Shown here: positions 1 to 64,000 of the stretch, one piece after another
How the letters are laid out: each line of letters starts with the position of its first letter
How positions within the stretch are numbered: position 1 is the stretch's first letter
Origin: Dehalococcoidales bacterium
Lineage (GTDB): Bacteria > Chloroflexota > Dehalococcoidia > Dehalococcoidales > Fen-1064
DNA length: 64,000 bases
Direction: 5' to 3'
Assembly (NCBI GenBank): GCA_035529395.1
Contig: DATKWT010000091.1
Span: 135-64,134 of the forward strand
Notes under the pieces: generated by a model
Databases searched by the model: none
Seen by the model: only the letters and a program-made list of their open reading frames with translations
Told to the model about the DNA's origin: nothing
Made by a program: the position numbers and the translations under genes

Positions 1-20
1 TCTGGGGGTGTCCCCCCAGA
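1..20. repeat. GC-rich hairpin at the window edge (8-bp stem TCTGGGGG/CCCCCAGA, 4-nt loop)
   Basis: Read directly from the sequence. It may extend beyond the window. Function unknown. Confidence 0.5.
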
Positions 21-31
21 TATAATCTTTC

Positions 32-55
32 CCCCCTTCCTGGCCAGGAAGGGGG
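32..55. repeat. Perfect 24-bp palindrome CCCCCTTCCTGG|CCAGGAAGGGGG
   Basis: Read directly from the sequence. It resembles in style the CTGG..CCAG-core hairpins at 13518-13550 and 21464-21484. Confidence 0.5.
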
Positions 56-360
56 ACAGGGGGATGGTCGAAAAGGTTTTTCATCATCCTGTTAGAGCCA
101 GTGTCATTGGCTAAATAACTATATATAGGAAGCACTACACTAGCTGGTATTTCTGCAATTGAGTATCACCTCTCGTTAGTAATAACTGCCTTCCAAGTAG
201 ACATAACTCTAAAAACAAATCACGCCTGGTTAGTCTCGAATTGTTTCTCCTATATTTTCTTTGTCTGGTTTATTGCCATTGAGGCTGTTTGTCACTAATG
301 TACTGGAAGAGTACAGGGTGATTGACAACAGGGCAGCCCCGAAAGTAACATGAAGTACGG

Positions 361-1524
361 ATGTTGTTACTGCTTCTGGCGATAAGGAACCTTACCCGCC
401 GTCGTGTGCGGACGATACTCACCGTTATGGGCGTGGCCATAGCCATATCCTTCACCGTGGGTATACTCAGCATCAGTGAAGGCTTCATGGCGTCCTTTGA
501 AAACTCCATGGCACAGCAAGGCACCGACATTATTATTGTCCCCAAGGAAGCCGAAGCATATCCCTATCCGGATGTCGCCGCGTTTGTTGGCAGCTTCTCA
601 GAGGAAACTTTGCGTGAGATAGAGCAATATGAGAACGTCAGGGCCGTGTACCCTGTCCTGACGGCGGTACCTATGACGATGCCGATGGATAAAATTGGGG
701 CTATTCCCATCTTGAATGGCGTTACTCCGGCGTATTTCAGCGATGTAGCACCCTATCTGCGGCTCAGCTCCGGGCGGCTGATAACGGGTGACGACCAGAA
801 TGTACTGGTAGCCGGTTCCGGAATAGCGGATGTGGCCGGTCTTGAGCTGGGCGGTACCATGGAAATCCGGGGCATTCCATTCGAGGTTGTCGGTATCCTC
901 GAACCCAGTGGCGGTATGGATGACGGCATGATCTTCACTCCTCTGGAACCCTTGCAGAAGGCTTATGACAAAGAAGGCCAGTTGACCTATGTCCCGGTGA
1001 AAGTGGACGATGTTGCCAGGGCGGAAGAAACCGCTGAAGGAATCAGCGAGAAGTGGCCCGGTGTTTCAGCCCAGACCATGACATCAGTGATTGATAAGCT
1101 GGTTGACTTGGTGGGGATTGTAAGAGCAGCCCACATGGGCATGTCAGCCGTTGCTCTCCTGATTGGCATCCTCTTTATTCTATCGACCATGCTGATGGCA
1201 GTCGGTGAGCGAGTGAGGGAAATCGGCACCATGAGGGCTATCGGCGCCCACCGGGGCTTCATCTTTCGGATGATAGTCATGGAATCACTGGCGACCAGCT
1301 TGATTGCCGGTGGTATTGGCTGCCTTGGAGGCTATCTGCTGTCACAGGGTATTACCTACGTTCTGTCCGAGTTCATGGGACTAACCTATTTTGCCCCCGT
1401 GGTTAATGCGCGTATATTTGGAATCGGCCTGGCGATAGCCCTTCTGGTCGGGATGCTTGCCGGCCTCTACCCGGCGTGGCGCATATCAAAAACGAACATA
1501 GTACAGGCGTTGCGATATGAGTGA
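361..1524 (+). CDS. ABC transporter permease, FtsX/MacB-LolCE type
   Basis: 387-aa ORF with an N-terminal TM helix, a large extracytoplasmic loop and a C-terminal multi-TM FtsX-like region. It overlaps the downstream ATPase gene by 8 nt. Confidence 0.8.
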   Translation: MLLLLLAIRNLTRRRVRTILTVMGVAIAISFTVGILSISEGFMASFENSMAQQGTDIIIVPKEAEAYPYPDVAAFVGSFSEETLREIEQYENVRAVYPVLTAVPMTMPMDKIGAIPILNGVTPAYFSDVAPYLRLSSGRLITGDDQNVLVAGSGIADVAGLELGGTMEIRGIPFEVVGILEPSGGMDDGMIFTPLEPLQKAYDKEGQLTYVPVKVDDVARAEETAEGISEKWPGVSAQTMTSVIDKLVDLVGIVRAAHMGMSAVALLIGILFILSTMLMAVGERVREIGTMRAIGAHRGFIFRMIVMESLATSLIAGGIGCLGGYLLSQGITYVLSEFMGLTYFAPVVNARIFGIGLAIALLVGMLAGLYPAWRISKTNIVQALRYE

Positions 1525-2209
1525 TATTATTGTTGAAACCAGGGACCTTTCCAGGGCGTTTCGTGTCGGTAGCCAGGAAATCATGGCCCTGGACAGCCTC
1601 AGCCTGCAGATAGCGAAGGGTGAATTCGTGGGCATTATGGGGCCGTCCGGTTCGGGTAAGACGACACTCCTTAACCTGCTTGGCTGTCTTGACCAACCGA
1701 GTAGCGGCAGTATAGTTTTCGAGGGGCAGGATATCTCAGGGTTAAACGAGCGTGAAATTGACGACCTGAGACTGAAGAGAATGGGATTTATCTTCCAGAC
1801 GTTTAACCTGATGCCAACCTTCACAGCCCTGGAAAACGTGGCTTTCCCGATGGAGATTGCCGGAATACCGCGTGATGAGCGGACAGAAAGAGCCCGGCAG
1901 CTCCTCAGGCAACTGGGCCTCATCGAGAGGATACACCATAAGCCACGAGAGCTCAGCGCAGGTGAGAATCAGCGAGTGGCAATAGCCAGGGCGCTGGCCA
2001 ACAATCCATCGGTCATCCTCGCTGACGAACCGACGGGGAATCTGGACTCCAGGACCACGGAAGAAATTTCTCAACTTCTCAGTGAACTTAACACGGAGTA
2101 CCAGGTGGCCATTATTCTGGTAACCCATGATGCCAGCGTTGCCCAGGCAGCCTCCAGGCGTCTGTGGATGATTGATGGCAGGCTGGACCACGATCCAGAC
2201 TCGCGGTAG
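1517..2209 (+). CDS. ABC transporter ATP-binding protein (MacB/LolD-like)
   Basis: Walker A GPSGSGKTT, signature LSAGENQRV, Walker B ILADEPTGNLD and an H-loop THD. Confidence 0.9.
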   Translation: MSDIIVETRDLSRAFRVGSQEIMALDSLSLQIAKGEFVGIMGPSGSGKTTLLNLLGCLDQPSSGSIVFEGQDISGLNEREIDDLRLKRMGFIFQTFNLMPTFTALENVAFPMEIAGIPRDERTERARQLLRQLGLIERIHHKPRELSAGENQRVAIARALANNPSVILADEPTGNLDSRTTEEISQLLSELNTEYQVAIILVTHDASVAQAASRRLWMIDGRLDHDPDSR

Positions 2210-2520
2210 TGCCGCCAGTTTGAACTAAGCCTCATCATACGGTGCCGGAAGGGCAGCACCCCAACCACTGTCAGTGTGCGAACCGCCAATCAGGTAAGAT
2301 TCGTCTTTGGGTGGGGTGTACTTCAACGGGAGCAAACGTTGCGACTACGAATACTGCTCAGCGATTCTAGTACCCCTTACTTCATCTCTGCACCTTCTAG
2401 ACTTGCAGTCAGAGGGCGGTCAGATTGAAGTCATGTCACATCTTGGAACTAGAGTCTGACCCTGTAGCAGGGGTTGTCAATACCCCAAATTGAGAGGACC
2501 CCTGCCCATGCGGAACGTAG

Positions 2521-3225
2521 TTACAACTTTGGAGGGGGAGGTGGTGTCTCTTCGTCTGGCTTAAGTGGCATTTCCTTCCAGGATTTCCACCACAGGATTC
2601 TCAGATGGCGGCCTTTGGCGTAGCGAATGTAACCTCTATTTTCAAACGCTCTTTGAGCCGTCAGGTTATTCGTGTCCCTTGCAGCTCGTATTAAAGTAAT
2701 TCCCCTCTCCATGAGAAATTGACATTTTTTGTAGGCAGAATTAGTGCTCAGTCCCATTCTCCTGTATTTTGGGATTGTCCGTTCACCGCCAGCACATGCT
2801 TCTTTCTTGTCGAAGTTGACTCGGTAGGGTATATCATTAAAGGTTTTCTTGGCTGACTCAGTGGTAGCCATCCAGGTTATATGTGCAAGCTCTCTCCTAA
2901 TGAAAAGGCACAAAGCTATCGCTCCCTTGTCCAATCTCTGGCGGTCATTGATATGATAGGAGCGGAAGTCCTCAAATTGAGTAGCCAGTTCATCGGCCTG
3001 CTCATTTGATGTCACAAAATGGTAAGTCAAATCCGGAATGTCAGGCACAAAGTCACTCGCATCTAGCCCTTCGCTCTCGAGTGAAAGCTCGCTAAGGTAG
3101 TACGTCTTATAGACGAAGATATAGTCTGCCAGGAATGCGAGCCCTCTTCTGAATAAGGCTGGGAATCCTTCAATTCGGGAAATAGTCTTCATGGTCCTAT
3201 ATAGCATGGTCAGTCTGTGTATCAT
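2521..3225 (-). CDS. Putative GNAT-family N-acetyltransferase
   Basis: 234-aa ORF. It has a motif-A-like YRRMGLS and a motif-B-like NLTAQRAFENRGY. A sampled 60-nt stretch is 42% GC, against about 60% in neighbouring genes. The exact start is uncertain (several Met near the N-terminus). Confidence 0.5.
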   Translation of the reverse strand: MIHRLTMLYRTMKTISRIEGFPALFRRGLAFLADYIFVYKTYYLSELSLESEGLDASDFVPDIPDLTYHFVTSNEQADELATQFEDFRSYHINDRQRLDKGAIALCLFIRRELAHITWMATTESAKKTFNDIPYRVNFDKKEACAGGERTIPKYRRMGLSTNSAYKKCQFLMERGITLIRAARDTNNLTAQRAFENRGYIRYAKGRHLRILWWKSWKEMPLKPDEETPPPPPKL

Positions 3226-3415
3226 CGCAGTCCTTCGATGTCTTCTCTTTACTCACGTTGAACGGCACGAACTGCCGCATTATCCAGTGCTTTCAGTACC
3301 CTTCTATTACTTCATTTACTTCATTGGCCTCCCAAACCAATATCTTGTTTTCAGGCCAGTTGCCTATGAGGTACGAAAGTTTAGTCCTTCACCGGGGGTC
3401 TGTCAATACGGCGAC

Positions 3416-3444
3416 TTGACATGCAGGCAAATCAGAGTTAGTAT
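3416..3444 (+). promoter_or_regulatory. Sigma-70-like promoter upstream of the DUF134 gene (TTGACA-17 nt-TAGTAT)
   Basis: -35 TTGACA at 3416-3421, 17-nt spacer, -10 TAGTAT at 3439-3444, 47 nt upstream of the ATG at 3491. Confidence 0.55.
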
Positions 3445-3446
3445 TG

Positions 3447-3466
3447 TTATGGGCATATGACCATAA
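3447..3466. promoter_or_regulatory. 20-bp near-perfect palindrome TTATGGGCATATGACCATAA (operator candidate)
   Basis: 9 of 10 positions pair. It starts 3 nt after the -10 hexamer, so it covers the expected transcription start. Confidence 0.45.
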
Positions 3467-3490
3467 GTCAACAAGGAGAACCAGCGGATA

Positions 3491-3982
3491 ATGGTAAGAA
3501 TGGGCAGGCCACCGCTCTGGCGTCGAGTTAACAACATACCTGATGTGCCCTACTTCAAACCGGCCGGGGTACCGCTGACCGCACTGGAAGAGGTACAGTT
3601 GTCGGTTGAGGAAGTAGAAGCAATTCGCCTGAAGGACCTTGAGCGTTTAGCACAAGAGGGTTGCGCTCAAAGGATGAGTGTCTCGCGTACCACCTTTGCT
3701 CGTATCCTGACTTCAGCCCGGCAGAAGATGGCTGATGCTTTACTCCATGGTAAGGCGATTAGAATTGATGGCGGTAATTTTCAATTGGCCCTGCAGCATT
3801 TCAGGTGCAATCGTGGCCATGAGTGGGATGTTCCGTTTGAAGTTATGGTAAATACGCCCCCACGGTTCTGCCCTGCCTGCAACACACAAAATATCCTGAG
3901 CACTCAGCTTCCGGGCCCGGGAAGAGGCAGGTCTGGCCGAGGAAGACGCCATAGAGGCGGGCGCAACTGGCAGGAGGTGTAG
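3491..3982 (+). CDS. DUF134-family putative DNA-binding protein with a C-terminal zinc ribbon and Arg/Gly-rich tail
   Basis: The N-terminal part matches the DUF134/UPF0251 pattern (GRPP..R....P....FKP.G....L..V.L..EE.EA.RL.D...L.Q...A..M.VSR.TF.R.L..AR.K.A.AL..G). Downstream lie C..GH..//..CPAC and the tail PGPGRGRSGRGRRHRGGR. Confidence 0.75.
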   Translation: MVRMGRPPLWRRVNNIPDVPYFKPAGVPLTALEEVQLSVEEVEAIRLKDLERLAQEGCAQRMSVSRTTFARILTSARQKMADALLHGKAIRIDGGNFQLALQHFRCNRGHEWDVPFEVMVNTPPRFCPACNTQNILSTQLPGPGRGRSGRGRRHRGGRNWQEV

Positions 3983-3983
3983 A

Positions 3984-4454
3984 GTGGAAACGCAGTTGGT
4001 ACCGGCCGAGAGCAACACAGGTGGGAAACCGAATGCTCGCAGCACAGAACAGCGCAGGATAATCCTGAGAATTATTCAACAGGCCGGTGGACACCTTGAT
4101 GCGGATGATATCTACCGCCTGGCCCGGAAAGACTTGCCTGTCATCAGTTTGTCTACCGTGTACCGTACCCTGCAATTATTCCGGAAATTAGGGCTAATTG
4201 AAGAGCATCAGTTCAGTGACATGCGGCGGCGTTATGAAAGTGTGCCCCGCGCGAAGCATCATCACCTGGTATGCCTGGGCTGCGGTCGGGTGCTTGAGTT
4301 CAACTGCCCATCGACGGAGCGATTGAAATCCAGGATAAGCCGGCAAGAAGGATTCGAGGTTACTGACGCCGAAGTACGTCTCGAGGGCTACTGTCCCGAA
4401 TGTAGAAGTCGCCTATCGGATAGAATGATTGATACTGAACAGGGCAATAAATAG
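3984..4454 (+). CDS. Fur-family metalloregulator (paralogue 1)
   Basis: Winged-helix segment SLSTVYRTLQLFRKLGLI, HHHLVCLGCG and a C-terminal CPEC (structural Zn site). GTG start lies 5 nt after GGAGGT. Fur, Zur and PerR cannot be told apart from sequence alone. Confidence 0.85.
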   Translation: METQLVPAESNTGGKPNARSTEQRRIILRIIQQAGGHLDADDIYRLARKDLPVISLSTVYRTLQLFRKLGLIEEHQFSDMRRRYESVPRAKHHHLVCLGCGRVLEFNCPSTERLKSRISRQEGFEVTDAEVRLEGYCPECRSRLSDRMIDTEQGNK

Positions 4455-4468
4455 AGGAGGTGAGCGAA

Positions 4469-4666
4469 ATGCCGTTTGAAATGGGACCTGCCGGATGGGC
4501 TTATACCTATCCATATGCTTACCGTCACTATATTCCATCACTCCTGGTATGGCCCTGGCGGGGTTACCGCGGTTGTGGCTGGGGTCGTGGCAGGGGCCGC
4601 GGATTTGGTCGGCGCTGGTTTGCCCGCAACTGGTACCCCGGTGGTAAATCTACATATGAGGTATGA
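4469..4666 (+). CDS. Small aromatic and Arg/Gly-rich protein (65 aa), function unknown
   Basis: AGGAGG lies 8 nt upstream of the ATG at 4469 (the ORF track starts at the GTG at 4460). It contains WRGYRGCGWGRGRGRGFGRRWFARNW. It is the first of a run of Gly/Arg-rich genes. Confidence 0.45.
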   Translation: MPFEMGPAGWAYTYPYAYRHYIPSLLVWPWRGYRGCGWGRGRGRGFGRRWFARNWYPGGKSTYEV

Positions 4667-4735
4667 ATGCCGAAAAGTAAACAGGACATTGTTTCGAAAA
4701 AGGTTTGAAGCGCTCAGAGAACAGGAGGTTGGAAA

Positions 4736-5083
4736 ATGCCTAATGGATTTGGTAGGGGGTTCGGCTTCGGAAGAGGCAGGGGGTTTGGCTTTAGAGGAAG
4801 CTCTCCCTCCTGGCCGTACGTTGGCAGGGGTAGAGGTGGACTGCCGAGGAGTGCCTACTTCATGGGCGGTGTCGGTATGCCACCGGCCTGGGACTACCCA
4901 CAGCCCCAATACATGGGGCCCCAATACATTGGGGCGCCATCTGCACCGGGCAATGTTCCCTTTTCGCCTCAGATGACCAGAGAAGAGGAACTCAGCTATC
5001 TACAGGACCAGGCAAAAGGAATAACGGAACAACTCGACGGGATTGAGACCAGGATGCGTGACCTGGAAAAAGAAAAGGAATAG
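4736..5083 (+). CDS. DUF5320-like Gly/Arg-rich protein with a C-terminal coiled coil
   Basis: AGGAGG precedes the ATG. N-terminus is MPNGFGRGFGFGRGRGFGFRG. It shares APGNVPFSP and the heptad tail EEELSYLQDQAKGITEQLDGIETRMRDLEKEKE with the next gene. Confidence 0.65.
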   Translation: MPNGFGRGFGFGRGRGFGFRGSSPSWPYVGRGRGGLPRSAYFMGGVGMPPAWDYPQPQYMGPQYIGAPSAPGNVPFSPQMTREEELSYLQDQAKGITEQLDGIETRMRDLEKEKE

Positions 5084-5135
5084 GACACCACTTATCACAA
5101 TATAGACTAAAACAGTTGGAAAAAGGAGGCGAACA

Positions 5136-5432
5136 ATGCCAGGATTTAACGGTACCGGCCCGAGGGGAATGGGGCCAATGACAGGCGGTGGACGGGGTTT
5201 TTGCAGTCCCTGGGGAAGAGGGGCTTATCAACGCGGGTATGGTGTTCCGCGGACGGCGTATGGTAATCCCTACTACGGGGCCTGGCCAGTTGCTCCCGGT
5301 AATGCACCCTTTGCTCCTGGTGTAGGCCGTGAGCAGGAGCTTGGTTTTCTGCAACAGCAAGCTCAGGTCATGAAGGAGCAGCTGGAGCAAATAGAGGTCA
5401 GAATACAAGAGATAGCAATCGAGAAGAAGTAA
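5136..5432 (+). CDS. DUF5320-family protein
   Basis: N-terminus MPGFNGTGPRGMGPMTGGGRGFC matches my recollection of the DUF5320 signature (MPRGDGTGP.G.GP.TGRG.G.C). C-terminal coiled coil is EQELGFLQQQAQVMKEQLEQIEVRIQE. AAGGAGG RBS. Confidence 0.7.
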   Translation: MPGFNGTGPRGMGPMTGGGRGFCSPWGRGAYQRGYGVPRTAYGNPYYGAWPVAPGNAPFAPGVGREQELGFLQQQAQVMKEQLEQIEVRIQEIAIEKK

Positions 5433-5441
5433 GGAGAGGTT

Positions 5442-6038
5442 ATGAAGATTGCGATTTCAGCAACAGAACCCACTCTCGAAGCCGAGGTAGACCCTCGCTT
5501 CGGGCGCTGTCAGCATTTCATTATTGCTGACTCTGAAACGATGGAGTTTGAAGCCGTCGATAATACCAGTGCTATGGCTTCAGGTGGGGCAGGAATCGCC
5601 ACTGCCCAGGTGATTTCCAGCAAGGGTGTACAGGCTGTGCTCACCGGTAATTGCGGTCCAAACGCTCATCAGGTGCTCTCGGCCGCCGGGATTCAGGTGA
5701 TTACCGGCGCATCCGGCAAGATAAAGGATGCTATTCAGGATTACGTGGCCGGTAAGTTCCAGGCTAGCTCACAGGCTAACGTGCCTGACCACGCCGGAAT
5801 GAATGCTGTTCCTGGCATACAATCTGGCGGAGGTTCCGGTATGGGCAGAGGCATGGGCATGGGCATGGGCCGTGGTATGGGTATGGGAGCCGGAATGCCA
5901 TCACCAGTCAACCAGACACCGCCGCCCCAGACACCGGAGCAAAACCTCAAGACACTCAGGGAACAGTCGCAAGCACTGGCACAACAGCTGGCTGAGATGC
6001 AGCGTAAGATTGAGGACATGGAAAAGAAAGAGAAATAA
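5442..6038 (+). CDS. NifX/NifB-like (dinitrogenase FeMo-cofactor-biosynthesis domain) protein fused to a (GM/GR) repeat and a DUF5320-type coiled coil
   Basis: The N-terminal ~105 aa carry DPRFGRC.HF, GGAG, VLTGNCGPNA and AGI.V, as in NifX-like carriers. The C-terminus is GGGSGMGRGMGMGMGRGMGMGAGM followed by PEQNLKTLREQSQALAQQLAEMQRKIEDMEKKEK. Confidence 0.8.
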   Translation: MKIAISATEPTLEAEVDPRFGRCQHFIIADSETMEFEAVDNTSAMASGGAGIATAQVISSKGVQAVLTGNCGPNAHQVLSAAGIQVITGASGKIKDAIQDYVAGKFQASSQANVPDHAGMNAVPGIQSGGGSGMGRGMGMGMGRGMGMGAGMPSPVNQTPPPQTPEQNLKTLREQSQALAQQLAEMQRKIEDMEKKEK

Positions 6039-6071
6039 GCAAACTCATTTAAACAAACGGGAGGTGCGATT

Positions 6072-6302
6072 ATGCCCAGAGGAGACGGAACCGGACCCCC
6101 TCAGGGTGGTGGTCCGGGTGCGGGGAGAGGTATGCCCGGAAGAAGCAGGGGTGCCGGGAGAATGGGGGGAACACGTGCCGGAGCCGGTCCTGATGGTGAG
6201 TGTGTCTGTCCGGGTTGTGGTGCCAGAGTATCACATCAGGTGGGTGGACCCTGTTACAATATGAGTTGCCCCAGATGTGGGACCAAGATGGTGAGAGCAT
6301 GA
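6072..6302 (+). CDS. DUF5320-like N-terminus fused to a 4-Cys zinc ribbon (76 aa)
   Basis: MPRGDGTGPPQGGGPGAGRGMPGRSRGAGRMGG followed by CVCPGCG..(17)..CPRCG. GGGAGG RBS. Its stop overlaps the next start (ATGA). Confidence 0.65.
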   Translation: MPRGDGTGPPQGGGPGAGRGMPGRSRGAGRMGGTRAGAGPDGECVCPGCGARVSHQVGGPCYNMSCPRCGTKMVRA

Positions 6303-7165
6303 TAATAGCGGTGGCCAGTGGCAAAGGGGGAACGGGCAAGACATTGGTGGCTACCAGTCTTGCCCTCTCCTTGGAAGACAGAGGGGGAGTACAGATCCTG
6401 GATTGTGATGTGGAGGAGCCTAATGCCCATGTCTTTCTAAAGCCACGATTTGACGGCAGCGAACCTGTCAGTATTCCGATACCCAGGGTAGATGAGGAAA
6501 AGTGCACACACTGTGGCAAATGTGCCGAGGTCTGTGCATTCAATGCCATTGCGGTACTCGGTCAGTACGTGATGGTCTTTCCCGAACTCTGTCACGGTTG
6601 CGGTGCCTGTAGCTACCTCTGCCCGGAAAATGCCATCACCGAGGAGTACAGAGAAATTGGCGTTGTCGAATGGGGGTATTCGGATGGCGTTGAGTTTGCC
6701 CACGGTAAACTCAACGTAGGCGAGGCTATGGCCCCGCCTGTGATTAAAAAGGTAAAACAACGTGCCAATCGTGATGGTTCGGTTATTCTTGATGTTCCCC
6801 CGGGCACATCCTGCCCGGTGGTGGAAGCAGTTGGGGACAGCGATTTCTGCATCCTGGTAACGGAACCTACTCCATTCGGACTTAATGACCTCATTCTGGC
6901 GGTAGAGACGGTGAGAGAACTTGGCGTACCGTGTGGGGTCGTACTAAATCGTGCCGGGGTAGGGGATAATAACGTTGAGCAATACTGCCAGCGGGAGAAT
7001 ATTCCGGTCATGCTTACTATCCCTTTGGATACGGATATCGCACGTCTTTATTCCAGAGGGGTAACTCTGGTTGAAGGGATGCCGGAGTGGAAGAAGGATT
7101 TCGTCGGGCTGTATAATCAGATTGGAGATATTGTAAGTGAAAGAACTGGTAGTCCTGAGCGGTAA
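6299..7165 (+). CDS. MinD/ParA-type P-loop ATPase with an inserted 2x[4Fe-4S] ferredoxin domain (copy 1)
   Basis: Start taken at MIIAVASGKGGTGKT (deviant Walker A), which is the ATGA overlap with the upstream stop. The track's 6200 start adds 33 aa that overlap the upstream gene. Cluster motifs are CTHCGKCAEVC and CHGCGACSYLCP. Confidence 0.85.
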   Translation: MIIAVASGKGGTGKTLVATSLALSLEDRGGVQILDCDVEEPNAHVFLKPRFDGSEPVSIPIPRVDEEKCTHCGKCAEVCAFNAIAVLGQYVMVFPELCHGCGACSYLCPENAITEEYREIGVVEWGYSDGVEFAHGKLNVGEAMAPPVIKKVKQRANRDGSVILDVPPGTSCPVVEAVGDSDFCILVTEPTPFGLNDLILAVETVRELGVPCGVVLNRAGVGDNNVEQYCQRENIPVMLTIPLDTDIARLYSRGVTLVEGMPEWKKDFVGLYNQIGDIVSERTGSPER

Positions 7166-7997
7166 AGGGGGAACGGGCAAGACCAGCATCGTCGGTTCCT
7201 TTGCCTCTCTGTCTAAGAGCAAGGTTCTCGTCGACTGCGATGTAGATGCTGCTGACCTTCACCTCATCCTGAACCCGACCGCACGGGATAAGCACGAGTT
7301 CTGGAGCGGACAGGTTGCCTTTATCGATAGAGAGAAGTGTAACGAGTGCGGCTTGTGCCAGGAGCTGTGTCGTTTCGATGCTATCAGGGATTTCAAGGTT
7401 AACCCCGTTTCCTGTGAAGGCTGTGGTTTCTGCTCTCACATATGCCCGGTGGAAGCCATAACCATGGAGGATAACCTGTCCGGACAGTGGTTTATCTCCG
7501 ATACCGGGTATGGTCCTCTGGTGCATGCCAGGCTGGGAATTGCCCAGGAAAACTCAGGGAAGCTGGTGGCTCATGTAAGGCAACAGGGCAGGAAACTTGC
7601 CGAAAAGGACGGGATAGATTACATTGTTAGTGATGGGCCGCCCGGTATTGGCTGTCCGGTAATCTCATCCCTGTCCGGAGCTGGCCTGGCTCTATTAGTA
7701 ACCGAGCCAACACTTTCGGGGATACATGACCTGGAGCGAGTAATCGGTGTCTGCCTTCACTTCGGTGTTCCGGTAATGGTGTGTATCAACAAGTACGACC
7801 TGAATGAAGATAACACCCACCGAATTGAAAGCTACTGTCTTGAACAGGGGCTGGAAATAGCCGGCAGGGTTTCATTTGATAATGCAGTTACGGAGTCAAT
7901 CGTACGGGGTATTCCTGTGGTGGAATATACCCGGGACAATGTCACGCACGAGATAGAATCGCTGTGGCGGTGCGTCAAGAACAAACTGGAAGGGTAG
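7137..7997 (+). CDS. MinD/ParA-type P-loop ATPase with an inserted 2x[4Fe-4S] ferredoxin domain (copy 2)
   Basis: VLSGKGGTGKT, CNECGLCQELC and CEGCGFCSHICP. It overlaps copy 1 by 29 nt. Confidence 0.85.
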   Translation: MKELVVLSGKGGTGKTSIVGSFASLSKSKVLVDCDVDAADLHLILNPTARDKHEFWSGQVAFIDREKCNECGLCQELCRFDAIRDFKVNPVSCEGCGFCSHICPVEAITMEDNLSGQWFISDTGYGPLVHARLGIAQENSGKLVAHVRQQGRKLAEKDGIDYIVSDGPPGIGCPVISSLSGAGLALLVTEPTLSGIHDLERVIGVCLHFGVPVMVCINKYDLNEDNTHRIESYCLEQGLEIAGRVSFDNAVTESIVRGIPVVEYTRDNVTHEIESLWRCVKNKLEG

Positions 7998-8013
7998 AAG
8001 GGGATAGTGTGCC

Positions 8014-8196
8014 ATGCCAATATACGAGTATGAATGCATGAAGTGCGGCCAGAAGTTCGAGCTCCGCCGGAGCATGGCCGACAGTGGCAAGGATACACAG
8101 TGTCCCAGGTGTGGGGCCGAGGACTCACGGCGTGTCTTCTCGGTATTTGCCACGGGTTCTTCGGTTGGTGCCTGCGCTCCAGGCGGTTCCACCTGA
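8014..8196 (+). CDS. FmdB-family (CxxC_CxxC_SSSS) zinc-ribbon protein
   Basis: MPIYEYECMKCG...CPRCG, the typical N-terminal signature of this family. Confidence 0.75.
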   Translation: MPIYEYECMKCGQKFELRRSMADSGKDTQCPRCGAEDSRRVFSVFATGSSVGACAPGGST

Positions 8197-8262
8197 AGCA
8201 TCAGCCAGTGAGGCAGGTTGTCTCACCCGGGATAAGGGAAGTCTGAAAGGAGGAATAAAGTC

Positions 8263-8499
8263 GTGCCGCTCTATGACTTTGAATGCCGGGATTGTGGTAG
8301 AGTATCAGAGGTGCTGCTTCGTATTTCCGGGCAGGTAGCTCATTGTTCTGAGTGTGGCAGTGCCAACGTGGAACGGCTTATCTCGGCATCATATATGATA
8401 AAGACGGATGTGTCAGGCCCGGGTACCACCTGCTGCGGACGGAGCGAGCGCTGTGAGGCGTCTCCTTGCTCCACCGGAGATGTGTGCCGCAGAGGTTGA
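8263..8499 (+). CDS. FmdB-family zinc-ribbon protein with a Cys-rich tail
   Basis: MPLYDFECRDCG...CSECG plus the C-terminus TTCCGRSERCEASPCSTGDVC. GTG start lies 8 nt after AGGAGG. Confidence 0.7.
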   Translation: MPLYDFECRDCGRVSEVLLRISGQVAHCSECGSANVERLISASYMIKTDVSGPGTTCCGRSERCEASPCSTGDVCRRG

Positions 8500-8626
8500 A
8501 GGAATGGTCCTGCTTAACCTTGACCCCGGGAATCCCGCGAGGGGAAACGGGTGGCAGTGAAAATACAGGTTAAACCGGAAAACCGGAACACGAGTTAATA
8601 TTGATTGGAAGAATTTGGAGGTGCCT

Positions 8627-8965
8627 ATGAGGTACGCAGTACCGGTAAACAATGGTATATTATCACCACACTTCGGTCACTGTGAGCATTTTGCCATGCT
8701 CGATGTTGACGTCGAAAAAAAGGAGATACTCAAGAATGAGCTTGTGCCGTCACCGGGCCATCAGCCGGGTCTTCTTCCGCAGTGGCTGGCCGACCAGGGG
8801 GTCTCGGTAGTAATTGCTGGTGGTATGGGTTCGCGCGCCCAGGACCTTTTCCAGCAGAACCGCATCCAGGTCGTTATCGGTGCCCAGGAAGGTGACCCGG
8901 AGAAGGCGGTGCTGAGCTATCTGCATGAAGAATTGGCTACCGAAGATAACATATGTGACCACTAA
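8627..8965 (+). CDS. NifX/NifB-like (FeMo-cofactor-biosynthesis domain) protein, copy 2
   Basis: Start at the ATG 5 nt after GGAGGT (the track starts at a TTG at 8615). Motifs are PHFGHCEHF, VIAGGMG and IQVV.G. Confidence 0.8.
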   Translation: MRYAVPVNNGILSPHFGHCEHFAMLDVDVEKKEILKNELVPSPGHQPGLLPQWLADQGVSVVIAGGMGSRAQDLFQQNRIQVVIGAQEGDPEKAVLSYLHEELATEDNICDH

Positions 8966-8994
8966 AGGATGAAAATGGGAATAGAGGAGTATAG

Positions 8995-9999
8995 ATGGTA
9001 ACTGAGGAGCAAGTAAGAGAAAGCCTGGAGGGAGTGCTTGTACCCGCTATCAAACGCAGTATTATCAGGCTGAATCTGGTGCGTGAGGTAGCTATCACTG
9101 ACGGCAAAGTCAGGATTGTTCTGGCTTCGACGGGGCTGATTACGGGTGCTCAGGACTGGGTTAAGGACCAGGTTGTGGAGGTCGTGAAGAAGCTGCCCGA
9201 AGCTGGCGAAGTAGAAGTAGAATTTGTTGAGGCCACGCCGGCTGAGTTAAATGAGATTGGTCATGTTATTGCGATAATGAGTGGGAAGGGTGGTGTAGGC
9301 AAGTCGTTGATGGCCAGCCTTACTGCCATCTCACTGAGACGACTGGGCTATGAAGTAGGTATCCTGGATGCTGATATCACCGGCCCCAGTATACCCAGGA
9401 TGTTCGGCATCAATACCCGGCCTGGCGGTAACGAAAGTGGCATGTTACCGGTCCTGTCAAAATCAGAGATTGAAGTCATGTCCATCAACCTTCTTCTGCC
9501 CAGCGAGGACGACGCTGTTATCTGGCGTGGTCCACTTATCGGCAAGGCGATTACCCAGTTCTGGGAAGAAGTGCTCTGGGGCAAGCTTGATTACCTGATT
9601 ATCGACCTTCCACCGGGAACGGCCGACGCTCCTCTTACAGTGATGCAGACACTACCTATTTCCGGTGTAGTTATTGTTTTCACGCCTCAGGACCTGACCG
9701 CAATGGTTGTCAGAAAAGCCGTAAACATGGCGCAGAAAATGGAGAAGCCAATCCTGGGAGTAGTCGAGAACATGGCCTATCTATATGTCCCTGAGATAGA
9801 TAAGAAGATTGAGCTGTTCGGTAGCAGCCAGGGGGAGGAGATGGCCCGGGTATCCAATGCACCGTTCCTGGGACAGTTGCCCATAGACCCGGAACTGGCA
9901 AAGCTATGTGACGAGGGGAATGTTGAGCGATATAGTGCCGAGTTAGTAGATAACCTGGGTAAGTCTCTTTCCGAGGCGACATCAGGCGATAAAGCATAA
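8995..9999 (+). CDS. Mrp/NBP35/ApbC-family Fe-S cluster carrier ATPase with an N-terminal DUF59-like domain
   Basis: The N-terminal ~85 aa are MIP18/DUF59-like, followed by [21 protein letters not shown] and IIDLPPGT. Confidence 0.85.
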   Translation: MVTEEQVRESLEGVLVPAIKRSIIRLNLVREVAITDGKVRIVLASTGLITGAQDWVKDQVVEVVKKLPEAGEVEVEFVEATPAELNEIGHVIAIMSGKGGVGKSLMASLTAISLRRLGYEVGILDADITGPSIPRMFGINTRPGGNESGMLPVLSKSEIEVMSINLLLPSEDDAVIWRGPLIGKAITQFWEEVLWGKLDYLIIDLPPGTADAPLTVMQTLPISGVVIVFTPQDLTAMVVRKAVNMAQKMEKPILGVVENMAYLYVPEIDKKIELFGSSQGEEMARVSNAPFLGQLPIDPELAKLCDEGNVERYSAELVDNLGKSLSEATSGDKA

Positions 10000-10015
10000 G
10001 TCAGGAGGTTGTGCT

Positions 10016-10465
10016 GTGGCTGTATCACGGGAAAAGCTCGAAGAACTGCTCAAGCAGGAGATGAGGAAGATTTACTCCGAGACAGTTATCGACCACAGCA
10101 TGCACCCGAGAAACACCGGTAATCCTGGTGACGCCGACGGTTATGCGAAAGTAACCGGTCCCTGTGGCGATACCATGGAAATGTGGCTCAAAGTAAAAGA
10201 TGACATAATCCGTGATGCCAGTTTCATGACCGATGGTTGTAGCACAACCATTGCTGCCAGCAGCATGGTTACCGAGATGGCGAAAGGCAGGACTGCGGGC
10301 GAGGCCCAGAGGATTAGCCAGCGGGATATCCTGGATGCTCTGGGTGGGTTACCTGAGGACGGCGAGCACTGTGCCCTTCTTGCCTCAGATACGCTGAAGG
10401 AAGCGATAAGGGACTACCTCGCCATGAAAAGAGAGCCGTGGAAGAAGGGCTACCGGCAACACTAG
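10016..10465 (+). CDS. IscU/NifU-N-type Fe-S scaffold protein
   Basis: Three scaffold Cys in context (GPCGD, DGCSTTIA, HCALLA). GTG start lies 7 nt after AGGAGG. Confidence 0.85.
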   Translation: MAVSREKLEELLKQEMRKIYSETVIDHSMHPRNTGNPGDADGYAKVTGPCGDTMEMWLKVKDDIIRDASFMTDGCSTTIAASSMVTEMAKGRTAGEAQRISQRDILDALGGLPEDGEHCALLASDTLKEAIRDYLAMKREPWKKGYRQH

Positions 10466-10485
10466 CTGAGCAATAGTATAATCCG

Positions 10486-10541
10486 GACTCTCCAGGTCAG
10501 TATACCGGGAACTCATCGGACTGGCATGGAGGGTCTTTTTT
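10486..10541 (+). terminator. Rho-independent terminator candidate after the IscU gene
   Basis: Imperfect 16-nt arms GACTCTCCAGGTCAGT / ACTGGCATGGAGGGTC (3 mismatches) followed by TTTTTT. Confidence 0.5.
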
Positions 10542-10684
10542 CTATCATCACCCTGTCTACTCCCGCTGGACAACATCCAACTCAGAACCCGCGCTTGATT
10601 AAACTTTCTGTATCTGCTATCCGTGGGTGTTCAGTGCTATCTGAAGCGTGTGACGTGGTATTATACCCCGATTTATAGCAGGAA

Positions 10685-10713
10685 TTGACATAGCTATACG
10701 GGTTGTTTATAAT
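10685..10713 (+). promoter_or_regulatory. Consensus sigma-70 promoter (TTGACA-17 nt-TATAAT) upstream of Fur paralogue 2
   Basis: Both hexamers match consensus exactly with a 17-nt spacer, 36 nt upstream of the ATG at 10749. Confidence 0.7.
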
Positions 10714-10748
10714 AGTAGTTGGGAATGAGACGCATTAGCGATACTTAA

Positions 10749-11174
10749 ATGACTACAAAGAGCATTCGTAGAGAACTGAACGTACCGGGACTGAGAGCTA
10801 CTAACCAGCGGCTTCTGGTGATGCAGATAATACAACATGGGCAAGGGCACCTGGATGCTGATGAAATCTATCGTCGGGCCCGAGAGAAAAACCCCCGCCT
10901 CAGCCTGTCCACCGTTTATCGTACCCTGCAAACTCTTAAGAAATATGGTTTGATAGAGGAGCTTCATCTTGATGAGGGGCATCACCATTATGAGAAGCGG
11001 ACTGCCCAGCACCACCACCTGGTCTGTCTCGGGTGTGGCAGGGTCGTTGAATTCCGGTACCCGTTAGCCAGCCTGATAAAGAAGAATGTCAGAGAAGCCA
11101 GAGAATTTAATATTACCAGTAGCGAAATCAGAATGACGGGCTATTGCCCGAAGTGTCGTCAAGAGAGGGAATAG
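10749..11174 (+). CDS. Fur-family metalloregulator (paralogue 2)
   Basis: SLSTVYRTLQTLKKYGLI, HHHLVCLGCG and a C-terminal CPKC. It lies immediately upstream of feoAB. Confidence 0.85.
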   Translation: MTTKSIRRELNVPGLRATNQRLLVMQIIQHGQGHLDADEIYRRAREKNPRLSLSTVYRTLQTLKKYGLIEELHLDEGHHHYEKRTAQHHHLVCLGCGRVVEFRYPLASLIKKNVREAREFNITSSEIRMTGYCPKCRQERE

Positions 11175-11249
11175 CGTACGGGCAAGCTCTTTGTGACACA
11201 GTGTATTTTTACTCGGAACTATAAAGGCTGGGTGTAACCAGAGAAATGG

Positions 11250-11582
11250 ATGCGGTACATGTTCAGATTCGGGGGCAGGTTCAGACATGGATTTCAGGGC
11301 AGGTTCAAACGTGGATTTGGGTGGGGTGAAGGGCAACTAACTCTAGCGCGAATGCAGACCGGGCAGAGCGGCATAGTGGTCCAGGTACTGTCCGGACATG
11401 GTGTGATTAAGCGTCTTGGTGCTCTGGGACTCAGACCTGGGCTGAGAGTTACCAAGGTTAATTCTTCATTCATGCGGGGACCGGTAACGGTACAGTTCGG
11501 TAATACCCAGGTAGCTATTGGCTTCGGCATGGCCAGCAGGATAGTGGTGGAACCGATAGAATCCCGGAATGAAAGGCCATAG
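11250..11582 (+). CDS. feoA: FeoA-domain protein with an Arg/Gly/Phe-rich N-terminal extension
   Basis: FeoA SH3-like core (LA.M..GQ.G.VV.V....G...RL.ALGLRPG..V.......GP....FG...VAIG...A..I.V). The ~29-aa N-terminus is MRYMFRFGGRFRHGFQGRFKRGFGWGEG. Confidence 0.75.
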   Translation: MRYMFRFGGRFRHGFQGRFKRGFGWGEGQLTLARMQTGQSGIVVQVLSGHGVIKRLGALGLRPGLRVTKVNSSFMRGPVTVQFGNTQVAIGFGMASRIVVEPIESRNERP

Positions 11583-13329
11583 CGTGGTGACCAGCAACAG
11601 CAGCAAGAGCACTGGCATCAAGAGAGTGCTGCTGATGGGTAACCCCAATGTGGGCAAGAGTGTCATTTTCTCCCGTCTGACTGGCACCCGGGTGATTGCT
11701 TCTAATTATCCGGGCACCACGGTAGGCTACAGCCAGGGGTTCATGAACCTGGGGGAAGACAGGGTCGAGGTTATTGATGTACCCGGTACCTATACGCTGG
11801 AACCAACCAGCGAGGCTGAAGAAATAGCCTCCGAGATGCTCAACACCGGAGACTTAATCATAAATGTGGTTGACGCTACCAATCTGGAGAGAAATCTTTA
11901 TCTGACTCAGCAATTATTGGAACGGGACATACCGCTAGTAGTGGCGCTCAATATCTGGGATGAGACCGAACATCGAGGAATACATATTGAGCTGGATAAG
12001 CTGAGGGAACGCCTGGGGGTGCCGGTTATTCCCACCGTGGCGGTAAGCGGTCAGGGGATAAAGGAACTCGTTACCAGTATTGTCAGCGCAACTTCACCTG
12101 ATACTCCTGCCCGCAGCTATGATGAGCGCTGGGCTACTATTGGCGGTATTATCAGCCAGGTCCAGCGCATTACTCATCGACATCATACCTGGCGGGAGCA
12201 CCTCGGGGATGCCAGCGTGCAGCCATTAGCCGGTGGCATCATAGCCTTAGTTGTTCTTGCCGTTGCCTTTCTGGTAGTCCGCTTCATCGGGGAAAACCTC
12301 ATCGGTTATGTGCTTGAGCCCCTGTTCGACACTCTGTGGGCGCCGGTGGTATTGAGGTTAAGTGACATCCTCGGCGGTTCGGGATTTTTCCATGATATCC
12401 TGATTGGTAAGATTGTTGGTGGCGAAGTCAACTTTGTTGAATCATTTGGCTTGTTGACCACCGGGCTCTTTGTCCCCTTTGGCATGGTGTTGCCTTACAT
12501 AATATCTTTCTATCTGGTGCTGGGCATGTTCGAGGATACAGGTTACCTGCCGCGGCTGGCAGTTCTGATGGATACCCTGATGCACCGTCTGGGCTTGCAC
12601 GGCTATGCAATCATTCCGAGTATGCTGGGTCTGGGCTGCAATGTACCGGCTGTTCTGGCCACCCGCATCCTGGAGAGCAAGAGGGAGAGATTCATTGCGG
12701 CAACATTGATATCTATTGCCATACCCTGTGCTGCCCTGCAAGCAATGATATTCGGCCTGGTGGGGGAGCAGGGGGCGCAGTATGTGGCCATTGTCTTCGG
12801 GACACTGTTCGTAGTCTGGATTATTCTGGGAGTAATAATAAACCGCTTCGCCAGAGGATTCAGCCCCGAGTTGCTGATAGAGATACCACCCTATCGTATG
12901 CCACCGTGGCGGACCGTATTGCAGAAGCTGTGGATGAGGGTCAACGGTTTCCTGAAAGAGGCTATCCCCATAATCCTGGGTGCTGTGCTGGTAATAAATA
13001 TACTCTATACTTTGGGGATATTTGATGCTATCGCTGATTTTGCATCACCTGTGGTAACCGGTCTCCTGGGACTACCCAAGGAGGCTGTAACGGCCCTGGT
13101 TATCGGTTTCCTGCGTAAAGATGTAGCCCTGGGCATGCTCGCTCCCCTGGGAATGAGTGCCAACCAGCTGGTCGTTGGTAGCGTTGTCCTGGCCATGTTC
13201 TTCCCCTGCGTGGCTACATTTGTAGTTCTTCTGAGAGAGCTCGGGGTTGTCAATATGCTCAAATCGGTGGCAATAATGATTGCCACCGCATTACTGGTGG
13301 GAGGGGCACTAAACCTGATTCTGCAGTAG
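11569..13329 (+). CDS. feoB: Ferrous iron transporter FeoB
   Basis: The N-terminal G-domain has GNPNVGKS and DVPGTY, followed by a polytopic membrane domain. It overlaps feoA by 14 nt. Confidence 0.9.
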   Translation: MKGHSVVTSNSSKSTGIKRVLLMGNPNVGKSVIFSRLTGTRVIASNYPGTTVGYSQGFMNLGEDRVEVIDVPGTYTLEPTSEAEEIASEMLNTGDLIINVVDATNLERNLYLTQQLLERDIPLVVALNIWDETEHRGIHIELDKLRERLGVPVIPTVAVSGQGIKELVTSIVSATSPDTPARSYDERWATIGGIISQVQRITHRHHTWREHLGDASVQPLAGGIIALVVLAVAFLVVRFIGENLIGYVLEPLFDTLWAPVVLRLSDILGGSGFFHDILIGKIVGGEVNFVESFGLLTTGLFVPFGMVLPYIISFYLVLGMFEDTGYLPRLAVLMDTLMHRLGLHGYAIIPSMLGLGCNVPAVLATRILESKRERFIAATLISIAIPCAALQAMIFGLVGEQGAQYVAIVFGTLFVVWIILGVIINRFARGFSPELLIEIPPYRMPPWRTVLQKLWMRVNGFLKEAIPIILGAVLVINILYTLGIFDAIADFASPVVTGLLGLPKEAVTALVIGFLRKDVALGMLAPLGMSANQLVVGSVVLAMFFPCVATFVVLLRELGVVNMLKSVAIMIATALLVGGALNLILQ

Positions 13330-13517
13330 CCACAACCTGCTGCAAGGGTTGGTGACATCAGTATCTGATATAAGGTCCACGGAGAGCGGGGATGTCCAAT
13401 CCCCCACAAGTTTCTACCTTAATCAGGAAAAGGAAACCACCCCGAATAAAGCCCTGGTGCTCTCGTTCCAATAGAAGGCTGACACAACTCCCTGCATGGA
13501 GGGGAACTTTTCTTCTT

Positions 13518-13550
13518 GTGTGGGAAGCTGGCAAAGCCAGCTTCCCACAC
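13518..13550. repeat. Perfect hairpin with a 15-bp stem: GTGTGGGAAGCTGGC-AAA-GCCAGCTTCCCACAC
   Basis: Read directly from the sequence. It shares the 13-nt core CTGGCAAAGCCAG with a hairpin inside MITE-like copy A (21464-21484). Confidence 0.6.
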
Positions 13551-13564
13551 ATATAGATATCGCC

Positions 13565-13585
13565 CCTTTCTCCAGAGGAGAAAGG
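13565..13585. repeat. Perfect 9-bp hairpin CCTTTCTCC-AGA-GGAGAAAGG
   Basis: Read directly from the sequence, within the 468-bp feoB/13798 intergenic region. Confidence 0.5.
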
Positions 13586-13657
13586 CGTAAGGGGAGTGAG
13601 GCATTGCCCCACGAGGAGGCCGCCAGTCCCATAGTTAACCGTACAGGTACTCTCCGG

Positions 13658-13710
13658 TGGCAACCAGCGTCGGTTGTACTGGAGTGTCACTTATGTCCTG
13701 GACACCGCAC
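13658..13710 (+). repeat. Conserved ~52-nt non-coding element, copy 1 (family 2)
   Basis: About 77% identical, with one gap, to 56695-56746. Shared blocks are TGGCA.CCAGC, TGGAGTGTCAC and ATGTCCTG. It lies 10 nt upstream of a TTGACA at 13720-13725. Confidence 0.6.
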
Positions 13711-13797
13711 AACAACCGTTTGACATTCATCACGGCTAAATGCTAGCCTACCTTGGTTTTCCCCGTAGAATAGAAGGTATGTATCAGGAGGTTTACA

Positions 13798-14832
13798 ATG
13801 TGGGACGAATCAAAATGTGACCTGTGTGGTGATTGCCTGGTGAAGTGCCGTTATACCGATTATGACAAAGATAAAGCCGTATCTGAAATCAAGCTGCTCA
13901 TGGAGGGCAAAGACGCCGAGATACTGCACACGTGTATCACCTGTATCGCCTGTAATGATTACTGCCCAACCGGGGCCGACCCTTCAAACCTTATCTTCAA
14001 GATGCAGGAAAAGATAGGTACCTGTCCTCTAGTAGTTTCAATGAAACCAAATCTGGATAGAATTGCCCAGGGACTTGAGGGAAAGGGAGAGACCGGCGAA
14101 CTGATACCGGGCGACTCTGATAGACCTGTCCTGTCACTCGATTCCTTCGGTTTACGGTTGATACCCGATGGTACCCTCGACAGCCAGATATTCAAGGGTA
14201 TGACTGTGGTCAGGGGCGGTGAGTATATGTCTCTCGTCGGCTGTGTGCACTTTGGTGGCGAGAGCTTTGTTGAGCGGTATGCCCGGAGCGTCATCGACAA
14301 GCTGGCTAGTTTGGGCAAGGATATCGTCTACTTTCACAATGAGGGCTTTGCCCTGGTACACGTCCGGGCCAGGGAGCGCGGCATCATCGCTCCCTTCAAA
14401 TACATGCACCTCTTCGAGTACCTGCGCAACTACCTGAGAGAGCACCAGGGTAGCATCACCAGGCTCGGTAAGAAGGTTGCCTACCAGGCCAATTGCGCCA
14501 CCCGGTACGTGCCGGAGCAGGATGCCTTCCTTGACGAGGTCTTGGAGTTAATTGGTGTAGAGAGGCCGACAAGGCAATACGAGCGATTGGATGCGCTTTG
14601 TTGCGCCGGACCGATTATGGCTGCCAATAACAAGCTGGCGATTGATATCCAGGAGAAAAATATCAGGGATGCTATCGATTGTGGTGCTGATGCCATGATA
14701 ACCTCCTGCCCTATGTGTGATTTAGTGTTACAGCAGCCTACATCACAGCATAGTCTACCCAAGATACCTATCTCTGAACTATGCCGTATGGCCCTGGGTG
14801 AGAAGCCGTTCCCCGAATCGACCCCGGCCTGA
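13798..14832 (+). CDS. (Fe-S)-binding oxidoreductase, HdrD/GlpC-like, with a CCG-type cysteine motif
   Basis: N-terminal ferredoxin-like CDLCGDCLVKC and CITCIACNDYCP. The C-terminal motif is C-x34-CC-x34-C-x2-C (NCATRY...LCCAGP...SCPMC). Confidence 0.75.
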   Translation: MWDESKCDLCGDCLVKCRYTDYDKDKAVSEIKLLMEGKDAEILHTCITCIACNDYCPTGADPSNLIFKMQEKIGTCPLVVSMKPNLDRIAQGLEGKGETGELIPGDSDRPVLSLDSFGLRLIPDGTLDSQIFKGMTVVRGGEYMSLVGCVHFGGESFVERYARSVIDKLASLGKDIVYFHNEGFALVHVRARERGIIAPFKYMHLFEYLRNYLREHQGSITRLGKKVAYQANCATRYVPEQDAFLDEVLELIGVERPTRQYERLDALCCAGPIMAANNKLAIDIQEKNIRDAIDCGADAMITSCPMCDLVLQQPTSQHSLPKIPISELCRMALGEKPFPESTPA

Positions 14833-14919
14833 GTGTAGAAGGATATCAGGAGTATCCGGCGTCCTCCGCTACCATGATAACCGGAACCTGATGTCGGGAA
14901 GACCTTCCGGAGGTTAAAT

Positions 14920-16848
14920 ATGTCTCAAGAATTCAAGCATCTTTTTTCACCCATCAAGCTGGGGCCGATGACAGTACGCAATAGAATAGTCTCATCTTCC
15001 CACGCCACCAATTTCCACTCAGTGGTCGGCCCTATCACCGATAGGGCGTTCCATTACTATTTATCCAAGGCGAAGGGTGGGTTGGGGCTCATCGTGACCC
15101 AGTTCACTGTACCTATGGCGCTTCAGAGTGATGCTGCGATCCCCACCTATAGGAATCTAGCCGACGCCATTCACCAGGAGGGTACGAAGCTGATGGTGCA
15201 GCTGGTGCTCCCCGGGAAGTTTGGGAGTTCAGATACATATGGGGGAACGCTTTCATCTTCATCGCCAATACCAGCCACGACTCCCTACAGGGGTACGGGG
15301 GAAGTGCCTCGCCAGATGGAAATCGAGGAGATAAAGGAGGCAGTCCAGGGATTTGCTGATGCCGCCAGGAGGGCATGTGAAGCCGGTCTTGACGGCGTGG
15401 AAATAAGTCTTGCCGTCGGTTTCCTGTTCTCCCAGTTTATATCGCCTGTCTTTAATCAGAGAACCGACGAATACGGTGGCAGCCTGGAGAATCGACTCCG
15501 TTTTCCTATCGAGACCATCGATGCCGTCAGAGATGCTGTCGGGAAGGACTTCGTTGTTGGTATCAGGTTGACCGGGGACGAGTTTCTCGAGGGTGGCATT
15601 GACCTGGAACTGGCCAAACTGAATGCCCAGAGATTAGAGGCCACCGGGAAGCTGGACTACATCAGTATCTGTGCCGGCACTTTCTTTAATCCGGAAGCAC
15701 ATATTCCTCCCATGTATTTTCCTCTGGGATGTTTTGTTTACCTTGCTGCTGCCATTAAGGAGGCGGTGAATCTACCGGTGATGACGGTGGGTAGAATAAA
15801 TGATCCGGTGCAGGCGGAGAAAATCCTGGCGGACAATCAGGCAGACCTGATAATCATGAATCGGGCTACTATCTGCGACCCGGAAATGCCAAAGAAGGTC
15901 CAGGAGGGCAGGCTTGATGAAATACGTAAGTGTACCGGCTGTAACGAAGGTTGTCTCGGCAGGTGGGTCCAGGGTCTTCCCATAACCTGTGCCTATAATC
16001 CTGAGGTGGGTCGGGAGAGTGAGTTTGCCATAACGGAGGCACCCGTCAAGAAAAAGGTAATGGTCATCGGTGGGGGTGCCGCCGGTCTGGAGACAGCCCG
16101 GGTGGCTGCGTTGAGGGGTCACCAGGTATCCCTGTACGAAAAGGGAAGCGAATTGGGTGGGCAACTGAATATAGCGGTCAAAGCCCCGATGAGGGATGAT
16201 TTCCTCGAGGTACCTCGTTACTATACGCACCAGATGAAGCTTCTGGGAGTGGACGTCAACCTTGAAACCGAGGTAACTTCGGAAATGGTTGAGTCAATAA
16301 GTCCGGATGCCGTGGTGGTGGCAACGGGTTCCCTGCCCTATCTAACAACAATACCAGGTGTTGAGGGAGCCAATGTTGTCGAGGTGCGCGAGTTGCTTCA
16401 GGAGAAGGTAGAGGCGGGGCAAAACGTGGTCGTTATTGCCGGAGAACAGCATATCCAGGCGTTGAGTGCGGCTGATTTCCTGGCGGAGCAGGGGAAGACG
16501 GTAGAGCTACTGACTGATGGGCTCTATCCCGGTGCGTTGCTCGACCCGGCGACGCTAATGGTTGTATTGCCCAGACTGCTGGCCAGGGGGGTTAAGATAA
16601 CCCCCAGCACTGGAGTGAAAGAGATAACAGAAAACGCAGTAGTTGTCTTCAATGCTTTCACCAGGGAGGAGAGAAGAATCGAGGGTGTCGATACGATGGT
16701 AATTGCCACCGCTGGCAGGGCCGACGACAGGCTCTATCGTGCTCTAAAGGGCAAAGTGCAGGAGCTGCACGCGGTTGGTCACTGTATATCGCCACGCAAG
16801 ATGATTACCTCGGTTCTCGATGGAGCTATGGTGGGACGGATGCTGTAG
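14920..16848 (+). CDS. NADH:flavin oxidoreductase of the 2,4-dienoyl-CoA reductase / enoate reductase family
   Basis: An OYE-like N-terminal half, the 4Fe-4S motif CTGCNEGC..(11)..C, then VMVIGGGAAGLE (GxGxxG) and a second dinucleotide-binding fold. Confidence 0.85.
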   Translation: MSQEFKHLFSPIKLGPMTVRNRIVSSSHATNFHSVVGPITDRAFHYYLSKAKGGLGLIVTQFTVPMALQSDAAIPTYRNLADAIHQEGTKLMVQLVLPGKFGSSDTYGGTLSSSSPIPATTPYRGTGEVPRQMEIEEIKEAVQGFADAARRACEAGLDGVEISLAVGFLFSQFISPVFNQRTDEYGGSLENRLRFPIETIDAVRDAVGKDFVVGIRLTGDEFLEGGIDLELAKLNAQRLEATGKLDYISICAGTFFNPEAHIPPMYFPLGCFVYLAAAIKEAVNLPVMTVGRINDPVQAEKILADNQADLIIMNRATICDPEMPKKVQEGRLDEIRKCTGCNEGCLGRWVQGLPITCAYNPEVGRESEFAITEAPVKKKVMVIGGGAAGLETARVAALRGHQVSLYEKGSELGGQLNIAVKAPMRDDFLEVPRYYTHQMKLLGVDVNLETEVTSEMVESISPDAVVVATGSLPYLTTIPGVEGANVVEVRELLQEKVEAGQNVVVIAGEQHIQALSAADFLAEQGKTVELLTDGLYPGALLDPATLMVVLPRLLARGVKITPSTGVKEITENAVVVFNAFTREERRIEGVDTMVIATAGRADDRLYRALKGKVQELHAVGHCISPRKMITSVLDGAMVGRML

Positions 16849-16896
16849 CACAACCCTGGGATGGCTCTGGATGTTCTGCATGAAAGGACAGTTGAG

Positions 16897-17193
16897 ATGA
16901 ATTTACGAGTGAAGGAAGCTCTCTGTATCGGCTGCGGGCTGTGTGTTGAGAATTGCCCCCAACAGGCCATTTCACTTCAATCGGGCCAGGCCCGGATTGA
17001 CCGGAGCAGATGTAATGAATGCGGTCTTTGTCGTGACGTATGCCCGCGAATGGCAATCATAGAATTGGTCCCGGTATCAACGGAGGAGCTGTATGCTACT
17101 ATTGCTTCACTCAGGCAAAGGACGAGTAATATTATAGAGAGAATTGAGAGCATACATTCCGGTAATGCCGGCCCTGAGACAGGCAGAGATTAA
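16897..17193 (+). CDS. 2x[4Fe-4S] ferredoxin-domain protein
   Basis: CIGCGLCVENCP and CNECGLCRDVCP. Start taken at MNLRVKE (the track begins 12 codons earlier). Confidence 0.75.
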   Translation: MNLRVKEALCIGCGLCVENCPQQAISLQSGQARIDRSRCNECGLCRDVCPRMAIIELVPVSTEELYATIASLRQRTSNIIERIESIHSGNAGPETGRD

Positions 17194-17219
17194 TGATGTC
17201 AGAAAGCGGGGGTAATGAA

Positions 17220-18551
17220 ATGAAAGTATGCATCGTTGGTGGTGGTGGTGGTGCAAACAATGCCGCCAATGTTATTCGGAGTCTTGATAAGGAAGCCCGG
17301 ATAGACATCTTCACCAACCGTGGCGAGATAGGCAATCTACCCTGCGAAATCCCCTTTGTCCTGAAAGGGACTCTGCCATCCTGGGAGAGCAGCTTTGCTT
17401 TCAGGGACAGGTTCTATAAAGAGAGGGATATCGGAGTCCACCTCGATACCGAGGTTACTGAAATCCTCAGAGACGAAAAACGTATTATAGCAAGGGGGGA
17501 AATCTACCATTACGATAAGGTGGTTCTGGACACGGGGGCAACTCCGGTAATTCCGCCCATTCCCGGGCTTGATGGCCACAATGAATTTACACTCAGCACC
17601 GGTCTAAGACCTGCCAGGGTCTTTGAGGAAGCAATCCCCGGGTATACCAGTGCGGTCGTCATCGGTACAGGGCAAATTGCCCTGGAGACGGCTGCCATTC
17701 TGCAAGCCAGGGGCTACCACCATGTCTATCTGGTGGGCAGGTCTGATCGTATCCTTCGTACTTACCTGGACGAAGAAATGGTCGGTGTAGTCGAAGAGAG
17801 AATCAGGGAAAACGGTGTAGAACTTATCCTGGGTGCCGGGAACCTGAGGGTAGCCACCAGGGGAGAGAAAAAGCTCCTCTACCTGGCGGATAGAGAGCTT
17901 GAGGTAGACATTATCTTTCTTGCTGTCGGCGCTGAGCCTAATAGCAGTCTGGCGCGGAGGGCGGGTATTGAGATAGGAGACACCGGGGCTGTTGCTGTTA
18001 ACGAGTACCTGCAGACAAGCGACCCGGATATCTATGCTATCGGTGATTGCATGGAGAACCGGGACACACTAACCGGTACCAAACGACGCTACCAGACGGC
18101 AACTAACGCAGCGAAAACAGGGAGAATAGCCGGCAGAAACCTGGTCCTGGGGAACGTTATTGCCTATCAGGGGACAGTGATGACATTCATCACCGAAATC
18201 TATGGATGCGAAGTCGGAACGGTTGGACTCACTGAGGACTATGCCCGGGAGCAGGGGTTTGATGTTGTCACCAGCATGACAACCAGTTCGACGCGACGCC
18301 GGACTTTTGGTGGTAGACCTGTCAATATCAAGCTTATTGCCGACCGCAAGTCCCGTACCCTGATTGGAGCACAGATTACCTCGGAGGAAATGGTTGCGGG
18401 CAAGATTGACAGGCTGGCTGTGGCTATAGCCGAGAAGGTTCCGCTGCAACGATTGTCTCTAATCGACACCTGCTATTCACCGACGGTAGGTGCTGGATAT
18501 GAGGCAGTGACCATGGCGCTGGACGCACTTCTTGAGAAGGTTGCCGGTTAG
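17220..18551 (+). CDS. FAD-dependent pyridine nucleotide-disulfide oxidoreductase (CoA-disulfide reductase / NADH oxidase family)
   Basis: KVCIVGGGGGANNAA, a single candidate redox Cys in NLPCEIPF, VVIGTGQIALE and DIYAIGDC. Start at MKV, after GGGGGT. Confidence 0.8.
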   Translation: MKVCIVGGGGGANNAANVIRSLDKEARIDIFTNRGEIGNLPCEIPFVLKGTLPSWESSFAFRDRFYKERDIGVHLDTEVTEILRDEKRIIARGEIYHYDKVVLDTGATPVIPPIPGLDGHNEFTLSTGLRPARVFEEAIPGYTSAVVIGTGQIALETAAILQARGYHHVYLVGRSDRILRTYLDEEMVGVVEERIRENGVELILGAGNLRVATRGEKKLLYLADRELEVDIIFLAVGAEPNSSLARRAGIEIGDTGAVAVNEYLQTSDPDIYAIGDCMENRDTLTGTKRRYQTATNAAKTGRIAGRNLVLGNVIAYQGTVMTFITEIYGCEVGTVGLTEDYAREQGFDVVTSMTTSSTRRRTFGGRPVNIKLIADRKSRTLIGAQITSEEMVAGKIDRLAVAIAEKVPLQRLSLIDTCYSPTVGAGYEAVTMALDALLEKVAG

Positions 18552-18574
18552 CAACGACAGCCAACGTACCGGCT

Positions 18575-18603
18575 GAAAAGTAAAATGTCCGCACCTGGCG
18601 GAC
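18575..18603 (-). terminator. Terminator candidate downstream of tRNA-His
   Basis: Hairpin GTCCGC-5 nt-GCGGAC at 18587-18603, followed on the minus strand by ATTTTACTTTT. Confidence 0.5.
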
Positions 18604-18622
18604 ACGATAGCGGTAGTTTGTA

Positions 18623-18699
18623 TGGGGTGAGTGAGGGGATTCGAACCCCCGATCTCCAGGGCCACAACCTGGCGCCTTAACCGCTAGGCGACACCCACC
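18623..18699 (-). tRNA. tRNA-His (anticodon GTG)
   Basis: Manual cloverleaf. It has an extra G-1 paired with discriminator C73, an acceptor stem GTGGGTG/CACTCAC, a D stem GCCT/AGGC and an anticodon stem CCAGG/CCTGG with loop TTGTGGC. The T arm is GGGGG-TTCGAAT-CCCCT and CCA is encoded. Confidence 0.9.
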
Positions 18700-18776
18700 A
18701 CGGAAAAAATACTTTATGTCTGAAACAGACATAGCCATTATACCTGAACGTAGTATACGCTTTCAATGCGCGTAAT

Positions 18777-18805
18777 TTGATTTAGCCAGTACCGATTGGT
18801 ATACT
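18777..18805 (+). promoter_or_regulatory. Promoter candidate TTGATT-17 nt-TATACT for the CoA-transferase genes
   Basis: Hexamers and spacing read directly from the sequence. Confidence 0.5.
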
Positions 18806-18891
18806 CGTGGGTAACCCCACCCCAGGGAAGACCGTCCCCATGTGCGGGACGGTTTCTGACATATTCCCACGGAACGGAGAAGGGAGAGACT

Positions 18892-20088
18892 GTGGAGCAG
18901 GCTCTGTCCGGCGTCAGGGTACTGGATGTAACTCACTACATTGCCGGGCCCTACTGCACCAAGCTGCTCGCCGACTATGGCGCCGAGGTGGTCAAGGTGG
19001 AAAGGCACGGTACCGGTGACGGCGCCAGAAGGATTGGCCCCTTCTACAAGGATGACCCTCATCCGGAAAAGAGTGGCCTGTTTCTCTACCTGAACACCAA
19101 CAAACGCGGTGTCACTCTGAACCTGAAGTCTGAGACCGGGATTAGAATATTCCGGGAACTGGTGGTAGACGCTGACATCCTCGTGGAGAACTTCAGCCCC
19201 AGGGTGATGGCGTCTCTGGGTCTGGACTATGAGAGTCTGGAGAGGATAAACCCCGGTCTGGTTATGACCTCCATTTCCAACTTCGGGCAGACCGGTCCCT
19301 ACCGAGACTACAAGGCCACCGAGATTGTCGCTGATGCTATGGGTGGCTGGATGAGCATCATCGGCCACCCGGACCGCGAGCCACTTAAACCCGGCGGGAA
19401 CCAGGCGCAGTTTGTCAGCGGTCTCTTCGGATGTGTCGGTACAATGACCGCTTTCCACGGTCGGGAGTTGACCGGAGTCGGACAACACGTGGACATATCC
19501 CTGATGGATGCCGTGCTCTACATCCAGATGAATATTACGCAAATATATCACTACCACGAGAGGGTTACCAGCAGAATCGGCAATATGGTACTGCCCCCAC
19601 CCGGTTCGATACTACCCTGTCGGGACGGCTATATCGGGGCTATCGCCGTTACGAACAGCCAGTGGCAATCCCTCTGTGAGTGGATGGGGAAACCGGAGCT
19701 AGCCAGCGACGAGAGGTTCCTTACCAGAATCCACCGCACCGAGAATGTGGACGAGCTTATTGCTACGTTAATTCCCTGGCTACTCGAGCATGACCAGGAG
19801 GAACTGCTGCGCGAAGCGCAGAAGCGAAGGATTCCTTTTGGAATCCCGGCTGGGGCCGACCGGTTACTCAACTCTGAGCATCTCAACGAGAGAGGCTATT
19901 TCGTAGATGTTGAGCATCCCGTTACCGGAAAGGTCAGGTATCCCGGTGCCCAGTTTGGATTGGGTGATTTGCCCTATGAATTAAAGCCGGCGCCGCTGCT
20001 GGGTGAGCATAACGAGGAAATCTACTGCCATCGTCTCGGTTATAATAAAAAAGACCTGGTGAGGCTGCGAGAGACGGGCGTTATTTGA
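18892..20088 (+). CDS. Family III (CaiB/BaiF) CoA-transferase, paralogue 1
   Basis: LSGVRVLDVTHYIAGPYCTKLLADYGAEVVKVE is the typical N-terminus. Start taken at the GTG after GGAGAAGGGAGAG. The track's TTG at 18796 would sit inside the promoter. Confidence 0.85.
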   Translation: MEQALSGVRVLDVTHYIAGPYCTKLLADYGAEVVKVERHGTGDGARRIGPFYKDDPHPEKSGLFLYLNTNKRGVTLNLKSETGIRIFRELVVDADILVENFSPRVMASLGLDYESLERINPGLVMTSISNFGQTGPYRDYKATEIVADAMGGWMSIIGHPDREPLKPGGNQAQFVSGLFGCVGTMTAFHGRELTGVGQHVDISLMDAVLYIQMNITQIYHYHERVTSRIGNMVLPPPGSILPCRDGYIGAIAVTNSQWQSLCEWMGKPELASDERFLTRIHRTENVDELIATLIPWLLEHDQEELLREAQKRRIPFGIPAGADRLLNSEHLNERGYFVDVEHPVTGKVRYPGAQFGLGDLPYELKPAPLLGEHNEEIYCHRLGYNKKDLVRLRETGVI

Positions 20089-20120
20089 GCAATTCCACGC
20101 CTCGCGGAGGGATAGAGAAA

Positions 20121-21407
20121 ATGCCTGGACTGCCGCTGGAAGGACTGCGGGTACTTGACCTCTCCATGTGGTTTGCCGGACCCATGGGCAGCCGGTTGCT
20201 GGCCGACATGGGGGCTGAGGTAATCAAGATAGAATCGCTGGGACACATCGACCCGTGGCGAGGGCCTGCCAGGGTTACACCAATACTTATTGAGCGGATG
20301 CCGGAGTTGGCATCCGTTGAAAAGCCGTACAATCGTTCGGCCGGCTTCAACCTGCAGAACCGGAACAAGTATGGAATCACACTCGACCTTCGTACCGGGC
20401 GGGGCAAAGAGGTGTTCATGAAGCTGGTTGAAGTCAGTGACGTTGTCCTGGAGAACTATAGCCCCAGGGTCATGGATAGCCTGGATATTGATTACCCGGT
20501 ACTCACTGAAATCAACCCCCGGCTCATTATGATGTCATTGCCGGCCCTGGGCAGGACCGGCCCGGACAGGGACCATATTGCCTTCGGGCAGACGATAGAC
20601 TGCATGAGCGGTATGGCGTATCTCACCGGTTATCCTGGTGAAGAGCCGATGTTGCAGAGCGGGCTGTCCTACGGCGACCCACTGTCCGGGATGAACGCCG
20701 CTTTTGCTGTACTGTCAGCCCTGCACTACCGCCGGCGTACGGGCCGGGGAATGCATATTGACCTCTCACAGGTAGAAGGTCTTATCTCGTTCAACGCGGA
20801 TTCCGTGATGGACTACACGATGAACGGACGGGTACGTGAGCGAATGGGAAACCGCCATCCCTCGATGGCGCCCCACGGCTGCTATCGCTGCCGGGGTGAA
20901 GATAACTGGGTGGTGATTGCCGTCTCTTCAGACGCAGTCTGGGAGCGGTTCTGTCAGGCGCTGGAGCAGCCGCCCTGGACAGAGGATACCCGGTTCTCAA
21001 ACCTGCCGGGCAGGTACCGCCACCAGGATGAGCTGGACAGGCTGATAGAGGTCTGGACTGTGCAGCATGACCACTACGATGTAATGCGCATCCTGCAGCG
21101 GGCAGACGTCCCCGCTGGGCCGGTGCTCAACGCCAGGGAACTGACCGAGGAGCCGCATCTAAACGAACGGGGCATCTTTGAAACAGTCACCCACCCCGAA
21201 GCGGGCACGCATCCCTATATCGGCATGTACGCCCGGTTCTCAAAGACACCGGGGAGTATAAGGATGCCCGCTCCGTGCCTCGGTGAGCACAACCGCTATG
21301 TTTTCGGGGAAATACTCGGCATGTCTGAGGAGGGGATTTCGGAGCTGGAAGAGCTCGGTATAATCGGCACCGAAGCCCTGCCGGAGCAACAGGGGGGCAT
21401 GTTTTAG
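20121..21407 (+). CDS. Family III (CaiB/BaiF) CoA-transferase, paralogue 2
   Basis: LEGLRVLDLSMWFAGPMGSRLLADMGAEVIKIE. ATG lies 8 nt after GGAGGG. Confidence 0.85.
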   Translation: MPGLPLEGLRVLDLSMWFAGPMGSRLLADMGAEVIKIESLGHIDPWRGPARVTPILIERMPELASVEKPYNRSAGFNLQNRNKYGITLDLRTGRGKEVFMKLVEVSDVVLENYSPRVMDSLDIDYPVLTEINPRLIMMSLPALGRTGPDRDHIAFGQTIDCMSGMAYLTGYPGEEPMLQSGLSYGDPLSGMNAAFAVLSALHYRRRTGRGMHIDLSQVEGLISFNADSVMDYTMNGRVRERMGNRHPSMAPHGCYRCRGEDNWVVIAVSSDAVWERFCQALEQPPWTEDTRFSNLPGRYRHQDELDRLIEVWTVQHDHYDVMRILQRADVPAGPVLNARELTEEPHLNERGIFETVTHPEAGTHPYIGMYARFSKTPGSIRMPAPCLGEHNRYVFGEILGMSEEGISELEELGIIGTEALPEQQGGMF

Positions 21408-21609
21408 TACCTGGTTGCAGAAATACCTAGTATGTTCCGCGGGGTGAGACCCTTCGGCTTCGGCCTGCTGGCAAAGCCAGCAGGTAAGTTCAGGGTGACA
21501 CGCCGTTGGCATGTCATTCTTGAGCAACACGCCGTTGGCTTCAGTGGCACGCCACTCGCCTCAGTGGCGCAGAATCTGAATGTTGCGCGGATTTGTGCAA
21601 CCAGGTACT
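21406..21609. mobile_element. MITE-like non-coding repeat, copy A (204 bp)
   Basis: 19-bp terminal inverted repeats AGTACCTGGTTGCAGAAAT / ATTTGTGCAACCAGGTACT with 1 mismatch. Both ends are homologous to copy B at 26925-27055. It carries extra internal segments, including the hairpin at 21464-21484. The left TIR supplies the AG of the upstream TAG stop. Confidence 0.7.
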
Positions 21610-21691
21610 GGAGATGGTATATAATTCACGTGGGTGCGGAACCATAGTGTAGAATAACCAATGCATTAAAAAGAAGATTGGAGAAATCCAG

Positions 21692-23002
21692 ATGAAGGCT
21701 GTACTGGAAGGTATCAAGGTTCTGGACGTTTCCCAGGTGGCCGCTGTGCCCATGTGTGCCCGGCATCTGGGTGACTTCGGTGCGGATGTGATTCACGTGG
21801 AGCACGCCACCAGGGGCGATTCATGGAGGGTGCTTCAGGCGGGATATGGTGGCGGTGCCGGTGTGCCCTCTGAAATCAACTACAACTGGGAAGCCTTCAA
21901 CCGTAACAAGCGCAGTCTGGCGGTGGACATTTCCCATGAGTCGGGCAGGGACATAATATACAAGCTGGTCAAGGAGACGGACGTTTTCGTAACCAACCTG
22001 CGTCTCCCAGAGAAGGAGAAACACGGGGTGAGCTATGATGCCCTGCGCCGTATCAACCCGAAGCTTATCTACGCTTGCCTGACCGGGCATGGCAAAAAAG
22101 GGCCCAACCGTGAGACCCCGGCCTATGATACCACCGTCTACTGGGGGAGGTCGGGGGTCACCAGCACTCTGACCGTCCCCGGACTCTCGGGACCGGCCCC
22201 ACGCCCGGCGTTTGGTGATGTTGTTGCCGGTCTCGGGCTTGCCTTTGGCATTGTGATGGCCCTCTACCACCGTGACAAGACCGGGATAGGCCAGGAGATT
22301 GACACCTCCTTATTGCATACCGGCATCTACCAGTTGACCTTCGACGTTTCGGCTGCTCTGGCTACCGGGCAGGATATCGTGGAGTACAGGCTCAATCCCC
22401 CCGAGGTGCTGGATGAAGAGTTGATGAAGCGCCGGAACGAGCTCATTGGTGAGGCCCAGGAAGCAATAGTACGTCTCGGCGAGTTCTACCGGGAGAACTC
22501 ACCCAATCCCCTGGCGAATCGTTACACCACGAAAGACGGCAAGGTAATCGGTTTCAATGCGCTGCAGTCGGACCGGTTCTGGGCGGAGTTCTGCCGCGTA
22601 ATCGAGCGTCCTGACCTTGAGGAAGACCCGAGGTTTATATCAAGTGAGGCCAGGACCGAGAACAAAGGTGAGCTATACTCTATCCTGCGGGACGCCTTTA
22701 TCACCAGGACTCTCGATGAATGGACACCTCACCTAGTCGGGTTGCCGTACGCTCCCATACAAAACACCGTGGATGTTGTCAATGATGTCCAGGCAGAGGC
22801 AAACAACATGTTCCTGCCCGTTGACCACCCTACATACGGACCGATGAAGGTAATCGCCAATCCCGTAAATCTCAGTGAGACCCCGGCCACATACCGACTC
22901 CCGTCTCCGGAGTTCAGCCAGCATACAGAGGAGATTCTCCTGGAACTGGGCTATAGCTGGGAGGATATCGCGCGACTCAAAGAAGAAGGGACCATAGCCT
23001 GA
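21692..23002 (+). CDS. Family III (CaiB/BaiF) CoA-transferase, paralogue 3
   Basis: LEGIKVLDVSQVAAVPMCARHLGDFGADVIHVE. GGAGAA RBS. Confidence 0.85.
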   Translation: MKAVLEGIKVLDVSQVAAVPMCARHLGDFGADVIHVEHATRGDSWRVLQAGYGGGAGVPSEINYNWEAFNRNKRSLAVDISHESGRDIIYKLVKETDVFVTNLRLPEKEKHGVSYDALRRINPKLIYACLTGHGKKGPNRETPAYDTTVYWGRSGVTSTLTVPGLSGPAPRPAFGDVVAGLGLAFGIVMALYHRDKTGIGQEIDTSLLHTGIYQLTFDVSAALATGQDIVEYRLNPPEVLDEELMKRRNELIGEAQEAIVRLGEFYRENSPNPLANRYTTKDGKVIGFNALQSDRFWAEFCRVIERPDLEEDPRFISSEARTENKGELYSILRDAFITRTLDEWTPHLVGLPYAPIQNTVDVVNDVQAEANNMFLPVDHPTYGPMKVIANPVNLSETPATYRLPSPEFSQHTEEILLELGYSWEDIARLKEEGTIA

Positions 23003-23115
23003 AAGTTACCGGGGTCGTTCCTGCCTGGGGCAGCATAGTCGGGAAAAGCGGCTAATAATAGCAGTGATTGTGTGGCTGGAATGCACCCGGATGATTCGTG
23101 GCGGGGTGGGTGTGG

Positions 23116-23820
23116 CTAGTTGAGGAAGGCGGTCACTTCGGCTAGCGCGCGGATTCGAGGGCAGTCGTTCACTTCCGGGTAGGCATCGTTACGGTCGAGG
23201 AGTACCGGGTTGATACCCAGGTTCCTGGCACCGACGACGTCAACACTGTACTGGTCACCGACATGCAGTGCCTGTTCAGCGGTCACGGAGGCGTGCTCCA
23301 GGGCGGCAAGGAACACAGGGGGATGGGGCTTTTCTGCTCCCACTTCAGCGGAAGTTACCGTGAAATCAAGATAGGGCTCCATGCCCAGCTCACGGCATAG
23401 TGAGTTTATATCCCGGTTGAGGTTGGTCAGCAGACCGAGGGTGAGGTCGCGTTTCTTCAGGACTTTCATGGTGTCCAGCACGTCATCGAAGAGGACGAAT
23501 TTCAGCCCGGCGTACAATTCGCGCGTCCGGGCTAAGATTTTATAGGGCATATCTCCTGAGACCTGGACACCGGCCCTCTCCAGCATCCTTTGCTGCTGGC
23601 GGATGAACATGTTCGTCCGTTCCTCGCCAGTCATGTCCTGCCATGACACAGCAGCGTTCTCTTCGTAGAACTCCCTGTCTGCGACCACCAGGGCGGGCCG
23701 GATATCATCAGGTGACACGTTTAAGCCAAGCTCCTCAAGAACTTGGCTTAGTAGTTGCTCGCGGGGCGGATGGTATTGTGCCAGTGTACCGAACCAGTCG
23801 AAGAACACCGCTTTTATCAC
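23116..23820 (-). CDS. HAD-superfamily hydrolase
   Basis: Motif I is FFDWFGTL (DxxxT), with GLLTN and a C-terminal VGDQYSVDVVGA. Confidence 0.75.
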   Translation of the reverse strand: MIKAVFFDWFGTLAQYHPPREQLLSQVLEELGLNVSPDDIRPALVVADREFYEENAAVSWQDMTGEERTNMFIRQQQRMLERAGVQVSGDMPYKILARTRELYAGLKFVLFDDVLDTMKVLKKRDLTLGLLTNLNRDINSLCRELGMEPYLDFTVTSAEVGAEKPHPPVFLAALEHASVTAEQALHVGDQYSVDVVGARNLGINPVLLDRNDAYPEVNDCPRIRALAEVTAFLN

Positions 23821-23833
23821 AACGGCTCCTCGA

Positions 23834-24094
23834 CTATTCGTCTTTAATACCCAAGTCAGTAACGTAGTCTACGGCGTTCTGAACGGTGAGAATCTTCTCG
23901 GCGTCTTCGTCAGGTATCTCGACCTTCTTGTCCGGAGAGCTGAACTCCTCCTCAAGAGACATTACCAGCTCTACCAGGTCCAGAGAATCGGCGCCCAGGT
24001 CATCGACGAAACTGGACGAAGGCAGCGCATCGCTCTCACCAACGCCGAGTTGCTCCGCGACTATCTTCCGTACGCGCTCTAGTATAGTTGCCAC
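23834..24094 (-). CDS. acpP: Acyl carrier protein
   Basis: [20 protein letters not shown] contains the phosphopantetheine-attachment Ser motif (DSL). Confidence 0.9.
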
Positions 24095-24118
24095 TTTCTA
24101 CCTCCTTCCGGAAATTAG

Positions 24119-24529
24119 TCATCTGCTGACGAGAGTGCTCACTGCACCCAGGACCCCATTCACGAACCTTGAGGAACTGTCACTGCCAAATGTCTTGGCG
24201 AGTTCAACTGCCTCATTAATGGCTACCTTGACCGGGACCTTACTCTCCAGTAGCATCTCATATATTGCCAGTCTCAGTATGCTTCTGTCAACTACCGAGA
24301 GTTGCTCCAGTGGCCAGGCAGAGGCAAAACGCCGTATGTGCTCGTCAATTTTCTCCTGGTTTCGTGTGATGCCATTGACGAGTTCCCGGGCAAAGTCCTT
24401 GTTCATCTCCGAGAGGTCGCTTTCAGCCAGGAGATGGGCCAGGGCCTTTTCCGCATCATGCCCGGCGGAGCTGATTTCGCACAGGGCCTGGAAGGCGGCC
24501 ATTCTTGCTCTACGCCGTGCTCCCGGCAT
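24119..24529 (-). CDS. nusB: Transcription antitermination factor NusB
   Basis: ARRRARMAAFQAL, RLAIYEM, VAINEAVELAKTFG and FVNGVLG align by eye with E. coli NusB. Confidence 0.85.
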   Translation of the reverse strand: MPGARRRARMAAFQALCEISSAGHDAEKALAHLLAESDLSEMNKDFARELVNGITRNQEKIDEHIRRFASAWPLEQLSVVDRSILRLAIYEMLLESKVPVKVAINEAVELAKTFGSDSSSRFVNGVLGAVSTLVSR

Positions 24530-24614
24530 ATCGGTAGTCCCCTCGTCTGTCTGTCTTACTAACTGACTTTAGCAGAAGCGCAGTGCGAGGTCAATTCTGA
24601 TATCTCTACCCAAT

Positions 24615-24646
24615 AGAAAGGGGGCAGGATTCAAACCCTGCCCCCT
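24615..24646 (-). terminator. Rho-independent terminator after fabG
   Basis: Perfect 10-bp stem AGGGGGCAGG / CCTGCCCCCT with an 8-nt loop, followed on the minus strand by TTTCTATT. Confidence 0.65.
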
Positions 24647-24650
24647 CTAT

Positions 24651-25403
24651 CTACATCTTCCCCAGGGAAATCCCCCCGTCAACCGTGAGCACCTGCCCTG
24701 TGATATAGTGTGCTTCTTCTGAGGCGAGGAACGCAACCGCCTCGGCGACATCTCGGGGAGTGCCCAGGTAGCCGAGCAGTATCTGGTCGGCCATGGCCTG
24801 CCTGCGCTCTTCGGGTAAGTGCTGGGTCATCGTAGTGTCTATGAAGCCGGGAGCTACCGCGTTGGCCGTAATCCCGCGGGAGGCTACTTCCTTGGCGACG
24901 GTGCGGGTGAAGCCGATGATGCCTGCCTTCGCCGAGGCGTAATTGGCCTGTCCGGCGTTGCCGATGAGACCGACAATGCTGGCGATACTGACGATTCTGC
25001 CCCAGCGCTGCTTCATCATGGGTCTCAGTACCGCCCGGGTGCAGAGGAATACGCTCTTCAGATTCACTCCGAGCACTTGGTCCCAGTCGTCATCCGACAT
25101 CCGCATTATGAGCTGGTCCCTGGTTATACCGGCGTTGTTTATCAGGATATCGACTTTTCCGTAGTTACTGGTGACAGTCTCTACCATACGGGTGACTTCA
25201 CTTGAATCGCTGATATCGGCGGGAACAACCAGGCTTTGCTGTCCCATTTTCCTGATTTCTTCGGCCACGGCTTCAGCCGGTTCCATATCACCGACGTCGT
25301 TAATGACGACGGTGGCACCGACTTCAGCCAGTTTCAGGGCGATAGCTGCCCCGATGCCGCGGCCGCTGCCGGTGACTATAGCTACCCTATCGGAAAGGTC
25401 CAT
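24651..25403 (-). CDS. fabG: 3-oxoacyl-[ACP] reductase (SDR)
   Basis: TGSGRGIG, NNAG and YASAKAG catalytic motifs, in a fab gene context. Confidence 0.85.
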   Translation of the reverse strand: MDLSDRVAIVTGSGRGIGAAIALKLAEVGATVVINDVGDMEPAEAVAEEIRKMGQQSLVVPADISDSSEVTRMVETVTSNYGKVDILINNAGITRDQLIMRMSDDDWDQVLGVNLKSVFLCTRAVLRPMMKQRWGRIVSIASIVGLIGNAGQANYASAKAGIIGFTRTVAKEVASRGITANAVAPGFIDTTMTQHLPEERRQAMADQILLGYLGTPRDVAEAVAFLASEEAHYITGQVLTVDGGISLGKM

Positions 25404-25613
25404 TTGTTACTCCTTGAACTCTATTTCCTGGCTCGGGGCGGCTATGAGGGTTGCCCGAGACGTTGCGTACTATTAGTATAGTACATTGCGACTTCGGATT
25501 CACCCGTTGGTTGATAACCGGTTTCAATACTGACTGCCACTGCGAGCGAAGCGAAGCAATCCGGGGTGGAGTGTGAGATTATTTCGGCCGGTCCTATATG
25601 TGCTCAGTGAGCA

Positions 25614-25643
25614 TTGACAGTCTCCGAGTTCAGGCGGTACCAT
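25614..25643 (+). promoter_or_regulatory. Promoter candidate TTGACA-18 nt-TACCAT upstream of the RdhA homologue
   Basis: Hexamers read directly from the sequence. The -10 is weak. Confidence 0.35.
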
Positions 25644-25693
25644 TGTGAGACCTGTGGATGAGTTGTAAGAACGCGTAGAGTTGGAGTGACGAT

Positions 25694-26926
25694 ATGAAGA
25701 GACTGACCCTTGACCAGTGGGAGAAGAAGTATATTGCCGGTACGGTCGAGAGGTTTGACCAGAAGTATCAGATGTTCAACAGGCCGGCCTGGGACCCGGA
25801 GATGAAAGAGTTGCTGGAGGACTGGTCATTCGGTGGCGAAGCCAGGGAGAGACCGGGCTATACTTTGCTTGACCACGCACTGAAACGGGCGAGCTCACGC
25901 ATCACACAGCTAGCGGTGTTCAATATGTACAAGCCCAACCCCAGCCCGGTGACAATGGCAATAACGGCGGCGATGGCAGGTGCATACTCGCGTCGTCAAC
26001 CCATGCCGGAGAAACCTCGTGAGAGGATGAAGATTGATGTCAGTGACTCGGAGGTACTGACGCGTAATGTGAAGAAAGTGGCCCGGTACTTTGGAGCCGA
26101 CCTGGTGGGTGTCTGCCGGCTGGACCGGCGGTTCGTGTATTCACACACCTACGGAGGGAACACATTTGAGGGTGCGCGTGAGTCTGAAGTGGACGCAGAC
26201 GGATCCCGGCCGCAGGAAATACCCGGTGAGTTTCAGTACGCCATAGTCATGGGATTCGAGATGGATTACGACCTCATGAAGTACTTCCCGACCTATGTTG
26301 CCGAAACCACTACGGCAATGGGTTACAGCAGGATGGCCATTGCCAATGCCCACCTGTCCGCCTTCATTCGGGGGCTGGGGTTCAAGACCATTGACTGTAG
26401 CATCAATGATGTTGCCCTTTCGGTACCACTGGCAATGCAGGCAGGGCTGGGTGACATCGGACGGAACGGGATACTGATTACACCACAGTTCGGGCCTCGC
26501 CTGAGGTTGAGCAAGGTGTTTACTGACCTGCCGCTGATTGTCGATACGCCGGTTGATTTCGGGGTCACCGAATTCTGTAAAGCCTGTATGAAGTGTGCCG
26601 AGATGTGTCCATCACAGGCCATTTCCACCGGGGAGAGGACCTCCGAGCCAAACAACGTGTCCAACGTGACTGGTGAAATGAAGTGGTCGATTGACCCTGT
26701 CAAATGCCGTATGCACTGGGGGCGTACGGATAAGTCATGCACCATCTGCGTTGCCTGCTGCCCCTACAATAAGCCGGATACCCTGTTCCACCGGGCGGTC
26801 CTGCGTCTTACCGACTACCTGAGGTGGACGGATTCTCTCTGTGTCCGGATGGACAAATTGCTCGGTTACGGCAGACCGGCCCGGGTAGCGGACTTCTGGG
26901 AGGAGTGGCAGCCCCGGCGGCACTAG
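25694..26926 (+). CDS. Reductive dehalogenase homologue (RdhA-like) without a TAT signal
   Basis: The C-terminal motifs are DLPL..D.PVDFG..EFCKACMKCAEMCPSQAI and W..DP.KC..(9)..CTICVACCPYNKP, the two RdhA Fe-S motifs. The N-terminus MKRLTLDQWEKKY has no RRxFxK. No rdhB-like ORF is adjacent. Confidence 0.85.
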   Translation: MKRLTLDQWEKKYIAGTVERFDQKYQMFNRPAWDPEMKELLEDWSFGGEARERPGYTLLDHALKRASSRITQLAVFNMYKPNPSPVTMAITAAMAGAYSRRQPMPEKPRERMKIDVSDSEVLTRNVKKVARYFGADLVGVCRLDRRFVYSHTYGGNTFEGARESEVDADGSRPQEIPGEFQYAIVMGFEMDYDLMKYFPTYVAETTTAMGYSRMAIANAHLSAFIRGLGFKTIDCSINDVALSVPLAMQAGLGDIGRNGILITPQFGPRLRLSKVFTDLPLIVDTPVDFGVTEFCKACMKCAEMCPSQAISTGERTSEPNNVSNVTGEMKWSIDPVKCRMHWGRTDKSCTICVACCPYNKPDTLFHRAVLRLTDYLRWTDSLCVRMDKLLGYGRPARVADFWEEWQPRRH

Positions 26927-27055
26927 TACTCAGTTGCAGAAACACCATGTAGTATGTTCCGTGGGGTGAGACCCTTCTCTACACTCAGGGTGACGTGCCA
27001 CTAGCCTCAGTGACGCAGAATCTGAATGTTGTGCGGATTTGTGCAACTAGATACC
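26925..27055. mobile_element. MITE-like non-coding repeat, copy B (131 bp)
   Basis: Its left ~60 nt and right ~70 nt are homologous to copy A. It begins in the TAG stop of the RdhA homologue and ends 10 nt from the fabD stop on the opposite strand. Its TIRs are more degenerate (13/18). Confidence 0.7.
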
Positions 27056-27065
27056 AGGGAAGGCG

Positions 27066-28001
27066 TCAGGACTGCTCTGCGAGGGCCTGGACGGCTTCGG
27101 CGTCCCCGATATTCAGCGTCTCCACGCTTCGGTCTATGCGCCTCATCAGGCCGGTAAGAACCCTGCCGGGCCCGATTTCGATGACGCTGGTGACACCGTT
27201 CTCAATCATGTACTCGATGGAACCCTGCCACTGAACGCTGTTGCATAGCTGTTCCAGGAGTTCTGACTTGACTGCCTCCGCAGTGGTCATCGGTCGGGCG
27301 GAAGTATTGGCGATTATGGGTACAGCGGGCTCACGGAAGGTCAGGGTGGGAATAATCTCGGCCATTCCGTCTACGGCGGGCTGCATCAGCGGGGTATGGA
27401 AAGCACCACTCACCTGAAGGGGGATAGCGCGGGATGCACCCTTCTCTTTGGCCAGCTCTACCGCTCTGTCAATATTGTCAGTGGCCCCGCTGATTACCAG
27501 TTGTCCGGGGCAGTTGATATTGGCTAACCGGGTGTCTGTTTCCTGGCAGATGCCGGTCAGTACCGGCTCGTCCAGTCCGATGATTGCTGCCATCGTGCCG
27601 GGTCGTTCCAACCCGGCCTGGTACATCAAACGGCCCCTCTCGCGGGCGAGGTAAACGGTATCGGCGAAGTCAAGCACGGCTGCCGCAGCCAGCGCGGTGT
27701 ACTCCCCGAGGCTATGGCCGGCCACGAAGGTTGGTGGCGGCAGACCCTTGCCTGTTTCCTGGGCCGCCTTCAGGCAGGCAAAGCTCACCGTGACCAGCGC
27801 CGGTTGCGCGTTGACTGTCTTGCGGAGCTCGTCCTCCGGTCCTTCGAAGCAAAGCCCGGAGAGAGAGAACCCCAGCCTTTCGTCGGCCTGTTCAAAAACC
27901 GTTCTCGCTACGGGGTAGCTCTCGTAAAGGTCACGTCCCATGCCGACGGACTGGGAACCTTGCCCCGGAAAGACATAAGCCACTCTCTTTGTATCGACCA
28001 T
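27066..28001 (-). CDS. fabD: Malonyl-CoA:ACP transacylase
   Basis: FPGQGSQ and the GHSLGEY active-site motif. Confidence 0.9.
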   Translation of the reverse strand: MVDTKRVAYVFPGQGSQSVGMGRDLYESYPVARTVFEQADERLGFSLSGLCFEGPEDELRKTVNAQPALVTVSFACLKAAQETGKGLPPPTFVAGHSLGEYTALAAAAVLDFADTVYLARERGRLMYQAGLERPGTMAAIIGLDEPVLTGICQETDTRLANINCPGQLVISGATDNIDRAVELAKEKGASRAIPLQVSGAFHTPLMQPAVDGMAEIIPTLTFREPAVPIIANTSARPMTTAEAVKSELLEQLCNSVQWQGSIEYMIENGVTSVIEIGPGRVLTGLMRRIDRSVETLNIGDAEAVQALAEQS

Positions 28002-28003
28002 TA

Positions 28004-28954
28004 TTAGCCACCTGTCTGCAGGCTTCTGAGGCGCGCTATCACTGCCTCGGCTTCAGCCACCATCTCTTCTATGATTATCCTGACCGGCTTGATTTCATGT
28101 ATCATGCCGGCAATCTGCCCGGCCAGCAGCGAGCCATCGTCGACATCGCCGTCAATCAGACCGAGGTGCATTCTGCCCTCGCCGAACATACTCAGTTCCT
28201 CGGACGAGACCCCGGACTCTTCCAGTGCCAGAAACTGCTCGGTGAGACTGTTCTTCAGACTACGGAGAGGCAGGCTGGTAGTGCGGCCGGTGATGACCGT
28301 TGACCGGTCGTGAGCCTCGAGGACCTTCTGCTTGTAGCCGGGGTGGGCAATGGATTCCTCGCTACAGGCGAATCGCGTCCCGATTTGTACACCCTGGGCA
28401 CCGAGGGCCAGGGCTGCCGCCAGACCACGCCCATCGGCAATACCTCCGGCGGCAATCACCGGTATGCTGACACTATCGACCACCTGGGGCACCAGTGCCA
28501 TGGTCGTCGTTTCCCCGATGTGCCCTCCCGATTCCATGCCCTCGGCGACAATGGCGTCGACACCGGCTTCCTCTAGTCGCTGTGCCGGCCTGACGCCGGC
28601 CACGACCGGCATTACCTTCATCCCTAGCTCTCTGAGAGCGGGCACAAATGCCGTGGGGTCACCGACGCCGGTGGTGACCACGGATACCTTCTCTTGGAGG
28701 ATTATGGCGATAACCTCGTCAGTATACGGCGATGTCAGCGGGAGGTTGATGCCAAAGGGCCTGTCGGTGAGTTCCCGGGTGAGGTGTATCTGCTGCCTGA
28801 CCCAGTCAGGCTGGTAGTAGCCGGCACCGATAATGCCCAGCCCTCCGGCATTGGAGACCGCCGAGACAAGCTCGGCAGTACCGAGGTGAGCCATCCCTCC
28901 CTGGATGATGGGATGCTCTATGCCGATAAGGTCACAGATTACGGTCTTGAGCAC
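28004..28954 (-). CDS. fabK: Enoyl-[ACP] reductase II / nitronate monooxygenase family
   Basis: NMO-family TIM barrel (PIIQGGM, GGLGIIG, EGMESGGH, AAGGIADGRG) in a fab context. Start trimmed to the GTG 7 nt after GGAAGG, because the track's 29044 start overlaps rpmF by 77 nt. Confidence 0.75.
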   Translation of the reverse strand: MLKTVICDLIGIEHPIIQGGMAHLGTAELVSAVSNAGGLGIIGAGYYQPDWVRQQIHLTRELTDRPFGINLPLTSPYTDEVIAIILQEKVSVVTTGVGDPTAFVPALRELGMKVMPVVAGVRPAQRLEEAGVDAIVAEGMESGGHIGETTTMALVPQVVDSVSIPVIAAGGIADGRGLAAALALGAQGVQIGTRFACSEESIAHPGYKQKVLEAHDRSTVITGRTTSLPLRSLKNSLTEQFLALEESGVSSEELSMFGEGRMHLGLIDGDVDDGSLLAGQIAGMIHEIKPVRIIIEEMVAEAEAVIARLRSLQTGG

Positions 28955-28967
28955 GGCCTGGCCTTCC

Positions 28968-29168
28968 CTAGCTGGTCTTTGGTTTCGGGCTCTTGATTTC
29001 GACGACTTCCCGTCCTGCATAGCTGCCGCACGTGTGACAGACATGGTGTGGCAGTTTCGGGCTGTGGCACTGTGGGCAGGTTACCAGGGCTGGGGCGGAC
29101 AGATGGTCATGGCTGCGCCTTCTTCCCCTACGTGCCTTGGTAATCTTTCTCTTTGGCAGGGCTCCCAT
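28968..29168 (-). CDS. rpmF: 50S ribosomal protein L32
   Basis: GALPKRKITKARRGRRRSH and a CPQC...CHTCG zinc ribbon. Confidence 0.9.
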   Translation of the reverse strand: MGALPKRKITKARRGRRRSHDHLSAPALVTCPQCHSPKLPHHVCHTCGSYAGREVVEIKSPKPKTS

Positions 29169-29232
29169 AGTCTACTCGCTTTCTTTCCCCTGACTATGCC
29201 CCTCGGGCATAGTCAGGCATCGTTAGGCATTT

Positions 29233-29754
29233 TCAGGCGTTGTTATCGGCCACGGCCAGTTTGCACAGTCCGCTCCATCGGGGGTCGATTTCCTGCTGTG
29301 GACAGTCACACGGTCCCAGGTTGAGGTTGTGACCGCACGTGGGGCATAGACCGGTGCAATTCTCCTGGCACAACGGCTTCATCGGGATAGCCAGTACTGC
29401 ATACTGGCGTATTGCCTCGGCAAGATCAAGGATATGGTGTTCATCGATGGTAAAGTACCCGGACCGGTCCGGCAGGGACAGTGGTGCTCCGGTGAGCACA
29501 TCCGTTGTGGGATAGTACTCTTCCTCAACATCCAGGGTTAGTGCCAGGGGGCACGAGCGCAGGCAGCGGCTGCAGGTGACTGCAATCTCTGTACGCAGGG
29601 TACCACGAGCCAGGATTCCCCGGTCGGTGCGGACCAGATTGAATCTACCCTCGACATGACTCTCCTGGTTGGCAATATCAACCGTTTCGTCTACATCGTA
29701 GCTTCGTGTTGACCCGATGGCTTCCTTGAGCTGCTGGGAAACGTTTATCTGCAT
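29233..29754 (-). CDS. yceD: YceD/DUF177 family protein
   Basis: Cys pairs CSRCL and CPTCG, a C-terminal DPRW..L, and the conserved position upstream of rpmF. Confidence 0.8.
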   Translation of the reverse strand: MQINVSQQLKEAIGSTRSYDVDETVDIANQESHVEGRFNLVRTDRGILARGTLRTEIAVTCSRCLRSCPLALTLDVEEEYYPTTDVLTGAPLSLPDRSGYFTIDEHHILDLAEAIRQYAVLAIPMKPLCQENCTGLCPTCGHNLNLGPCDCPQQEIDPRWSGLCKLAVADNNA

Positions 29755-30010
29755 CTGTCCTGGCCGCTCCTCCCGGGAACGTGTGGGATACTTCCTCTGG
29801 TGGGTCTGCGGACCTGCCTCATGGTATCCGGCAGTAGTTGTGTGACCAGACTTAATTATAGGCCGTGGGGCTTGTCTGCGTCAACCGGGAAGGGAATGGG
29901 TTACGACGTGCCAGGTTCACTATCTTCCTGGAGAAAGCATTGGTCAACCTCGTGAAGCGCCTCATGCTCATTCGCTCTGAATATTAATACAGGTAGTGGG
30001 AAAAACCCAC

Positions 30011-30038
30011 TTGACAAATAATCCCACCGTGATAGAAT
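30011..30038 (+). promoter_or_regulatory. Promoter TTGACA-16 nt-TAGAAT of the TA module, flanked by GTGGG/CCCAC repeats
   Basis: The repeats run GTGGGaaaaaCCCAC (29995-30009), CCCAC (30023-30027) and GTGGG (30054-30058), bracketing the hexamers. They are candidate antitoxin operators. Confidence 0.55.
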
Positions 30039-30065
30039 GTGTATGTAAGTCAGGTGGGTAGGTAT

Positions 30066-30365
30066 GTGGTGACTATAATAAAGAATGCAGATTTCACGGG
30101 GATAGCCAAGAACGTGAAGCCAGATGCTAAAAGGCGAGTGATTTTACCTCAAGGATTGGTAAGAGAAGGTATCATTTACCACATATATGCCAATAGCTTT
30201 GGGCAAATTGTTTTAGACCCACAAGTAACTATACCTGCATCTGAGGCATGGATATTTGAAGATAAGAGTGCTCTAGCTACGGTTGACAGGGGTATGGTTG
30301 AGTCAGCTAACGGACAAGTAATAAATCGGGGTTCATTCGCAAAATACATAAAAAATGCACCGTAA
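30066..30365 (+). CDS. Putative antitoxin (SpoVT/AbrB-like)
   Basis: A small ORF overlapping the toxin gene by 11 nt. The RRVILPQGLVREG segment resembles the AbrB-type looped-hinge motif. Start is uncertain, because the track's GTG at 30039 abuts the -10. I prefer the GTG at 30066 after AGGTGGG. Confidence 0.5.
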   Translation: MVTIIKNADFTGIAKNVKPDAKRRVILPQGLVREGIIYHIYANSFGQIVLDPQVTIPASEAWIFEDKSALATVDRGMVESANGQVINRGSFAKYIKNAP

Positions 30366-30681
30366 ACTACGTTTTACCCCTACTGCTGATGAGCAACTTG
30401 ACAGAATAGAGAATGACCCTTCGCTAAAAGGTGTCCTCAAGCAAGTCAGAAAAACACTGGGATATCTAGAAACAAACCTTCGAGCTAAGTCTCTACAAAC
30501 CCATGAGTTTGAGTCACTGACAACGCGTTATGGGAAAAAGGTTTTTGAGGCTTATATTCAACAAAGAACTCCAGGGGCTTATAGAATATTCTGGCATTAT
30601 GATCCCGATGAGATAGACAAAAATGGTGAGCGTGTAGCTATCATTACCATAGTAACCATAACCCCACATCCCGAATCCTGA
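30355..30681 (+). CDS. Putative RelE/ParE-superfamily toxin
   Basis: 108 aa with the pattern F...A..QL..I, AYRIFW and a C-terminal ITIVTITPHP, typical of RelE/ParE-fold toxins. A sampled 60-nt stretch is 43% GC. Confidence 0.55.
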   Translation: MHRKLRFTPTADEQLDRIENDPSLKGVLKQVRKTLGYLETNLRAKSLQTHEFESLTTRYGKKVFEAYIQQRTPGAYRIFWHYDPDEIDKNGERVAIITIVTITPHPES

Positions 30682-30690
30682 ACAGCTAGA

Positions 30691-30780
30691 TTACTTCCCC
30701 CACCTGGTTAGCGACGATTTCCTTGCTATTTCCTTACGTTTTTCAGGCGATAACTTTGCAACCTCCTGCTGAGAAATGGG
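30691..30780 (-). pseudogene. Possible gene remnant (29 codons, no start codon)
   Basis: The minus-strand reading frame is PISQQEVAKLSPEKRKEIARKSSLTRWGK*, bounded upstream by TAA. The S/PE.R.EIARK...RW tail recalls small mobile-element-associated proteins. This call is weak. Confidence 0.2.
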
Positions 30781-30937
30781 TTAAGGCAGTGATTTAATAT
30801 TACCGAGAGATATTGATGATGTTGGTGGAGAGAAGGTGAGTGGGGCATTGGTCGCAGGCTTGTCATTGTCTGAGGTTAATCCTTGATGTATTATGGATAC
30901 AGAACCGGAGGAACATGGTAGTTTCAGGTAACCACAA

Positions 30938-31930
30938 ATGAGTATGCCGTATACGGTCGGTCCAATCAGGCCTCCATCGGAGGCGTACTCGCTGCTGGTA
31001 AGGGTCACGGAGAACTGTCCCTGGAACCGGTGCGAGTTTTGCTCTGTCTTCAAGGATCAGAAGTTCCGGATACGTCACATCGAAGAGGTTAAGGAGGGAA
31101 TCCTGGCTGTCCGGAGGCTGGTAGAGGACACGTACCGGTGGTCGGAACGCGGTGGTTATACCGTTGGCCAGGTTGCCCAACTCAACGGTATCCTCTGGCT
31201 CCAGGATGACGGTGTCAGGAACGCATTCCTCCAGGACTCGGACAGCATGATAATGAAGACCGAGCCTCTTGCCGAGATACTGGAGTTTCTCTGCGGGACG
31301 TTTCCCACGCTGGAAAAGGTGTGTACCTACGCCCGGGCAAAGACCGTTTACCGGAAGAAGCCCGAAGAGCTGAAGCGGTTGCGAGATGCAGGGCTTTCCC
31401 GACTTCATATTGGCCTGGAGACCGGTGATGACGACCTCCTGGCCTATATTCAGAAGGGCGTCACCGCTGCTGAGCAGATACAGGCCGGCAAGAAGGCGGT
31501 CGAGGCTGGTTTTGAGGTCTCGGAGTACGTCATGCCGGGGTTGGGAGGTAGGGAGCGCTGGGAGCAGCATGCCCTGAACTCGGCCCGGGTGCTGAATGAG
31601 GTCAACCCCCGGTTCATCAGGCTACGCACCTTTCATCCTGCTCCGGGGACACCGATACACGAGAAAGCCCGGCGCGAAGAATACCACGTCCAGTCTATCG
31701 AAGGTGTTCTGAAGGAGATACGGACGTTTGTGGAGGCCCTTGATGTGACCTCCGAGTTGATTACCAGCGATTTCGCCTGGAATTTCTACCTGGGGGAGAT
31801 TGATGGTAAGCTCCCTGAGGAGAAGGAAAAGGTACTCGCGGAGATTGACCGGGCGCTGGCCTACTGGCAGGCGGAGGGGGAGCCCAGGCGAAACCCGTTC
31901 ATGGGAAACCTGAACCTGGAGCTAAATTAA
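30938..31930 (+). CDS. Radical SAM domain protein with CX4CX2C cluster spacing
   Basis: GPIRPPSEAYSLLVRVTENCPWNRCEFC. The Cys triad is spaced 4+2 rather than the canonical 3+2. Elp3-like glycine-rich region HIGLETGDD. Confidence 0.75.
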   Translation: MSMPYTVGPIRPPSEAYSLLVRVTENCPWNRCEFCSVFKDQKFRIRHIEEVKEGILAVRRLVEDTYRWSERGGYTVGQVAQLNGILWLQDDGVRNAFLQDSDSMIMKTEPLAEILEFLCGTFPTLEKVCTYARAKTVYRKKPEELKRLRDAGLSRLHIGLETGDDDLLAYIQKGVTAAEQIQAGKKAVEAGFEVSEYVMPGLGGRERWEQHALNSARVLNEVNPRFIRLRTFHPAPGTPIHEKARREEYHVQSIEGVLKEIRTFVEALDVTSELITSDFAWNFYLGEIDGKLPEEKEKVLAEIDRALAYWQAEGEPRRNPFMGNLNLELN

Positions 31931-31942
31931 GGCTGTATTGTA

Positions 31943-32557
31943 ATGAATGCACCCGTCGGGATAACTGTCTATTCAGACTACATCTGACCCTGGTGCTATG
32001 TCGCGGCAGTTCGGCTGCAGAGAGTCAAAGAGCGGTACGGTGATAGTATCAACATCACCTTGAAGAGCTTCCCTCTGCTGATTGAGAATATACCGGGGAG
32101 GCCGATTTCGCCACACAGTACCGAGGCCCGTGAGCGCGCCAACAACGAAGAAGAGGTCTTCCGGCAGTGGGATGAGAATCTGCCCTATCCTTCCTCCAGC
32201 ATGCCGGCCCAGATAGCGGGCAAGTGCGCCTTACTCCAGGGCAAAGAGGCGTTTGGGCATTTCCACGGTGCTGTCTTCAAAGCATTCTTCCGGGACTGCC
32301 GTGATATCAGTGATGGGGAAGTCCTGACCAGCCTGGCCGCAGATGTCGGACTTGATGTTGAGCGGTTCCGGGCAGATTACAGTAGCGGCTCACAAGAGAA
32401 CGAGGTCCTGGCCGAATACGAAGAAGGCCGGAGTGAGTACGAGGGTTGGGGGGTTCCCCTGGCGATAATCGGCGGCCGGTTTCCACTCGTTGGGGCGGTC
32501 CCCATTGAGATGTACCGTCGGGCGATAGACCTCTGCCTGGCGAGGCAGCGAGTCTGA
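31943..32557 (+). CDS. DsbA/FrnE-family thiol:disulfide oxidoreductase, candidate selenoprotein (in-frame UGA at 31985-31987)
   Basis: Translation from the ATG at 31943 gives MNAPVGITVYSDYI-[TGA]-PWCYVAAVRL. It continues in frame into the track ORF 32060-32557. The TGA sits exactly where family members have the first Cys of the CPWC redox motif. Confidence 0.65.
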
Positions 32558-32796
32558 GTCTCCGGACTGCTCCACCCGGGAGAAGTACACTGTTCCGGGC
32601 GTTCTGGAGTAGTTCAGGCTCTCAAAGACTGTTATCGAAGCAGTGTTCTCCTCCTCAATCGGGCAAGCCAGCACGAATCGTGCCCAAATTAAGCGTAAAT
32701 TCTGATATTTGTGGTAGAAAAGCCGTCTGAAGGTATTGACAGACAAGGGATAAATAGTTTATCATGCAGACCTAGTAAGGAAAGGAGGTCGGGTTG

Positions 32797-32937
32797 ATGG
32801 AAGCATACTGTGTGAAATGTCGTGCCAAGCGTGAAATGAAAGACGCCAAGCCCATCACCATGAAGAATGGCAAGCCAGCAACTCAAGGTGTATGCCCCAC
32901 TTGCGGAACCAAGATGTTCCGAATAGGCAAGAGCTAG
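32797..32937 (+). CDS. Small zinc-ribbon protein (46 aa, DUF5679-like)
   Basis: Below the ORF-track size cutoff. AAAGGAGG lies 8 nt upstream of the ATG. Sequence is MEAYCVKCRAKREMKDAKPITMKNGKPATQGVCPTCGTKMFRIGKS. Confidence 0.7.
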   Translation: MEAYCVKCRAKREMKDAKPITMKNGKPATQGVCPTCGTKMFRIGKS

Positions 32938-32968
32938 AGCTACTCCGGGAGTTTCAGGATAAATATTA

Positions 32969-33004
32969 GGGAGCGGGTAACTGTAAATAACGGTATCCGC
33001 TCCC
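32969..33004. terminator. Hairpin between convergent genes (bidirectional terminator candidate)
   Basis: GGGAGCGG...CCGCTCCC is an 8-bp perfect stem, extendable to 11 bp with 1 mismatch. Confidence 0.45.
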
Positions 33005-33030
33005 TTGATATTGACCGGAAGAACTGCTTA

Positions 33031-33702
33031 TTAGACCGTTACCCCGGCCTTCGGTGGTTGCTCTTCCCTGGGTACCAGAGCACCGGTCGGGCAGACTACT
33101 ATGCACTCGGCACAGTAGTCGCATCCTGAAGTGTCCATCGGTTCATCGGCAAAGGTGGTGACCCGCCGATCGAAGCCCCGGTGGGCAAAGCCGAGTACAC
33201 TGGTACCGGAGTGCTCCCGGCACACCCGGACACACCGTCCGCACAGCACGCATTTGTTGGCGTCATAGACGAACAACGGGTGGCTTGTGTCGATGGGAAG
33301 GTCGCGTTCCAGCTTTCTGAGGTGCTTTGACTTCAGTTTCACATGGAGGTGCCGGGCTATCTTCTGCAGTTCGCAGGAACCGTTCCTGGGGCAGTGAGCG
33401 CAGTCCAGGGCGTGAGACGCCATGAGAAGCTCAAAGCCCTGCCGGGCCAGACTGAGGGCGTTATCTCCCCTGGTATTGACTGTCATGCCTTCAGTTACCG
33501 TCTCAGTGCACGCTGTGACCGGTCTGTCCCTGTCCGCTACCTCAACAAAGCACAACCGACAGGCAGCCATCGGCTCGTGATTGTCCCTCATGGCGCACAG
33601 GTTGGGGATATAGAACCCGTTATCGAGGGCAACCCAGAGAAGGATTTCACCCTCGTTGGCGGTTATCTTCCGGCCGTCAATTGTCAGAGATATTGTCTTC
33701 AT
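33031..33702 (-). CDS. NuoG-N-terminal-like / HoxU-like Fe-S subunit ([2Fe-2S] plus [4Fe-4S] clusters)
   Basis: The 2Fe-2S ferredoxin-type N-terminus has C..(10)..CRLC..(13)..C. This is followed by HALDCAHCPRNGSCELQ and CVLCGRCVRVC. It has no molybdopterin or hydrogenase domain. Confidence 0.8.
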   Translation of the reverse strand: MKTISLTIDGRKITANEGEILLWVALDNGFYIPNLCAMRDNHEPMAACRLCFVEVADRDRPVTACTETVTEGMTVNTRGDNALSLARQGFELLMASHALDCAHCPRNGSCELQKIARHLHVKLKSKHLRKLERDLPIDTSHPLFVYDANKCVLCGRCVRVCREHSGTSVLGFAHRGFDRRVTTFADEPMDTSGCDYCAECIVVCPTGALVPREEQPPKAGVTV

Positions 33703-33706
33703 GTGT

Positions 33707-35623
33707 CTACTTTGCCGCGGCAGGTACTTCGCTGGGCGGCGATAATTTCACTATGGCATCGTACTGCGGTGGGCAGGCGGTCCGGCAGGTATCACATTTC
33801 ACGCACTTGTCCTGGTCGATGACCTTAATCCTCTTCTTGTTGGGGGTTATTGCTTCCACGGTACAGGTGCCCACGCAGGCGTCGCAGGAACGCTCGCACT
33901 TATCCGGCAGGATGTAGTAGGCTATAAGGTCGCGACACATCAGCGCCGGGCAGCGCCCCTCTCTAATGTGGGCCCGGTACTCGTCCTCGAAATAACGTAG
34001 CGTGGTCAGCACCGGATTGGGTGCCGTCTTCCCTAGACCGCAGAGAGAGCCGGCTCTTATGGCCTCAGCCAGCATCACCAATGTGTCAATATCTTCCTCC
34101 TTGCCCTGTCCCCGTGTGATGTCGTCGAGTATAGCCAGCATTTGCCTGGTCCCGAGACGGCAAAAGGTGCACTTGCCGCAGGACTCACGCTGGGTGAATT
34201 CGAGGAAATAGCGTGCAATTTCCACCATGCAGTCGTCCTCATCGAGGACTACCATCCCCCCGGAGCCCATCATGGCACCTGCTTCGGTCAACGAATCGAA
34301 GTCGATAGGCAGGTCCAGCGCCGATTCCGGCAGACAGCCACCGGAAGGCCCGCCAATCTGGACTGCCTTGAACTGCTTTCCGCCGGGGATGCCGCTGCCG
34401 GCGTCGAAGATGACCTGCCGCAGTGTGGTGCCCATAGGGACCTCCACGAGTCCGGTGTTGACCACCTTGCCGGCCAGGGCGAAGACGGCGGTACCCTTGC
34501 TCTTCTCCGTGCCGATGCCGGTAAACCATTCTGCCCCGTTCTCAATAATGGGCGGTACCGCGGCCAGGGTCTTGACATTGTTGATAATGGTGGGCTTTCC
34601 GTTGAGGCCGCTGGTCGCCGGGTAGGGCGGACGGTGGTGGGGTATTCCTGCTTTCCCTTCCAGTGAGGCAATAAGCGCCGTCTCCTCACCGCAGACAAAG
34701 GCACCGGAACCCTGAAACAGGCGGATATCGAAGTTAAAATCGCTCCCTAGAATGTGCCTGCCGAGGAAGCCAGCTTTGCGAGCCTGGCGGAGGGCAATCC
34801 GCACCCGCTCCACCGCCAGCGGATACTCGGCGCGGACGTAGATATAGCCGTGTTGCGCTCCGATAGCGTGGGCGGTGATGACCATTCCTTCAATCACGGA
34901 GTGAGGGTCGCTCTCAAGGATTGACCGGTCCATGAAAGCACCCGGGTCGCCCTCATCGGCGTTACAGACTACGTACCGTGGCTTTCCCGGTGCCTGACGG
35001 CATATCTCCCATTTCATTCCAGTGGCGAAACCACCCCCACCCCTGCCCCTCAGCCCCGATAATTTCACTTCGTCGATGATATCCTCGGGAGACATCTTGA
35101 GTGCCTTGTCCAGTGCTGAGTAGCCGCCGTTGGCAAGATAGTGGTCAATATCGGTGGGGTCAATGTGTCCACAGTTCCTCAGGACCACCTTCTTCTCATA
35201 GCTGGCGCGGGGGAAATCGGCGAAACTGGGAATGAAGTCGTTCTCTTCCATCGCGCCGAGAACGAATTCCAGGCAGACGTTATCGCCCACAATGAATTCT
35301 TTGACCAGCCTCTCGGCAATAACGGGGTTGACGTAGCCGTAGCAGATTGCCGGGTACCCTGGCTTGTGAATCACCACCAGTGGCTCGGCGTAACAGTGGC
35401 CCATGCAGCCGACCTCGATAACGGGGCAGTCCAGCCCCTGTCTTTTCAACTCTGCCCTGAGTGTATGGAGAATTTCCAGGGCACCGGCAGCACGACCACA
35501 GGTAGCCGTACCGACCAGTATTACGGGTTTGTCGGAGTTAAACAACTCTGTCCAGCGGGATTCGGCACGTGCCTTTATCTCCTGGAAAGAAGAGGCGATA
35601 GCGGATGATATGATTTCCTTCAC
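33707..35623 (-). CDS. NuoF-like NAD(P)H-binding flavoprotein subunit (HydB/HndC/HoxF-type architecture)
   Basis: An N-terminal thioredoxin-like 2Fe-2S domain, the NuoF core (GLRGRGGGGFATG, CNADEGDPGAF, ESCGKCTFCR) and a C-terminal 2x[4Fe-4S] region (CDACVGTC, CVKCDTCRTACP). Confidence 0.9.
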   Translation of the reverse strand: MKEIISSAIASSFQEIKARAESRWTELFNSDKPVILVGTATCGRAAGALEILHTLRAELKRQGLDCPVIEVGCMGHCYAEPLVVIHKPGYPAICYGYVNPVIAERLVKEFIVGDNVCLEFVLGAMEENDFIPSFADFPRASYEKKVVLRNCGHIDPTDIDHYLANGGYSALDKALKMSPEDIIDEVKLSGLRGRGGGGFATGMKWEICRQAPGKPRYVVCNADEGDPGAFMDRSILESDPHSVIEGMVITAHAIGAQHGYIYVRAEYPLAVERVRIALRQARKAGFLGRHILGSDFNFDIRLFQGSGAFVCGEETALIASLEGKAGIPHHRPPYPATSGLNGKPTIINNVKTLAAVPPIIENGAEWFTGIGTEKSKGTAVFALAGKVVNTGLVEVPMGTTLRQVIFDAGSGIPGGKQFKAVQIGGPSGGCLPESALDLPIDFDSLTEAGAMMGSGGMVVLDEDDCMVEIARYFLEFTQRESCGKCTFCRLGTRQMLAILDDITRGQGKEEDIDTLVMLAEAIRAGSLCGLGKTAPNPVLTTLRYFEDEYRAHIREGRCPALMCRDLIAYYILPDKCERSCDACVGTCTVEAITPNKKRIKVIDQDKCVKCDTCRTACPPQYDAIVKLSPPSEVPAAAK

Positions 35624-36174
35624 TGGTCTTTCTGTTCCTCGGATTCTCTCTCAAGCTTGAACTTGAGCAGTATCCCATCTACTTTTGTAGGCTCCACTTT
35701 GGCTTCAGGAATATCGTCAACTACGGTCACCGGTGCCATGGTGCAGCAGCCTACGCAGGCCACGGTATCAAGGTCAAACTCGCGGTCTGTCGTAGTCTCG
35801 CCTTCGTTTATCTCCAGTCGCCGTTTCCAGGCATCCAGCGTGATGTAGCCACCCTTCATGTGACAGGCTGTACCGAGGCACACCCGGATAGCGTGCTTTC
35901 CCGGCGGGTTGAGGCGGAACTGGTTGTAGAATGTCACCACTCCGTATACGTCTATCTCCGGTATGCCGAGAAATCCGGCGATTTCTTTCATAGCCTCAAG
36001 AGGAAGGTATCCGAGCCTTCCCTGGACCTTCTGCAGAATGGGAATCAGGTTACGTCTCTTACGGCTGAAACCCTTCAGGGCACGCAGGGTCTCCTGGCGG
36101 TGCCAGGCCTGTTCATCTGTGGTGCCGTCGTATGACACGCTGCTTGTTGCTTTCTTTACTATCTTTCCTGTCAT
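35620..36174 (-). CDS. NuoE-like [2Fe-2S] subunit
   Basis: LIPILQKVQ, VCLGTACHMKG and CVGCC. Start trimmed to MTGK (the track begins 23 codons upstream and overlaps the ferredoxin gene). Confidence 0.85.
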   Translation of the reverse strand: MTGKIVKKATSSVSYDGTTDEQAWHRQETLRALKGFSRKRRNLIPILQKVQGRLGYLPLEAMKEIAGFLGIPEIDVYGVVTFYNQFRLNPPGKHAIRVCLGTACHMKGGYITLDAWKRRLEINEGETTTDREFDLDTVACVGCCTMAPVTVVDDIPEAKVEPTKVDGILLKFKLERESEEQKDQ

Positions 36175-36185
36175 GTCTAAGGTGC

Positions 36186-36398
36186 TTACATCGTTACTAT
36201 CCGGATAGCCTGCATGGGACAGGCACGGACGCAATCGCCACACGCCTGACAGAGGGATGGATTGGTCATCGGTATCTCTCCAAAATGCTCCTGTTTGATT
36301 AGCTTACGGGGGCACGCTTCGGCGGCGAGGCAGATTCCATCCTCGCAGTACTCCGGGTGGCACTTCGGGAAGTCCACCAGGGCCATCTTTTCAGGCAC
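36186..36398 (-). CDS. Small ferredoxin-like protein
   Basis: One canonical CQACGDCVRACP motif plus a non-canonical C-x4-C-x4-C-x5-CP. Start is the GTG at 36398 or the ATG at 36386. Confidence 0.65.
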   Translation of the reverse strand: MPEKMALVDFPKCHPEYCEDGICLAAEACPRKLIKQEHFGEIPMTNPSLCQACGDCVRACPMQAIRIVTM

Positions 36399-36546
36399 TC
36401 GCGGCCTTCTCCTGCTTCGCTTTCTCCAGGGCTTCTTCCAGTTCCTCCAGTTGTTGCAGCATAGAGGGTTTCACCGAGTGTGCCGGCCACCTCGCCTTGA
36501 GGTCGGCTATCTCCTCTTCAAGCTGCTTAATCCTGTCCTGGACCAC
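36391..36546 (-). CDS. Small coiled-coil protein (51 aa) with an RWPAHS motif
   Basis: Below the ORF-track cutoff. GTG lies 3 nt after the Fur stop. Sequence is VVQDRIKQLEEEIADLKARWPAHSVKPSMLQQLEELEEALEKAKQEKAASA. Its stop overlaps the ferredoxin start (GTGCCTGA). I recall similar small proteins elsewhere but cannot verify this. Confidence 0.45.
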   Translation of the reverse strand: MVQDRIKQLEEEIADLKARWPAHSVKPSMLQQLEELEEALEKAKQEKAASA

Positions 36547-36549
36547 AGT

Positions 36550-36984
36550 TCAGATATCCTCTCTCTTATCCTTAAAACATTGCCGGCACTGCCCTTCGAG
36601 ATAGAACTCGGTCCTGGTAACGTTGAATCCCTGCTCCTGCTGTATGCTCCTGACCAGCTTACCGATAAGGGGGGTCCGGAACTCTATCACTCTGCCACAT
36701 TCATGGCAAACGAAATGCTGGTGTTCGGCATGACTGCGTATCTCATAGTGGTGGCTCGACCAGCCCAGTCTTTGTTCATCAACCAGGCCCAACTCCTGGA
36801 ACAGGCGCAGGCTCCGGTACACCGTGGCCAGGCTGATAGACGTATCGGCGCTGCTGGCACGACGGTACAGTTCCTTGGCGTCAATATGCCCGCTGGCGTT
36901 GCGTATCAACTCCAGGAGCAGTCGTCTCTGCGCGGTGAGAGGGTATCCTGCTATTGCCTTGTCCAGATTGCGAATGTTTCTCAT
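36550..36984 (-). CDS. Fur-family metalloregulator (paralogue 3)
   Basis: SLATVYRSLRLFQELGLV, HQHFVCHECG and a C-terminal CRQC. ATG at 36984 (the track begins at a TTG two codons upstream). Confidence 0.85.
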   Translation of the reverse strand: MRNIRNLDKAIAGYPLTAQRRLLLELIRNASGHIDAKELYRRASSADTSISLATVYRSLRLFQELGLVDEQRLGWSSHHYEIRSHAEHQHFVCHECGRVIEFRTPLIGKLVRSIQQEQGFNVTRTEFYLEGQCRQCFKDKREDI

Positions 36985-36995
36985 TCTCAACTGAT

Positions 36996-37024
36996 ATTGT
37001 ACTGCGACTCGGCTAGCGTGTCAA
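36996..37024 (-). promoter_or_regulatory. Promoter TTGACA-17 nt-TACAAT for Fur paralogue 3, with only 11 nt between the -10 and the ATG
   Basis: Read on the minus strand as TTGACAcgctagccgagtcgcagTACAATatcagttgagaATG. Confidence 0.6.
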
Positions 37025-37047
37025 TAGACCTCCGGTATGGCCCAGTA

Positions 37048-37764
37048 TCAGTCCTGCCCTGGGTGTTTGCCGGCCACGATGACGACGAACCCGGCTCCGA
37101 TGCGGAAACCAGTCTGTGGCGATTCCGCACGGGTTACTTCGTCCGGCCCTTCAAAGAGGGTTGAGACAGTATTCTGCACGGAGAAGTCACCCCGCTCGAT
37201 GAGGTTTATCAACTCATCATAGCTCCGAAAAATAGCATGGGTATAAAGTGGGTGCCCCTGGTGCTTCATCTCTTTGTATAATTGTGTCCAGGCACTGTGA
37301 GCGGGCATTACGGCCAGTACCAGTTTTCCACCGGGTACGAGAACGCGGTGCACCTCGCGCAGGACGGACAAGGGTTGTTCTATAAAGCACATGGTGGTTA
37401 TCAGGAACACCGCACCGAAACACCGGTCACCAAACGGCAGTTGCTCTCCGCGGGCCAGGAGCACGGCTGTGTCCCGTTGGGATGCGACTTCAATCATTTT
37501 AACTGCAATGTCGACCCCGGTTCCTATCCCCAGTGCTTGAGCGAATCTGCCCGTCCCCACACCTACTTCGAGCCACGGCCCGGAAAGTGAGGGCAGTACC
37601 TGCTGTAAAGACCGTAATTCAGTTTCAAAAACGAGCCTGCCTGCTTCATCGTACCATGCGTCATAGTCCGCAACGGACTCATTGAAGGGGGATGCCGGTA
37701 TACCGGGAACCCCGGTTCCCTTACCGTGTTCTGTCGGTCGGGGTGGCTCTTCAGTGTAAGGCAT
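37048..37764 (-). CDS. Class I SAM-dependent methyltransferase
   Basis: Motif I is LEVGVGTGRF, with a post-I region and PGGKLVL. Start trimmed to MPYTEE. The track's 330-aa version overlaps holA out of frame for ~290 nt. Confidence 0.75.
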   Translation of the reverse strand: MPYTEEPPRPTEHGKGTGVPGIPASPFNESVADYDAWYDEAGRLVFETELRSLQQVLPSLSGPWLEVGVGTGRFAQALGIGTGVDIAVKMIEVASQRDTAVLLARGEQLPFGDRCFGAVFLITTMCFIEQPLSVLREVHRVLVPGGKLVLAVMPAHSAWTQLYKEMKHQGHPLYTHAIFRSYDELINLIERGDFSVQNTVSTLFEGPDEVTRAESPQTGFRIGAGFVVIVAGKHPGQD

Positions 37765-38779
37765 GGCCTGTTTGTACCGGGCGTTGCTGGCACAGTTCGG
37801 TAACGAGGATGCTGAGGGCCAGCTCGGGTTCGTATTTACTCGTCTTGATGGCCAGGTCTGTCTCCAGTAACTGGCGATAGACGTACCTGATTCGCGGCAG
37901 GGAGTATCGGTTGGCTTGCTCCAGGGTCTTGCGTGCGGCGTACTCGTTGGGGATACCGAGTCGGTTGCGAAGCTCGCTGCCGGATATGCGCGGGTTATCC
38001 ACATCCTTCGCTCTGACAATGAGTCGCATCTGGCGGGCAAGCATCGCCAGGAGATGGGATGGGCTGGAGCCCTGCTGAAGGAACTGCTGGAGCAGCTTTT
38101 CCGCGGTCTGCGTGCGGAACTCGACGATAGCGTCCACCATGGCGAAAATGTTGACCTGTTGGGTGTAGCCGACCACCAGGTTGATGTCCTCTTCCTCTAT
38201 TCGTCGCCCGGCGCTGTAGAGGAGCAGCTTCTCAACTTCACTGGACATAATCCAGAGGTCGCTCCCCACCAGTCTCACCAGCAGATTAAGTGCCTGGGGA
38301 GATATGCTACCGTCTTTCTTCCTGACACGTTCCTGCACCCATGGTCTCAGTTCGGCTGGCCGCAGTAGGGGAAAGGACTGCGCCTGTGCCTTGCCGGAGA
38401 GTATTTTGAGCAGGGGATTACTGGCCTTGATATCGTCATCCAGAAGCACCACGATTGTGCTTTCGGGTATCGTCGGGATGTATTGTCCCAGCAGCTTGTA
38501 ATCTTCTGACGAGGTGGTCGTGCGCCGACCCCTGACCTGGCGCCGGGGCCTTCGATTGGGCTCGAAACGTTGCAGCAGACCCGTGATGACGACCAGGCGT
38601 TTTTCCGCCAGAAACGGCGCTGCCTCACAGACCGGCCTCAACTGGTCGACTGTGAGCTGCTGGCCTTCGAGTGTGGTGGTATTCGTTGCCAGTGTTTCCG
38701 GGTCACCGATACCGCCCTTGATGTTATCAAGTGCCCGGGTACGGGAGTAGCTATCCGGTCCTGAGAGTATATACAGCAA
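37751..38779 (-). CDS. holA: DNA polymerase III delta subunit
   Basis: The N-terminus YILSGPD....R and PF..EKRLVV follow the pattern and length typical of HolA. TTG start after GAAAGGTGA. Confidence 0.75.
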   Translation of the reverse strand: MLYILSGPDSYSRTRALDNIKGGIGDPETLATNTTTLEGQQLTVDQLRPVCEAAPFLAEKRLVVITGLLQRFEPNRRPRRQVRGRRTTTSSEDYKLLGQYIPTIPESTIVVLLDDDIKASNPLLKILSGKAQAQSFPLLRPAELRPWVQERVRKKDGSISPQALNLLVRLVGSDLWIMSSEVEKLLLYSAGRRIEEEDINLVVGYTQQVNIFAMVDAIVEFRTQTAEKLLQQFLQQGSSPSHLLAMLARQMRLIVRAKDVDNPRISGSELRNRLGIPNEYAARKTLEQANRYSLPRIRYVYRQLLETDLAIKTSKYEPELALSILVTELCQQRPVQTGHALH

Positions 38780-38812
38780 GGTTCACCTTTCCGGTTTGTA
38801 CGGGAATAGTGT

Positions 38813-40381
38813 CTAGGTGGGAATGATGCCGTGTTTCCTGGCGGGTCCTTCTTCCACTTTGTCCAGAGCCATCTCCAGGGCAGCAATCAGTGTCGGACGG
38901 GTCTCGGCAGGGTTAATAACATCGTCGATATGCAGGTGCTCGGCGGCGCGGTAGGGGTTGGCGAACTCCTCCCGGTATTCCCGTATCTTGGTCTGGAGCA
39001 ATTCGTCGGGGTTTTCGGCCGCTTGCAACTCTCGGCGATAGATTATCGGTGCGGCTCCTTCCGCCTCCATGACAGCCAGCACTGTCGATGGCCAGCAGAA
39101 AACAGCGTCGGTACCGAGGTCTTTACCGCACATCCCGAGGTAGGACCCGCCGTATGCCTTTCGGATAGTGAGGGTCAGCTTGGGCACGGTGGCCTCAGAA
39201 TAGGCAAAGAGCATCTTGGCCCCATGCCTGATGATGCCGCCCCACTCCTGGTCGGTACCGGGCATGTATCCGGGCACATCCACCAGGTTGACAACCGGGA
39301 TGTTGAAGGCGTCGCAGAAACGGATGAAGCGGGACGCCTTGTCGCAGGCGTCGATATCGAGCGCTCCCGCCTTGGACATCGGCTGGTTGGCGATAATTCC
39401 CACGGAGCAGCCATTGAGCCGGGAAAAGCAGGTGATGATGTTGGTGGCGAACAAGGGGAATAGCTCAAAGAAATTCGGCCTTCCGTCCTGGCGCTGGTCG
39501 AAGATACTCTTAATCAGCTTGTGCATGTCGTAGGGACGCCGCAGATTGGCGGGAACAATGTCGAATAGTTTATCGTCGGTACGTTCCGGACTGTCGCCCC
39601 AATCGACCCACGGTGGCGGTTCCCGGTTACTGGATGGGAGGTAGCTGAGGAGTTCCCTGATATTCTGGAAGCAGTCGGCCTCACTGTCTTCCGAACGGCA
39701 GACAACCCCGGATTTCTGCTGGGCGACAATAGCACCGCCGAGCTCCTCTTCACCGATGTCCTGACCGATTGCCGCCTTGACCACCCTCGGTCCGGTAATA
39801 AAGGCATAGCTGATGCCTTTGACCATGAAGATGAAGTCCATCAGTGCCGGTGAATAGACGCCGCCACCAGCAGTCGGTCCGAGGATAGCGCATATCTGGG
39901 GAACTACGCCGGAGGCCATGGTGTTCCTGCGGAAAAGCTGACCGTAGGCAGAGAGTGAATCGACACCGTCCTGGATTCGAGCACCACCGGAATCGTTGAG
40001 GGCTATCACCGGGTAGCCGGTCTTCATGGCACTGTCCATCAGGTCACATATCTTGCGTCCCTGCATCTCGGACATCGTGCCACCCATGCTGGTGAAGTCC
40101 TGCGCATAGATGTACACTCCGCGGCCGTCGACTTTACCGTAGCCGGTTACCACAGCATCGGCGGGTACGTCGCCGTATGAACCACCACGGCTCCTGGCGA
40201 ACATGCCGGTCTCACGGAACGTTCCCTTGTCAAGAAGCATATCAATCCGTTCCCGCGCGGTGAGCTTGCCCCGTTTCGCCTGAGCGGCAACGCGGTCTTC
40301 GCCTCCCATTTCCTTGAGCTTACTCTGACGCTGTTCCAGCTCCGCTAGCTGTTTTTCTTTCTGATTTTTGTCTTCAGTCAT
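38813..40381 (-). CDS. Acyl-CoA carboxylase carboxyltransferase subunit (PccB / methylmalonyl-CoA decarboxylase alpha family)
   Basis: 522 aa. Motifs are GGGARIQDG, the PQI..ILGP.AGGG.YSPA pattern and the C-terminus NPY.AAE....DDVI.P..TR. Confidence 0.9.
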   Translation of the reverse strand: MTEDKNQKEKQLAELEQRQSKLKEMGGEDRVAAQAKRGKLTARERIDMLLDKGTFRETGMFARSRGGSYGDVPADAVVTGYGKVDGRGVYIYAQDFTSMGGTMSEMQGRKICDLMDSAMKTGYPVIALNDSGGARIQDGVDSLSAYGQLFRRNTMASGVVPQICAILGPTAGGGVYSPALMDFIFMVKGISYAFITGPRVVKAAIGQDIGEEELGGAIVAQQKSGVVCRSEDSEADCFQNIRELLSYLPSSNREPPPWVDWGDSPERTDDKLFDIVPANLRRPYDMHKLIKSIFDQRQDGRPNFFELFPLFATNIITCFSRLNGCSVGIIANQPMSKAGALDIDACDKASRFIRFCDAFNIPVVNLVDVPGYMPGTDQEWGGIIRHGAKMLFAYSEATVPKLTLTIRKAYGGSYLGMCGKDLGTDAVFCWPSTVLAVMEAEGAAPIIYRRELQAAENPDELLQTKIREYREEFANPYRAAEHLHIDDVINPAETRPTLIAALEMALDKVEEGPARKHGIIPT

Positions 40382-40456
40382 AAGGTGCTCACTTTCTCCA
40401 TTGTCACTCGTGATACGATAATATACGGGCCGCGGGCGGCTCCTGGAGTAGGAGTC

Positions 40457-41701
40457 TTACTTCCTCTCGAAGACGGCGGCGATACCCAGTCCGCCCCCTC
40501 CGCAAATTGTCTCCAGACCATATCTTACATTACGTCGCTTCATCTCGTGCAGTAGCGTGGTCAACCTTATAGCCCCCGTAGCCCCAACCGGGTGCCCGAG
40601 GCTAATCCCGGAACCGTTAACATTCACCTTGCTCTCGCACTCCGCTTCGGACAGGCCCATTTCCTTGAGGTCCGCCAGCAACTGCCCGGCAAATGCCTCC
40701 TGTACCTCAATTAGTTCTATCTGCCCTATTTCCAGACCTGCCTTTTCCAGCGCTTTATCAACTGCCTTGGGTACTGACAGCCATGCACGTATCGGGTCGG
40801 TACCGGCAACAGCGAATGACCTGAGGTAGGCCAGTGGTTCTATATTCAACTCCTTAGCCCGGTTGCCTGAGACCAGAACCACGGCGGCGGCACCATCGTT
40901 CTCCGAAGACGAGTTACCCGCTGTGGAAACACCGCCAAGTACGGAGCGGAGTTTGGCCAGACGTTCCACCGAGGTATCACGCCGGGGAGTTTCGTCAGTA
41001 TCGACAATAACTGGCTCTCCTCGTGGCTGGGGTACCGCTACCGGGGCAATCTCTTCGGCGAATATACCCGAGTCTATGGCGGCAATTGCTTTCTGGTGTG
41101 CCCTGAGTGCCCAGAGGTCACATTCCTCGCGGGATATGGCTTCCTCCTCGGCGGCCTTATCTCCCCAGACCATCATAGACTGGAGCACACCGAACCTGTC
41201 TATTGGTTGCGACATTACCCTGCCGCGCTGTATACGGTCGTAGAGGGGCATTCCCCACGTGGCGAGACTACCGTGTCCCCGGGGCATATCTCCCGTTCCG
41301 CCGACACCCCACTTTATCGAGCCGGGGATATAGAACTCGGCACTGCTCATATGTTCGACACCACCGGCAACAACGATTTCTGCCTGTCCTGTCTGGATGA
41401 GCATACCGCCGAAGCAAATTGCATCCAAACCGGAGCAACACCGCCGGTCCAGCGTTATGCCGGGAATCTCCACCGGCCATCCGGCGCACAGGAGGGACAT
41501 CCGGGCGATATTTACGTACTCTCCGTTCTGGTAGCACTGTCCCAAAATGACCTGGTCGATGCCCGCGGGAGTAATACTAACCTTCTCAATGGCGGTGTTG
41601 AGCACCAGGGCAGCAAGGTCATAGGCTGGTACATCTCTCAGGGCACCCATGTACCGCCCGATTGGTGTTCGTACCGCACTGACGATGGCAATCTCTTCCA
41701 T
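40457..41701 (-). CDS. Thiolase (acetyl-CoA C-acetyltransferase family)
   Basis: IVSAVRTPIGRY, an active-site Cys region RRCCSGLDAI, and C-terminal NVNGSGISLGHP and CGGGG. Start at MEEIAIV after AAAGGAA. Confidence 0.85.
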   Translation of the reverse strand: MEEIAIVSAVRTPIGRYMGALRDVPAYDLAALVLNTAIEKVSITPAGIDQVILGQCYQNGEYVNIARMSLLCAGWPVEIPGITLDRRCCSGLDAICFGGMLIQTGQAEIVVAGGVEHMSSAEFYIPGSIKWGVGGTGDMPRGHGSLATWGMPLYDRIQRGRVMSQPIDRFGVLQSMMVWGDKAAEEEAISREECDLWALRAHQKAIAAIDSGIFAEEIAPVAVPQPRGEPVIVDTDETPRRDTSVERLAKLRSVLGGVSTAGNSSSENDGAAAVVLVSGNRAKELNIEPLAYLRSFAVAGTDPIRAWLSVPKAVDKALEKAGLEIGQIELIEVQEAFAGQLLADLKEMGLSEAECESKVNVNGSGISLGHPVGATGAIRLTTLLHEMKRRNVRYGLETICGGGGLGIAAVFERK

Positions 41702-41753
41702 GTGGACTATTCCTTTCGTATTCGTCCTACTACCCTGACTCAACCAGTCCGGG

Positions 41754-42086
41754 TTATCCCTGGTCTCGCTGTTCCCCATCCTGCTGGGCCCAGTTCTGCA
41801 TCATCTCCTTAATGCGTCGGGCAAGTTCGGGGCTGGCGCGCAGGCGTTGAATGAATACCGGACAGCCCTCAAGTATCGAGTTCTGGGCGGCGGTTGCCAT
41901 TCCGCCGAGGAGATTCTGTATACCACCGATATCCTCTGACGGTTGGGTACCCATCCCGGCTGTGGTTGATTCGAGTTGGCGGCGAATGTCTTCTACAGTC
42001 AACTTCATCGGCGTCGCGCAGGAGCGATACCAGGGACAGGACCTGCACTGGGCAATGCCGTGCGCTTCATCGAGAATGTCACTCAT
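41754..42086 (-). CDS. Hypothetical 110-aa protein with a CxxC-x5-C motif
   Basis: GAGGAGG RBS lies 8 nt upstream of the ATG at 42086. Contains CRSCPWYRSC. I recognise no family. Confidence 0.5.
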   Translation of the reverse strand: MSDILDEAHGIAQCRSCPWYRSCATPMKLTVEDIRRQLESTTAGMGTQPSEDIGGIQNLLGGMATAAQNSILEGCPVFIQRLRASPELARRIKEMMQNWAQQDGEQRDQG

Positions 42087-42180
42087 ATCTTGGCCTCCTC
42101 TTGGTGGATAACTGGTACACCATCTGGTGATATATAATTGTAACTCCAACAGGCGACTAATGCTAGGCCTGGTATCAGGC

Positions 42181-42861
42181 CTAATACCAGACCAGCCAGT
42201 TGCCCAGCACCAGTACTCCCATGATTACCAGCAGGCTGCCACTGACCATGTATATCACCCTGGAATAGCGATTGATTTTCTTGACCAGTGGAGCGACGAA
42301 ATCAAAGGCGATTCCTACCACCAGGAAAGGTAGCCCCAGGCCCAGGGAATAGACGGCCAGCAGGTATGCACCTTCCCAGGCCGACTGCGAAGTCCAGGCG
42401 ACGGTCAGAACGGTGCCCTGCACCGGTCCGACACATGGTGTCCATGCTACGCTGAATACTGCCCCGGTCAGGAAGGAACGCAGGTAGCCGGTGGCGATAC
42501 TCTTTGAAGGGGCCAGCCGTTTTTCGAAGTTCAGCCAGGGCACCTTGAGCGCGGCCAGCATGATTATACCGAAGAGTATCAGCAGACTACCGGCAGTCCA
42601 GCGTACCAGTGACGAACTGGGGCTGAGCACCACTCCCAACAGCCCGGCACCGGCTCCCACCCCGCTAAATATCAGTGTGAAGCCGAGGACAAAGCAGACG
42701 GAGTGCAGGAATATCGGGAAACGCTTTCTGGTGCCGGCATCGAATATTTCCGGACCATAGAGACTGGCGAAATACACAGGGACCAGAGGTATGACACATG
42801 GCAACAGAAAGGAGGACAGCCCGGCGCCAAAAGCAAATAAAAGTGAAACGTTGTCCGCCAT
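42181..42861 (-). CDS. ccdA: CcdA/DsbD-family thiol:disulfide transmembrane electron transporter
   Basis: Six predicted TM helices with the conserved Cys in LLPCVIPLVP and WTPCVGP. Confidence 0.85.
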   Translation of the reverse strand: MADNVSLLFAFGAGLSSFLLPCVIPLVPVYFASLYGPEIFDAGTRKRFPIFLHSVCFVLGFTLIFSGVGAGAGLLGVVLSPSSSLVRWTAGSLLILFGIIMLAALKVPWLNFEKRLAPSKSIATGYLRSFLTGAVFSVAWTPCVGPVQGTVLTVAWTSQSAWEGAYLLAVYSLGLGLPFLVVGIAFDFVAPLVKKINRYSRVIYMVSGSLLVIMGVLVLGNWLVWY

Positions 42862-42997
42862 CTACAAAGTAACCTGCACTAATGCTACCTGATTTCGCTT
42901 GAGATAGTCAAAGACGTGTAATCTGACCACGCTGGCGGCGATGCTTCGCAGTTCGCGCTACCGGTCGAACAGCCAGGACGCCATCGTGTGCTGTTAT

Positions 42998-43264
42998 TTA
43001 GTCCCGCACACGCCTCAGTTCAATAACCACCGGGTTCTCTGCATCGGGGCAGGCAACCGTAGTCCTGTCCGGGTCTTTTTCCCAGGGAAAGGCACCGCCG
43101 GTCTGTAACGCCATCGCGAAAGGGAAGATGGCATTATAGGCGAAGGAACATACGTTCGGTGGGGTGAGTTCTCCCACCGGGAACTCGTCGCCAACACACA
43201 TCCCGGCTTCACACGTTCCCTTCTGGCTGATTACTTTTCCTGTCACATTGAATAGTTCTGCCAT
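42998..43264 (-). CDS. Small conserved protein, TIGR04076-like
   Basis: 88 aa with KGTCEAGMCVGDEF, GGAFPWEKDPD and ACPDAENPVVIELRR. The family assignment is from memory. AGGAGG RBS. Confidence 0.6.
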   Translation of the reverse strand: MAELFNVTGKVISQKGTCEAGMCVGDEFPVGELTPPNVCSFAYNAIFPFAMALQTGGAFPWEKDPDRTTVACPDAENPVVIELRRVRD

Positions 43265-43319
43265 TGGATACCTCCTTGGTTCGAACGAAAAGAGCTACCG
43301 GCAAACCTTGACACGCAGG

Positions 43320-43964
43320 TTACGACTTCCGCGAATACCGCACCAGTTTCCAGGTGAGGACTTCGCAGAGCACGGTTACGTCCTCGGATTCGAGGTAGTC
43401 TGTAATGTTAGTATCAAACAGCATGTTCATCTGTGGTGCCAGTTCCTCGTCGCCATGCCAGAGAACGAGCGCTATCGGGACGCGATTAAAGCCGTTGATG
43501 ACCACGCCGGTATCTCCCAGGTCAATTTCTGTACCACCCACGACTTTACTGGCTTCCACCAGTAAGTCCGGCTCTCTGCCGAACCGTCTGGTGAGCTGGT
43601 CAGTGGTCCTCTTGGAGAAGGTAGGGAAGTAGACCACACCCCCGGGAAGGTCACGGTAGGTGATGAGCTTACCTGTTGCCGCGGTGCCTCTGGCCTGGGC
43701 AAGATAGCGCAACACCAGGATTTTCTCTCGCAGCGGGAGCTCGTCGGCATCCCCTTCCGGCAGGACGGTGAGGTCCGGGAATGATATGACATAAGGTTTG
43801 CCCAGGTAGTCGACAGTGACGGTAATAGCGGAGTCCGCACTCTCGTACCGGGAGTCGCTGAGGCGGGACTGCTCTTCGAGGTCTGCCGCGGTCAGACGGT
43901 CACGCACAATCCCGAAAGCAACATTCAGGTTATATACTGACCGGTTCTCGTCCACAGGCAGCAC
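43320..43964 (-). CDS. DUF3786-like protein associated with corrinoid/ACS clusters
   Basis: 214 aa with ILVLRYL, ITYRDLPGG..YFPTF..R and LFD.....YL..ED. The family assignment is from memory. GTG start after GAAGGAAG. Confidence 0.55.
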   Translation of the reverse strand: MLPVDENRSVYNLNVAFGIVRDRLTAADLEEQSRLSDSRYESADSAITVTVDYLGKPYVISFPDLTVLPEGDADELPLREKILVLRYLAQARGTAATGKLITYRDLPGGVVYFPTFSKRTTDQLTRRFGREPDLLVEASKVVGGTEIDLGDTGVVINGFNRVPIALVLWHGDEELAPQMNMLFDTNITDYLESEDVTVLCEVLTWKLVRYSRKS

Positions 43965-44015
43965 TGTCTTCCTTCTCTTTGGGAGCCCTGCAGTGGTGGC
44001 ACCCGCTGTAAACCT

Positions 44016-44060
44016 GTGGAGGCCGTCCCCGGTCGGTTATCCCGGGATTGCGGCCTCCAC
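44016..44060 (-). other. Intra-operon hairpin (10-bp perfect stem GTGGAGGCCG / CGGCCTCCAC, 25-nt loop)
   Basis: Read directly from the sequence, in the 128-nt acsE/DUF3786 spacer. Confidence 0.5.
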
Positions 44061-44092
44061 GAATTACCCATACTATCGGAGTGTTGCCGGTA

Positions 44093-44968
44093 CTACACGT
44101 CCAGCCAGGAGTGGGAGTAAAGGACCTGTCCGGTCACCACCCGCACCGACTTGGCGTACTTCGCCTCTTCAGAGTCGAGGGAAGCGAGGTCAGGCATTTC
44201 ACCATCCATTATGCGGTGAATCATGGCGACACGTTCCGACCTTTCACCACGGGCTATCTTAATCAGCTCCGCGTCGAATGCGTCCACTATCGCCGAATGT
44301 ATATTGTATTTCATGAGCATCATCAGGTAAGTGCGGTTGAGGTAGGGGCGGAGTTCGTTTGGTGTACCATTGGAGACATTGGACAGGCCCACTGCTGACT
44401 TGCCGCCAGGAGCAATCTCGTGGAGCATACTCATGAACTCCAGGCAGGGCTTGACCTGGTTCGTATCCACGTTGCTTGCCGGGGTTACGATAGGGTCGAA
44501 CCAGATAGTATCATTGGTAATACCCAACTCGGCAGCTGCCATCATAAGCTCCATGGCAATCATGCTGCGTTCGTCCTCATCTCTCGGCATACCCTCTCGT
44601 CCCCAGAGCAGCCCGATGAAGTCGGCATTATACTTGGTGGCCAGAGGCAGCTCCTCTTCCATCCTGGCCAGGGATATAGAGTTTATTAGCGCACGCCCCT
44701 TGTGGACTTTGAGGCCGGCCTCGATTGCCACGGGATTGGTACAATCGAGTGACAGGGGCATGTCAACTACCTCTTGTACTGTCTTGACTGCCCATTCCAT
44801 CATCTCGTCACCAGCCCTACGGCCAGGCCCGATGTTGATATCGAGGTAGTCCACTCCCGCTTCCTTCATGGCTCTGGCCATCTCCTGGATAGGAGCAGCA
44901 TTTCTCTCCCTGAGAGCCGGGCCGAGTGTCTTAGACATTATGTTGATGTTTTCTCCGATGAGAATCAT
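44093..44968 (-). CDS. acsE: Methyltetrahydrofolate:corrinoid/Fe-S protein methyltransferase
   Basis: Pterin-binding TIM-barrel protein (IGENIN, DYLDINIGP) adjacent to acsC. Confidence 0.85.
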   Translation of the reverse strand: MILIGENINIMSKTLGPALRERNAAPIQEMARAMKEAGVDYLDINIGPGRRAGDEMMEWAVKTVQEVVDMPLSLDCTNPVAIEAGLKVHKGRALINSISLARMEEELPLATKYNADFIGLLWGREGMPRDEDERSMIAMELMMAAAELGITNDTIWFDPIVTPASNVDTNQVKPCLEFMSMLHEIAPGGKSAVGLSNVSNGTPNELRPYLNRTYLMMLMKYNIHSAIVDAFDAELIKIARGERSERVAMIHRIMDGEMPDLASLDSEEAKYAKSVRVVTGQVLYSHSWLDV

Positions 44969-44977
44969 TGCTCCCTC

Positions 44978-46324
44978 CTAAGCTTTCCACGATTTCAGGT
45001 AGGCTGGAATGTGGGCTGCGTCCCTGGGGCCAACCATTATCTCCCAGCCGGGTAGCTCCTCTTCAATGCCTCCACTCTCCGCAGCGGCGTAACCGGGGAT
45101 TATGAGCTTCCGGTGCTTGACCTTGTCTTCGATGCCGCTCTTCTTAACGAACGGACCGATAAGGTCAGCCACGAACTTGCCTGCCGCCCAGGCGGTCATT
45201 ACGGAAAGCCCTTCGGTGTCCATTATCAGGAGGTGACTGGGTACCTTGCTGCCTTCTATCTCGCCGGAGACGATGAAGTAGGTTAATGCAAAGTTGGTGG
45301 TAACCAGTACCGGGGAGTTCTCGTTTGGATTGTTGATATCGTAGATGCCCTGTTCCGTTGCCAGTGGCCGCTGAGGGTCGGTGAAGATGTTCAGCCGTTC
45401 GACGAGTAACGGGAACAGACTCTCTCCATAGAGGTCAGAGAGAACGATGATTCCACCGTATTTAGCGACGAGCATGGCGGAAATCATTCCTTCCTTCATC
45501 GGGTTATCCGTCATCTCACAGGGGAAGGCAATCGTGGGGAATCCCAGAGGACGGAACTTGCCGGCAAGTGCCGCGTTTCGGGTGATAACCTGGTCCTCGA
45601 AGGTCTGGCGAACGGTCCTGGCCCCGGAGTCAATAACAATATCATTAACACCGGCATCCATCAGCTTCTGGGTGAGCTCGGAAAGCTCTTCGAGTCCGTC
45701 AGCCTTGACACCAATCGAGGAGGAGTTCTCCTTGACAAGCTCCGCCATGGCATCGAGGTTATCTTTGGTCGCACCATAGACCAGCGGTTTCTGGTCGGCG
45801 CACTCCTTCAGACCGGCAGCAAGAATAGTTGTGTCTTCACTCATAAGGATAAGGTTAGCATCACTGTTCTGGGCCACCTTGCTGACCAGGGCTCCGAACT
45901 TTGCGGCGTCCCCTGATTCGCTCTTGATCGCCACCAATTCGGGGCGGAGGTGCAGGCCGACTCTCTCAAACTGGAGTTCCTTGAATCTCTGAAGCCTGCC
46001 GTCAACATCCGCATCAGACATAGCATCGCTGACGAGTACGGCTACTGCCGTCGGGTTCTCGAGGCGTTTTTCGTGGCGGAACATAACCGTCTCGCCGCCG
46101 ACCTTCACCGCCTCGGGACCAGTGCCGATGGTAACTGCCCTGATGGGAGGTGCCGAGGCCTCAGCGAGTTGTTCCGTTGCCTCTTCGGAGACGTGCGGAC
46201 AGGCAGAGAGCTCCGCCTTGCCCGATGCCAGGTTCATGGCAAAGGCGAGGCAGGTGGGCACTCCACAATCGCCGCAGTTCGTCTTTGGCAGCAGTTTGAA
46301 TATCTGTATTCCGGTAAGTGCCAT
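44978..46324 (-). CDS. acsC: Corrinoid/Fe-S protein large subunit
   Basis: The N-terminal 4Fe-4S motif is NCGDCGVPTCLAFAM...C. Start at MALTG after AAAGGAG (the track adds 38 aa overlapping acsB). Confidence 0.9.
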   Translation of the reverse strand: MALTGIQIFKLLPKTNCGDCGVPTCLAFAMNLASGKAELSACPHVSEEATEQLAEASAPPIRAVTIGTGPEAVKVGGETVMFRHEKRLENPTAVAVLVSDAMSDADVDGRLQRFKELQFERVGLHLRPELVAIKSESGDAAKFGALVSKVAQNSDANLILMSEDTTILAAGLKECADQKPLVYGATKDNLDAMAELVKENSSSIGVKADGLEELSELTQKLMDAGVNDIVIDSGARTVRQTFEDQVITRNAALAGKFRPLGFPTIAFPCEMTDNPMKEGMISAMLVAKYGGIIVLSDLYGESLFPLLVERLNIFTDPQRPLATEQGIYDINNPNENSPVLVTTNFALTYFIVSGEIEGSKVPSHLLIMDTEGLSVMTAWAAGKFVADLIGPFVKKSGIEDKVKHRKLIIPGYAAAESGGIEEELPGWEIMVGPRDAAHIPAYLKSWKA

Positions 46325-46340
46325 AGTCGTGACTCCTTTC

Positions 46341-48548
46341 TTAGCCCAGTATCGAGTCCATGGTGAGGGCGGGATGTCCCTTCTCCTCGAGGAAGGGTAG
46401 AATCTCCTCTTCGGTCTCACCCACGGATTCATCGGCAATCATATCCATCAAGTTGGGTACACCCATCTCCTCAGCCCTGGCATTCAGCCTGTCTGCTATC
46501 TCTTCCTTCAGCATCTTGGGCATCCAGACTATACGCAGCAGGCCACCGTCGCCAATGATGAATTTCCTCTGGCAGATATTGTACTTGCCGTGGCCTACAA
46601 ATCCCGGGCTGCTGATGCCACCGCCGATTGTCCCGGCCAGCGTGGTGAATTTCATTCCACAAGGGGTCATACCGCTGTATTCGCGGTTGACGGTCATGAT
46701 GCCGTTGCACATCGGCAGGACTGCCGCGATGGCCTCGCAGCAACCGCAGGTGGTCATCGGGTCGTTGATAATGCTGTAGAAGTTGTAGTGGTCAATCTTA
46801 CCACGCGATGCCTGGAAGACGAAGTCATTGACACCCTTCCACTGGCCGAGCTTGGCATCGATTGTCTCACCCTTCTCCACGGGTTGGTTCGGGCCGGTGG
46901 GGTTTATCTCGAAGGATGCCTTGCAGTCCATCCAGTTATATGAACCACAGAGTCCGGTCCTCTCGGGGCTGACCACGCAGACGTGGCTGGGGGCGAAGGA
47001 CTGGCACAGCGTGCAGGAGTAGTAGGTCTCGGTGGTCTCGTCGGTCATGCCTTCAATTCTGGCGTCACGCTCGGAATAGACCGTACGTGCCTTTTCTACT
47101 ATCTCCTTCACCTTGTCTTCTTCGGTATAGAGCTTTACCTGGAGTTTATCGAATATCCGGCCGAAGTCCTGGTGGAGCTTGGCGTGGAGTAGCGCACCGA
47201 TGTGTTCCAGCTTGAAGCCCTTCTCCACGGCACCCTTGCCCACCCTTATCCAGGCGATATCTCGCTGTCCGATGTGCATCGCACCCTGGGCGTAGTTAAT
47301 CAGGTGGTGGACCTGGCGCTCCAGGATAGGCTCGTAGTCATCTTCGAACTCTCTGCCGGCAACCTCCACTACTATTGCCAGCGGCAGTTTGGAGCCAGCC
47401 TCTATGTCCGTGATGTTCGGACCGATTATTTCAACCGCACCGTCCTCGACTTCGTCCATTCTCTTGGAAGTGACCCACTCTACCATGGCAGTACGACCAC
47501 CACCGCACTCCAGGTAGATGTCCTCGCCACGTACGCGTTCGCCTTCAAAGGCCGGGCCGTAGGCTACGGGAATCGGTACGTCAGCGACGGTAACCTTGAG
47601 TCCCCGTACCTCAATTGCTTTGGCCACGATTTCATTGTGGGGTATGTTGGAGACAACGTGCTCATAGGTGCAGATACCAGTGGGTAATACTTCCGGTATC
47701 GGGGTATCCGCGATGACGGGGAAGCCCCAGTTGATGACACCAGCGGCATTGGCGTACCACTCATCGGTTACGTAGCCCAGTGGCAGTGCAAAAGCGAAGA
47801 CGCGATCTTTGTTGTAAATCAGTATCTTGCGGTAGTCCCCGGGTTCAATACCACCGAAGGACATGGCAGCACGGGTGGCAAAACCCATGGCGAATACGGC
47901 AGCGCTCGTGTCGGGACCGAAAGAGACCAGCCTTGTTGGCCAGCCAATTTGCACTCCGGCCTCAACGAGTTGCTCGGAAAAACTAACGCCATTGTATTCA
48001 CCGGCCATGAAGACATACAGGTTCTTCTCCAGGAGTTCCTGGGCAATGTTTGCGGCGATTTCTGTAGTGGGAGCAGCACCGAGTATGGCAGCAAATCCCG
48101 GGGCCGTGCCATCCACGAACTCAACACCGCGCTTTCTCAGGATAACGTCATCGGCGGCACCAAGCCAGATGTTGTCATCGTTGACATCCTCACCCTGAAC
48201 GTAGAAATTGGGATTCTCCAGGTAGCGGATAGCTTCTACCATCTCTTCTGCAAACAGCGTTGACATCCCTGCGTCAAGGGCTGGAGCCAGGTAGGGCAGC
48301 GGATGTACTTCTTTGACCATTGGGGGCAGCATGGCCTGACATCGTTTCAGAATCGGCTCCATATCCCCCAGGTTCTCTACTTTTTCACCAAGCATACCGT
48401 AGATTATGGGTAAGAAGTAGGCTGTATTTGGGAAACCCACAGGTTCTTTGGCGCTCCACTTGTCCATGGCCTCCTGCCACTTCTTCTCGGCGTTGCCGAC
48501 AATATTGTGAGCACCCCTGATAGCTGCCGAGGCAATTATCTTGGACAT
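46341..48548 (-). CDS. acsB: Acetyl-CoA synthase (ACS) catalytic subunit
   Basis: 735 aa. The A-cluster region is CTLCQSFAPSHVCVVSPER.GLCG and CGCCE. Confidence 0.95.
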   Translation of the reverse strand: MSKIIASAAIRGAHNIVGNAEKKWQEAMDKWSAKEPVGFPNTAYFLPIIYGMLGEKVENLGDMEPILKRCQAMLPPMVKEVHPLPYLAPALDAGMSTLFAEEMVEAIRYLENPNFYVQGEDVNDDNIWLGAADDVILRKRGVEFVDGTAPGFAAILGAAPTTEIAANIAQELLEKNLYVFMAGEYNGVSFSEQLVEAGVQIGWPTRLVSFGPDTSAAVFAMGFATRAAMSFGGIEPGDYRKILIYNKDRVFAFALPLGYVTDEWYANAAGVINWGFPVIADTPIPEVLPTGICTYEHVVSNIPHNEIVAKAIEVRGLKVTVADVPIPVAYGPAFEGERVRGEDIYLECGGGRTAMVEWVTSKRMDEVEDGAVEIIGPNITDIEAGSKLPLAIVVEVAGREFEDDYEPILERQVHHLINYAQGAMHIGQRDIAWIRVGKGAVEKGFKLEHIGALLHAKLHQDFGRIFDKLQVKLYTEEDKVKEIVEKARTVYSERDARIEGMTDETTETYYSCTLCQSFAPSHVCVVSPERTGLCGSYNWMDCKASFEINPTGPNQPVEKGETIDAKLGQWKGVNDFVFQASRGKIDHYNFYSIINDPMTTCGCCEAIAAVLPMCNGIMTVNREYSGMTPCGMKFTTLAGTIGGGISSPGFVGHGKYNICQRKFIIGDGGLLRIVWMPKMLKEEIADRLNARAEEMGVPNLMDMIADESVGETEEEILPFLEEKGHPALTMDSILG

Positions 48549-48582
48549 TCTATACCTCCCTTATCTCTCTCAACACAGGCAT

Positions 48583-50544
48583 TTAGGTCAGCTCGCGCCT
48601 CATCTCCATGTCATAGAGTACGCGTTCCCTGGCCTTATCAATGCCCAGGGCTTTACGTTTCTTGTCGATGTGGTCAATCATCAGGTGGGCTGCCTTGATT
48701 GGGTCCTCTTCAAATCCCCACATCCCACCGTACATGTCTTCCATTTCCTTGAACAGGAAGTCGGTCACTTCTTTGCTTCCCAGAGTGGGCCAGTTAACGC
48801 CGAATACGGTATACACTCCCGAAGCGACGAAGTACTGTCCGATGGATATTGCCTTCTCGCTCATCCACTCCGGTGCTGCTCCGGCTACCGGCAGGTCACT
48901 GATATCATCACCTAAACCGCCGTCTTTGACCATAGCGGTGGCGGCTATCAGGATACGGCTGTTGTCCACGCAGGAACCCATGTGGAGTACAGGCGGGATA
49001 CCAACCGTCTCACATACCTCTCTCAGGCCCTCACCGGCGAACTCGGCAGCTGCTTCCGGCACCAGGAGTCCTGCCTCGGCGCAGGCAATAGCGTTGCAGC
49101 CGGTGGTAACCACCAGCACATCGTTCTTTATCAGTTCCTTCACCATGGCAATGTGACCCTCATTGTGCTTGACGCGGGCGTTATTGCAGCCAACGACGCC
49201 GGCGAGACCCCTTATCCGGCCGTTAATGATGTTATCATTCAGTGGCCGGTAGGAGGCCCGGAACATGCCGCCCAGCAGGTAGTTGATGGTCTCGTGGCTG
49301 AATCCGGCAATCTGAGTAGTCTCATTGTCAGGAATGCCAACATTCCCCTTGCGATTGGGGAAGTTCTCAATAGCGGTTTTGACTATCTCCCGGGCCGATG
49401 TCAGGGCATCATGCTCGTCAAACTCGATGTGGATGGCTCCAGGTATCTTGGCCTTGGGTGAGGTGGTGATAATCTTGGTATGGTAGCACTCCGCTACCGT
49501 GGTTATGGACTGGAAGATGCACTGGACATCCACTACCATAGCATCCACGGCTCCGGTTACTATGGCCAGCTCCTGCTGCAGGAAGTTGCCGGCTATGCCT
49601 ACTCCGTGGCGCATCAGTATCTCGTTGGCAGTACAGCACATACCGGCCAGATTAATGCCCTTGGCACCTTTCGATTTGGCCAACTCCACCATTTCCGGCT
49701 CCTGGGCAACAGCTACAATTATCTCGGAAAGCAGTGGCTCGTGGCCGTGAATAATAATGTTGACCTCGTCTTTTCTGAGTACGCCCAGGTTTGCCTTGCC
49801 TAGAATAGGGGCCGGGGTGCCAAAGAGTATGTCCTGGAGCTCGGTAGCAATCATGCTGCCACCCCAGCCATCGCCAATGGCTGCCCTGACACCCTGCTTG
49901 AGCAGGTTCCTGTAGTCCTGGTCAACCCCGATGTGGGTCCGGTGCATTATCTCGACGATTTCCCTGTCAATACCCCGGGGGGCGACGCCCTGGCTTCGCC
50001 ATAGCTCCTGGCGTTTCAGTGGCGCTTTCCTCAGGGTTATCAGCTCACCCTCCTGCCGGCCGAACTCGGCCAGGGCTTTTTCACCGATATCAACGGCTAT
50101 TTCACTATTGCTGCGGTCGCCAATATCGATACCCCAGTCCAGAGCTAGCTGCAGCAGTTTCTGCTCATCCTTTATCTCGTATCCGGGGGCTTCTCCCCTG
50201 GCGGTTGCCAGGAATAACTCGGCTGTTCCCCGGCCGTGGTCGGAGTGGGCCGATGCTCCTCCGGCTATCATCCGGATGAAATTGCGGGCCGCGATGGTCT
50301 CAGCGGTAGCCCCGCATATGCCTCTTCTTTTCAGTTTTTGTTCGGGTGTTTCCTCTTTGCCTTTGGGCAAAGGTACCCGGCAGGGTCCCATAGCACAGTT
50401 CTTGCAGCAACTACCGACAGAACCTATGGGACAGGGTTTCATGGCATCAGCTCTATCGAAAGCGGTATTGACTCCGTCGGCGGTTGCCTTCTTTATCAGC
50501 TCGATAGTAGCCTGATCGATGCTTTTATTCTCTGCCTCTGACAT
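48583..50544 (-). CDS. cooS: Anaerobic Ni,Fe carbon monoxide dehydrogenase catalytic subunit
   Basis: The N-terminus carries CPIGSVGSCCKNCAMGPC. It also has HGHEP, the GMCCTANE region and GSCVDN. Confidence 0.95.
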   Translation of the reverse strand: MSEAENKSIDQATIELIKKATADGVNTAFDRADAMKPCPIGSVGSCCKNCAMGPCRVPLPKGKEETPEQKLKRRGICGATAETIAARNFIRMIAGGASAHSDHGRGTAELFLATARGEAPGYEIKDEQKLLQLALDWGIDIGDRSNSEIAVDIGEKALAEFGRQEGELITLRKAPLKRQELWRSQGVAPRGIDREIVEIMHRTHIGVDQDYRNLLKQGVRAAIGDGWGGSMIATELQDILFGTPAPILGKANLGVLRKDEVNIIIHGHEPLLSEIIVAVAQEPEMVELAKSKGAKGINLAGMCCTANEILMRHGVGIAGNFLQQELAIVTGAVDAMVVDVQCIFQSITTVAECYHTKIITTSPKAKIPGAIHIEFDEHDALTSAREIVKTAIENFPNRKGNVGIPDNETTQIAGFSHETINYLLGGMFRASYRPLNDNIINGRIRGLAGVVGCNNARVKHNEGHIAMVKELIKNDVLVVTTGCNAIACAEAGLLVPEAAAEFAGEGLREVCETVGIPPVLHMGSCVDNSRILIAATAMVKDGGLGDDISDLPVAGAAPEWMSEKAISIGQYFVASGVYTVFGVNWPTLGSKEVTDFLFKEMEDMYGGMWGFEEDPIKAAHLMIDHIDKKRKALGIDKARERVLYDMEMRRELT

Positions 50545-50590
50545 TGTGCAACTCCTCTCCTCTCCAATATTCCAGGTGGCTGTGAGCTAC

Positions 50591-51535
50591 TTATGTAGCC
50601 GTTAATTCAGCTACCATTTCCCGGACCAGCTTGATTGCTTCCGGGTGTCTCATTACTAACAGGTCCCCACCTGCCAGAAGCAGGGTCATGGCGGACATCG
50701 CTTCCAGCAGGATACCGCGCTTCCTGGCGTCTCCCATGTTCATCTCGTTATCCGGGAGGTGGACTTCCTTGGACTTCCAGACCTCTTTGGACAGGTTGCA
50801 GACGATGGGGAACTGGAGCTTGTCGTCCTGCTGTGTCAGTCCGGCCATCCTCATTCTCTCCATCACCGAATAGGCGTATTCGATACCGTAACCAATACTG
50901 CTGACGGTGGGGTCGATGACAATCTGCTTATCAGGCACGCCAAGGTTACCCAGCAGGATATTGAGCTGCTTGGCCAGGTTAATGTCTATCGGGGTGGAGG
51001 CCACCACGGTGTGTTTATAGGCTATGGCGGCGGCGCCAATACGCTTGTGGTTCGCTTCCTGTACCGGCCCGATAATCAGGCTCTTGTCCTGGCAGGCCTC
51101 GGCCACTGCCCTGAGTACCTCGGTATCCTTGTCAACATTGGCTGTCCCCCAGACGAGGAGAGGAACATCAATGGCATCAGCCACCTTCTTCACCACTGCG
51201 GCGGCTTCCTCAGCCCCGCGGTCAAGTCCGTTGGGGTCGGTGCTTTCCAGCGAAAGGGCAATCATCTCTGCCCCGTAGTCATCGATGCACTTCTTCGCCC
51301 AGGCAACGGGGTCGTCGGTCACACCGGCGAAGGGTTCCAGCGCAGCCTCAGCCCACTCCTGTGGAGGACAGTCGAGCACCTCCATAGCTATCCTTGGCTG
51401 GCGTGGCATCTCACCTTCGAACAGGTAGAACGGGTAGACGGTCTCGCCGCCGACCACTACGGCCTTGTCCCCCTTGCCGAGCGATACTTCTTTTATCTTA
51501 CCGGTGTAGGATGTTTTCGGAATATCAAAAGCCAT
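50591..51535 (-). CDS. acsD: Corrinoid/Fe-S protein small subunit
   Basis: 314-aa TIM-barrel protein located between folD and cooS. Confidence 0.85.
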   Translation of the reverse strand: MAFDIPKTSYTGKIKEVSLGKGDKAVVVGGETVYPFYLFEGEMPRQPRIAMEVLDCPPQEWAEAALEPFAGVTDDPVAWAKKCIDDYGAEMIALSLESTDPNGLDRGAEEAAAVVKKVADAIDVPLLVWGTANVDKDTEVLRAVAEACQDKSLIIGPVQEANHKRIGAAAIAYKHTVVASTPIDINLAKQLNILLGNLGVPDKQIVIDPTVSSIGYGIEYAYSVMERMRMAGLTQQDDKLQFPIVCNLSKEVWKSKEVHLPDNEMNMGDARKRGILLEAMSAMTLLLAGGDLLVMRHPEAIKLVREMVAELTAT

Positions 51536-51549
51536 CTCTGTTCCCCTCT

Positions 51550-51768
51550 CTAGGCCGGATTCTTTCTTTTTTCGCTGCCGAACCAGTCATCTGAGTACCA
51601 GTACCGCTCACCGGTCTCCAGGTACTTCAGCTTTTCTTCACGGCTGGACAGCTTTTGTCGCCATTTACCGACTTCTTCACCCTCGGGCTGGCCATCTTCA
51701 TAAGTGGGACCCAGTACCTCTACTGCGTCTCTACCCGGGGCTTTCACTTTTTCGACCTGGTATTCCAT
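51550..51768 (-). CDS. Hypothetical 72-aa charged/aromatic protein inside the WL operon
   Basis: AAGGAGGG RBS. It sits 14 nt upstream of acsD and 18 nt downstream of folD. I recognise no family. Confidence 0.5.
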   Translation of the reverse strand: MEYQVEKVKAPGRDAVEVLGPTYEDGQPEGEEVGKWRQKLSSREEKLKYLETGERYWYSDDWFGSEKRKNPA

Positions 51769-51786
51769 ATTCCTGTACCCTCCTTA

Positions 51787-52674
51787 CTAGGCCAGACCGG
51801 CAGCCAGCTTTGCTGCTCTGACCGTATTCAGCATTAACATGGTTATCGTCATCGGGCCGACACCACCGGGTACCGGCGTTATGGCGCTGGCCTTTTCCTT
51901 GACGGAATCGAAGTCAACGTCTCCGCAGAGGATTCTCTTACCTTCAGCAGTCGTACCGATCTGGTTAACACCGACATCGATGACCACGACGCCTTCCTTG
52001 ACCATGTCTGCGGTGATTGCCTTCGCTTTACCCGCGGCCACAATCAGTATATCGGCTCGCCTGGTGTGGAAAGCCATGTCTTTGGTCCGGGTGTGGCATA
52101 TCGTGACTGTGGCGTTGGCGCCCTCTTTCTTCTGAAGGAGCATGTTTGCGATTGGCTTGCCGACGATATTGCTTCTACCGACAACGACTACCTCGGCCCC
52201 TTCGGTCTGCACGCCGGACCTGATGAGAAGCTGCTGGATACCGTGTGGCGTACAGGGCAGGTAGTCCGGTTCCCCAATCATCAGCTTACCGATGTTAACC
52301 GGGTGGAATCCATCAACGTCCTTCTTGGGGTCGATTGCGATAAGCACCTCGTTCTCGTTGATGTGCTTCGGCAGAGGGAGCTGTACCAGGATCCCGTTGA
52401 TTTTGGGGTCTTTGTTGAGCCGGTCAACCAGGGTCATCAGGTCCTCTTGACTGGTGTCCTCGGGAAGGTCATATCTCTCCGAATAGACGCCCAGGTTCCC
52501 GGCCGTCTTTTCCTTCTGCCCGACATAGACCTGTGATGCCGGGTCTGCACCCACCAGAACAGTGACCAGTCCCGGTACCACATTGTGTTTCTCTTTGAGT
52601 TGGGCTATCTCTTCTTTCAACTCGGCGCGAATCTGCTTGGCGACATCGGCGCCTCTGATTATCTGTGCTGTCAT
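51787..52674 (-). CDS. folD: Bifunctional methylene-THF dehydrogenase / methenyl-THF cyclohydrolase
   Basis: PGLVTVLVG.DPAS..YV, VQLPLP, GRSNIVGKP and PGGVGPMT. Start at MTAQII, 5 nt after GGAGG. Confidence 0.9.
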   Translation of the reverse strand: MTAQIIRGADVAKQIRAELKEEIAQLKEKHNVVPGLVTVLVGADPASQVYVGQKEKTAGNLGVYSERYDLPEDTSQEDLMTLVDRLNKDPKINGILVQLPLPKHINENEVLIAIDPKKDVDGFHPVNIGKLMIGEPDYLPCTPHGIQQLLIRSGVQTEGAEVVVVGRSNIVGKPIANMLLQKKEGANATVTICHTRTKDMAFHTRRADILIVAAGKAKAITADMVKEGVVVIDVGVNQIGTTAEGKRILCGDVDFDSVKEKASAITPVPGGVGPMTITMLMLNTVRAAKLAAGLA

Positions 52675-52785
52675 TGCCCCCTCCATCATTATAGGATTTA
52701 TAGCATACGCAATACCAGTTCCCCGGTCTTTTTCCGGGTTCCCGGCACGTATTCTAACTGGCTTGAGTGTATCCTGTACCTCCTG

Positions 52786-53562
52786 CTAACGGGTAGATAT
52801 TTTCGTCTGGTCAAGGACCTGTTCCATGAGGTCTCTGACCACCTGCACCGCTGGCGAAGTATCCGGTAGTTCGAGCAGTGGTCTGAGCTCCAGGTCGTAG
52901 CGGTAAACCTCTTCGTCTTTCGGGATTATCGCAGCAAGTTCTATTCCCTGGCGCTCCAGTTCCTCCTTCACCAGTGGGTCGAGCTCGTCGGGAGCGGCGC
53001 TGATTACGGGCAGCAGTTTCTTTACTGTCAGCTTGAGGCTGGACACCAGCTCTATTATCCGGGCAATAGTCCGGACACCCTTCACGGAGTGGTTCGATAC
53101 CAGGAATAGAACATCAACGTCCTGAGTGGTCCTGCGGCTCAGGTGCTCCATCCCGGCCTCATTGTCCATGACCATGTAAGCGTAGTTGTCTGCCAGGGTA
53201 TCGGCGAACTTCTTAAGGATGACATTAGGGTAGCAGTAGCATTCCGGACCCTCGCCCCGGCCCATGGTCAGGAGGTCAATCCGGGGACTCTCCACCAGTA
53301 TCTCGTTCAGCTTGAAATCCAGGTAAAGTTCTTTCGTCATCCCCGGAGGGATGTTTATCTTGTCCCCCTGAAACTCGTCCAGCATTTTACCGACAGTCTG
53401 CCTGACGGTTAATCCCAGGCTTTCTCCGAGATTGGCATTGGCGTCGGCATCCACGGCCAGGATAGGTCCTGTGCCGCTATTCTTCAGGTAGCGGATAACG
53501 AGACTTGCCAGCGAAGTTTTACCACTGCCACCCTTCCCTGCCACCGCGATATTAAAGCTCAA
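52786..53562 (-). CDS. cooC: CooC/AcsF-type Ni-insertion ATPase (copy 1)
   Basis: Deviant Walker A AGKGGSGKT and a CYC (CxC) metal-binding motif. TTG start after AGGAG. Confidence 0.85.
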   Translation of the reverse strand: MSFNIAVAGKGGSGKTSLASLVIRYLKNSGTGPILAVDADANANLGESLGLTVRQTVGKMLDEFQGDKINIPPGMTKELYLDFKLNEILVESPRIDLLTMGRGEGPECYCYPNVILKKFADTLADNYAYMVMDNEAGMEHLSRRTTQDVDVLFLVSNHSVKGVRTIARIIELVSSLKLTVKKLLPVISAAPDELDPLVKEELERQGIELAAIIPKDEEVYRYDLELRPLLELPDTSPAVQVVRDLMEQVLDQTKISTR

Positions 53563-53596
53563 ATGGTTCTCCTACACTATGCTTATCAGGTATTGA

Positions 53597-55360
53597 CTAG
53601 AACAGACCGGACACCTTTCCGGTATTCACATCGACATCTACCTTCCGGAAGGCGGGGCTGGATGAAGTACCCGGCATCAGGCTGATGGTGCCGGCGCACG
53701 GGCAGAGGAACTTGGCCCCGGAGTAAATGAGAATATCGCGGATGGGCAGCGTCCACCCCTTTGGCACACCCTTCAGAGTCGGGTCATGGGTCAGGCTGAG
53801 GTGGGTCTTAACCATCATCGTGGCATAGTCATCGTACTGCGAGTCCCCCTCCATCTTCTTGGCCTTTTCCTCGGCATCCGCAGTCCAGGAAACGCCGTCG
53901 GCGCCATAGACGACCTTGGCAATTTTCTCGACGCGGTCCCGCAGCTTCATATCGATCGGGTAGAGGAAGTCGAAATTGGTTTCTTCCTTGCAAGCGTCAA
54001 TAACGGCATCGGCAAATTCCAGGGCACCATCACCACCGTCCGCCCAGTGGCTGGAGACAGCGCAGCGTGCTCCGGCGGCCTCGGCGGCCTTCCTGACCGC
54101 AGCGATCTCGTCCTTGGTGTCGGTGTAGAACGAGTTGATGCAGACCACCGGGTTTATGCCCGATGTCCTGATGGTATTGATGTGATGCAGCATATTGGGT
54201 ATGCCCTTTTCAACAAGTTCCACGTTTTCTTTCGTATACTCTTCGGGCAGGGCGAGACCGGCAACCACTCTGGGTCCACCGCCATGCATTTTCAGAGCGC
54301 GGATAGTGGTGGTAAGTACCGAGACATTGGGTTTGAGACCGCTGTAGCGGCTCTTGACGTTCCAGAACTTCTCAAAACCGATATCGGCGGCAAAACCGCT
54401 CTCGGTGACGTGGTAGTCGAACAGCTTCAGCCCGACACGGTCACCAATGATGGATGACTGGCCCACGGCGATGTTGGCGAACGGACCGGCGTGGACCATC
54501 AGTGGCTGATATTCGACAGTGGAGCACAGGGTGGGGTTGATGGTGTTCCGCATCCAGGCCGTCATTGCACCACCGACTCCCAGGTCCTTGGTAGTGACCG
54601 GCTTGCCTCGCCTGTCGAAGGCGACGGTGATATTGTCCAGTCTCTCGCGTAGGTCAGCGAGGTCACGCACGATGGAAAGGATGGCCATGAGTTCCGAGCC
54701 CACGGCGATACCGAACTTGGACTGCATGGTGAAGCCGTCCATTCGGCCGCCAATACCGATGATAATGTTGCGCAGACTCTGGGCACAGAAGTCCATTATC
54801 CAGCCCATCTCCACACGGGTGGGGTCTACACTCAGGCGGGGCATCCCGGTGAGTTTTTCGAGTTGGGTATCGCTATAGTTTCTCTCGTGCTGCATTCTGG
54901 CGGTCAGCGCTACCATCGCCAGATTGTGAGCGTTCATGATGTCATTGATGTCGCCGGTGAGTCCCATGGAGAACTCGGTCATCGGGATAAGCAGGGAATT
55001 GCCACCGCCGGCAGCAGTACCCTTGACGTTCATCGTCGGGCCACCGGAAGGCTGACGGAGACACCCGCCGACATTCACGCCTCGTTTGCCCAGGCCCTCC
55101 ATCAGGCCGACTGAAGTGGTGCTCTTGCCTTCTCCGAGCGGTGTGGGGGTGATGGCGGTTACCTCGATGTACTTGCCATCAGGCTTGTCCTTGAGACGGT
55201 CGATAATCTTGAGGAAGTCGAGCTTGGCTATCCTTCCGTAGGCGAGGAGCTCCTCCTTTTCCAGGCCAAGCTTGTCGCGCCACTCATCAGGGGTGGGCAT
55301 GTTCTGTTCGGCCGCTTCGGCTATTTGCCAGTCCTCCATTTTTACCGCGTCGTAAGCCAT
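53597..55360 (-). CDS. fhs: Formate-tetrahydrofolate ligase
   Basis: [16 protein letters not shown]. Start at MAYDAV after AGGGAGG (the track adds 36 aa reaching into cooC). Confidence 0.95.
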
Positions 55361-55436
55361 TGAAACCTCCCTATTATATATGTCTATTTCCTTAAAGAAC
55401 TCCGGTCCTGAACTCTCGTTTTTTCTCGCAACCCTT

Positions 55437-56228
55437 TTACTGCCTGGCAGTACCTGATACTTGAGCACCAGATATCAAAGCCTGATAAATCTCACCTATA
55501 CGGGCGGAAATCTGCGGGCTTGATTCGTGAATGGGACGGTTAGCCAGGTCTGCGTCTACCAATGCCTGGTCATAAGGAATAAAACCGAGAAACGCCATAT
55601 CGGGTAAACTGGAAGTGATAAACTCCCTGTCCGACTGATTGTGGATTTTATTACCGACTACGGCGATATTATTCACCCCGATGTCCTCGGCCAGCCCACG
55701 TATGCGGCGAGCTGTTTCAATGCTTCGCCTGCCCAGTTCAACCACGATAATCAGCCTGTCGACCGCTCTTGCGGTTCCCCGGGAGAGGTGCTCTATCCCG
55801 GCTTCCATGTCAACGATAACCACCTCGTCTCTCTGTAGCAGCAGGTGGCTGAGCAGGGCTTGCAGCAGAACGCCCTCGGCGCAGTAGCAGCCGGTACCTC
55901 CCCGCTTTATCCGCCCCATCACCATCAGTCTTATCCCGTCATGCTCGACGGCATAGGTCTCGGGAATATCATCAACCCTGGGATTCAGCTTAAAGAAGAA
56001 GCCTGACTGGCCGGGTCGTGCTCCGGTCCTTTCTTCAATAAGGTCCTCGAGCTTGGAGACAGGCGTTATCTCCTCTGGTTGTGGAAAGCCAAGGTTCGCG
56101 GCCAGATTAGCATCAGGGTCGGCATCTATCGCCAACACCGAGTAGCCAGCCGCAGTAAATGCTCTGGAAAGCAGGGAAGCTAGCAATGTCTTCCCCACTC
56201 CCCCTTTGCCACTGATAGCAATCTTCAT
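55437..56228 (-). CDS. cooC: CooC/AcsF-type Ni-insertion ATPase (copy 2)
   Basis: SGKGGVGKT and a GCYC (CxC) motif. It is the first gene of the operon. Confidence 0.85.
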
Positions 56229-56319
56229 CTATATCGTATACTAGCACAACAAAGCTGAGTCCTTCACAGGGGAAGCACTCAGCCCTGACGAAGCCTCATA
56301 TCAGCTAGCTTCCACATTT

Positions 56320-56348
56320 AGTATAGCCCACGCGATAGACCAAGTCAA
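56320..56348 (-). promoter_or_regulatory. Promoter TTGACT-17 nt-TATACT of the WL operon
   Basis: Read on the minus strand. It gives a ~85-nt leader containing a hairpin at 56254-56283 (GCTGAGT...ACTCAGC with an inner CTTC/GAAG). Confidence 0.6.
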
Positions 56349-56694
56349 ACTCCACGGGAACCCGGCTACGCTGGTACGTACCCTGCAGGCTACCGGAAAA
56401 CGTACCTGGAGCAACCGGGTGCTTATTGTCTTTATATAAGGTACCGGGTTCACCAATATCAGGCCGAATAGATTGTAATATCTTTGAACGAGGATGTCAA
56501 TCCACTGTACTGGCATTGTAGTGTACGGAATGTATCTGAACTAGCTCATCCACCGGATGGCTTAACGGTTGGCAGGCGTTCCATGTTGAGGTTCGAGCTC
56601 TCGTTCAGGCAGATAGGTGACACAACAGAGTAAGGTGTTGTGGTCACTACCCAACGGCCTATTCCTGCAGAAAAAGGGAAGATTTCTTCTTTTA

Positions 56695-56746
56695 TGGCAG
56701 CCAGCATTGACTGTATTGGAGTGTCACAATGTCCTGAATACCGACA
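56695..56746 (+). repeat. Conserved ~52-nt non-coding element, copy 2 (family 2)
   Basis: See 13658-13710. It lies 17 nt upstream of the mraZ -35 hexamer. Confidence 0.6.
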
Positions 56747-56763
56747 TTTCTATGAAAAGGGTC

Positions 56764-56816
56764 TTGACAAATGGAGAAAAGTGTGGCAAAATGGCGTGAA
56801 TTGGTGAATTGTGGGA
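56764..56816 (+). promoter_or_regulatory. mraZ promoter (TTGACA-17 nt-CAAAAT) with three TGGnn direct repeats at 10-bp phase
   Basis: TGGCG (56792), TGGTG (56802) and TGGGA (56812) start at the -10 and TSS. The arrangement resembles the MraZ operator (TGGGN repeats, 10-bp periodicity) described in E. coli. Confidence 0.55.
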
Positions 56817-56897
56817 AGAATCGTAGATACTGACCAGGACAACAGGCGGTATGAACAGAAGTTCTGTTGCCACTGATTGAACCATAGAGGTACCTTG

Positions 56898-57323
56898 ATG
56901 TTTCTTGGTGAGTTCGAATACAGGATTGACGAAAAGGGCAGGGTGCCCATTCCACCCAGGTTCCGTAAGGACCTGGTAGAGGGAGTGGTACTGAAGCCCG
57001 GGCTCGACACGTGTATTGCTGGTTACGGACTGGCAGAGTGGGCGAAAGAGGCGGAGAGAATCGCCTCTGCTACCATGTCCGCCAGCAAGCGGAGAAGACT
57101 GGGCCGGGCTATGTTCGCCACTGCCTACAACCTTACTCTGGATGGACAGGGCAGGATATCCCTGCCACCTGCCCTGCGGCAGTATGCTCAGGTCGGTGAT
57201 GAACTCATTGTTATCGGAGTCAATACGCACTTCGAACTCTGGAACAAGGAGCTATGGGAGGCAGAGAGGACTCTCAGCCTGGAGCAATCCTGGCAGATAA
57301 TGGAGGGTCTGGAGGAACATTGA
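56898..57323 (+). CDS. mraZ: Transcriptional regulator MraZ
   Basis: [23 protein letters not shown] plus a second SpoVT/AbrB repeat [13 protein letters not shown]. Confidence 0.9.
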
Positions 57324-57337
57324 GGAGTCTGCAAGTA

Positions 57338-58327
57338 ATGGCATCGACTCATCTGCCGGTACTGGTGAAGGAAGCTATCCAGGGGTTGGCAGTCCGGCCC
57401 GGAGGGCGCTATGTAGACTGCACCATTGGTGGTGGCGGACACGCCGTCGCGATTCTGGAACACAGCTCGCCCGGTGGACAGCTCCTCGGTCTCGATGCTG
57501 ACCCTGAGGCAGTGAGTATCGCCCGGGGCAGGCTGGAGACCTATCGTGATGCCGTACTGATTGCCAACGAGAACTTCGTCAGACTCCGCTCCGTCTGTGA
57601 CGAGTATGATTTCTATCCGGTACACGGAATACTTTTTGACCTTGGACTGTCTTCCTTACAGCTGGCCAGTAATGCCCGAGGGTTCAGCTTTCAGCGTGAA
57701 TCGGCGCTGGATATGCGTTTGAGCCCTGAGCAGGAGACTACAGCGGAGGATATTGTCAACACACTCACGGAGGACGAGCTTGCCAACCTGCTTTGGACAT
57801 ACGGTGAGGAAGCTCGCAGTCACCGGATAGCGCGCCGTATCGTGGAGGAGCGGCCTGTACGGACAACTTTTCAGCTTGCCAGAATAGTCGAGCTTGCCGT
57901 CGGCGGTCGGAGGGGCAGAATCCACCCGGCAACGAAGACATTCCAGGCACTGCGTATTGCAGTCAACCGGGAACTGCAGAACCTGGAGAGCGTGCTGGAG
58001 CAGGCCGTTGGCCTTCTGGGATTCGAGGGCAGGCTGGCTGTCATCAGCTACCATTCACTGGAGGACCGCATCGTTAAGCGGTTCATGCAGAGGGAATCGC
58101 GGGACTGTATCTGCCCGCCGGGTATACCGAGGTGTGTTTGCGGACACACCGCCAGTATAAGGATGGTCAACAGGAAGGTGATTAGACCTTCTCCAGATGA
58201 GGTCCAGCTGAATCCGCGCAGTCGCAGCGCCAGGTTGAGGGTTGCCGAGCGCCTGGCTGCACGGGAGGAGAATCAGTGGACCGACTCGGAGAATATTGGA
58301 GGAATACCAGGCTTTCCTGATAACTGA
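57338..58327 (+). CDS. rsmH: 16S rRNA (cytosine1402-N4)-methyltransferase
   Basis: [32 protein letters not shown] and [10 protein letters not shown]. Confidence 0.9.
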
Positions 58328-58427
58328 CACGAGATAATCGTGACCCATGCCAAAAAAGGGGGCGTTTAAGATGTAAGAGAATACCACCTGCCAGGAACAA
58401 AATCCACTTAACAATAAGGAGGGGTGA

Positions 58428-59642
58428 ATGAGTAAGTGGAATACTATATCCGCTATCGATGTTGGTACCACCAAGGTCTGCACCATAGTTGCTGAGACCA
58501 ACGAAAATGGTCTTATGCGCGTGGCTGGTGTGGGACTTGCTCCGTCCGCAGGATTACACAAGGGACTGGTGGTCAATATCAGTGATGCCAAGGACTCAAT
58601 CCGTGAATCCGTGAGAAAGGCCGAGCAGGCCAGCGGCTATCAGATTGAGTCAGCCTACGTTGGAGTTACCGGACGGCACATTAGTGCCCGCAACAACCGG
58701 GGTGTAGTCGCCATCACTCGTAATGATAGGCTGGTCCGCTCCGATGACCTCAAACGGGTCCTGCAGACTGCCCAGACTGTAAAAGTCCCCAGTGACGAAA
58801 GACTGCTCCATCTTATCCCGCGTAACTATACCGTTGATGGGCAGGAGGGGGTCAAAAACCCGGTAGGCATGCACGGGTTCCGACTGGACGTAGAGACACA
58901 CGTTATCACTGCTGCCGTGTCCTCCGTCCAGAACCTGGTCAAGTGCATCCGTGGCGTAGGGGTTGATATCGAAGACCTCGTGTTCGAGCCCCTGGCCAGC
59001 AGCGAGGCAGTGTTGAGCGAGGATGAGAAACAAGTCGGAGTCGTCATGGCTGACATTGGCGGCGGCACCACAGATATTTCCGTCTTCAAGGACGGCAGCA
59101 TCTGGCACAGCGCCATACTGCCTGTGGCCGGCTACCAGTTTACCAGGGATATCGCTATCGGTCTTGGCCTGCCCTTCGAGGTGGCCGAAGAAATGAAACG
59201 GAAGTACGGCACCGTGATGCCGGTGCACGAAGACAAGCCACAGACCGATGCCATAGCCCAGAATGGTCACAACATTTCCTACCAGAGCCTGTGTGACATA
59301 ATCCGCGCCAGAGTAGATGAGCTCATCAGGCTTATCGCGCTCGAACTGCCGCGTGCCGAGTTCGAGACACTGGTACCTGCCGGTCTTGTGCTCACCGGTG
59401 GCAGCTCGAACCTTGCCGGTATAGATGTCCTGGGTCGAGAGATACTCGGAGTCCCGGTGCGGGTAGGCGGGCCGGTCGGCATATATGGCATCTCAGATGT
59501 CCTGCACAACCCGGCCTATGCCACCAGTGTTGGTCTACTGCTCTGGGGAATGAAACCCAGGAGTGTGACGAACTGGAGGTCACGCAGCGTTGCAGGAAGC
59601 TTCCGGAACCTGGTCTTTCGCATAAGGGGCCTGTTCCACTAG
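58428..59642 (+). CDS. ftsA: Cell division protein FtsA
   Basis: Actin-fold motifs AIDVGTTKV and DIGGGTTD, with a C-terminal amphipathic segment FRNLVFRIRGLF. Confidence 0.9.
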   Translation: MSKWNTISAIDVGTTKVCTIVAETNENGLMRVAGVGLAPSAGLHKGLVVNISDAKDSIRESVRKAEQASGYQIESAYVGVTGRHISARNNRGVVAITRNDRLVRSDDLKRVLQTAQTVKVPSDERLLHLIPRNYTVDGQEGVKNPVGMHGFRLDVETHVITAAVSSVQNLVKCIRGVGVDIEDLVFEPLASSEAVLSEDEKQVGVVMADIGGGTTDISVFKDGSIWHSAILPVAGYQFTRDIAIGLGLPFEVAEEMKRKYGTVMPVHEDKPQTDAIAQNGHNISYQSLCDIIRARVDELIRLIALELPRAEFETLVPAGLVLTGGSSNLAGIDVLGREILGVPVRVGGPVGIYGISDVLHNPAYATSVGLLLWGMKPRSVTNWRSRSVAGSFRNLVFRIRGLFH

Positions 59643-59687
59643 AGGATTCTCATAAGAACAGAGTAACAAAGGAAATAGGAGGAGAAT

Positions 59688-60818
59688 ATGGCGAGAACTA
59701 CCTTTGCCCCCAATCCTGTCAAGATTAAGGTCATCGGTCTCGGTGGCGGTGGTTGCAACGCAGTAACCCGCATGGTAAGGCAGGATATTAAGGGCGTAGA
59801 ATTTATTGCCATGAATACCGATGCTCAGGCCTTGGCTATCACTGAAGCCCCGCTCCGTGTCCAGCTTGGCGATAAGCTGGTACGAGGGTTGGGTGTGGGT
59901 GGTGACCATATGCAGGGGCAGAAAGCGGCTGAGGAAAGCAAAGACGAAATCAGGGAGTACATCTCCGGGGCGGACATGGTGTTTATCACCGCCGGCATGG
60001 GTGGTGGCACCGGTACGGGGGCTGCTTCTGTAATAGCCGAGGTTGCTAAGCAGAGTGGAGCACTGACGATTGCCGTGGTCACACGCCCGTTCACCTTCGA
60101 GGGTGCACATCGTGCCCAAGTGGCCAACGACGGCATTGCCCGACTTCTGGACAAGGTGGTTGATACCCTGATAATTATTCCCAATGACCGCTTACTGGAG
60201 CTTTGCGACCATAAGACGGGCGTAGATGAGGCCTTCAGGATGGCGGACGATGTACTCAGCCACGGTGTTCAGGCAATCGCCCAGGTAATCACCGTACCCG
60301 GGATGATAAACCTGGACTTTGCCGACGTTAAGGCGGTGATGAAAGACGCCGGGCCTGCCTGGATGTCTATCGGTAAGGGGACAGGACAGCACCGTGCGGC
60401 TGATGCCGCCAAAGAAGCCCTGGAAAGCCCCTTGCTGGACGTCTCCGTGGGTGGTTCCAGAGGTGTGCTGTTCAACGTGGTGGGCAGCGACGACCTAACC
60501 CTCTTCGAGGTTAACGAGGCCGCCGAGATAATCAAGGCGGCAGTGGACCCCGAGGCCAACATCATCTTCGGCGTGGTCCACGACCCCACAATGGACAAGG
60601 AGATAAAGATAACGCTCATCGCCACCGGCTTCACCAACAAGATAGATTTGCCGGGAGACAATAAGGACGATGAGATCACCGAGTTCCTGAAGGAATGTAA
60701 GAGCGAAGACCAGCTCGATATTCCTGCCTTCCTGCGTCGCCCTCTCTACAACCAGCGGCGCGCTCCTGCGCAGTCGACTACTACGCCTCACCCGACCACA
60801 CATCCCCTCTTCCGCTAG
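59688..60818 (+). CDS. ftsZ: Cell division protein FtsZ
   Basis: GLGGGGCNA, GGGTGTGAA and a C-terminal DIPAFLRR peptide. Confidence 0.95.
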   Translation: MARTTFAPNPVKIKVIGLGGGGCNAVTRMVRQDIKGVEFIAMNTDAQALAITEAPLRVQLGDKLVRGLGVGGDHMQGQKAAEESKDEIREYISGADMVFITAGMGGGTGTGAASVIAEVAKQSGALTIAVVTRPFTFEGAHRAQVANDGIARLLDKVVDTLIIIPNDRLLELCDHKTGVDEAFRMADDVLSHGVQAIAQVITVPGMINLDFADVKAVMKDAGPAWMSIGKGTGQHRAADAAKEALESPLLDVSVGGSRGVLFNVVGSDDLTLFEVNEAAEIIKAAVDPEANIIFGVVHDPTMDKEIKITLIATGFTNKIDLPGDNKDDEITEFLKECKSEDQLDIPAFLRRPLYNQRRAPAQSTTTPHPTTHPLFR

Positions 60819-60861
60819 GTTCGAGTAACGGCGCGTGGGGTGACTGCTACCCCATGAAACT

Positions 60862-60904
60862 CAGCAGGGCTGCAGGGTGTTTCTCAGGCCTTGCAGCCCT
60901 GCTG
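60862..60904 (+). terminator. Hairpin after ftsZ (13-bp perfect stem CAGCAGGGCTGCA / TGCAGCCCTGCTG, 17-nt loop)
   Basis: Read directly from the sequence. The U-tract is weak (TTG). A second small hairpin lies at 60836-60854. Confidence 0.5.
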
Positions 60905-61047
60905 TTGCCGGGTCAGAACTCCGGCACTTCCCATTCCCGTGTTGGCCCGGACGGGGCCGCCTTCTTGCCTTATCACCATATTTCCGCACGCGTGGCCGCT
61001 TTTCTGCCGGTCGATAGCAATTGCCCACCAATCGTGATGAAAAGTGC

Positions 61048-61101
61048 TTGACAAGTACTATATGTTGTGGTTTAATGGTTGTCCTGCCCCATATATAGGT
61101 G
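61048..61101 (+). promoter_or_regulatory. nrdR-nrdJ promoter (TTGACA-17 nt-TTTAAT) overlapped by two NrdR-box-like palindromes
   Basis: Box 1 at 61055-61070 (agtaCTATATgTTGtg) matches 12/16 positions of the acaCwAtATaTwGtgt consensus. Box 2 at 61086-61101 has the core CCATATATAG. Their centres are 31 bp apart. Confidence 0.6.
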
Positions 61102-61128
61102 ATAGGATACTACGGGAGTTGGAGTCTG

Positions 61129-61668
61129 ATGAACTGTCCCTATTGCGGTTATCATGATTCGCGGGTGATGGATTCGCGCGAGGTAAATGAAGGAATACGT
61201 CGGCGTCGTCAGTGCCTCGGTTGCGGAGCGCGTTTCACCACCTATGAGCGTATTCAGCCGGTAAGCCTGTTTGTTATCAAGAAGGATAACCGGCGCGAGG
61301 TATTTAATCGGGAGAAGATGTTGAGTGGTATGCGTAAAGCCTGCGAGAAACGACCACTGCCGACCGATGTGGTGGACAGACTGGCGGATGAAATTGAGGC
61401 CGAACTGTACAATTCAGGAAGGGCGGAGATACCCGGTACGATGATTGGTGATGCGGTAATGAGGCGGTTGAAGGGTCTGGACCATATTGCCTACATCCGT
61501 TTCGCCAGTGTCTACCGTGAGTTTGCCGATATCACTGCTCTGAAGCAGGAAATTGACACTCTGATGGGTGATGAGGTCGAGGTAACGCCACCGAGTACCC
61601 AGTTGCCGCTGATGCCTGATGAGGGAGCGGGGGTGGGAGCGAGAGGACCTCAGGGGAGTGAGAAATGA
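61129..61668 (+). CDS. nrdR: Transcriptional repressor NrdR
   Basis: Zinc ribbon MNCPYCG...CLGCG followed by an ATP-cone (VIKKDNRREVFNREK). Confidence 0.9.
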   Translation: MNCPYCGYHDSRVMDSREVNEGIRRRRQCLGCGARFTTYERIQPVSLFVIKKDNRREVFNREKMLSGMRKACEKRPLPTDVVDRLADEIEAELYNSGRAEIPGTMIGDAVMRRLKGLDHIAYIRFASVYREFADITALKQEIDTLMGDEVEVTPPSTQLPLMPDEGAGVGARGPQGSEK

Positions 61669-64000
61669 ACGCACCGGAGCGCTCGCAGGATAGGCAGGTG
61701 AACCAACTCAGCCGTACCCAGATTGCGCGGGCGACGTTCCAGGCGGCGGAGAGCATGGGTATTTCGGACAGGAACCATATAGAGCGGCTCACCAGGCGGG
61801 TTATCGAGCGGCTGGAAGAGAAACGGACTACCCTTACTCAGGGTAATATGGGGCCAGTCCGGCCTCTGCCCGGGATGGAAGACCTGATGCCGAAGTCCTA
61901 CCGCCAGCAGAAACACCTGACCAGCGAATCGGAGATACTGGAGATGGTCAAGGAGTTCCTGGATGCCGAAGAACCGACACAAATTCAGGAGGTAATACCA
62001 AAGATGAAGGTTGTCAGGGATTTGAGCACCGATAGAGTAGCTGTCTCCGGATTGCACCTTACGGAGAATGCACAGCGTGTGCTTGAAAAGCGGTACTTGC
62101 GGAAGGACGGAGAAGGGCAGGTTGTCGAGCAACCGGAAGAGCTGTTCCACCGGGTAGCGCGAGCTATTGCTGCGGCAGAAGCTACCTATGGCTCCCAAAA
62201 AGATGCCGATACCTGGGAAGCAGAGTTTTACCAGGTTATGACCAGCCTGGAATTCCTGCCCAATTCCCCCACCCTGATGAATGCCGGCCGTGAGCTCGGG
62301 CAGCTATCCGCCTGCTTCGTCCTGCCGGTCGAGGACTCCATGGAGTCGGTCTTCAATGCCGTGAAGAATACGGCCTTGATACACAAGAGTGGCGGCGGGA
62401 CCGGGTTCTCATTCTCTAAGCTGCGACCGGAAGGCGACCATGTAGGTTCCACCGGTGGTGTGGCCAGTGGCCCTGTTTCCTTCATGCGTGCATTTGATAC
62501 CGCTACCGACGTAATCAAGCAGGGAGGGATGAGACGCGGTGCCAATATGGCCATCCTGAGAGTTGACCATCCTGACATCATGAAGTTTATCACGGCCAAG
62601 GATGACCCTACTGCCTTCACCAACTTCAATCTGTCCGTAACTGTCACCAATGAGTTCATGGAAGCGGTCAGGACCGGAGGGGACTACAACCTGGTGAACC
62701 CGCGTACCGGGCTGGTGGTGAAGACCCTGAACGCGAAAGAAATGTTTGACATAATCGTGGCAAATGCCTGGAAGACGGGTGACCCCGGGATTGTCTTCAT
62801 CGACCGGATAAACGAGCATAACCCCACCCCGCATCTGGGTAGTATCGAGAGTACGAACCCCTGCGGCGAGCAACCCCTGCTGCCTTATGAATCCTGTAAC
62901 CTGGGTTCAATAAACCTGGCCAGAATGCTCCATGATGTCGATGGCAAGACCGAGATTGACTATCCCAAGCTGGCAGAAACGGTAAAGGTTGCCGTCAGAT
63001 TTCTTGATGATGTCATTGAGGTCAACCAGTACCCGATACCGGATATTGCCGAGATGACCAGGCAGACCCGCAAGATAGGTCTGGGTGTGATGGGCTTTGC
63101 CGACATGCTGCTCCAGCTTGGCCTTCCCTACAATTCGGAGGAAGCGATGCAGGTGGCGCGGGATGTCATGGAGTATATACAGATCGAAGCCACGGCAGAA
63201 TCGAAGCAGTTGGCTACCGAGAGGGGAGTCTTCCCGGCCTTCAAGGACAGTGTCTACGATAAGCCCGACGGCATCAAGGTGAGAAATGCCACTAGAACTA
63301 CCATCGCGCCCACCGGCACCCTGTCTATAATCGCCGGTTGCTCCAGTGGTATCGAGCCACTCTTTGCCCTGAGCTACGTACGAAATATCCTCGATGGTGC
63401 CCGGATGGTGGAGGTAAATCCCTATTTTGAGGAGGTGGCCAGGAAGGAGGGCTTCTATTCTGACGAGCTCATGGAAAAGCTGGCTAACGGCATCAGTCTA
63501 CATGATATTGAGGGTATCCCCGACCATGTGAAGCGATTGTTTGTCACTGCCCACGAGATTAGTCCGGAGTGGCATGTACGGATGCAGGCTGCTTTTCAGA
63601 AAAACACCCACAATGCGGTATCCAAAACGGTCAACTTTCCACGCCAGGCGACCAGAGAGGATATCGCCAACGTTTATAATATGGCCTACGAGCAAGGGCT
63701 GAAAGGAATAACCACTTACCGTGACGGTAGCCGTGAGAATCAGCCGATGAGTACCGGTGCCGCCGCGGAGGAAGCGGGGGAGACCATGATTGCCCCCCGG
63801 AAGCGGGCCAAGATGACGACCGGGATCACGGAGCGGGTACGTACCGGATGCGGGTCCCTGTATGTTACGGTAAATTCTGATGAGTACGGGATTTGCGAGG
63901 TCTTCTCGACTTTGGGGAAGTCCGGCGGGTGTGCCTCGGCACAGCTGGAAGCCACCTGCCGCCTCATTTCACTGGCGCTGCGGGCAGGCATGGACGCAGA
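61665..64000 (+). CDS. nrdJ: Class II (adenosylcobalamin-dependent) ribonucleotide reductase, 3' truncated by the window edge
   Basis: The open frame has no stop to the window end and is absent from the ORF track for that reason. Motifs are LEKRYL, LSACFVLPV, GGGTGFSFS.LRP and STNPCGEQPL. The ATG at 61665 overlaps the nrdR stop (ATGA). An alternative in-frame start at 62004 follows AGGAGG. Confidence 0.85.
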   Translation, partial: MNAPERSQDRQVNQLSRTQIARATFQAAESMGISDRNHIERLTRRVIERLEEKRTTLTQGNMGPVRPLPGMEDLMPKSYRQQKHLTSESEILEMVKEFLDAEEPTQIQEVIPKMKVVRDLSTDRVAVSGLHLTENAQRVLEKRYLRKDGEGQVVEQPEELFHRVARAIAAAEATYGSQKDADTWEAEFYQVMTSLEFLPNSPTLMNAGRELGQLSACFVLPVEDSMESVFNAVKNTALIHKSGGGTGFSFSKLRPEGDHVGSTGGVASGPVSFMRAFDTATDVIKQGGMRRGANMAILRVDHPDIMKFITAKDDPTAFTNFNLSVTVTNEFMEAVRTGGDYNLVNPRTGLVVKTLNAKEMFDIIVANAWKTGDPGIVFIDRINEHNPTPHLGSIESTNPCGEQPLLPYESCNLGSINLARMLHDVDGKTEIDYPKLAETVKVAVRFLDDVIEVNQYPIPDIAEMTRQTRKIGLGVMGFADMLLQLGLPYNSEEAMQVARDVMEYIQIEATAESKQLATERGVFPAFKDSVYDKPDGIKVRNATRTTIAPTGTLSIIAGCSSGIEPLFALSYVRNILDGARMVEVNPYFEEVARKEGFYSDELMEKLANGISLHDIEGIPDHVKRLFVTAHEISPEWHVRMQAAFQKNTHNAVSKTVNFPRQATREDIANVYNMAYEQGLKGITTYRDGSRENQPMSTGAAAEEAGETMIAPRKRAKMTTGITERVRTGCGSLYVTVNSDEYGICEVFSTLGKSGGCASAQLEATCRLISLALRAGMDA

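Follow-up and report, generated by a model that had tools for sequence, protein, structure and literature searches.

Conserved Arg/Gly-rich segments in an ORP-type iron-sulfur gene cluster and their possible role in the binding of iron-sulfide

The region at 3.4-13.3 kb of the window (i.e., the whole 64-kb stretch of DNA that was analysed) is well supported as an ORP-type Fe-S handling operon of a Dehalococcoidales MAG, joined to two Fur genes and FeoAB, and seven of its proteins carry Arg/Gly-rich (RG) segments which, judging by their recurrence in related loci, are a conserved hallmark of a widespread anaerobe gene cluster. The best explanation, to which we give about an even chance, is that of an ORP-type operon with proteins of the DUF5320 kind, whose tails would be IssA-like modules for the binding and assembly of a polyanion, iron-sulfide. 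The cluster and its RG segments have been little studied functionally, and DUF5320 is scarcely mentioned in the literature searched.

The ORP-type cluster contains a DUF134 regulator, two MinD-ferredoxin ATPases, a split MrpORP, NifX/ORP-like domains, and IscU. The features of the region are:

3416-3444, + strand: promoter-like site TTGACA-17-TAGTAT (consensus match only)
3447-3466, + strand: 20-bp palindrome TTATGGGCAT/ATGACCATAA, directly after the promoter-like site (consensus match only)
3491-3982, + strand: DUF134 (UPF0251) predicted DNA-binding protein (Pfam PF02001, 1.2e-25; NCBI HUV44343.1)
3984-4454, + strand: Fur-family regulator 1 (Pfam FUR, 3.1e-34; NCBIfam Fur/PerR)
4469-4666, + strand: ORF4469, 65 aa (NCBI HUV44345.1)
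4736-5083, + strand: ORF4736, 115 aa (Pfam DUF5320, E=0.014, 17 bits, below the gathering score)
5136-5432, + strand: ORF5136, canonical DUF5320 protein, 98 aa (Pfam PF17253, 1.6e-19; NCBI HUV44347.1, 'DUF5320 domain-containing protein')
5442-6038, + strand: NifX/ORP-like (Nitro_FeMo-Co) and DUF5320 fusion (Pfam PF02579, 1.7e-25; PF17253, 7.2e-09)
6072-6302, + strand: ORF6072, 76 aa (homologues at the same position across phyla)
6275-7165, + strand: MinD/ParA-type P-loop ATPase with 2x[4Fe-4S] ferredoxin insert, copy 1 (Pfam ParA, CbiA, Fer4; NCBIfam)
7137-7997, + strand: MinD/ParA-type P-loop ATPase with ferredoxin insert, copy 2 (NCBIfam)
8014-8196 and 8263-8499, + strand: two FmdB-type zinc-ribbon proteins (TIGR02605, 6.9e-19 and 4.3e-14)
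8615-8965, + strand: tail-less NifX-like protein, NifX2 (Pfam PF02579, 3.2e-22; NF041136 MrpORP positions 265-365, 1.7e-36)
8995-9999, + strand: Mrp/NBP35 Fe-S carrier ATPase (NF041136 MrpORP positions 1-234, 4e-94)
10016-10465, + strand: IscU/NifU-type Fe-S scaffold (TIGR03419, 3e-38)
10685-10713, + strand: perfect sigma-70-like promoter TTGACA-17-TATAAT (consensus match)
10749-11174, + strand: Fur-family regulator 2 (NCBIfam)
11250-11582, + strand: FeoA with a 28-aa N-terminal cationic/aromatic/Gly extension (nt 11250-11336; Pfam FeoA at residues 31-102)
11569-13329, + strand: FeoB ferrous-iron transporter (Pfam FeoB_N, Gate, FeoB_C on identical contigs)

The first two of these (3416-3466) make up a candidate promoter and operator of the unit running from DUF134 to IscU. 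The MrpORP gene is split in this island, in that the Mrp/NBP35 ATPase is the counterpart of its N-terminal part and NifX2 that of its C-terminal 'Di-Nase' domain, the two jointly spanning both stretches of the MrpORP model, while the first MinD/ParA ATPase is Orp3/Orp4-like, following the published description of those proteins (PMC6345978). Fur genes and FeoAB are found in or beside the island in several relatives as well; Fur 1 is mostly missing in the 95-96% relatives L007 and L008, where its first ~45 nt are kept.

The sequence-only reading of this DNA had claimed that RG segments recur on seven island proteins, and each of the seven quoted peptides has an exact match in the 64-kb window. 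An RG score, i.e., the number of RG/GR dipeptides in the best 20-aa window, was obtained for the 372 ORFs of at least 50 aa in the whole window, and every protein was shuffled 1000 times within its own composition, counting the shuffles that reached the observed score:

DUF134: residues 141-158, nt 3911-3964; score 8, reached by 0/1000 shuffles
ORF4469: residues 33-58, counted from the 68-aa GTG-4460 ORF, nt 4556-4633; score 9 (ORF4460/4469), 0/1000
ORF4736: residues 4-21, nt 4745-4798; score 7, 0/1000
ORF5136: residues 6-22, nt 5151-5201; score 5, 3/1000
NifX fusion: residues 129-152, nt 5826-5897; score 4, 2/1000
ORF6072: residues 12-39, nt 6105-6188; score 5, 132/1000
FeoA: residues 6-28, nt 11265-11333; score 3, 472/1000

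By these shuffles the recurrence is non-random, and a composition-matched shuffled proteome holds a mean of 0.08 proteins scoring at least 5. The five highest-scoring ORFs of the window all lie within 3491-6302; two overlapping-frame junk ORFs equal the NifX fusion, and several ordinary genes equal FeoA. Among the 372 ORFs, no credible gene outside the island scores above 3, in line with the remark that no comparable runs had been noticed in the called proteins elsewhere, and the segments are no GC artefact, as had also been argued, given that G+C is lower in the island (0.50-0.54) than in most of the window (0.55-0.58). At 4476-4976 and 5803-6264, the RG-coding DNA can also be read in other frames as long junk ORFs. 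The likening to RGG boxes had to be dropped, since the motif scan found the RGG repeat in none of the seven proteins and tri-RG in only three of them: these are RG motifs, not RGG boxes. Net charge is positive in all seven segments (pI 9.6-12), which are Gly-rich and, in ORF4469, ORF4736, ORF5136, and FeoA, aromatic-rich too.

Five of the seven proteins belong or probably belong, by profile matches, signature, and position, to one small-protein family, formed by Pfam DUF5320 and divergent relatives; three of the members stand alone, and the other two are fusions, one with a NifX-like domain and the other with a zinc ribbon. The idea of one tag acquired by seven different, unrelated proteins was rejected: both ORF5136 and the NifX fusion are passing matches to Pfam DUF5320, ORF4736 has a sub-threshold full-length match, ORF6072 has the signature, and DUF134 and FeoA have tails of their own. 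In ORF5136, MPGFNGTGPRGMGPMTGGGRGFC... is followed by a linker rich in P/Y and then by a coiled coil. ORF4736, whose alignment to DUF5320 runs end to end though sub-threshold, is in these terms a divergent DUF5320-type protein, in which a Pro/Tyr-rich linker connects a cationic, disordered GFGRG N-terminus (+7) with an acidic coiled coil at the C-terminus; it has a strong Shine-Dalgarno, and its homologues in related loci carry the motif GFRGxSPPWPYVGRGRGGLPRC. Proteins of this type are block polyampholytes, in which an N-terminal block of +5 to +7 and a neutral P/Y linker precede a coiled coil of -2 to -5. A single Cys is present in each of ORF4469 and ORF5136, and one in the GGLPRC motif of the ORF4736 homologues.

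ORF4469, a W/G/R/Y-rich cationic small protein (WRGYRGCGWGRGRGRGFGRRWFARNW), is probably a degenerate, N-only DUF5320-type protein. Its N-terminus, C-terminus, and position recall the short N-only DUF5320 proteins, the position being that of the short MS[DE]MPFGDGTGP... proteins in L010 and L016, but its BLASTP similarity to those of relatives is not significant, and it matches Pfam DUF5320 at E=3.4 only. A GGAGG Shine-Dalgarno lies 8 nt upstream of the ATG at 4469, four in-frame sequence variants are known, ending WY[PS]RW, and gene callers left the ORF uncalled on six metagenome contigs.

ORF6072 joins an MPRGDGTGP-type Gly/Arg-rich N-terminus to a 4-Cys zinc ribbon (CVCPGCG...PC...CPRCG), and profile searches gave no Pfam or NCBIfam match. 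The N-terminal MPxGDGTGP signature, common to ORF6072 and the DUF5320 family, occurs in 17/37 homologues of ORF6072 versus 1/8792 background ORFs. With a cut-off of E<=1e-3, this family has 1083 representative clusters, some of them fused to NifX domains, and there are giant zinc-ribbon/NifX fusions; the Shine-Dalgarno GGGAGGTG is kept in relatives, and the start call varies between contigs. As a caveat on its RG score, the protein is simply extremely Gly/Arg-rich.

The NifX fusion consists of a Nitro_FeMo-Co domain (residues 1-110), a disordered (GMGR)n repeat, a Pro-rich stretch, and a DUF5320 C-terminal helix. The best solved relatives of its globular domain are ORP (orange protein) 2WFB (1.1e-19) and MTH1175 (8e-18). 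AlphaFold2 gives a pLDDT >90 for residues 1-110 and <50 for residues 120-162, with a helix at 165-197, and residues 8-23 of FeoA also fall below 50, so that both segments are predicted to be disordered. The NifX-(GMGR)n-coiled-coil fusion has more than 7780 homologues, and all of the best 120 have both Pfam domains, with a variable GMGR copy number, and short HFGMGRGRGRGR tails occur on NifX proteins of Bathyarchaeia and Anaerolineae. The repeat has only two Arg, a net charge of +1, and many Met, which suggests a contact that is not purely electrostatic (e.g., with a soft metal or sulfide).

The RG tail of DUF134 is, by comparison of orthologues, its own conserved tail, separate from the DUF5320-type proteins. 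It accompanies a C-terminal CxxH/CxxC zinc-ribbon-like segment and reads PGPGRGRSGRGRRHRGGR, the last 28 aa having a net charge of +6. It is kept in Dehalococcoidia, ANME-1, and Tritonobacter orthologues, with at least 4 RG/GR per 20 aa in 23/41 orthologues of related loci, and DUF134-RG-NifX fusions exist. The FeoA motif is likewise conserved, judging by its homologues, and of a different type, (x-R-F-x)n, i.e., an R-F/G-F tetrapeptide repeat with no RG run, so that the motif attributed to FeoA is not the shared one; nt 11273-11318 are a 24-nt tandem duplication. The extension recurs, in variable copy number, in 56/120 best homologues, which means that the FeoA start stands as called.

A rival reading is a role in nucleic-acid binding, which we regard as quite improbable for the segments as a set. 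The RG segments would act on DNA, RNA, or G-quadruplexes like eukaryotic RG/RGG motifs or AT-hooks, with the small proteins associated with the nucleoid or with RNA, and with operator binding strengthened by the tail of DUF134. DUF134 is predicted to bind DNA as an HTH/sigma-70-region-4-like protein, a tri-RG motif makes up its tail GRGRSGRGRRHRGGR, and the palindrome lies directly after the promoter-like site upstream of its gene. In a survey of archaeal G-quadruplexes (PMC7565180), the four proteins that best fitted an RG-rich G4-binding motif included one DUF134 and one DUF5320 protein from Methanosarcina mazei. The RGG repeat and the RNA-binding domain are, however, absent from all seven proteins in Pfam and motif scans, the genomic context across phyla is purely Fe/S metabolism, the segments are fused to NifX-like domains and to zinc ribbons within Fe-S proteins, and the (GMGR)n repeat is scarcely charged. 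Taken by itself, the DUF134 tail could plausibly have this role, which is much less plausible for the other segments.

The gene order DUF134 - DUF5320 - NifX(+tail) - ORF6072 - MinD - MinD - NifX - Mrp - IscU is shared, together with RG-rich proteins, by Dehalococcoidia, Bathyarchaeia, ANME-1, Methanocellales, and Bacillota. At least one RG-rich ORF is present in 58/78 related loci of bacterial and archaeal phyla, at a density of 2.35 per 10 kb inside the island vs 0.54 outside. RG segments are not rare in anaerobes, and with these loci and the homologues of the NifX fusion and ORF6072 the word "unusual" does not fit this cluster. That the segments reflect compositional noise or low-complexity DNA, non-coding or read in the wrong frame, with starts or stops called wrongly, is extremely unlikely. 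The junk ORFs, the skipping of ORF4469, and the differing start calls of ORF6072 would favour such an artefact, but strong Shine-Dalgarno sequences precede ORF4469, ORF4736, and ORF6072, homologues in other phyla have the same segments, indels are in frame, the segment is included in Pfam models, the shuffles do not reproduce the signal, and the island lies below its surroundings in G+C; conservation refutes it for six of the seven proteins.

In the preferred iron-sulfide reading, the probable ligands of the tails are negatively charged iron-sulfide species, as they are for the archaeal storage protein IssA. Flexible polycations could hold a polyanionic iron-sulfide electrostatically, with no need for precise ligands, and the bound species may be thioferrate-like (FeS2-)n chains or other anionic metal-sulfide clusters held non-covalently by NifX/ORP/IssA domains. 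The cluster would be nucleated or held by the NifX-like domain and wrapped by the (GMGR)n or (GRGF/W)n repeats, which would also neutralise its charge, and the acidic C-terminal coiled coil of the DUF5320 proteins might lead to oligomerisation of the complex, with Fe-S clusters possibly loaded and unloaded by the MinD-ferredoxin, MrpORP, and IscU proteins; cluster transfer from MrpORP to Orp3/Orp4 has been described (PMC6345978). In the most speculative step, the DUF134 and FeoA tails could make both transcription and Fe(II) uptake respond to the store's state. Points against this model include the resemblance of the DUF134 tail, on a DNA-binding protein, to minor-groove-binding GRGR/AT-hook peptides, the different type of the FeoA repeat, and the repeat of the NifX fusion, with its two Arg and many Met.

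As the partner proteins are acidic (pI 4.5-5.6), protein docking would explain the cationic tails equally well. Here, as in the main idea of the sequence-only reading, the segments would be docking or self-assembly tags, which we consider rather unlikely, binding acidic proteins of the ORP complex (the MinD-ferredoxin ATPases, Mrp, NifX2, and IscU) or the DUF5320 coiled coils, and no inorganic polyanion, so that the Fe-S machinery would be gathered in a multivalent scaffold or condensate. The polyampholyte character of the DUF5320-type proteins is consistent with this, as are the freely varying repeat copy numbers, which valency-type interactions predict, and the physical complex of ORP proteins in Desulfovibrio, where MrpORP is found at a cell pole (PMC6345978). 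Docking nevertheless leaves the consistent fusion of tails to NifX-like cluster-binding domains unexplained, gives no reason for the same tag on a transcription factor and FeoA, and is compatible with the polyanion-binding model rather than exclusive of it.

Finally, the closest characterised precedent, Pyrococcus IssA, combines a NifX-like domain, modelled on the MTH1175 template, with a cationic tail of Gly and aromatic residues, which binds anionic thioferrate and is proposed to wrap it electrostatically; this tail has 7 cationic, 14 aromatic, and 15 Gly of 70 residues, one Cys, and a W/G/R repeat pattern, and 'IssX' homologues with Gly-rich tails in non-thermophiles have been flagged (PMC5524996). 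The "anion binding" and "assembly" first suggested for the island agree with this one experimental precedent. Against the IssA reading, the island NifX fusion falls outside the published IssA/IssX sorting criteria in its whole-protein pI (5.6 vs at least 9 for IssA and at least 8 for IssX) and in the Gly content of its last 40 residues, which is 0% due to the coiled coil after the repeat. The likeness is one of domain homology and composition, not of tail sequence homology, with the IssA tail compared by description: both this tail and the island segments are cationic and Gly-rich, four segments are aromatic-rich, and ORF4469 and ORF5136 share the single Cys.

The seven Arg/Gly-rich peptides pointed out by the sequence-only reading are all present in the window sequence, each on the protein to which it had been assigned, namely DUF134, ORF4469, ORF4736, ORF5136, the NifX-DUF5320 fusion, ORF6072, and FeoA. 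These proteins are encoded among the following genes of the island (3.4-13.3 kb), in which an Fe-S gene cluster of the orange protein (ORP) type is joined to Fur genes and FeoAB:

3491-3982, + strand, DUF134 protein
3984-4454, + strand, Fur 1
4469-4666, + strand, ORF4469
4736-5083, + strand, ORF4736
5136-5432, + strand, DUF5320 protein (ORF5136)
5442-6038, + strand, fusion of Nitro_FeMo-Co and DUF5320
6072-6302, + strand, ORF6072
6275-7165 and 7137-7997, + strand, MinD/ParA ATPases with 2x[4Fe-4S] inserts (ParA/CbiA and Fer4 domains)
8014-8196 and 8263-8499, + strand, FmdB zinc ribbons
8615-8965, + strand, tail-less NifX-like protein (NF041136 265-365)
8995-9999, + strand, Mrp/NBP35 (NF041136 1-234)
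10016-10465, + strand, IscU/NifU
10749-11174, + strand, Fur 2
11250-11582, + strand, FeoA
11569-13329, + strand, FeoB

For each of the 372 ORFs of 50 aa or more on either strand, the signal was scored by counting RG/GR dipeptides in the 20-residue stretch that had the most of them, and this all-ORF ranking was used in place of a "longest non-overlapping ORF" gene set, which, when taken for the shuffles, lost real small genes to two junk ORFs (4476-4976, 166 aa, and 5803-6264, 153 aa). The five best scores (9, 8, 7, 5, and 5) belong to ORF4460/4469, DUF134, ORF4736, ORF6072, and ORF5136, all within 3491-6302, while the fusion scores 4 and FeoA scores 3. The claim that comparable runs are absent elsewhere is borne out, as credible genes outside the island score at most 3 in the 64-kb window. 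Proteins scoring at least 5 arise at a mean of 0.08 per shuffled proteome of window composition, and shuffles of each protein's own composition matched the observed score in 0/1000 cases for DUF134, ORF4469, and ORF4736, in 2-3/1000 for ORF5136 and the fusion, in 132/1000 for ORF6072, and in 472/1000 for FeoA. The RG signal is strong for five proteins; that of the fusion is real but of another flavour, a (G-M-G-R)n repeat, and the FeoA segment is a cationic/aromatic/Gly repeat, not an RG run.

A GC-bias artefact, already argued against by the sequence-only reading, is rejected, given that the G+C content of the island (0.50-0.54) is lower than that of most of the window. No DNA repeat common to the seven segments was found, only short internal tandem duplications, with units of 12 nt in ORF4469 and the fusion and of 24 nt in ORF4736 and FeoA, which places the likeness at the level of the protein or its composition rather than in recent DNA copying between genes. 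In-frame tandem duplications that build the repeats lie at 11273-11318 (FeoA), 4751-4798 (ORF4736), and 5841-5881 (the fusion). Repeat copy number differs among homologues, the GMGR range being wide and the FeoA of one related locus (L008) lacking one 8-aa unit.

That the segments would be artefacts altogether is very improbable. A strong GGAGG-type Shine-Dalgarno sequence with the correct spacing precedes each of ORF4469, ORF4736, and ORF6072, and the true start of ORF4469 is the ATG at 4469, not the GTG at 4460. The 65-aa product of ORF4469 is annotated in NCBI (HUV44345.1, a hypothetical protein from a Dehalococcoidales MAG) and its frame is kept in four sequence variants; it is left uncalled by gene callers on six identical metagenome contigs, which may be due to overlapping spurious ORFs. 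RG/Gly-coding DNA yields such ORFs in other frames of the + strand, namely the two junk ORFs of the shuffles, and these long ORFs can oust real small genes in length-based calling. A codon-usage frame test on the small RG ORFs gives no information, because amino-acid composition dominates it, and the coding DUF134 tail itself scores better in a wrong frame. Strain-level indels in ORF6072 were also rejected, the differences in called length coming from start choices and from one premature stop in a related locus (L003:6056-6241), where a TAC-to-TAA change cuts the protein to 61 aa, with the loss of the last CPxCG pair of its zinc ribbon.

The extensions of FeoA and DUF134, for which the sequence-only reading had proposed a check in orthologues, are conserved. 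Of the 120 best FeoA homologues, 56 reach a length of at least 90 aa and have (x-R-F-x)n repeats at the N-terminus, in varying copy number, ahead of the conserved sequence ("PEGKQ-TLA-MQTGQSG") that leads into the FeoA barrel, and a mis-called start is rejected on this ground. The FeoA of Bathyarchaeia (L043:4288-4590, L064:5387-5683, and L067:15123-15419) has an internal basic His/Arg/Gly insertion, e.g., CRHRARWGRGHRD, and no N-terminal extension. In DUF134, at least 4 RG/GR in 20 aa are kept in 23/41 proteins of related loci, the tail being C-terminal, behind a zinc-ribbon-like segment, in Dehalococcoidia, ANME-1, and Tritonobacter, and the matching stretch of Bathyarchaeia being an N-terminal RRRGRRGR. 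Two loci encode fusions of DUF134, a linker, and a NifX-like domain (L017:6547-7548 and L019:8841-9701, the linker being RG-rich in L017), in which the putative regulator is physically tied to a cluster-binding domain. The literature searched holds nothing functional on DUF134/UPF0251/COG1342.

As for expression, a sigma-70-like promoter candidate lies ahead of DUF134 (3416-3444), and directly 3' of its promoter-like -10 there is a 20-bp palindrome (TTATGGGCAT/ATGACCATAA, 3447-3466), which DUF134 or Fur might use as an operator. At 10685-10713, 36 nt upstream of Fur 2, the elements TTGACA-17-TATAAT match the sigma-70 consensus perfectly, and the two sigma-70-like promoters suggest two transcription units, the second being Fur2-FeoAB. 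The segment of Fur1 and ORF4469 (3984-4666) is present or absent among close relatives: two loci with 95-96% identity to the window in the MinD-ferredoxin query protein (compared at L007:3088-3365 and L008:3385-3660) are without some 560 nt of it and keep the first ~45 nt of Fur1, and a GGTGG(T/G)AAA(T/C)C motif occurs near Fur1 codon 13 and at the ORF4469 3' end, at the junction. The terminus of ORF4469 reads ...YPGGKSTYEV in the window and ...Y[PS]RW in the variants.

The sequence-only reading had seen one motif on seven different proteins. Its recurrence is real, but five of the seven are probably, from their sequence features, paralogues or fusions of one small-protein family, that of DUF5320, while DUF134 and FeoA each have a conserved cationic extension of their own. 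The Pfam model of the family (PF17253, gathering cut-off 27 bits), which itself includes an Arg/Gly-rich N-terminal motif, is passed by ORF5136 (71.3 bits) and by the C-terminal half of the fusion (37.1 bits); ORF4736 (17.0 bits, in an end-to-end alignment) and ORF4469 (9.3 bits) fall below the cut-off, and ORF6072 has no PF17253 match and belongs to no Pfam or NCBIfam family. Two further features, taken from the homologues rather than from a published definition, are an N-terminal MPxGDGTGP signature and a C-terminal coiled coil, the signature being found in 32/35 DUF5320 homologues, 17/37 ORF6072-like proteins, and 1/8792 background ORFs. Both are present in ORF5136, whereas in ORF4736 the coiled coil is kept and the N-terminus is degenerate, and its clear homologues in related loci combine a "GFRGxSPPWPYVGRGRGGLPRC" motif with a coiled coil. 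ORF6072 has the signature and, where the coiled coil would be, a zinc ribbon, and intermediate forms among its homologues place a full canonical DUF5320 N-terminus ahead of the zinc ribbon.

ORF4469 retains only MPFEMGP of the signature. Its position, just after DUF134, is that of short "N-only" DUF5320 proteins, which start alike (MSEMPFE... in ORF4469 and MSDMPFGDGTGP... in these proteins) and whose PYPRW is resembled by the WY[PS]RW ending of the ORF4469 variants. BLASTP comparisons with the positional equivalents in two related loci, L018 and L016, are not significant (E = 3.8 and 0.046), and composition-adjusted statistics of this kind are unable to establish homology for such sequences. 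Taken together, the family matches, the signature, and the position argue against a separate acquisition of each of the seven segments. DUF5320 is a family with no assigned function and is rarely mentioned in the literature searched.

Relatives of the island were sought with the first MinD-ferredoxin ATPase as the query, using one genome per species, and the matches were found at 95-96% identity in Dehalococcoidales MAGs, at 62-71% in other Dehalococcoidia, and at 53-60% in Methanocellales, Bathyarchaeia, ANME-1/Methanophagales, Bacillota, Desulfobacterota, and others. The order DUF134 - DUF5320-type - NifX(+tail) - ORF6072-type - MinD - MinD - (Zn) - NifX - Mrp - IscU recurs across phyla, with Fur and FeoAB alongside in some loci. 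At least one RG-rich ORF lies inside the island in 58/78 loci, at a density of 2.35 per 10 kb, vs. 0.54 outside. For the NifX-(GMGR)n-Pro-rich-coiled-coil architecture, the number of homologues exceeds 7780, and both Pfam domains are present in all of the best 120 of these, with a variable repeat number, while the ORF6072 family comprises 1083 representative clusters at E <= 1e-3. Bathyarchaeia and Anaerolineae also have NifX domains with short "HFGMGRGRGRGR" tails. Given this wide recurrence, the RG-rich tails are a conserved hallmark of the cluster, not a peculiarity of the window, which is one ordinary member of a widespread group, and the view that they are unusual for bacteria does not hold among anaerobes.

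Some members of these families have more elaborate architectures. Two giant membrane-anchored homologues of ORF6072, P0243 (985 aa) and P0244 (772 aa), combine a TM segment, PDZ domains, a NifX-like domain, three to five tandem ORF6072-type zinc ribbons, and a second NifX-like domain, and in another protein, P0257, an RnfB-like Fe-S N-terminus is fused to the MPRGDGTGP/zinc-ribbon module. In many Dehalococcoidia loci, the MinD pair is separated from the NifX/Mrp genes by one or two FmdB-type ribbons, and the two of the window (8014-8196 and 8263-8499) have sub-threshold matches to the NCBIfam "RPWMISH domain" (7e-11 and 2e-06).

All seven segments are net positive, with a pI of 9.6-12. In an AlphaFold2 model of the fusion (38-sequence alignment), the NifX domain (1-110) has a pLDDT above 90, residues 120-162 are predicted to be disordered (pLDDT < 50), and 165-197 form a helix; the FeoA extension is likewise predicted to be disordered, ahead of a confident barrel. 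The DUF5320-type proteins are block polyampholytes, in which a linker rich in Pro/Tyr and without net charge joins a cationic N-terminal block (+5 to +7) to an acidic coiled coil (-2 to -5), and the enzymatic partners encoded in the island are acidic (pI 4.5-5.6). The segments might serve as protein-docking or self-assembly tags for these acidic ORP proteins, a tentative alternative that is compatible with the binding of iron-sulfide polyanions preferred here.

The definitions of RGG/RG motifs reportedly given by Thandapani et al. in 2013 are RGG-X0-4-RGG for di- or tri-RGG repeats, and RG-X0-4-RG-X0-4-RG for tri-RG. No di- or tri-RGG repeats occur in any island protein, so the RGG box is rejected, and the label "RGG-box-like" has to be dropped: tri-RG is found in only three of the seven proteins (DUF134, ORF4469, and ORF4736) and di-RG in ORF5136, while neither pattern occurs in the fusion, ORF6072, or FeoA. 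Nucleic-acid binding is an unlikely role for the segments as a group, and would be most plausible for the DUF134 tail; in its favour, Methanosarcina DUF134 and DUF5320 proteins were flagged by their RG motif in a survey of G-quadruplexes (PMC7565180).

The link of the island to the ORP system is drawn from three features: the two halves of MrpORP, the closest solved relatives of the fusion's globular domain, and the MinD-ferredoxin pair. The Mrp protein matches positions 1-234 of the NCBIfam model MrpORP (NF041136; 4e-94, 315.9 bits), and the tail-less NifX-like protein matches positions 265-365 (1.7e-36, 126.3 bits), each half scoring below a cut-off of 450 bits that was set for the fused protein. 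The Mrp and "Di-Nase" NifX-like halves are adjacent genes in an order reversed relative to fused MrpORP, and together they are, as judged from these matches, a split MrpORP. The pair of MinD-type ATPases (6275-7165 and 7137-7997) resembles Orp3/Orp4, with two [4Fe-4S] ferredoxin motifs each, and an orange-protein NifX-like subunit (Orp8) is represented, the "ORP" structure 2WFB, a Desulfovibrio orange protein, being the best PDB match of the fusion's domain (1.1e-19), followed by MTH1175 (8e-18). In Desulfovibrio vulgaris, the complex comprises Orp3, Orp4, Orp5, Orp8, and Orp9/MrpORP, and in the Desulfovibrio system Fe-S clusters are delivered to Orp3/Orp4 by MrpORP (PMC6345978).

MTH1175 was also the template for the model of IssA (PF2025) of Pyrococcus furiosus, in which a NifX-like IPR003731 domain is followed by a disordered tail of 70 residues, which begins Pro-rich, continues as a cationic/aromatic/Gly-rich stretch, and has a single Cys and a repeat pattern of W/G/R (PMC5524996). 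This tail was proposed to wrap anionic thioferrate (FeS2-)n electrostatically, giving rise to Fe-S storage nanoparticles, and its chemistry rather than its sequence is conserved, according to the authors (Vaccaro et al. 2017, PMC5524996). An "IssX" clade of non-thermophiles with Gly-rich tails was left uncharacterised (PMC5524996), and in later papers, too, the IssA homologues of organisms other than Pyrococcus have the status of uncharacterised proteins. IssA is sorted by a pI of at least 9, fewer than 5 Cys, and at least 20% Gly in the C-terminal 40 residues, and IssX by a pI of at least 8 and at least 10% Gly (Vaccaro 2017). The fusion has the N-terminal Nitro_FeMo-Co/IPR003731 domain (PF02579, 1.7e-25, residues 13-102) and 2 Cys. 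Its whole-protein pI is 5.62, only the repeat segment being basic (pI 9.6, net +1), and there is 0% Gly in its last 40 residues, because the coiled coil follows the repeat; the Gly-rich repeat is internal, with 15 Gly in residues 111-165.

Given the IssA precedent, the most likely reading, held with about even confidence, is that the RG/aromatic/Gly segments would be polyanion-binding and assembly modules for iron-sulfide species held by the NifX/ORP-type domains. Building on the observed domain identities, synteny, conservation, charge, disorder, and NifX fusions, it proposes the ligand: the NifX/ORP-type domains would hold the iron-sulfide species, the cationic segments would bind these polyanions and assist in assembly, the coiled coils would supply oligomerisation, and the MinD-ferredoxin, MrpORP, and IscU proteins would load and unload, while the tails on DUF134 and FeoA would, we infer, couple regulation and import to the store. 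Against this reading stand the failure of the fusion to sort as IssA or IssX (pI 5.6; 0% Gly in the last 40 residues) and its Met-rich, barely charged repeat.

A broader version, in which the DUF5320-type proteins and the matching tails of NifX-like carriers, DUF134, and FeoA make up a distributed system for the storage and buffering of iron sulfide, widespread in anaerobic bacteria and archaea, is rather improbable. Such a system would involve a thioferrate-like co-assembly of protein and polyanion, nucleated by the NifX/ORP domains and serviced by MinD-ferredoxin, MrpORP, and IscU, and the regulator and the iron importer would both sense this inorganic polymer by means of tails of one kind.

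The island bears on the storage and buffering of iron and sulfide in strict anaerobes, and ferritin chemistry requires an oxidant. To our knowledge, IssA is the sole known Fe-S storage protein, and it has been studied in a single hyperthermophile. A far wider choice of candidates comes from the island: the DUF5320 proteins, the fusions of NifX with a tail, and the family of RG zinc ribbons. All of these belong to a conserved cluster of the ORP type, together with IscU, Mrp, Fur, and FeoAB, and the lineages that have it range from Dehalococcoidia to Bathyarchaeia and ANME-1. If the storage system were true, IssA would go from a curiosity of the Thermococcales to a general Fe-S "ferritin equivalent" of anaerobes, and a function would be assigned to DUF5320, DUF134, and the ORP complex. 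If the tails do bind iron-sulfide polyanions, the enigmatic ORP complex would gain a role, as would several domains of unknown function, an idea testable by simple reconstitution, and bacteria and archaea would provide a prokaryotic case in which disordered proteins with patterned charge organise an inorganic phase. Tails that are docking tags only would make a more modest result, the annotation of a conserved module.

The pieces are already catalogued (Pfam DUF5320, DUF134, the ORP complex, and the concept of the IssA tail) and have thousands of homologues, so the system is not categorically new. The cationic disordered repeats are common to free-standing DUF5320 proteins, NifX-tail fusions, the RG zinc-ribbon family, the cluster regulator, and a FeoA clade, and no description of such repeats on several kinds of protein in one conserved Fe-S island was found in the literature searched, nor of the link that they provide between the ORP and IssA systems. 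For Fe-S biology, the finding makes a solid lead that can be tested, though it comes as no surprise.

Among known systems, eukaryotic RGG/RG motifs and AT-hooks, the core of which is GRP, share with the island disordered Arg/Gly repeats, often with aromatics, and the island differs from RGG/RG in having no RGG triplet repeats, no RRM/KH partners, and an Fe/S context. In the magnetosome proteins Mms6 and MamG/D, which are located in the membrane, LG repeats occur together with acidic ends that bind iron, and these proteins would form an interface with the iron mineral. As so described, they are likewise small proteins with Gly-dipeptide repeats beside iron-handling genes, but they are membrane-bound, their repeats are LG, and there are no magnetosome genes here.

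The island resembles the D. vulgaris ORP system in the clustering of the genes, in a pair of paralogous MinD-like ATPases that each have 2x[4Fe-4S] motifs, and in a NifX-like domain of the orange-protein kind; the Mrp/NBP35 carrier and its NifX-like domain have candidate counterparts in two adjacent genes. On the other hand, MrpORP is in two genes in the window, the island has DUF134 and Fur as its identified regulators in place of sigma-54/DVU2106, and the DUF5320-type RG proteins, the RG zinc ribbon, and the FeoAB linkage of the island are not described for ORP in PMC6345978.

Finally, the fusion and IssA/IssX have in common a NifX-like domain with, behind it, a disordered tail that is cationic and rich in Gly, as well as a Pro-rich stretch, the few cysteines, the context of Fe/S metabolism, and a tail conserved in chemistry over sequence, the tails being compared only through the composition that the IssA paper describes (PMC5524996). 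It differs in that its repeat, (GMGR)n, is poor in Arg and lacks aromatics, stands ahead of the Pro-rich stretch, and has a coiled coil as its cap, while the IssA-like aromatic/Arg/Gly character is found here on the separate small proteins ORF4469, ORF4736, and ORF5136.

What the first reader, a model, noticed from the sequence alone, without database searches (positions are those of the whole stretch)
4736..6038. NifX-like carrier shares a C-terminal coiled-coil module with two stand-alone DUF5320-like proteins
**Seen in sequence.** Three adjacent proteins end with the same type of heptad segment:
- ...TREEELSYLQDQAKGITEQLDGIETRMRDLEKEKE
- ...GREQELGFLQQQAQVMKEQLEQIEVRIQEIAIEKK
- ...PEQNLKTLREQSQALAQQLAEMQRKIEDMEKKEK

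The two stand-alone proteins also share APGN(A/V)PF(A/S)P.

**Inference.** The fusion physically links the DUF5320 tail to a cofactor-binding NifX fold. The tails could therefore hetero-oligomerise and recruit the carrier. This gives a concrete functional clue for DUF5320.
Basis: partly seen in the sequence, partly recalled or inferred. Interest (0 to 1): 0.55.

Follow-up and report, generated by a model that had tools for sequence, protein, structure and literature searches.

The report
Orange-protein carrier with DUF5320 coiled-coil tail
Three neighbouring genes in an iron-regulated operon of a Dehalococcoidales bacterium do end in the same short coiled-coil helix; the pattern is common, already catalogued and unstudied, and it ties the unknown DUF5320 family to iron-sulfur handling.

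Summary
ORFs 4736-5083, 5136-5432 and 5442-6038 end in homologous helices of about four heptads (z = 5.5 to 13 against shuffles). AlphaFold predicts these helices after disordered Gly-rich segments.

The fusion is not a frameshift and not unique. All 120 best database relatives carry Nitro_FeMo-Co plus DUF5320, and 77 of 119 orthologues from many phyla keep the coil. Pfam and NCBI already label such proteins, so the architecture is catalogued, though nothing is published on it.

The "NifX-like" head is closest to the Desulfovibrio orange protein (42% identity, TM 0.91) and carries two extra invariant cysteines.

The gene order is conserved: DUF134, (Fur), DUF5320 x1-3, carrier, Zn-ribbon protein, two MinD/ferredoxin ATPases, split MrpORP, NifU, Fur, FeoAB. 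This is an ORP-type Fe-S locus.

The tail is modular: a (GMGR)n repeat first, then an optional coil. The coil was gained or lost at least about 20 times. Stand-alone DUF5320 proteins accompany coil-less carriers (11 of 11) and occur beside DUF134 alone in distant lineages.

Their disordered parts match the composition of the thioferrate-binding tail of IssA.

Hetero-oligomerisation is possible but gets no specific support. Interest is moderate.

The parts
3491..3982 (+). DUF134 (UPF0251) predicted HTH protein and first gene of the operon. It ends in a cationic Gly/Arg tail (GPGRGRSGRGRRHRGG).
   Evidence: Pfam PF02001, 90.4 bits. A promoter-like site lies at 3416-3444 and there is no terminator-like site up to 8200. 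DUF134 lies upstream of the DUF5320 genes in 40/46 and 20/26 loci.
3984..4454 (+). Fur-family regulator
   Evidence: Pfam PF01475, 118 bits. It holds the same position in L012, L023, L083, L090, L094, L129 and L144.
4469..4666 (+). R68: a small cationic, aromatic, Gly-rich protein without a coil. It is a degenerate DUF5320 derivative.
   Evidence: pI 10.1, 25% FWY, 18% Gly, 13% Arg. It is conserved in position in several loci, and relatives keep the full N-motif. A Shine-Dalgarno sequence precedes the ATG at 4469. No Pfam hit.
4736..5083 (+). D1: a divergent stand-alone DUF5320 protein. It has an RG/FG-rich disordered part (aa 1-80) and a coil (aa 81-115, nt 4976-5080).
   Evidence: Pfam DUF5320 at 17 bits, below threshold, but aligned end to end. 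Tail z = 13.2 against D2. The D1 subfamily motif PWPYVGRGRGGLPR[C] occurs in 80 ORFs; this copy has Ser in place of the usual Cys.
5136..5432 (+). D2: a canonical stand-alone DUF5320 protein. It has the N-motif MPxxxGTGPxGxGPMTGxGxGxC (Cys23), a disordered Gly/Arg/aromatic part, and a coil (aa 64-98, nt 5325-5429).
   Evidence: Pfam 71.3 bits. N-motif invariant residues listed. AF2: residues 1-60 at pLDDT 44-50, helix 65-97 at about 90.
5442..5795 (+). NX head: an orange-protein-like Nitro_FeMo-Co domain (aa 1-118) with invariant Cys23 and Cys71.
   Evidence: Pfam PF02579, 89.6 bits. PDB sequence search: 2WFB at 1.1e-19 and 1EO1 at 8e-18. Foldseek: 2WFB at 42% identity, TM 0.91, rmsd 1.0. Invariant residues. 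ORP has Ala and Val at the two Cys positions.
5796..5933 (+). NX disordered segment: the (GMGR)n Gly/Met/Arg repeat (aa 119-152) plus a Pro-rich linker (aa 153-164).
   Evidence: 44% Gly, 24% Met, net charge +2. pLDDT below 50 across 119-162. A 6/12-nt DNA tandem repeat lies at 5841-5881. The repeat is present in every tailed orthologue.
5934..6038 (+). NX C-terminal coiled-coil helix (aa 165-198) and stop codon.
   Evidence: AF2 helix 165-197. Matches the coil HMM with an a/d heptad. Lies within the Pfam DUF5320 match to aa 123-192.
6072..6302 (+). Z76: an N-motif variant (MPRGDGTGP), a Gly/Arg stretch and a C4 zinc ribbon. Its stop codon overlaps the next start codon (ATGA).
   Evidence: 76 such ORFs, 72 of them with the N-motif. 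Directly downstream of the carrier in most loci. Fused to the carrier in L007. Only sub-threshold Zn-ribbon Pfam hits.
6299..7165 (+). MinD/CbiA-type P-loop ATPase with an inserted 2x[4Fe-4S] ferredoxin domain (Orp3/Orp4-like).
   Evidence: Pfam ParA, CbiA and Fer4 hits. The description of Orp3/Orp4 is from PMC6345978.
7137..7997 (+). Second MinD/CbiA-Fer4 ATPase.
   Evidence: Pfam hits.
8014..8499 (+). Two FmdB-family zinc-ribbon proteins (8014-8196 and 8263-8499).
   Evidence: TIGR02605, 67.7 and 52.3 bits.
8615..9999 (+). Second Nitro_FeMo-Co protein (8615-8965, HFGHCEHF motif) followed by Mrp/NBP35 (8995-9999). Together they form a split version of MrpORP.
   Evidence: PF02579, 79 bits. 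A partial NF041136 MrpORP match of 126 bits to its C-terminal domain. The two are fused in L051, L057, L059, L073 and L135.
10016..13329 (+). NifU/IscU-like scaffold (10016-10465), second Fur (10749-11174), FeoA (11250-11582) and FeoB (11569-13329).
   Evidence: Assigned from the ORF translations and from phmmer matches of these window proteins to same-position ORFs in related loci. No Pfam scan was run on these four.

Best explanation
**What it is.** The three proteins belong to one modular family built as head, then a disordered Gly-rich cationic segment, then a C-terminal helix of about four heptads.
- In the 198-aa protein the head is an orange-protein-like Nitro_FeMo-Co domain with two invariant cysteines in its ligand-pocket loops.
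- In the 98-aa protein the head is a 23-residue N-terminal motif with one nearly invariant cysteine.
- In the 115-aa protein it is an RG/FG-rich motif.

They are encoded in an operon headed by DUF134 and Fur. That operon is an ORP-type iron-sulfur locus with two MinD/ferredoxin ATPases, a split MrpORP, NifU and FeoAB.

**Proposed mechanism (inferred, not shown).**
- The helix forms parallel, in-register dimers or higher oligomers, homotypic or mixed.
- This makes the proteins multivalent and brings cysteine-bearing heads together.
- The cationic Gly/Arg/aromatic (or Gly/Met/Arg) segments hold an anionic iron-sulfur species next to the heads. This is the role proposed for the compositionally matching tail of the Pyrococcus iron-sulfur storage protein IssA.
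- The coil is an accessory multimerisation device and not an obligatory docking site between carrier and DUF5320.

**Shown:** homology of the tails, the architecture, the predicted disorder and helix, the conserved synteny, the alternative fusions and the composition match.

**Inferred:** oligomerisation, the ligand and the storage or trafficking role.
For: **Architecture and homology.**. AF2 shows a disordered segment followed by a helix in both NX and D2.

**Head.** It is closest to ORP 2WFB and to MTH1175. Cys23 and Cys71 are invariant in 50 orthologues, where ORP has Ala and Val.

**Locus.** It matches the published ORP components: Orp3/4 are MinD-Fer4 proteins, Orp5/8 are Nitro_FeMo-Co proteins, and MrpORP is present (PMC6345978; Pfam and NCBIfam hits). 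Fur and FeoAB sit in the operon.

**Synteny.** It is conserved in 80 genome loci and 80 metagenome loci.

**Same disordered segment plus coil on three kinds of Fe-S-related head.**
- Nitro_FeMo-Co: 77 of 119 orthologues.
- 2x[4Fe-4S] ferredoxin: L003, L035, L045, L085, L086, L093.
- Carrier plus coil plus ferredoxin: L063, L066, L075.

**Cysteine conservation.** 159 of 198 N-motifs have the Cys, and 71 of 80 D1 motifs have theirs. Tandem forms carry two N-motifs on one coil.

**Composition match to the IssA tail.**
- D1 disordered part: 79 aa, 25.6% Gly, 8.5% cationic, 17.2% aromatic, 15.5% Pro, about 1 Cys.
- D2 disordered part: 70 aa, 25.3% Gly, 8.8% cationic, 14.8% aromatic, 14.6% Pro, about 1 Cys.
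- IssA tail as published: 70 aa, 15 Gly, 7 cationic, 14 aromatic, 11 Pro, 1 Cys, pI 10.7 (PMC5524996).

**Coil charges.** The e/g charges are self-complementary for parallel in-register pairing.

**Distant relatives.** They lie beside Fur or a sigma54 activator, Nitro_FeMo-Co, CbiA/Fer4, NifU, EncFtn-like and CDF-NifX genes.
Against: - No experiment exists on any DUF5320 protein. The paper library has two incidental mentions.
- The window's own carrier tail is only weakly cationic (+2), has no aromatic residues and is 24% Met. The whole protein has pI 5.6.
- It therefore fails the published operational criteria for the IssA and IssX clades.
- I could not obtain the IssA sequence, so the match is in composition only.
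- Four of ten distant DUF5320 contexts have DUF134 but no NifX-like or ATPase gene. DUF5320 therefore cannot depend on the carrier everywhere.
- RG-rich disordered segments classically bind nucleic acids (general knowledge).
- Surveys are dominated by Dehalococcoidia MAGs, so the counts are not phylogenetically independent.
Confidence: 0.35

Rival explanations
1. The coiled-coil tails hetero-oligomerise specifically, so that stand-alone DUF5320 proteins recruit the NifX-like carrier through coil-coil contacts.
For: - The heptad core and the e/g residues are homologous across the three subfamilies.
- At least 37 of 43 coil-bearing carriers have a stand-alone coil gene within 3 kb.
- A mixed assembly would place IssA-tail-like disordered segments (D1, D2) next to a NifX-like head, which reproduces the IssA layout in trans.
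Against: - There is no charge complementarity specific to mixed pairs. Homotypic pairs score 2.4-3.3 and mixed pairs 2.3-2.9.
- 11 of 11 carriers with a repeat-only tail, and so no coil, still have stand-alone DUF5320 genes.
- Some coil-bearing carriers have no stand-alone partner in the locus, for example L019, L072 and L080.
- The coil was gained or lost at least about 20 times.
- DUF5320 exists without any NifX-like neighbour.
Confidence: 0.2
2. DUF5320 proteins are partners of the DUF134 predicted DNA-binding protein, for example a dimeric metal- or cluster-sensing co-regulator of this operon. The link to the carrier is then secondary.
For: - DUF134 lies just upstream of the DUF5320 genes in 40/46 and 20/26 loci.
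- In a Berkelbacteria genome and three metagenome or assembly contigs of unknown taxonomy (one encoding glycine reductase), a DUF5320-DUF134 pair occurs with no NifX-like gene.
- DUF134 has sigma-70 region 4-like HTH hits and its own Gly/Arg tail.
- The conserved Cys in the N-motif could sense metal or cluster.
Against: - Up to three DUF5320 paralogues per locus, and fusions to Nitro_FeMo-Co and ferredoxin heads, are unusual for a co-regulator.
- Several loci have Fur or a sigma54 activator but no DUF134 next to DUF5320.
- There are no data on DUF134 function.
Confidence: 0.2
3. DUF5320 proteins are adaptor or activator proteins of the two MinD/ParA-type ATPases. They would be analogous to small disordered-plus-coiled-coil ParA partners such as McdB, positioning or cycling the ORP-type complex.
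For: - They are small, with a disordered N-terminal part, a conserved N-terminal peptide and a coiled coil.
- They are encoded in the same operon as two MinD/CbiA-Fer4 ATPases, and in most related loci as well.
- MrpORP localises to the cell pole and the ORP complex has been linked to cell division (PMC6345978).
- The resemblance to McdB comes from my own knowledge and is a lead only.
Against: - DUF5320-DUF134 pairs exist without any such ATPase.
- The N-motif is Gly/Pro/Thr-rich with a Cys and does not resemble a basic ATPase-stimulating peptide. D2 has no Lys or Arg before position 10.
- There is no test of this here.
Confidence: 0.08
4. The Gly/Arg segments are RGG-type nucleic-acid-binding or condensate-forming regions. 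Alternatively, the Met-rich (GM)n repeat of the carrier is a soft-metal (Cu(I)) binding tract suited to a Mo-Cu sulfide cluster like that of the orange protein. In either case iron-sulfur storage is not the function.
For: - D1 starts with GFGRGFGFGRGRGFGFRG and R68 contains GWGRGRGRGFGRRWF.
- The carrier repeat is 24% Met, with MGMGMG runs.
- The nearest solved homologue binds a Mo-Cu-S cluster non-covalently (PMC6345978).
Against: - The operon context is Fur, FeoAB, NifU and Mrp, which points to iron and not copper, molybdenum or RNA.
- The carrier has Cys where ORP has none.
- No nucleic-acid-handling gene other than DUF134 is in the operon.
Confidence: 0.1

Closest known systems
Orange protein (ORP, Orp8) and the ORP complex of Desulfovibrio (Orp3/4/5/8 plus MrpORP)
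   Same: - The head domain is the nearest solved relative of the window protein: 2WFB at 42% identity, TM 0.91 and rmsd 1.0.
- The locus holds the same parts list: two MinD-type ATPases with ferredoxin inserts, two Nitro_FeMo-Co proteins and Mrp plus a Nitro_FeMo-Co domain.
- One distant DUF5320 locus is even headed by a PAS-sigma54 activator like OrpR.
   Different: - ORP has no tail and no Cys at the two positions that are invariant Cys here.
- Regulation here is by Fur and DUF134 and not by OrpR/sigma54.
- MrpORP is split into two genes.
- DUF5320, Z76 and R68 proteins are not described as ORP components.
- Whether Orp7 (DVU2107), which precedes orp8, is a DUF5320 protein could not be settled.
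IssA, the iron-sulfur (thioferrate) storage protein of Pyrococcus furiosus, and the uncharacterised 'IssX' clade (PMC5524996)
   Same: - A Nitro_FeMo-Co/IPR003731 head is followed by a disordered Gly-rich tail of about 70-80 residues.
- The disordered parts of the stand-alone DUF5320 proteins match the published IssA tail composition and length closely.
- The genomic context is iron-related.
   Different: - The window carrier fails the authors' operational criteria: pI 5.6 against at least 8-9, and 0% Gly in the last 40 residues.
- Its tail is Met-rich, lacks aromatic residues and ends in a coiled coil. IssA is not reported to have one.
- The IssA-like composition sits on separate proteins.
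Pfam DUF5320 (PF17253)
   Same: - D2 is a full-length member (71.3 bits).
- The carrier tail matches profile positions 28-98 above threshold.
- NCBI names close relatives of the carrier 'DUF5320 family protein'.
   Different: - D1 is below threshold and represents a divergent subfamily with its own motif.
- R68 and Z76 share only parts of the family: the N-motif and Gly-rich segment, without the coil.
- The family has no assigned function.
Nitrogenase cofactor carriers NifX and NafY
   Same: They share the same Pfam domain and fold class.
   Different: - They rank only 13th-14th in the fold search (TM 0.57-0.61, 19-22% identity).
- No nitrogenase gene was seen in the operon or among the window genes examined.
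- 'NifX-like' is therefore a loose label.

Membership tests
Pfam DUF5320 (PF17253) | HMM score at or above the gathering threshold (27 bits) | tested here: met
   D2 scores 71.3 bits and the NX tail 37.1 bits. D1 scores only 17 bits (not met on its own), but it aligns end to end and its tail has z = 13.2 against D2.
Pfam DUF5320 (PF17253) | N-terminal motif MPxxxGTGPxxxGPxTGxxxGxC | tested here: inconclusive
   The motif is present in D2. In D1 an RG/FG motif takes its place, and in NX the Nitro_FeMo-Co domain does (the profile match starts at position 28).
Pfam DUF5320 (PF17253) | C-terminal amphipathic heptad helix | tested here: met
   The coil HMM shows an a/d pattern, and the module ends within 10 aa of the C terminus in 141 of 149 cases. 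AF2 predicts helices.
Nitro_FeMo-Co / IPR003731 domain family | Pfam PF02579 above threshold and the NifX-like fold | tested here: met
   89.6 bits. Foldseek hits to 2WFB, 1RDU, 2YX6, 1O13 and 1EO1 at E between 7e-13 and 7e-7.
Orange protein / ORP-complex locus | Head domain most similar to ORP | tested here: met
   2WFB is the best hit by sequence (1.1e-19) and by fold (42% identity, TM 0.91).
Orange protein / ORP-complex locus | Clustered with two MinD-Fer4 ATPases, a second Nitro_FeMo-Co protein and an Mrp-type carrier | tested here: met
.
Orange protein / ORP-complex locus | Non-covalent Mo-Cu sulfide cluster and no Cys ligands | tested here: not met
   The Cys part was tested. NX has invariant Cys23 and Cys71 where ORP has Ala and Val. 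Cluster binding itself cannot be tested here.
Orange protein / ORP-complex locus | OrpR/sigma54-dependent regulation | tested here: not met
   The window operon carries DUF134 and Fur and has no sigma54 activator. A sigma54 activator appears only in the distant locus L161.
IssA (thioferrate storage) | IPR003731 head plus an unstructured C-terminal tail | tested here: met
   Head. Residues 119-162 have pLDDT below 50.
IssA (thioferrate storage) | Authors' clade criteria. IssA: pI at least 9, fewer than 5 Cys, at least 20% Gly in the last 40 residues. IssX: pI at least 8, at least 10% Gly. | tested here: not met
   NX has pI 5.6, 2 Cys and 0% Gly in its last 40 residues. The criteria were read.
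IssA (thioferrate storage) | Tail rich in cationic, aromatic and Gly residues | tested here: inconclusive
   The NX tail does not meet this (0% aromatic, net charge +2). The D1, D2 and R68 disordered parts do, but they are separate proteins.
IssA (thioferrate storage) | Binds thioferrate and forms Fe-S nanoparticles | not testable with these tools
   This needs anaerobic purification, XAS or EM.
NifX/NafY nitrogenase cofactor carriers | nif gene context and closest similarity to NifX or NafY | tested here: not met
   NifX (9IAN_F) and NafY (1P90) rank 13-14 in the fold search. No nitrogenase gene is in the operon or among the ten other window genes scanned.
ParA/MinD partner proteins (McdB/MinE-like) | Binds and stimulates the cognate ParA/MinD ATPase through an N-terminal peptide | not testable with these tools
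   Only the gross layout and the gene neighbourhood resemble these proteins.

The most novel reading that the evidence does not exclude
DUF5320 proteins and the Gly-rich, coil-tipped tail of the orange-protein-like carrier could be the bacterial, mesophilic counterpart of IssA. In this reading, coiled-coil multimers display cationic Gly/Arg/aromatic segments and cysteine-bearing heads (NifX-like domain, N-motif, ferredoxin, Zn ribbon). Together they nucleate and hold an inorganic iron-sulfur polymer or cluster pool, as a protein-mineral particle or condensate. The MinD/ferredoxin ATPases and Mrp/NifU would load or unload it, under Fur control. That would make DUF5320 a widespread iron-sulfur storage or buffering scaffold of anaerobes.
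Probability: 0.15. Interest if true: 0.75.

Novelty: new variant of a known kind. Interest (0 to 1): 0.4.

Why it matters
How strict anaerobes store and traffic iron and sulfide is still poorly understood. Only two relevant systems have been touched experimentally: the ORP complex of Desulfovibrio and IssA of Pyrococcus.

This locus joins features of both. It also shows that an uncharacterised and widespread small-protein family, DUF5320, together with two unnamed relatives, is a regular component of such loci. DUF5320 is fused in different genomes to NifX-like, ferredoxin and zinc-ribbon heads.

That gives DUF5320 a concrete, testable context:
- Does it multimerise through the coil?
- Does the conserved cysteine or the Gly/Arg segment bind Fe-S species?
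- Does it work with DUF134, with the carrier, or with both?

The value is a functional lead. It is not a new type of system. The domain architecture is already in Pfam and in NCBI annotation.

Tried and rejected
1. **Frameshift or unique fusion.** Rejected. The fusion is in all 120 best relatives and in 77 of 119 orthologues.
2. **Canonical NifX.** Rejected in favour of an orange-protein-like head.
3. **IssA/IssX membership of the carrier by the published criteria.** Not met.
4. **Direct sequence comparison with IssA.** I could not obtain the sequence. The supplements hold only primers, figure legends and accession numbers.
5. **Is D. vulgaris Orp7 (DVU2107) a DUF5320 protein?**
   - The Fievet 2011 paper is not held.
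   - Other orp papers give no description of Orp7.
   - A homologue search seeded with a DUF5320 from an MrpORP-type locus gave 17 hits, none from Desulfovibrio.
   - The question stays open.
6. **Heterospecific coil pairing from e/g charges.** No signal.
7. **Single-sequence search of 1.84 billion representatives with the 80-aa tail.** Only 154 hits at E <= 0.001. Many are short fragments, and nearly all matches abut the C terminus. The search is too insensitive to count fusions.
8. **Literature on DUF5320 and DUF134.** Nothing relevant.
9. **Promoter and terminator scan.** One promoter-like site lies upstream of DUF134, but the count is not above shuffles, so it is weak evidence only.
10. 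**Membrane-targeting helix.** Considered and set aside. The helix is 33 residues long, rich in Glu/Gln and net negative in D1 and D2.


Full report
**1.

The region contains three + strand ORFs: 4736-5083 (D1, 115 aa), 5136-5432 (D2, 98 aa) and 5442-6038 (NX, 198 aa). Their C-termini are exactly as quoted. Each is preceded by a Shine-Dalgarno sequence. The motif shared by the two small proteins (APGNVPFSP / APGNAPFAP) is present.

The last 36 residues are more alike than composition explains. Local alignment scores against 2000 shuffles give z = 13.2 (D1/D2), 8.3 (D1/NX) and 5.5 (D2/NX).

Pfam results:
- D2 is a full-length DUF5320 (PF17253, 71.3 bits).
- NX is Nitro_FeMo-Co (aa 13-102, 89.6 bits) plus DUF5320 (aa 123-192, profile positions 28-98, 37.1 bits, above the 27-bit threshold).
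- D1 scores only 17 bits, but end to end.

An HMM trained on 149 such modules from related loci has large hydrophobic residues in 95-100% of sequences at positions 6, 9, 16, 20, 23, 27 and 30, and Ala/Ser at 13. This is a 3-4-3-4 heptad of about four turns. In 141 of 149 cases the module ends within 10 residues of the C terminus.

AlphaFold2 predictions:
- NX: a confident fold for residues 1-118, pLDDT below 50 for 119-162, and a helix at 165-197.
- D2: residues 1-60 at pLDDT 44-50, and a helix at 65-97 at about 90.

**2. The fusion is common and already catalogued**

All 120 best relatives of NX in the 5.8-billion-protein collection carry both Pfam domains. NCBI names some of them "DUF5320 family protein [Dehalococcoidales]".

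A scan of one genome per species returned 80 loci. Most are Dehalococcoidales/Dehalococcoidia MAGs, and the window's best match is 86% identical. Others are Planctomycetota/Phycisphaerae, Nitrospiraceae, "Deltaproteobacteria", Stahlbacteria, Hydrogenedentota, Syntrophorhabdus, Aerophobus and Lentisphaeria MAGs.

The paper library holds only two incidental mentions of DUF5320.

**3. What the head is**

By sequence, the nearest solved structures are the Desulfovibrio gigas orange protein (2WFB, E = 1.1e-19) and MTH1175 (1EO1, 8e-18). By fold, 2WFB is first (42% identity, TM 0.91, rmsd 1.0 Å). NifX and NafY rank 13th and 14th.

NX orthologues have two invariant cysteines, C23 in RFGRCQHF and C71 in GNCGPNA. 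The orange protein has Ala and Val at those positions.

**4. The locus**

The gene order in the window is:
- DUF134 (3491-3982)
- Fur (3984-4454)
- R68 (4469-4666)
- D1, D2, NX
- Z76 (6072-6302)
- two MinD/CbiA ATPases with inserted 2x[4Fe-4S] domains (6299-7165, 7137-7997)
- two FmdB zinc ribbons
- a second Nitro_FeMo-Co protein (8615-8965)
- Mrp/NBP35 (8995-9999)
- a NifU-like protein, a second Fur, FeoA and FeoB

This order is conserved in most of the 80 genome loci.

It matches the parts list of the ORP complex of D. vulgaris. Orp3/4 are MinD-like proteins with ferredoxin motifs. Orp5/8 are Nitro_FeMo-Co proteins. MrpORP is Mrp fused to a Nitro_FeMo-Co domain and delivers Fe-S clusters to Orp3/4 (PMC6345978). 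In the window MrpORP is split into two genes. It is fused in L051, L057, L059, L073 and L135.

**5. The tail is modular, and the coil is the dispensable part**

Across carrier orthologues, the tail always begins with a Gly-Met-Arg repeat, (GMGR)n. What follows varies:
- a Pro-rich linker and the coil (the commonest form);
- nothing, giving a repeat-only tail (for example L024, L027, L034, L036, L041, L048);
- a zinc ribbon identical in type to Z76 (L007);
- coil plus a 2x[4Fe-4S] ferredoxin (L063, L066, L075).

Some orthologues have no tail at all.

On a neighbour-joining tree of 119 head domains, presence or absence of the coil needs at least about 20 changes. This is a rough figure and contains some classification noise.

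The small proteins are mosaics of the same modules:
- an N-terminal motif, MPxxxGTGPxxxGPxTGxxxGxC, with Cys in 159 of 198 cases;
- cationic and aromatic Gly repeats;
- a D1-type motif, GFGFRGSSPPWPYVGRGRGGLPRC, with Cys in 71 of 80 cases (Ser in the window copy);
- the coil;
- or a zinc ribbon.

Ferredoxin-D1-coil fusions occur in L003, L035, L045, L085, L086 and L093. Tandem forms carry two N-motifs on one coil.

R68 and Z76 in the window belong to this family but lack the coil.

**6. Who goes with whom**

Anchored on the carrier:
- At least 37 of 43 coil-bearing carriers have a stand-alone coil gene within 3 kb. The true number is higher, because two misses are overlap artefacts.
- 11 of 11 repeat-only carriers have one.
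- 4 of 10 tail-less carriers have one.

Anchored on DUF5320 in metagenomes:
- 41 of 52 loci with enough downstream sequence have a Nitro_FeMo-Co ORF within 1.5 kb.
- 45 of 52 have that or a MinD/Fer4 gene.

DUF134 lies just upstream in 40/46 and 20/26 loci.

Ten contexts of more distant DUF5320 proteins split as follows:
- Six have Nitro_FeMo-Co genes next door, with Fur or a PAS-sigma54 activator, CbiA/Fer4 ATPases, NifU, an EncFtn-like gene or a CDF-transporter-NifX fusion.
- Four show a bare DUF5320-DUF134 pair with no NifX-like gene in the stretch fetched.

These counts are not phylogenetically independent.

**7. Does the coil specify hetero-oligomers?**

The a/d core and several e/g residues (E5, K10, Q12, Q19, R26, E31) are shared by the D1, D2 and NX subfamilies. 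For a parallel in-register pair, g-to-e' contacts E5-K10' and R26-E31' are attractive in homotypic and mixed pairs alike. Mean scores are 2.4-3.3 for homotypic pairs and 2.3-2.9 for mixed pairs.

So mixed pairing is permitted but not favoured. No multimer prediction was available.

**8. Link to IssA**

IssA of Pyrococcus furiosus is a Nitro_FeMo-Co/IPR003731 domain followed by a 70-residue unstructured tail. The tail has 15 Gly, 14 aromatic, 7 cationic and 11 Pro residues, one Cys, and pI 10.7. It is proposed to wrap anionic thioferrate. The authors also note an uncharacterised "IssX" clade with Gly-rich tails (PMC5524996).

The disordered parts of D1-type and D2-type proteins average as follows:
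- D1-type: 79 residues, 25.6% Gly, 17.2% aromatic, 8.5% cationic, 15.5% Pro, about one Cys.
- D2-type: 70 residues, 25.3% Gly, 14.8% aromatic, 8.8% cationic, 14.6% Pro, about one Cys.

The window copies have pI 10.9 and 10.2. That is a close compositional match.

The window carrier does not qualify as IssA or IssX by the published criteria. It has pI 5.6 and 0% Gly in the last 40 residues. Its repeat is Met-rich, lacks aromatic residues and carries a net charge of only +2. No sequence comparison with IssA was possible.

**9. Best explanation and rivals**

Best explanation (confidence about 0.35). These are modular head-disordered-coil proteins of an ORP-type Fe-S locus under Fur/DUF134 control.
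- The coil multimerises them, homotypically or mixed.
- The Gly-rich cationic segments hold an anionic Fe-S species beside cysteine-bearing heads, in the manner proposed for IssA.
- Homology, architecture, predicted disorder and helix, synteny, alternative fusions and composition are shown.
- Oligomerisation, ligand and role are inferred.

Rivals:
- a DUF134 partner or co-regulator (0.2);
- RGG-type nucleic-acid binding, or Met-repeat soft-metal binding (0.1);
- an adaptor for the MinD/ParA-type ATPases (0.08).

**10. Novelty and verdict**

The architecture is recorded in Pfam and NCBI, and the locus type is a relative of known systems (ORP, IssA, MrpORP). This is not a new kind of system.

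What is not in the literature searched:
- DUF5320, with the Z76 and R68 relatives, is a regular and modular component of such loci.
- The disordered part of DUF5320 mimics the IssA tail.
- DUF5320 also pairs with DUF134 on its own.

I rate it a new variant of a known kind, with moderate interest (0.4).

Noticed in passing
window 4469-4666 (+): R68 is a 65-aa cationic protein (pI about 10) with 25% aromatic residues and 18% Gly, and no coil and no Pfam hit. It is conserved between Fur/DUF134 and the first DUF5320 gene in several loci. Relatives such as L011_5106 and L012_2321 keep a full DUF5320 N-motif, so it looks like a coil-less DUF5320 derivative. Of all proteins here, its composition is the most like the IssA tail.
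   Followed up: partly
window 6072-6302 (+): Z76 has an MPRGDGTGP N-motif variant, a Gly/Arg stretch and a C4 zinc ribbon. It lies directly downstream of the carrier in more than 70 loci and is fused to the carrier in L007. Its stop codon overlaps the start of the next gene (ATGA at 6299-6302), which suggests translational coupling with the first MinD/Fer4 ATPase. No Pfam family is above threshold.
   Followed up: partly
window 3491-3982 (+); L166, L168, L169, L171: DUF134, a predicted HTH protein, heads the operon and itself ends in a Gly/Arg tail. In a Berkelbacteria genome and three other contigs, a DUF5320-DUF134 gene pair occurs with no NifX-like or MinD/Fer4 gene nearby. DUF134 may therefore be the more universal partner of DUF5320.
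   Followed up: partly
window 4736-5083 (+), residue 39: The window's D1 has Ser where 71 of 80 D1-type proteins have Cys in ...GRGRGGLPRC. The two closest genomes (L001, L002) have Gly there.
   Followed up: partly
window 8615-9999 (+): A second Nitro_FeMo-Co protein with an HFGHCEHF motif is followed by Mrp/NBP35. Together they form a split version of the two-domain MrpORP carrier, with the domains in the opposite order. They are fused in L051, L057, L059, L073 and L135.
   Followed up: partly
L003, L035, L045, L085, L086, L093; L063, L066, L075: 2x[4Fe-4S] ferredoxin domains are fused to the same disordered segment plus coil. In the first six loci they sit N-terminal to a D1-type protein. 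In the last three they sit after the coil of the carrier.
   Followed up: partly
L172 4843-6081; L173 4970-6196: A cation-efflux (CDF) transporter is fused to a Nitro_FeMo-Co domain. It is encoded right after a DUF5320 gene and a stand-alone Nitro_FeMo-Co gene.
   Followed up: no
L165 6431-6682: An encapsulated-ferritin-like (EncFtn-like) gene lies inside a Fur, DUF5320, Nitro_FeMo-Co x2, CbiA/Fer4 cluster. This is another hint of iron storage.
   Followed up: no
window 5841-5881: The Gly-Met-Arg repeat is encoded by a 6/12-nt DNA tandem repeat (ATGGGC, five copies). This may explain the variable repeat length among orthologues.
   Followed up: no
window 13798-62198: The rest of the window encodes the ACS/CODH beta subunit (46341-48548, -), three family III CoA-transferases (18796-23002), an OYE-type flavin oxidoreductase, a Nuo51-like subunit and a carboxyl transferase. 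This fits an anaerobic Dehalococcoidia genome that uses the Wood-Ljungdahl pathway.
   Followed up: partly

Follow-up and report, generated by a model that had tools for sequence, protein, structure and literature searches.

An element that occurs twice in a 64,000-nucleotide stretch of DNA from a Dehalococcoidales bacterium (the whole stretch analysed here, called the window) belongs to a larger repeat. We think that this repeat is probably, with a probability of about 0.6, a low-copy and decaying MITE-like insertion unit of about 115 nt that landed upstream of two existing -35 boxes in one Dehalococcoidales lineage. The unit is discrete, collinear and modular, it carries nested insertions, and it is absent from the orthologous promoters. 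The block found upstream of mraZ and of an hdrD-like operon should not be annotated as a shared regulatory site in this Dehalococcoidales lineage. What it marks are two promoter-proximal points of insertion or rearrangement.

The element that was noticed originally, designated here as module B, is 52 to 54 nt long and is found in the plus strand at positions 13658-13711 (copy 1, B1) and 56695-56746 (copy 2, B2). The original prediction described two copies of about 52 nt with about 77% identity, and both the places and the degree of similarity were borne out by local alignment, in which 43 of the 54 aligned columns were identical (79.6%) and the remainder were accounted for by nine substitutions and two one-base indels. 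The end of copy 1, however, had been placed at 13710, and the aligned string really reaches 13711. The blocks TGGAGTGTCAC and ATGTCCTG are written with the same letters in both copies, and the longest identical run, 11 bases, is by our own estimate at the chance level for 54 nt at about 80% identity. When the 64 kb were searched with a degenerate consensus built on the 5'-terminal 33 nt of B, allowing up to three mismatches, exactly two sites were returned, while none was expected according to 100 dinucleotide shuffles. B1 and B2 do not differ with a 3-nt periodicity, and the open reading frames that cross the unit have no Pfam match. Direct reading of B did not reveal an internal repetition of two units, and its 5' half has no second core.

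The genes around the two copies, as identified by Pfam, are unrelated. Copy 1 follows the FeoB gene, which ends at 13329, and precedes the genes for a CCG-domain Fe-S protein (13798-14832) and an Oxidored_FMN/Pyr_redox enzyme. Copy 2 has the genes for a CooC-type ATPase and FTHFS upstream, on the minus strand, and those for MraZ and RsmH downstream. With respect to the start codons, B1 occupies positions -140 to -87 and B2 positions -203 to -152. The core promoters are outside the repeat at both loci. The predicted promoter of the hdrD-like/enoate-reductase operon (13720-13749, plus strand) consists of TTGACA, an 18-nt spacer and TGCTAGCCT, and it is kept in the orthologous locus L022 (TTGACATTCGTC...TGCTAGGCT). 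The predicted mraZ promoter (56764-56792, plus strand) consists of TTGACA, a 17-nt spacer and CAAAAT with an upstream TG, and it is kept in the orthologous loci L003, L008 and L011. A divergent promoter-like site on the cooC/fhs side (TTGACA, 17 nt, TACAAT; 56472-56500, minus strand) is located at the left limit of the lineage-specific segment described below, within a stretch orthologous to L029. The distance from B to the -35 box is 8 nt in copy 1, where 10 nt had been reported (TTGACA at 13720-13725), and 17 nt in copy 2, in agreement with the earlier value (mraZ TTGACA at 56764-56769), so that the two copies differ by 9 nt. The eight bases between the end of B1 and the -35 box, ACAACCGT (13712-13719, plus strand), are within the segment that is missing in L022 according to a composite alignment. 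An exact-protein look-up of the hdrD-like and RsmH open reading frames found no record for either. The homologs of MraZ assign the window to Dehalococcoidales, and one metagenome contig, L001, shares 99.9% identity with positions 4920-26848 of the window.

The repeat extends beyond B. It consists of three collinear parts, A followed by M followed by B, which have the same order and orientation at both loci and add up to a common core of about 115 nt; the full unit, including the nested insertions, spans 150 to 260 nt. Module A is the left end of the unit. In copy 1 it has the sequence GCTCTCGTTC-N11-TGACACAAC (13459-13488, plus strand) and its match in copy 2 is located at 56597-56626 (plus strand). 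The score of the alignment between the two A modules was reached by none of 300 shuffles when B was masked, and there is no third A site in the window. Block A had been missed in the earlier inspection of this DNA. Module M of copy 1, CCTGCATGGAGGGGAACTTTTCTTCTT (13491-13517, plus strand), is a terminator-like hairpin followed by a T-run, and a terminator scan located its stem at 13489-13504 with the T-run after it. The corresponding sequence in copy 2 is CCTGCAGAAAAAGGGAAGATTTCTTCTT (56664-56691, plus strand). The similarity between the two M modules (CCTGCA..GGGAA.TTTCTTCTT) had a score reached by 24 of 2000 shuffles. It includes TTTCTTCTT (13509-13517 and 56683-56691), the short similarity that had been pointed out on the 5' side of both B copies; that similarity is real, but it is located 140 nt 5' of copy 1 rather than about 135 nt.

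Both copies have acquired insertions of their own. In copy 1, a hairpin-rich insert of 140 nt (13518-13657, plus strand) separates M from B, where copy 2 has just the three nucleotides TTA. The collinearity of A, M and B, together with an M-B gap of 3 nt in copy 2 versus 140 nt in copy 1, supports the earlier suggestion that copy 1 was split by insertion of a hairpin-rich segment. The insert includes two perfect palindromes, one at 13517-13551 (16 bp, loop AAA) and the other at 13565-13585 (9 bp, loop AGA), and its predicted fold has a z value of -6. A 15-mer core at the tip of the larger palindrome (GCTGGCAAAGCCAGC) recurs at 21467-21481, inside a stretch that is missing from the paralogous copy of another two-copy repeat. 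In copy 2, a stretch of 37 nt between A and M (56627-56663, plus strand) provides the 3' arm (TGTTGTGGTCAC) of a hairpin, the other arm of which is the end of module A. Each of the strong hairpins belongs to an insertion found in one copy only. Nested copy-specific insertions such as these are found in decaying intergenic repeats.

Comparison of copy 1 with its orthologs indicated the limits of the unit at the feoB-hdrD-like locus. Module B is present in L024 and L028 (99.5% identity), L027 (95.7%) and L020 (90%). The homology with L020 starts at 13645, inside the copy-1 insert, and the sequences further upstream are unrelated. L022, an ortholog with 82% identity, keeps the promoter (TTGACATTC...TGCTAGGCT) and is missing A, M and B. 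Upstream of its -35 box, L022 has approximately 47 nt of homology to positions 13411-13458 of the window (33 of 47 identical), and the window without positions 13459-13719 aligns unbroken with L022 (...GTTTCTACC..AAAGCCyT followed by TTGACATTC). The left edge of this indel is located 1 to 4 nt before the first base of A. P0001, which represents an intermediate lineage, was left out of the comparison because its contig stops short of the promoter.

Copy 2 is located in a lineage-specific segment of 234 nt (56515-56748, plus strand) between the divergent cooC and mraZ promoters. On the mraZ side, homology to L003 (92% at the nucleotide level) begins at 56749, which is 2 nt past the end of B, and on the cooC side homology to L029 (93%) stops at 56514. 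The gene upstream of mraZ is trmD in L003, L008 and L011, and the gene upstream of cooC codes for a thioredoxin in L029 to L032. L003 (92% at the nucleotide level), L008 (about 80%) and L011 (about 76%) have the mraZ -35 and -10 boxes and the downstream GTG-rich boxes in common with the window, and the element is absent from all three; identities of 92%, 82% and 68% were also noted for the relatives with these mraZ promoters. The 234-nt segment was found only in the closest relatives, L023 and L033 to L035, with 97 to 99.8% identity. Judging from these alignments, the cooC and mraZ promoters that flank the segment are ancestral. The 82 nt to the left of A (56515-56596) have no explanation, and this locus is not a clean insertion. 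When both loci are considered, the edges of the unit are insertion or rearrangement edges at three of the four ends, as expected for a discrete DNA unit introduced at these places and not for a slowly diverging promoter region shared by the two loci.

Module B changes at about the neutral rate. In the comparison with L020, B1 differs at 7 of 54 positions and the third codon positions differ by 18.6%, while the adjacent promoter and 5' untranslated region (13712-13797) has no difference in 86 positions. In the comparison with L033, three substitutions and one indel were counted over the 52 nt of B2, versus differences of 1.3 to 1.7% in the promoter regions on its flanks and of about 1.5 to 7.4% at third codon positions. 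In L020 the core of B is GTGCTAC instead of GTGTCAC; in L033 an additional A is inserted between the two paralog-identical blocks of B2; and the terminal CA of B2 is TA in L033 to L035 (ACA to ATA). B1 and B2 have diverged by substitution at 9 of 52 positions (17%), as much as the third codon positions have diverged from the sister lineage (16-19%). A single duplication or transposition close to that split, with drift afterwards, would fit this value. Module A plus the spacer of copy 2 had no change in 98 positions with respect to L033, where about 4 to 5 were expected, in a partition that was picked after seeing the data and that involves small numbers; the same regions of copy 1 compared with L027 had 1 change in 30 and 7 in 169 positions, with no such deficit. 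The former result could hint at constraint and was given little weight.

These observations suggest a sequence of events in which the A-M-B unit would have entered two intergenic sites, each just upstream of an existing -35 box, and then would have gained nested palindromic insertions, come to sit at or near rearrangement edges and decayed neutrally. The unit may have been moved in trans by a transposase that recognizes a GTGTCAC-N1-2-ATGTCCTG core, present in B and, in inverted and degraded form, in A. The promoter-adjacent position would then result from the tolerance of insertions at that place in a compact genome. Today the unit would not act as a sequence-specific regulator; the most that may be expected of it is termination of feoB transcripts by the hairpin and T-run of the copy-1 M module.

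A lead towards the putative transposase came from the B core. The 19-base pattern TGGAGTGTCAC-N1-2-ATGTCCTG had seven matching stretches in 596 Gb of genomes, a number to be compared with about nine expected by chance. All seven were found in Actinomycetota, several of them near contig ends, and they fall within subterminal repeats of insertion sequences that are IS481-like and measure about 1.45 kb. The matched elements have GTCACCGATGTCCTG two to three times per end, in inverted orientation and finishing in ...ACA, and one of them is multi-copy on a Mycolicibacterium plasmid. Their transposase, with rve and HTH domains, is closest to the IS481 family (NCBIfam E-value 2.8e-62, with a score under the curated cut-off). 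The repeat described here resembles the IS481-family-like ends from Kribbella, Nocardioides, Branchiibius, Microbacterium, Corynebacterium and Mycolicibacterium in that the B core, TGGAGTGTCAC-NN-ATGTCCTG, is their subterminal repeat unit, located some 10 nt from a terminus with the final letters ...ACA and found also inverted near the other one. However, those ends belong to another phylum and have two to three tandem units with a period of about 25 nt, versus one unit in B; furthermore, the similarity outside the search pattern is not significant and no transposase is found near the repeats. Alignments of the left end of the 234-nt filler segment and of the B tail with the actinobacterial ends had scores reached by 35 to 820 of 2000 shuffles, which is not significant. 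The best B-tail result (35 of 2000) had only 6 aligned bases and did not end at the terminus, the end-anchored tail alignment was at 121 of 2000, and nhmmer aligned only about 22 nt of B with the ends. A tblastn search of the window with the actinobacterial transposase did not detect a transposase, the best E-value being 0.03 at a place away from the repeats. The IS481 match is a lead only, not an established relation, and could be a chance match.

The ends of the unit were also compared with each other. Module A of copy 2 contains an inverted and imperfect B core (GTTCAGGCAGATAGGTGACAC versus the reverse complement of GTGTCACTTATGTCCTGGAC). In end-restricted tests, the similarity of A2 to the reverse complement of B1 was reached by 16 of 3000 shuffles and that to the reverse complement of B2 by 80 of 3000, marginal values, the better of which becomes weaker after correction for four tests; the inverted relation of A1 to either B end was not significant in the same kind of test, and neither were the results of earlier and broader terminal-repeat scans. 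A search for a target-site duplication found no convincing direct repeat at either copy, the best candidate being GGT/CGT at copy 1; decay could have erased a duplication. Some other resemblances were examined and discarded. Terminal repeats seen by eye at the ends of the 234-nt filler, TGTACGGAAT...ATACCGACA, which would have made it a MITE by itself, were matched by 744 of 2000 shuffles. A third 'ACCGNACA' end at 13637-13645, considered as a degenerate tandem copy of B, was not significant. The likeness of the 5' half of B to the end of a repeat at 21.6 kb (GCAACCAG..GTACTGGAG) was outside the top Smith-Waterman matches and was treated as chance. A 22-nt motif at 4153, 10909 and 56366 was dropped as a shared intergenic motif, since two of the three sites are inside paralogous Fur-family genes.

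The number of secure copies is two. A relaxed B pattern found in JGI metagenome contigs only orthologs of the same two loci plus two matches with unrelated flanks. Profiles of A, B and the whole core were used with nhmmer in about 280 kb of fetched sequence and detected nothing further. Viral contigs had no match to module A and three matches to the B core, the flanks of which were unrelated, and a plasmid collection had no match to the 234-nt filler. A weak candidate for a third copy, strongly decayed, is located in the window at 256-315 (plus strand; TTTCTTTGTCTGG...TGTCACTAATGTACTGGAAGAGTACA), upstream of a TTGACA and of a MacB/FtsX-type gene. Its Smith-Waterman score was reached by 4 of 150 shuffles window-wide and by 2 of 500 in its own intergenic region, while neither the nhmmer profile of the unit nor the B core by itself was significant there. 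No conclusion was drawn from this candidate.

A history that does not require mobility is the main rival to this account and is rather unlikely. The repeat would then be filler DNA, duplicated a single time and without transposition machinery. When the cooC and mraZ loci were brought together, template switching or break repair could have used part of the feoB-hdrD spacer, or of a source common to both, as the template for the new junction. That there are only two secure copies, that copy 2 is exactly at a rearrangement junction accompanied by 82 nt of extra sequence, and that no target-site duplication, transposase or solid terminal repeats were found are all as such a history would have it, and the B1-B2 divergence is compatible with one event dating from roughly the rearrangement itself. 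It accommodates less well the hdrD locus, where the insertion is clean and the flanks are contiguous in L022, with a left edge no more than 4 nt from the edge of the paralogous similarity; this coincidence is unexpected for a one-off copy. The marginal inverted symmetry between A and B and the match of the B core to a transposase-binding repeat also argue for an insertion unit rather than a filler.

A functional role for B at the promoters was weighed against the same data. It is very unlikely that B is a cis-regulatory site that places the hdrD-like and mraZ/dcw operons, and perhaps an ABC transporter, under a common activator or nucleoid-associated protein. Such a site would explain why both copies are found 8 to 17 nt from a consensus TTGACA, why TGGAGTGTCAC and ATGTCCTG are the same in both, and why a weak third look-alike, TGTCACTAATGTACTGGA, is also upstream of a TTGACA. 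However, the element is missing from the orthologous promoters L003, L008, L011 and L022, although the -35/-10 core and the operator-like boxes are kept; drift is nearly neutral even inside the core, in L020 and in L033, whereas the next 86 nt are invariant; and copy 2 has about 6 to 7 nt more than copy 1 between the B core and the -35 box, a shift that puts the copies on different helix faces. In addition, the 11-base identical run is about what chance would produce, there are no other sites in the 64 kb, and the eight occurrences of GTGTCAC/GTGACAC in the window are at the chance level. The absence from orthologous promoters, the near-neutral drift and the varying spacing thus leave the binding site proposed originally without support. 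B is similar to class I activator sites and UP-like elements in being directly upstream of a sigma-70-type -35 box, and differs from them in its lack of conservation with the promoter, its variable phasing, its neutral drift and its size, 52 nt versus sites of 16 to 22 nt. The other function that had been suggested, a small structured or antisense RNA, is extremely unlikely, be it as a structured RNA or as a transcribed sense or antisense module. The surrounding spacers do include strong hairpins and the terminator-like M block, but the strong hairpins are specific to each copy and B itself is no more stable than shuffled sequences when either strand is folded (z from -0.04 to +1.0), its two copies have unlike predicted structures and no covariation was seen. 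Small stems can be drawn in copy 1, but L027, L020 and copy 2 have sequence changes that disrupt them. Rfam searches of both spacers had no match at gathering thresholds, where only a tRNA-His gene was found, and nothing credible in E-value mode; promoter and terminator scans did not find a promoter-like site reading through B.

As an insertion unit, the repeat can be compared with known classes of small mobile or dispersed DNA. It is short (less than about 500 bp), non-coding and without an open reading frame, and its presence or absence between relatives has sharp edges, features that are those of MITEs. It shares with MITEs and small intergenic repeats (Correia elements, ERIC, RUP, BOX, REPIN) a non-coding core of about 115 nt in an intergenic and promoter-adjacent location, a modular A-M-B structure with variable inner content, as in BOX elements, the presence/absence polymorphism between close relatives, a possible, imperfect inverted symmetry of the ends and the association with rearrangement junctions. 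In contrast to those families, which have tens to hundreds of copies, there are two, possibly three, copies here, and these are already about 20% diverged and drifting; the target-site duplication is not readable, the terminal inverted repeats are marginal, and no cognate autonomous element was identified. The pair also recalls the 'putative mobile promoters' of Matus-Garcia, Nijveen and van Passel (2012), defined by at least 80% identity over at least 50 nt located between -150 and -50 of the start codon, upstream of non-paralogous genes (commentary PMC3575422). As in that class, two similar sequences of at least 50 nt are found in one genome upstream of non-homologous genes, and they belong to no Rfam family or annotated insertion sequence. 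Nevertheless, the 79.6% identity and the location of copy 2 at -203 to -152 just miss the definition, and the shared block does not include the -35 and -10 boxes, which are ancestral at both loci, so that no promoter moved.

A more elaborate version of the insertion reading can be conceived, in which A-M-B would be an undescribed Dehalococcoidales MITE family with an IS481-like transposase that recognizes GTGTCAC-N-ATGTCCTG and prefers the upstream edges of -35 boxes. Its insertion would deliver M as a terminator or insulator, uncoupling promoters from upstream read-through, and would seed rearrangements at promoter edges. We consider it quite unlikely that all of this holds. The link to an IS481-like transposase is not established by the present evidence; if it were confirmed, the repeat would be an example of small mobile DNA from a group whose genomes are very compact. 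The general significance is small: the class, small dispersed intergenic repeats, is familiar, and the unit would be a new member of it. At the dcw cluster the unit accompanies one clear change of synteny, from trmD-mraZ to cooC-mraZ.

A second intergenic repeat is also present in two copies in the window, at 21405-21608 and 26924-27054. The shared blocks are 84-96% identical, and both copies begin at the stop codon of a gene on the + strand. The copy at 21405-21608 carries additional internal segments relative to the one at 26924-27054, and one of these segments is a hairpin, CCTGCTGGC-AAA-GCCAGCAGG, located at 21464-21484. This hairpin shares its core 15-mer, base for base, with the 16-bp palindrome at 13517-13551, which is part of the insert found only in copy 1 of the A-M-B element. 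The common core suggests that this genome has received small palindromic (REP-like) insertions.

A comparison of positions 9667-16699 with L027, the relative that is 95.7% identical over the copy-1 region, showed mosaic divergence. At third codon positions, feoB and the hdrD-like gene differ by about 3% and the adjacent enoate-reductase gene by 19%, a jump that points to a recombination tract boundary near 14.9 kb. At copy 2, the segment comprising module A and the spacer (56597-56694) has 0 substitutions in 98 nt with respect to L033, one of the closest relatives, against roughly 4-5 predicted from the third-position rate; this count involves small numbers and a partition selected after the data had been seen. 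A deficit of this kind was absent in copy 1.

The surroundings of mraZ (56229-56898) were compared with the mraZ loci (L003, L008, L011) and cooC loci (L029-L032) of relatives and with the closest relatives (L033-L035), and they include a change in the synteny of the dcw cluster. In the first two sets of loci, mraZ is preceded by trmD-rplS-priA and cooC by a thioredoxin gene; in the lineage of the window, mraZ is divergent from cooC/fhs. GTG-rich boxes, AAAGTGTGGCAAAATGGCGTGAATTGGTGAATTGTGGG, spaced by about 10 nt (56784-56830), coincide in part with the -10 region of the mraZ promoter and in part with the sequence that follows this promoter. These boxes, conserved in relatives with as little as 68% MraZ identity, are probably the MraZ operator.

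The actinobacterial loci that match the B core of the element (L013, 4130-5585; L014, 640-3050; L015-L019) are insertion sequences of about 1.45 kb from Actinomycetota that encode an IS481-like rve/HTH transposase. Each end has 2-3 subterminal GTCACCGATGTCCTG repeats, in inverted orientation between ends, and several of these elements adjoin contig ends. In each of three independent assemblies the sequence breaks off 5' of the MacB/FtsX-type gene, at a distance of 230-830 nt. The spacer in this location (window 1-360; L039, 1-830; L040; L041) is strain-variable and hairpin-rich. Window positions 1-70, which include a perfect C/G-rich palindrome (32-55), differ in sequence from the corresponding stretch of L039, where the end of an HNH-like ORF lies upstream of the spacer.

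A 22-nt direct-repeat family detected by the repeat finder was accounted for by the similarity of two paralogous Fur-family genes (4089-4301 and 10840-11060), and the copy at 56366, the third of the family, is apparently a chance occurrence. The exact 23-mer TGGAGTGTGACAGATGTCCTGGA, common to the unrelated metagenome contigs L025 (1538-1560) and L026 (192-214), which have different flanks, bears no relation to the A-M-B element and may represent a Shine-Dalgarno sequence with its start codon context.
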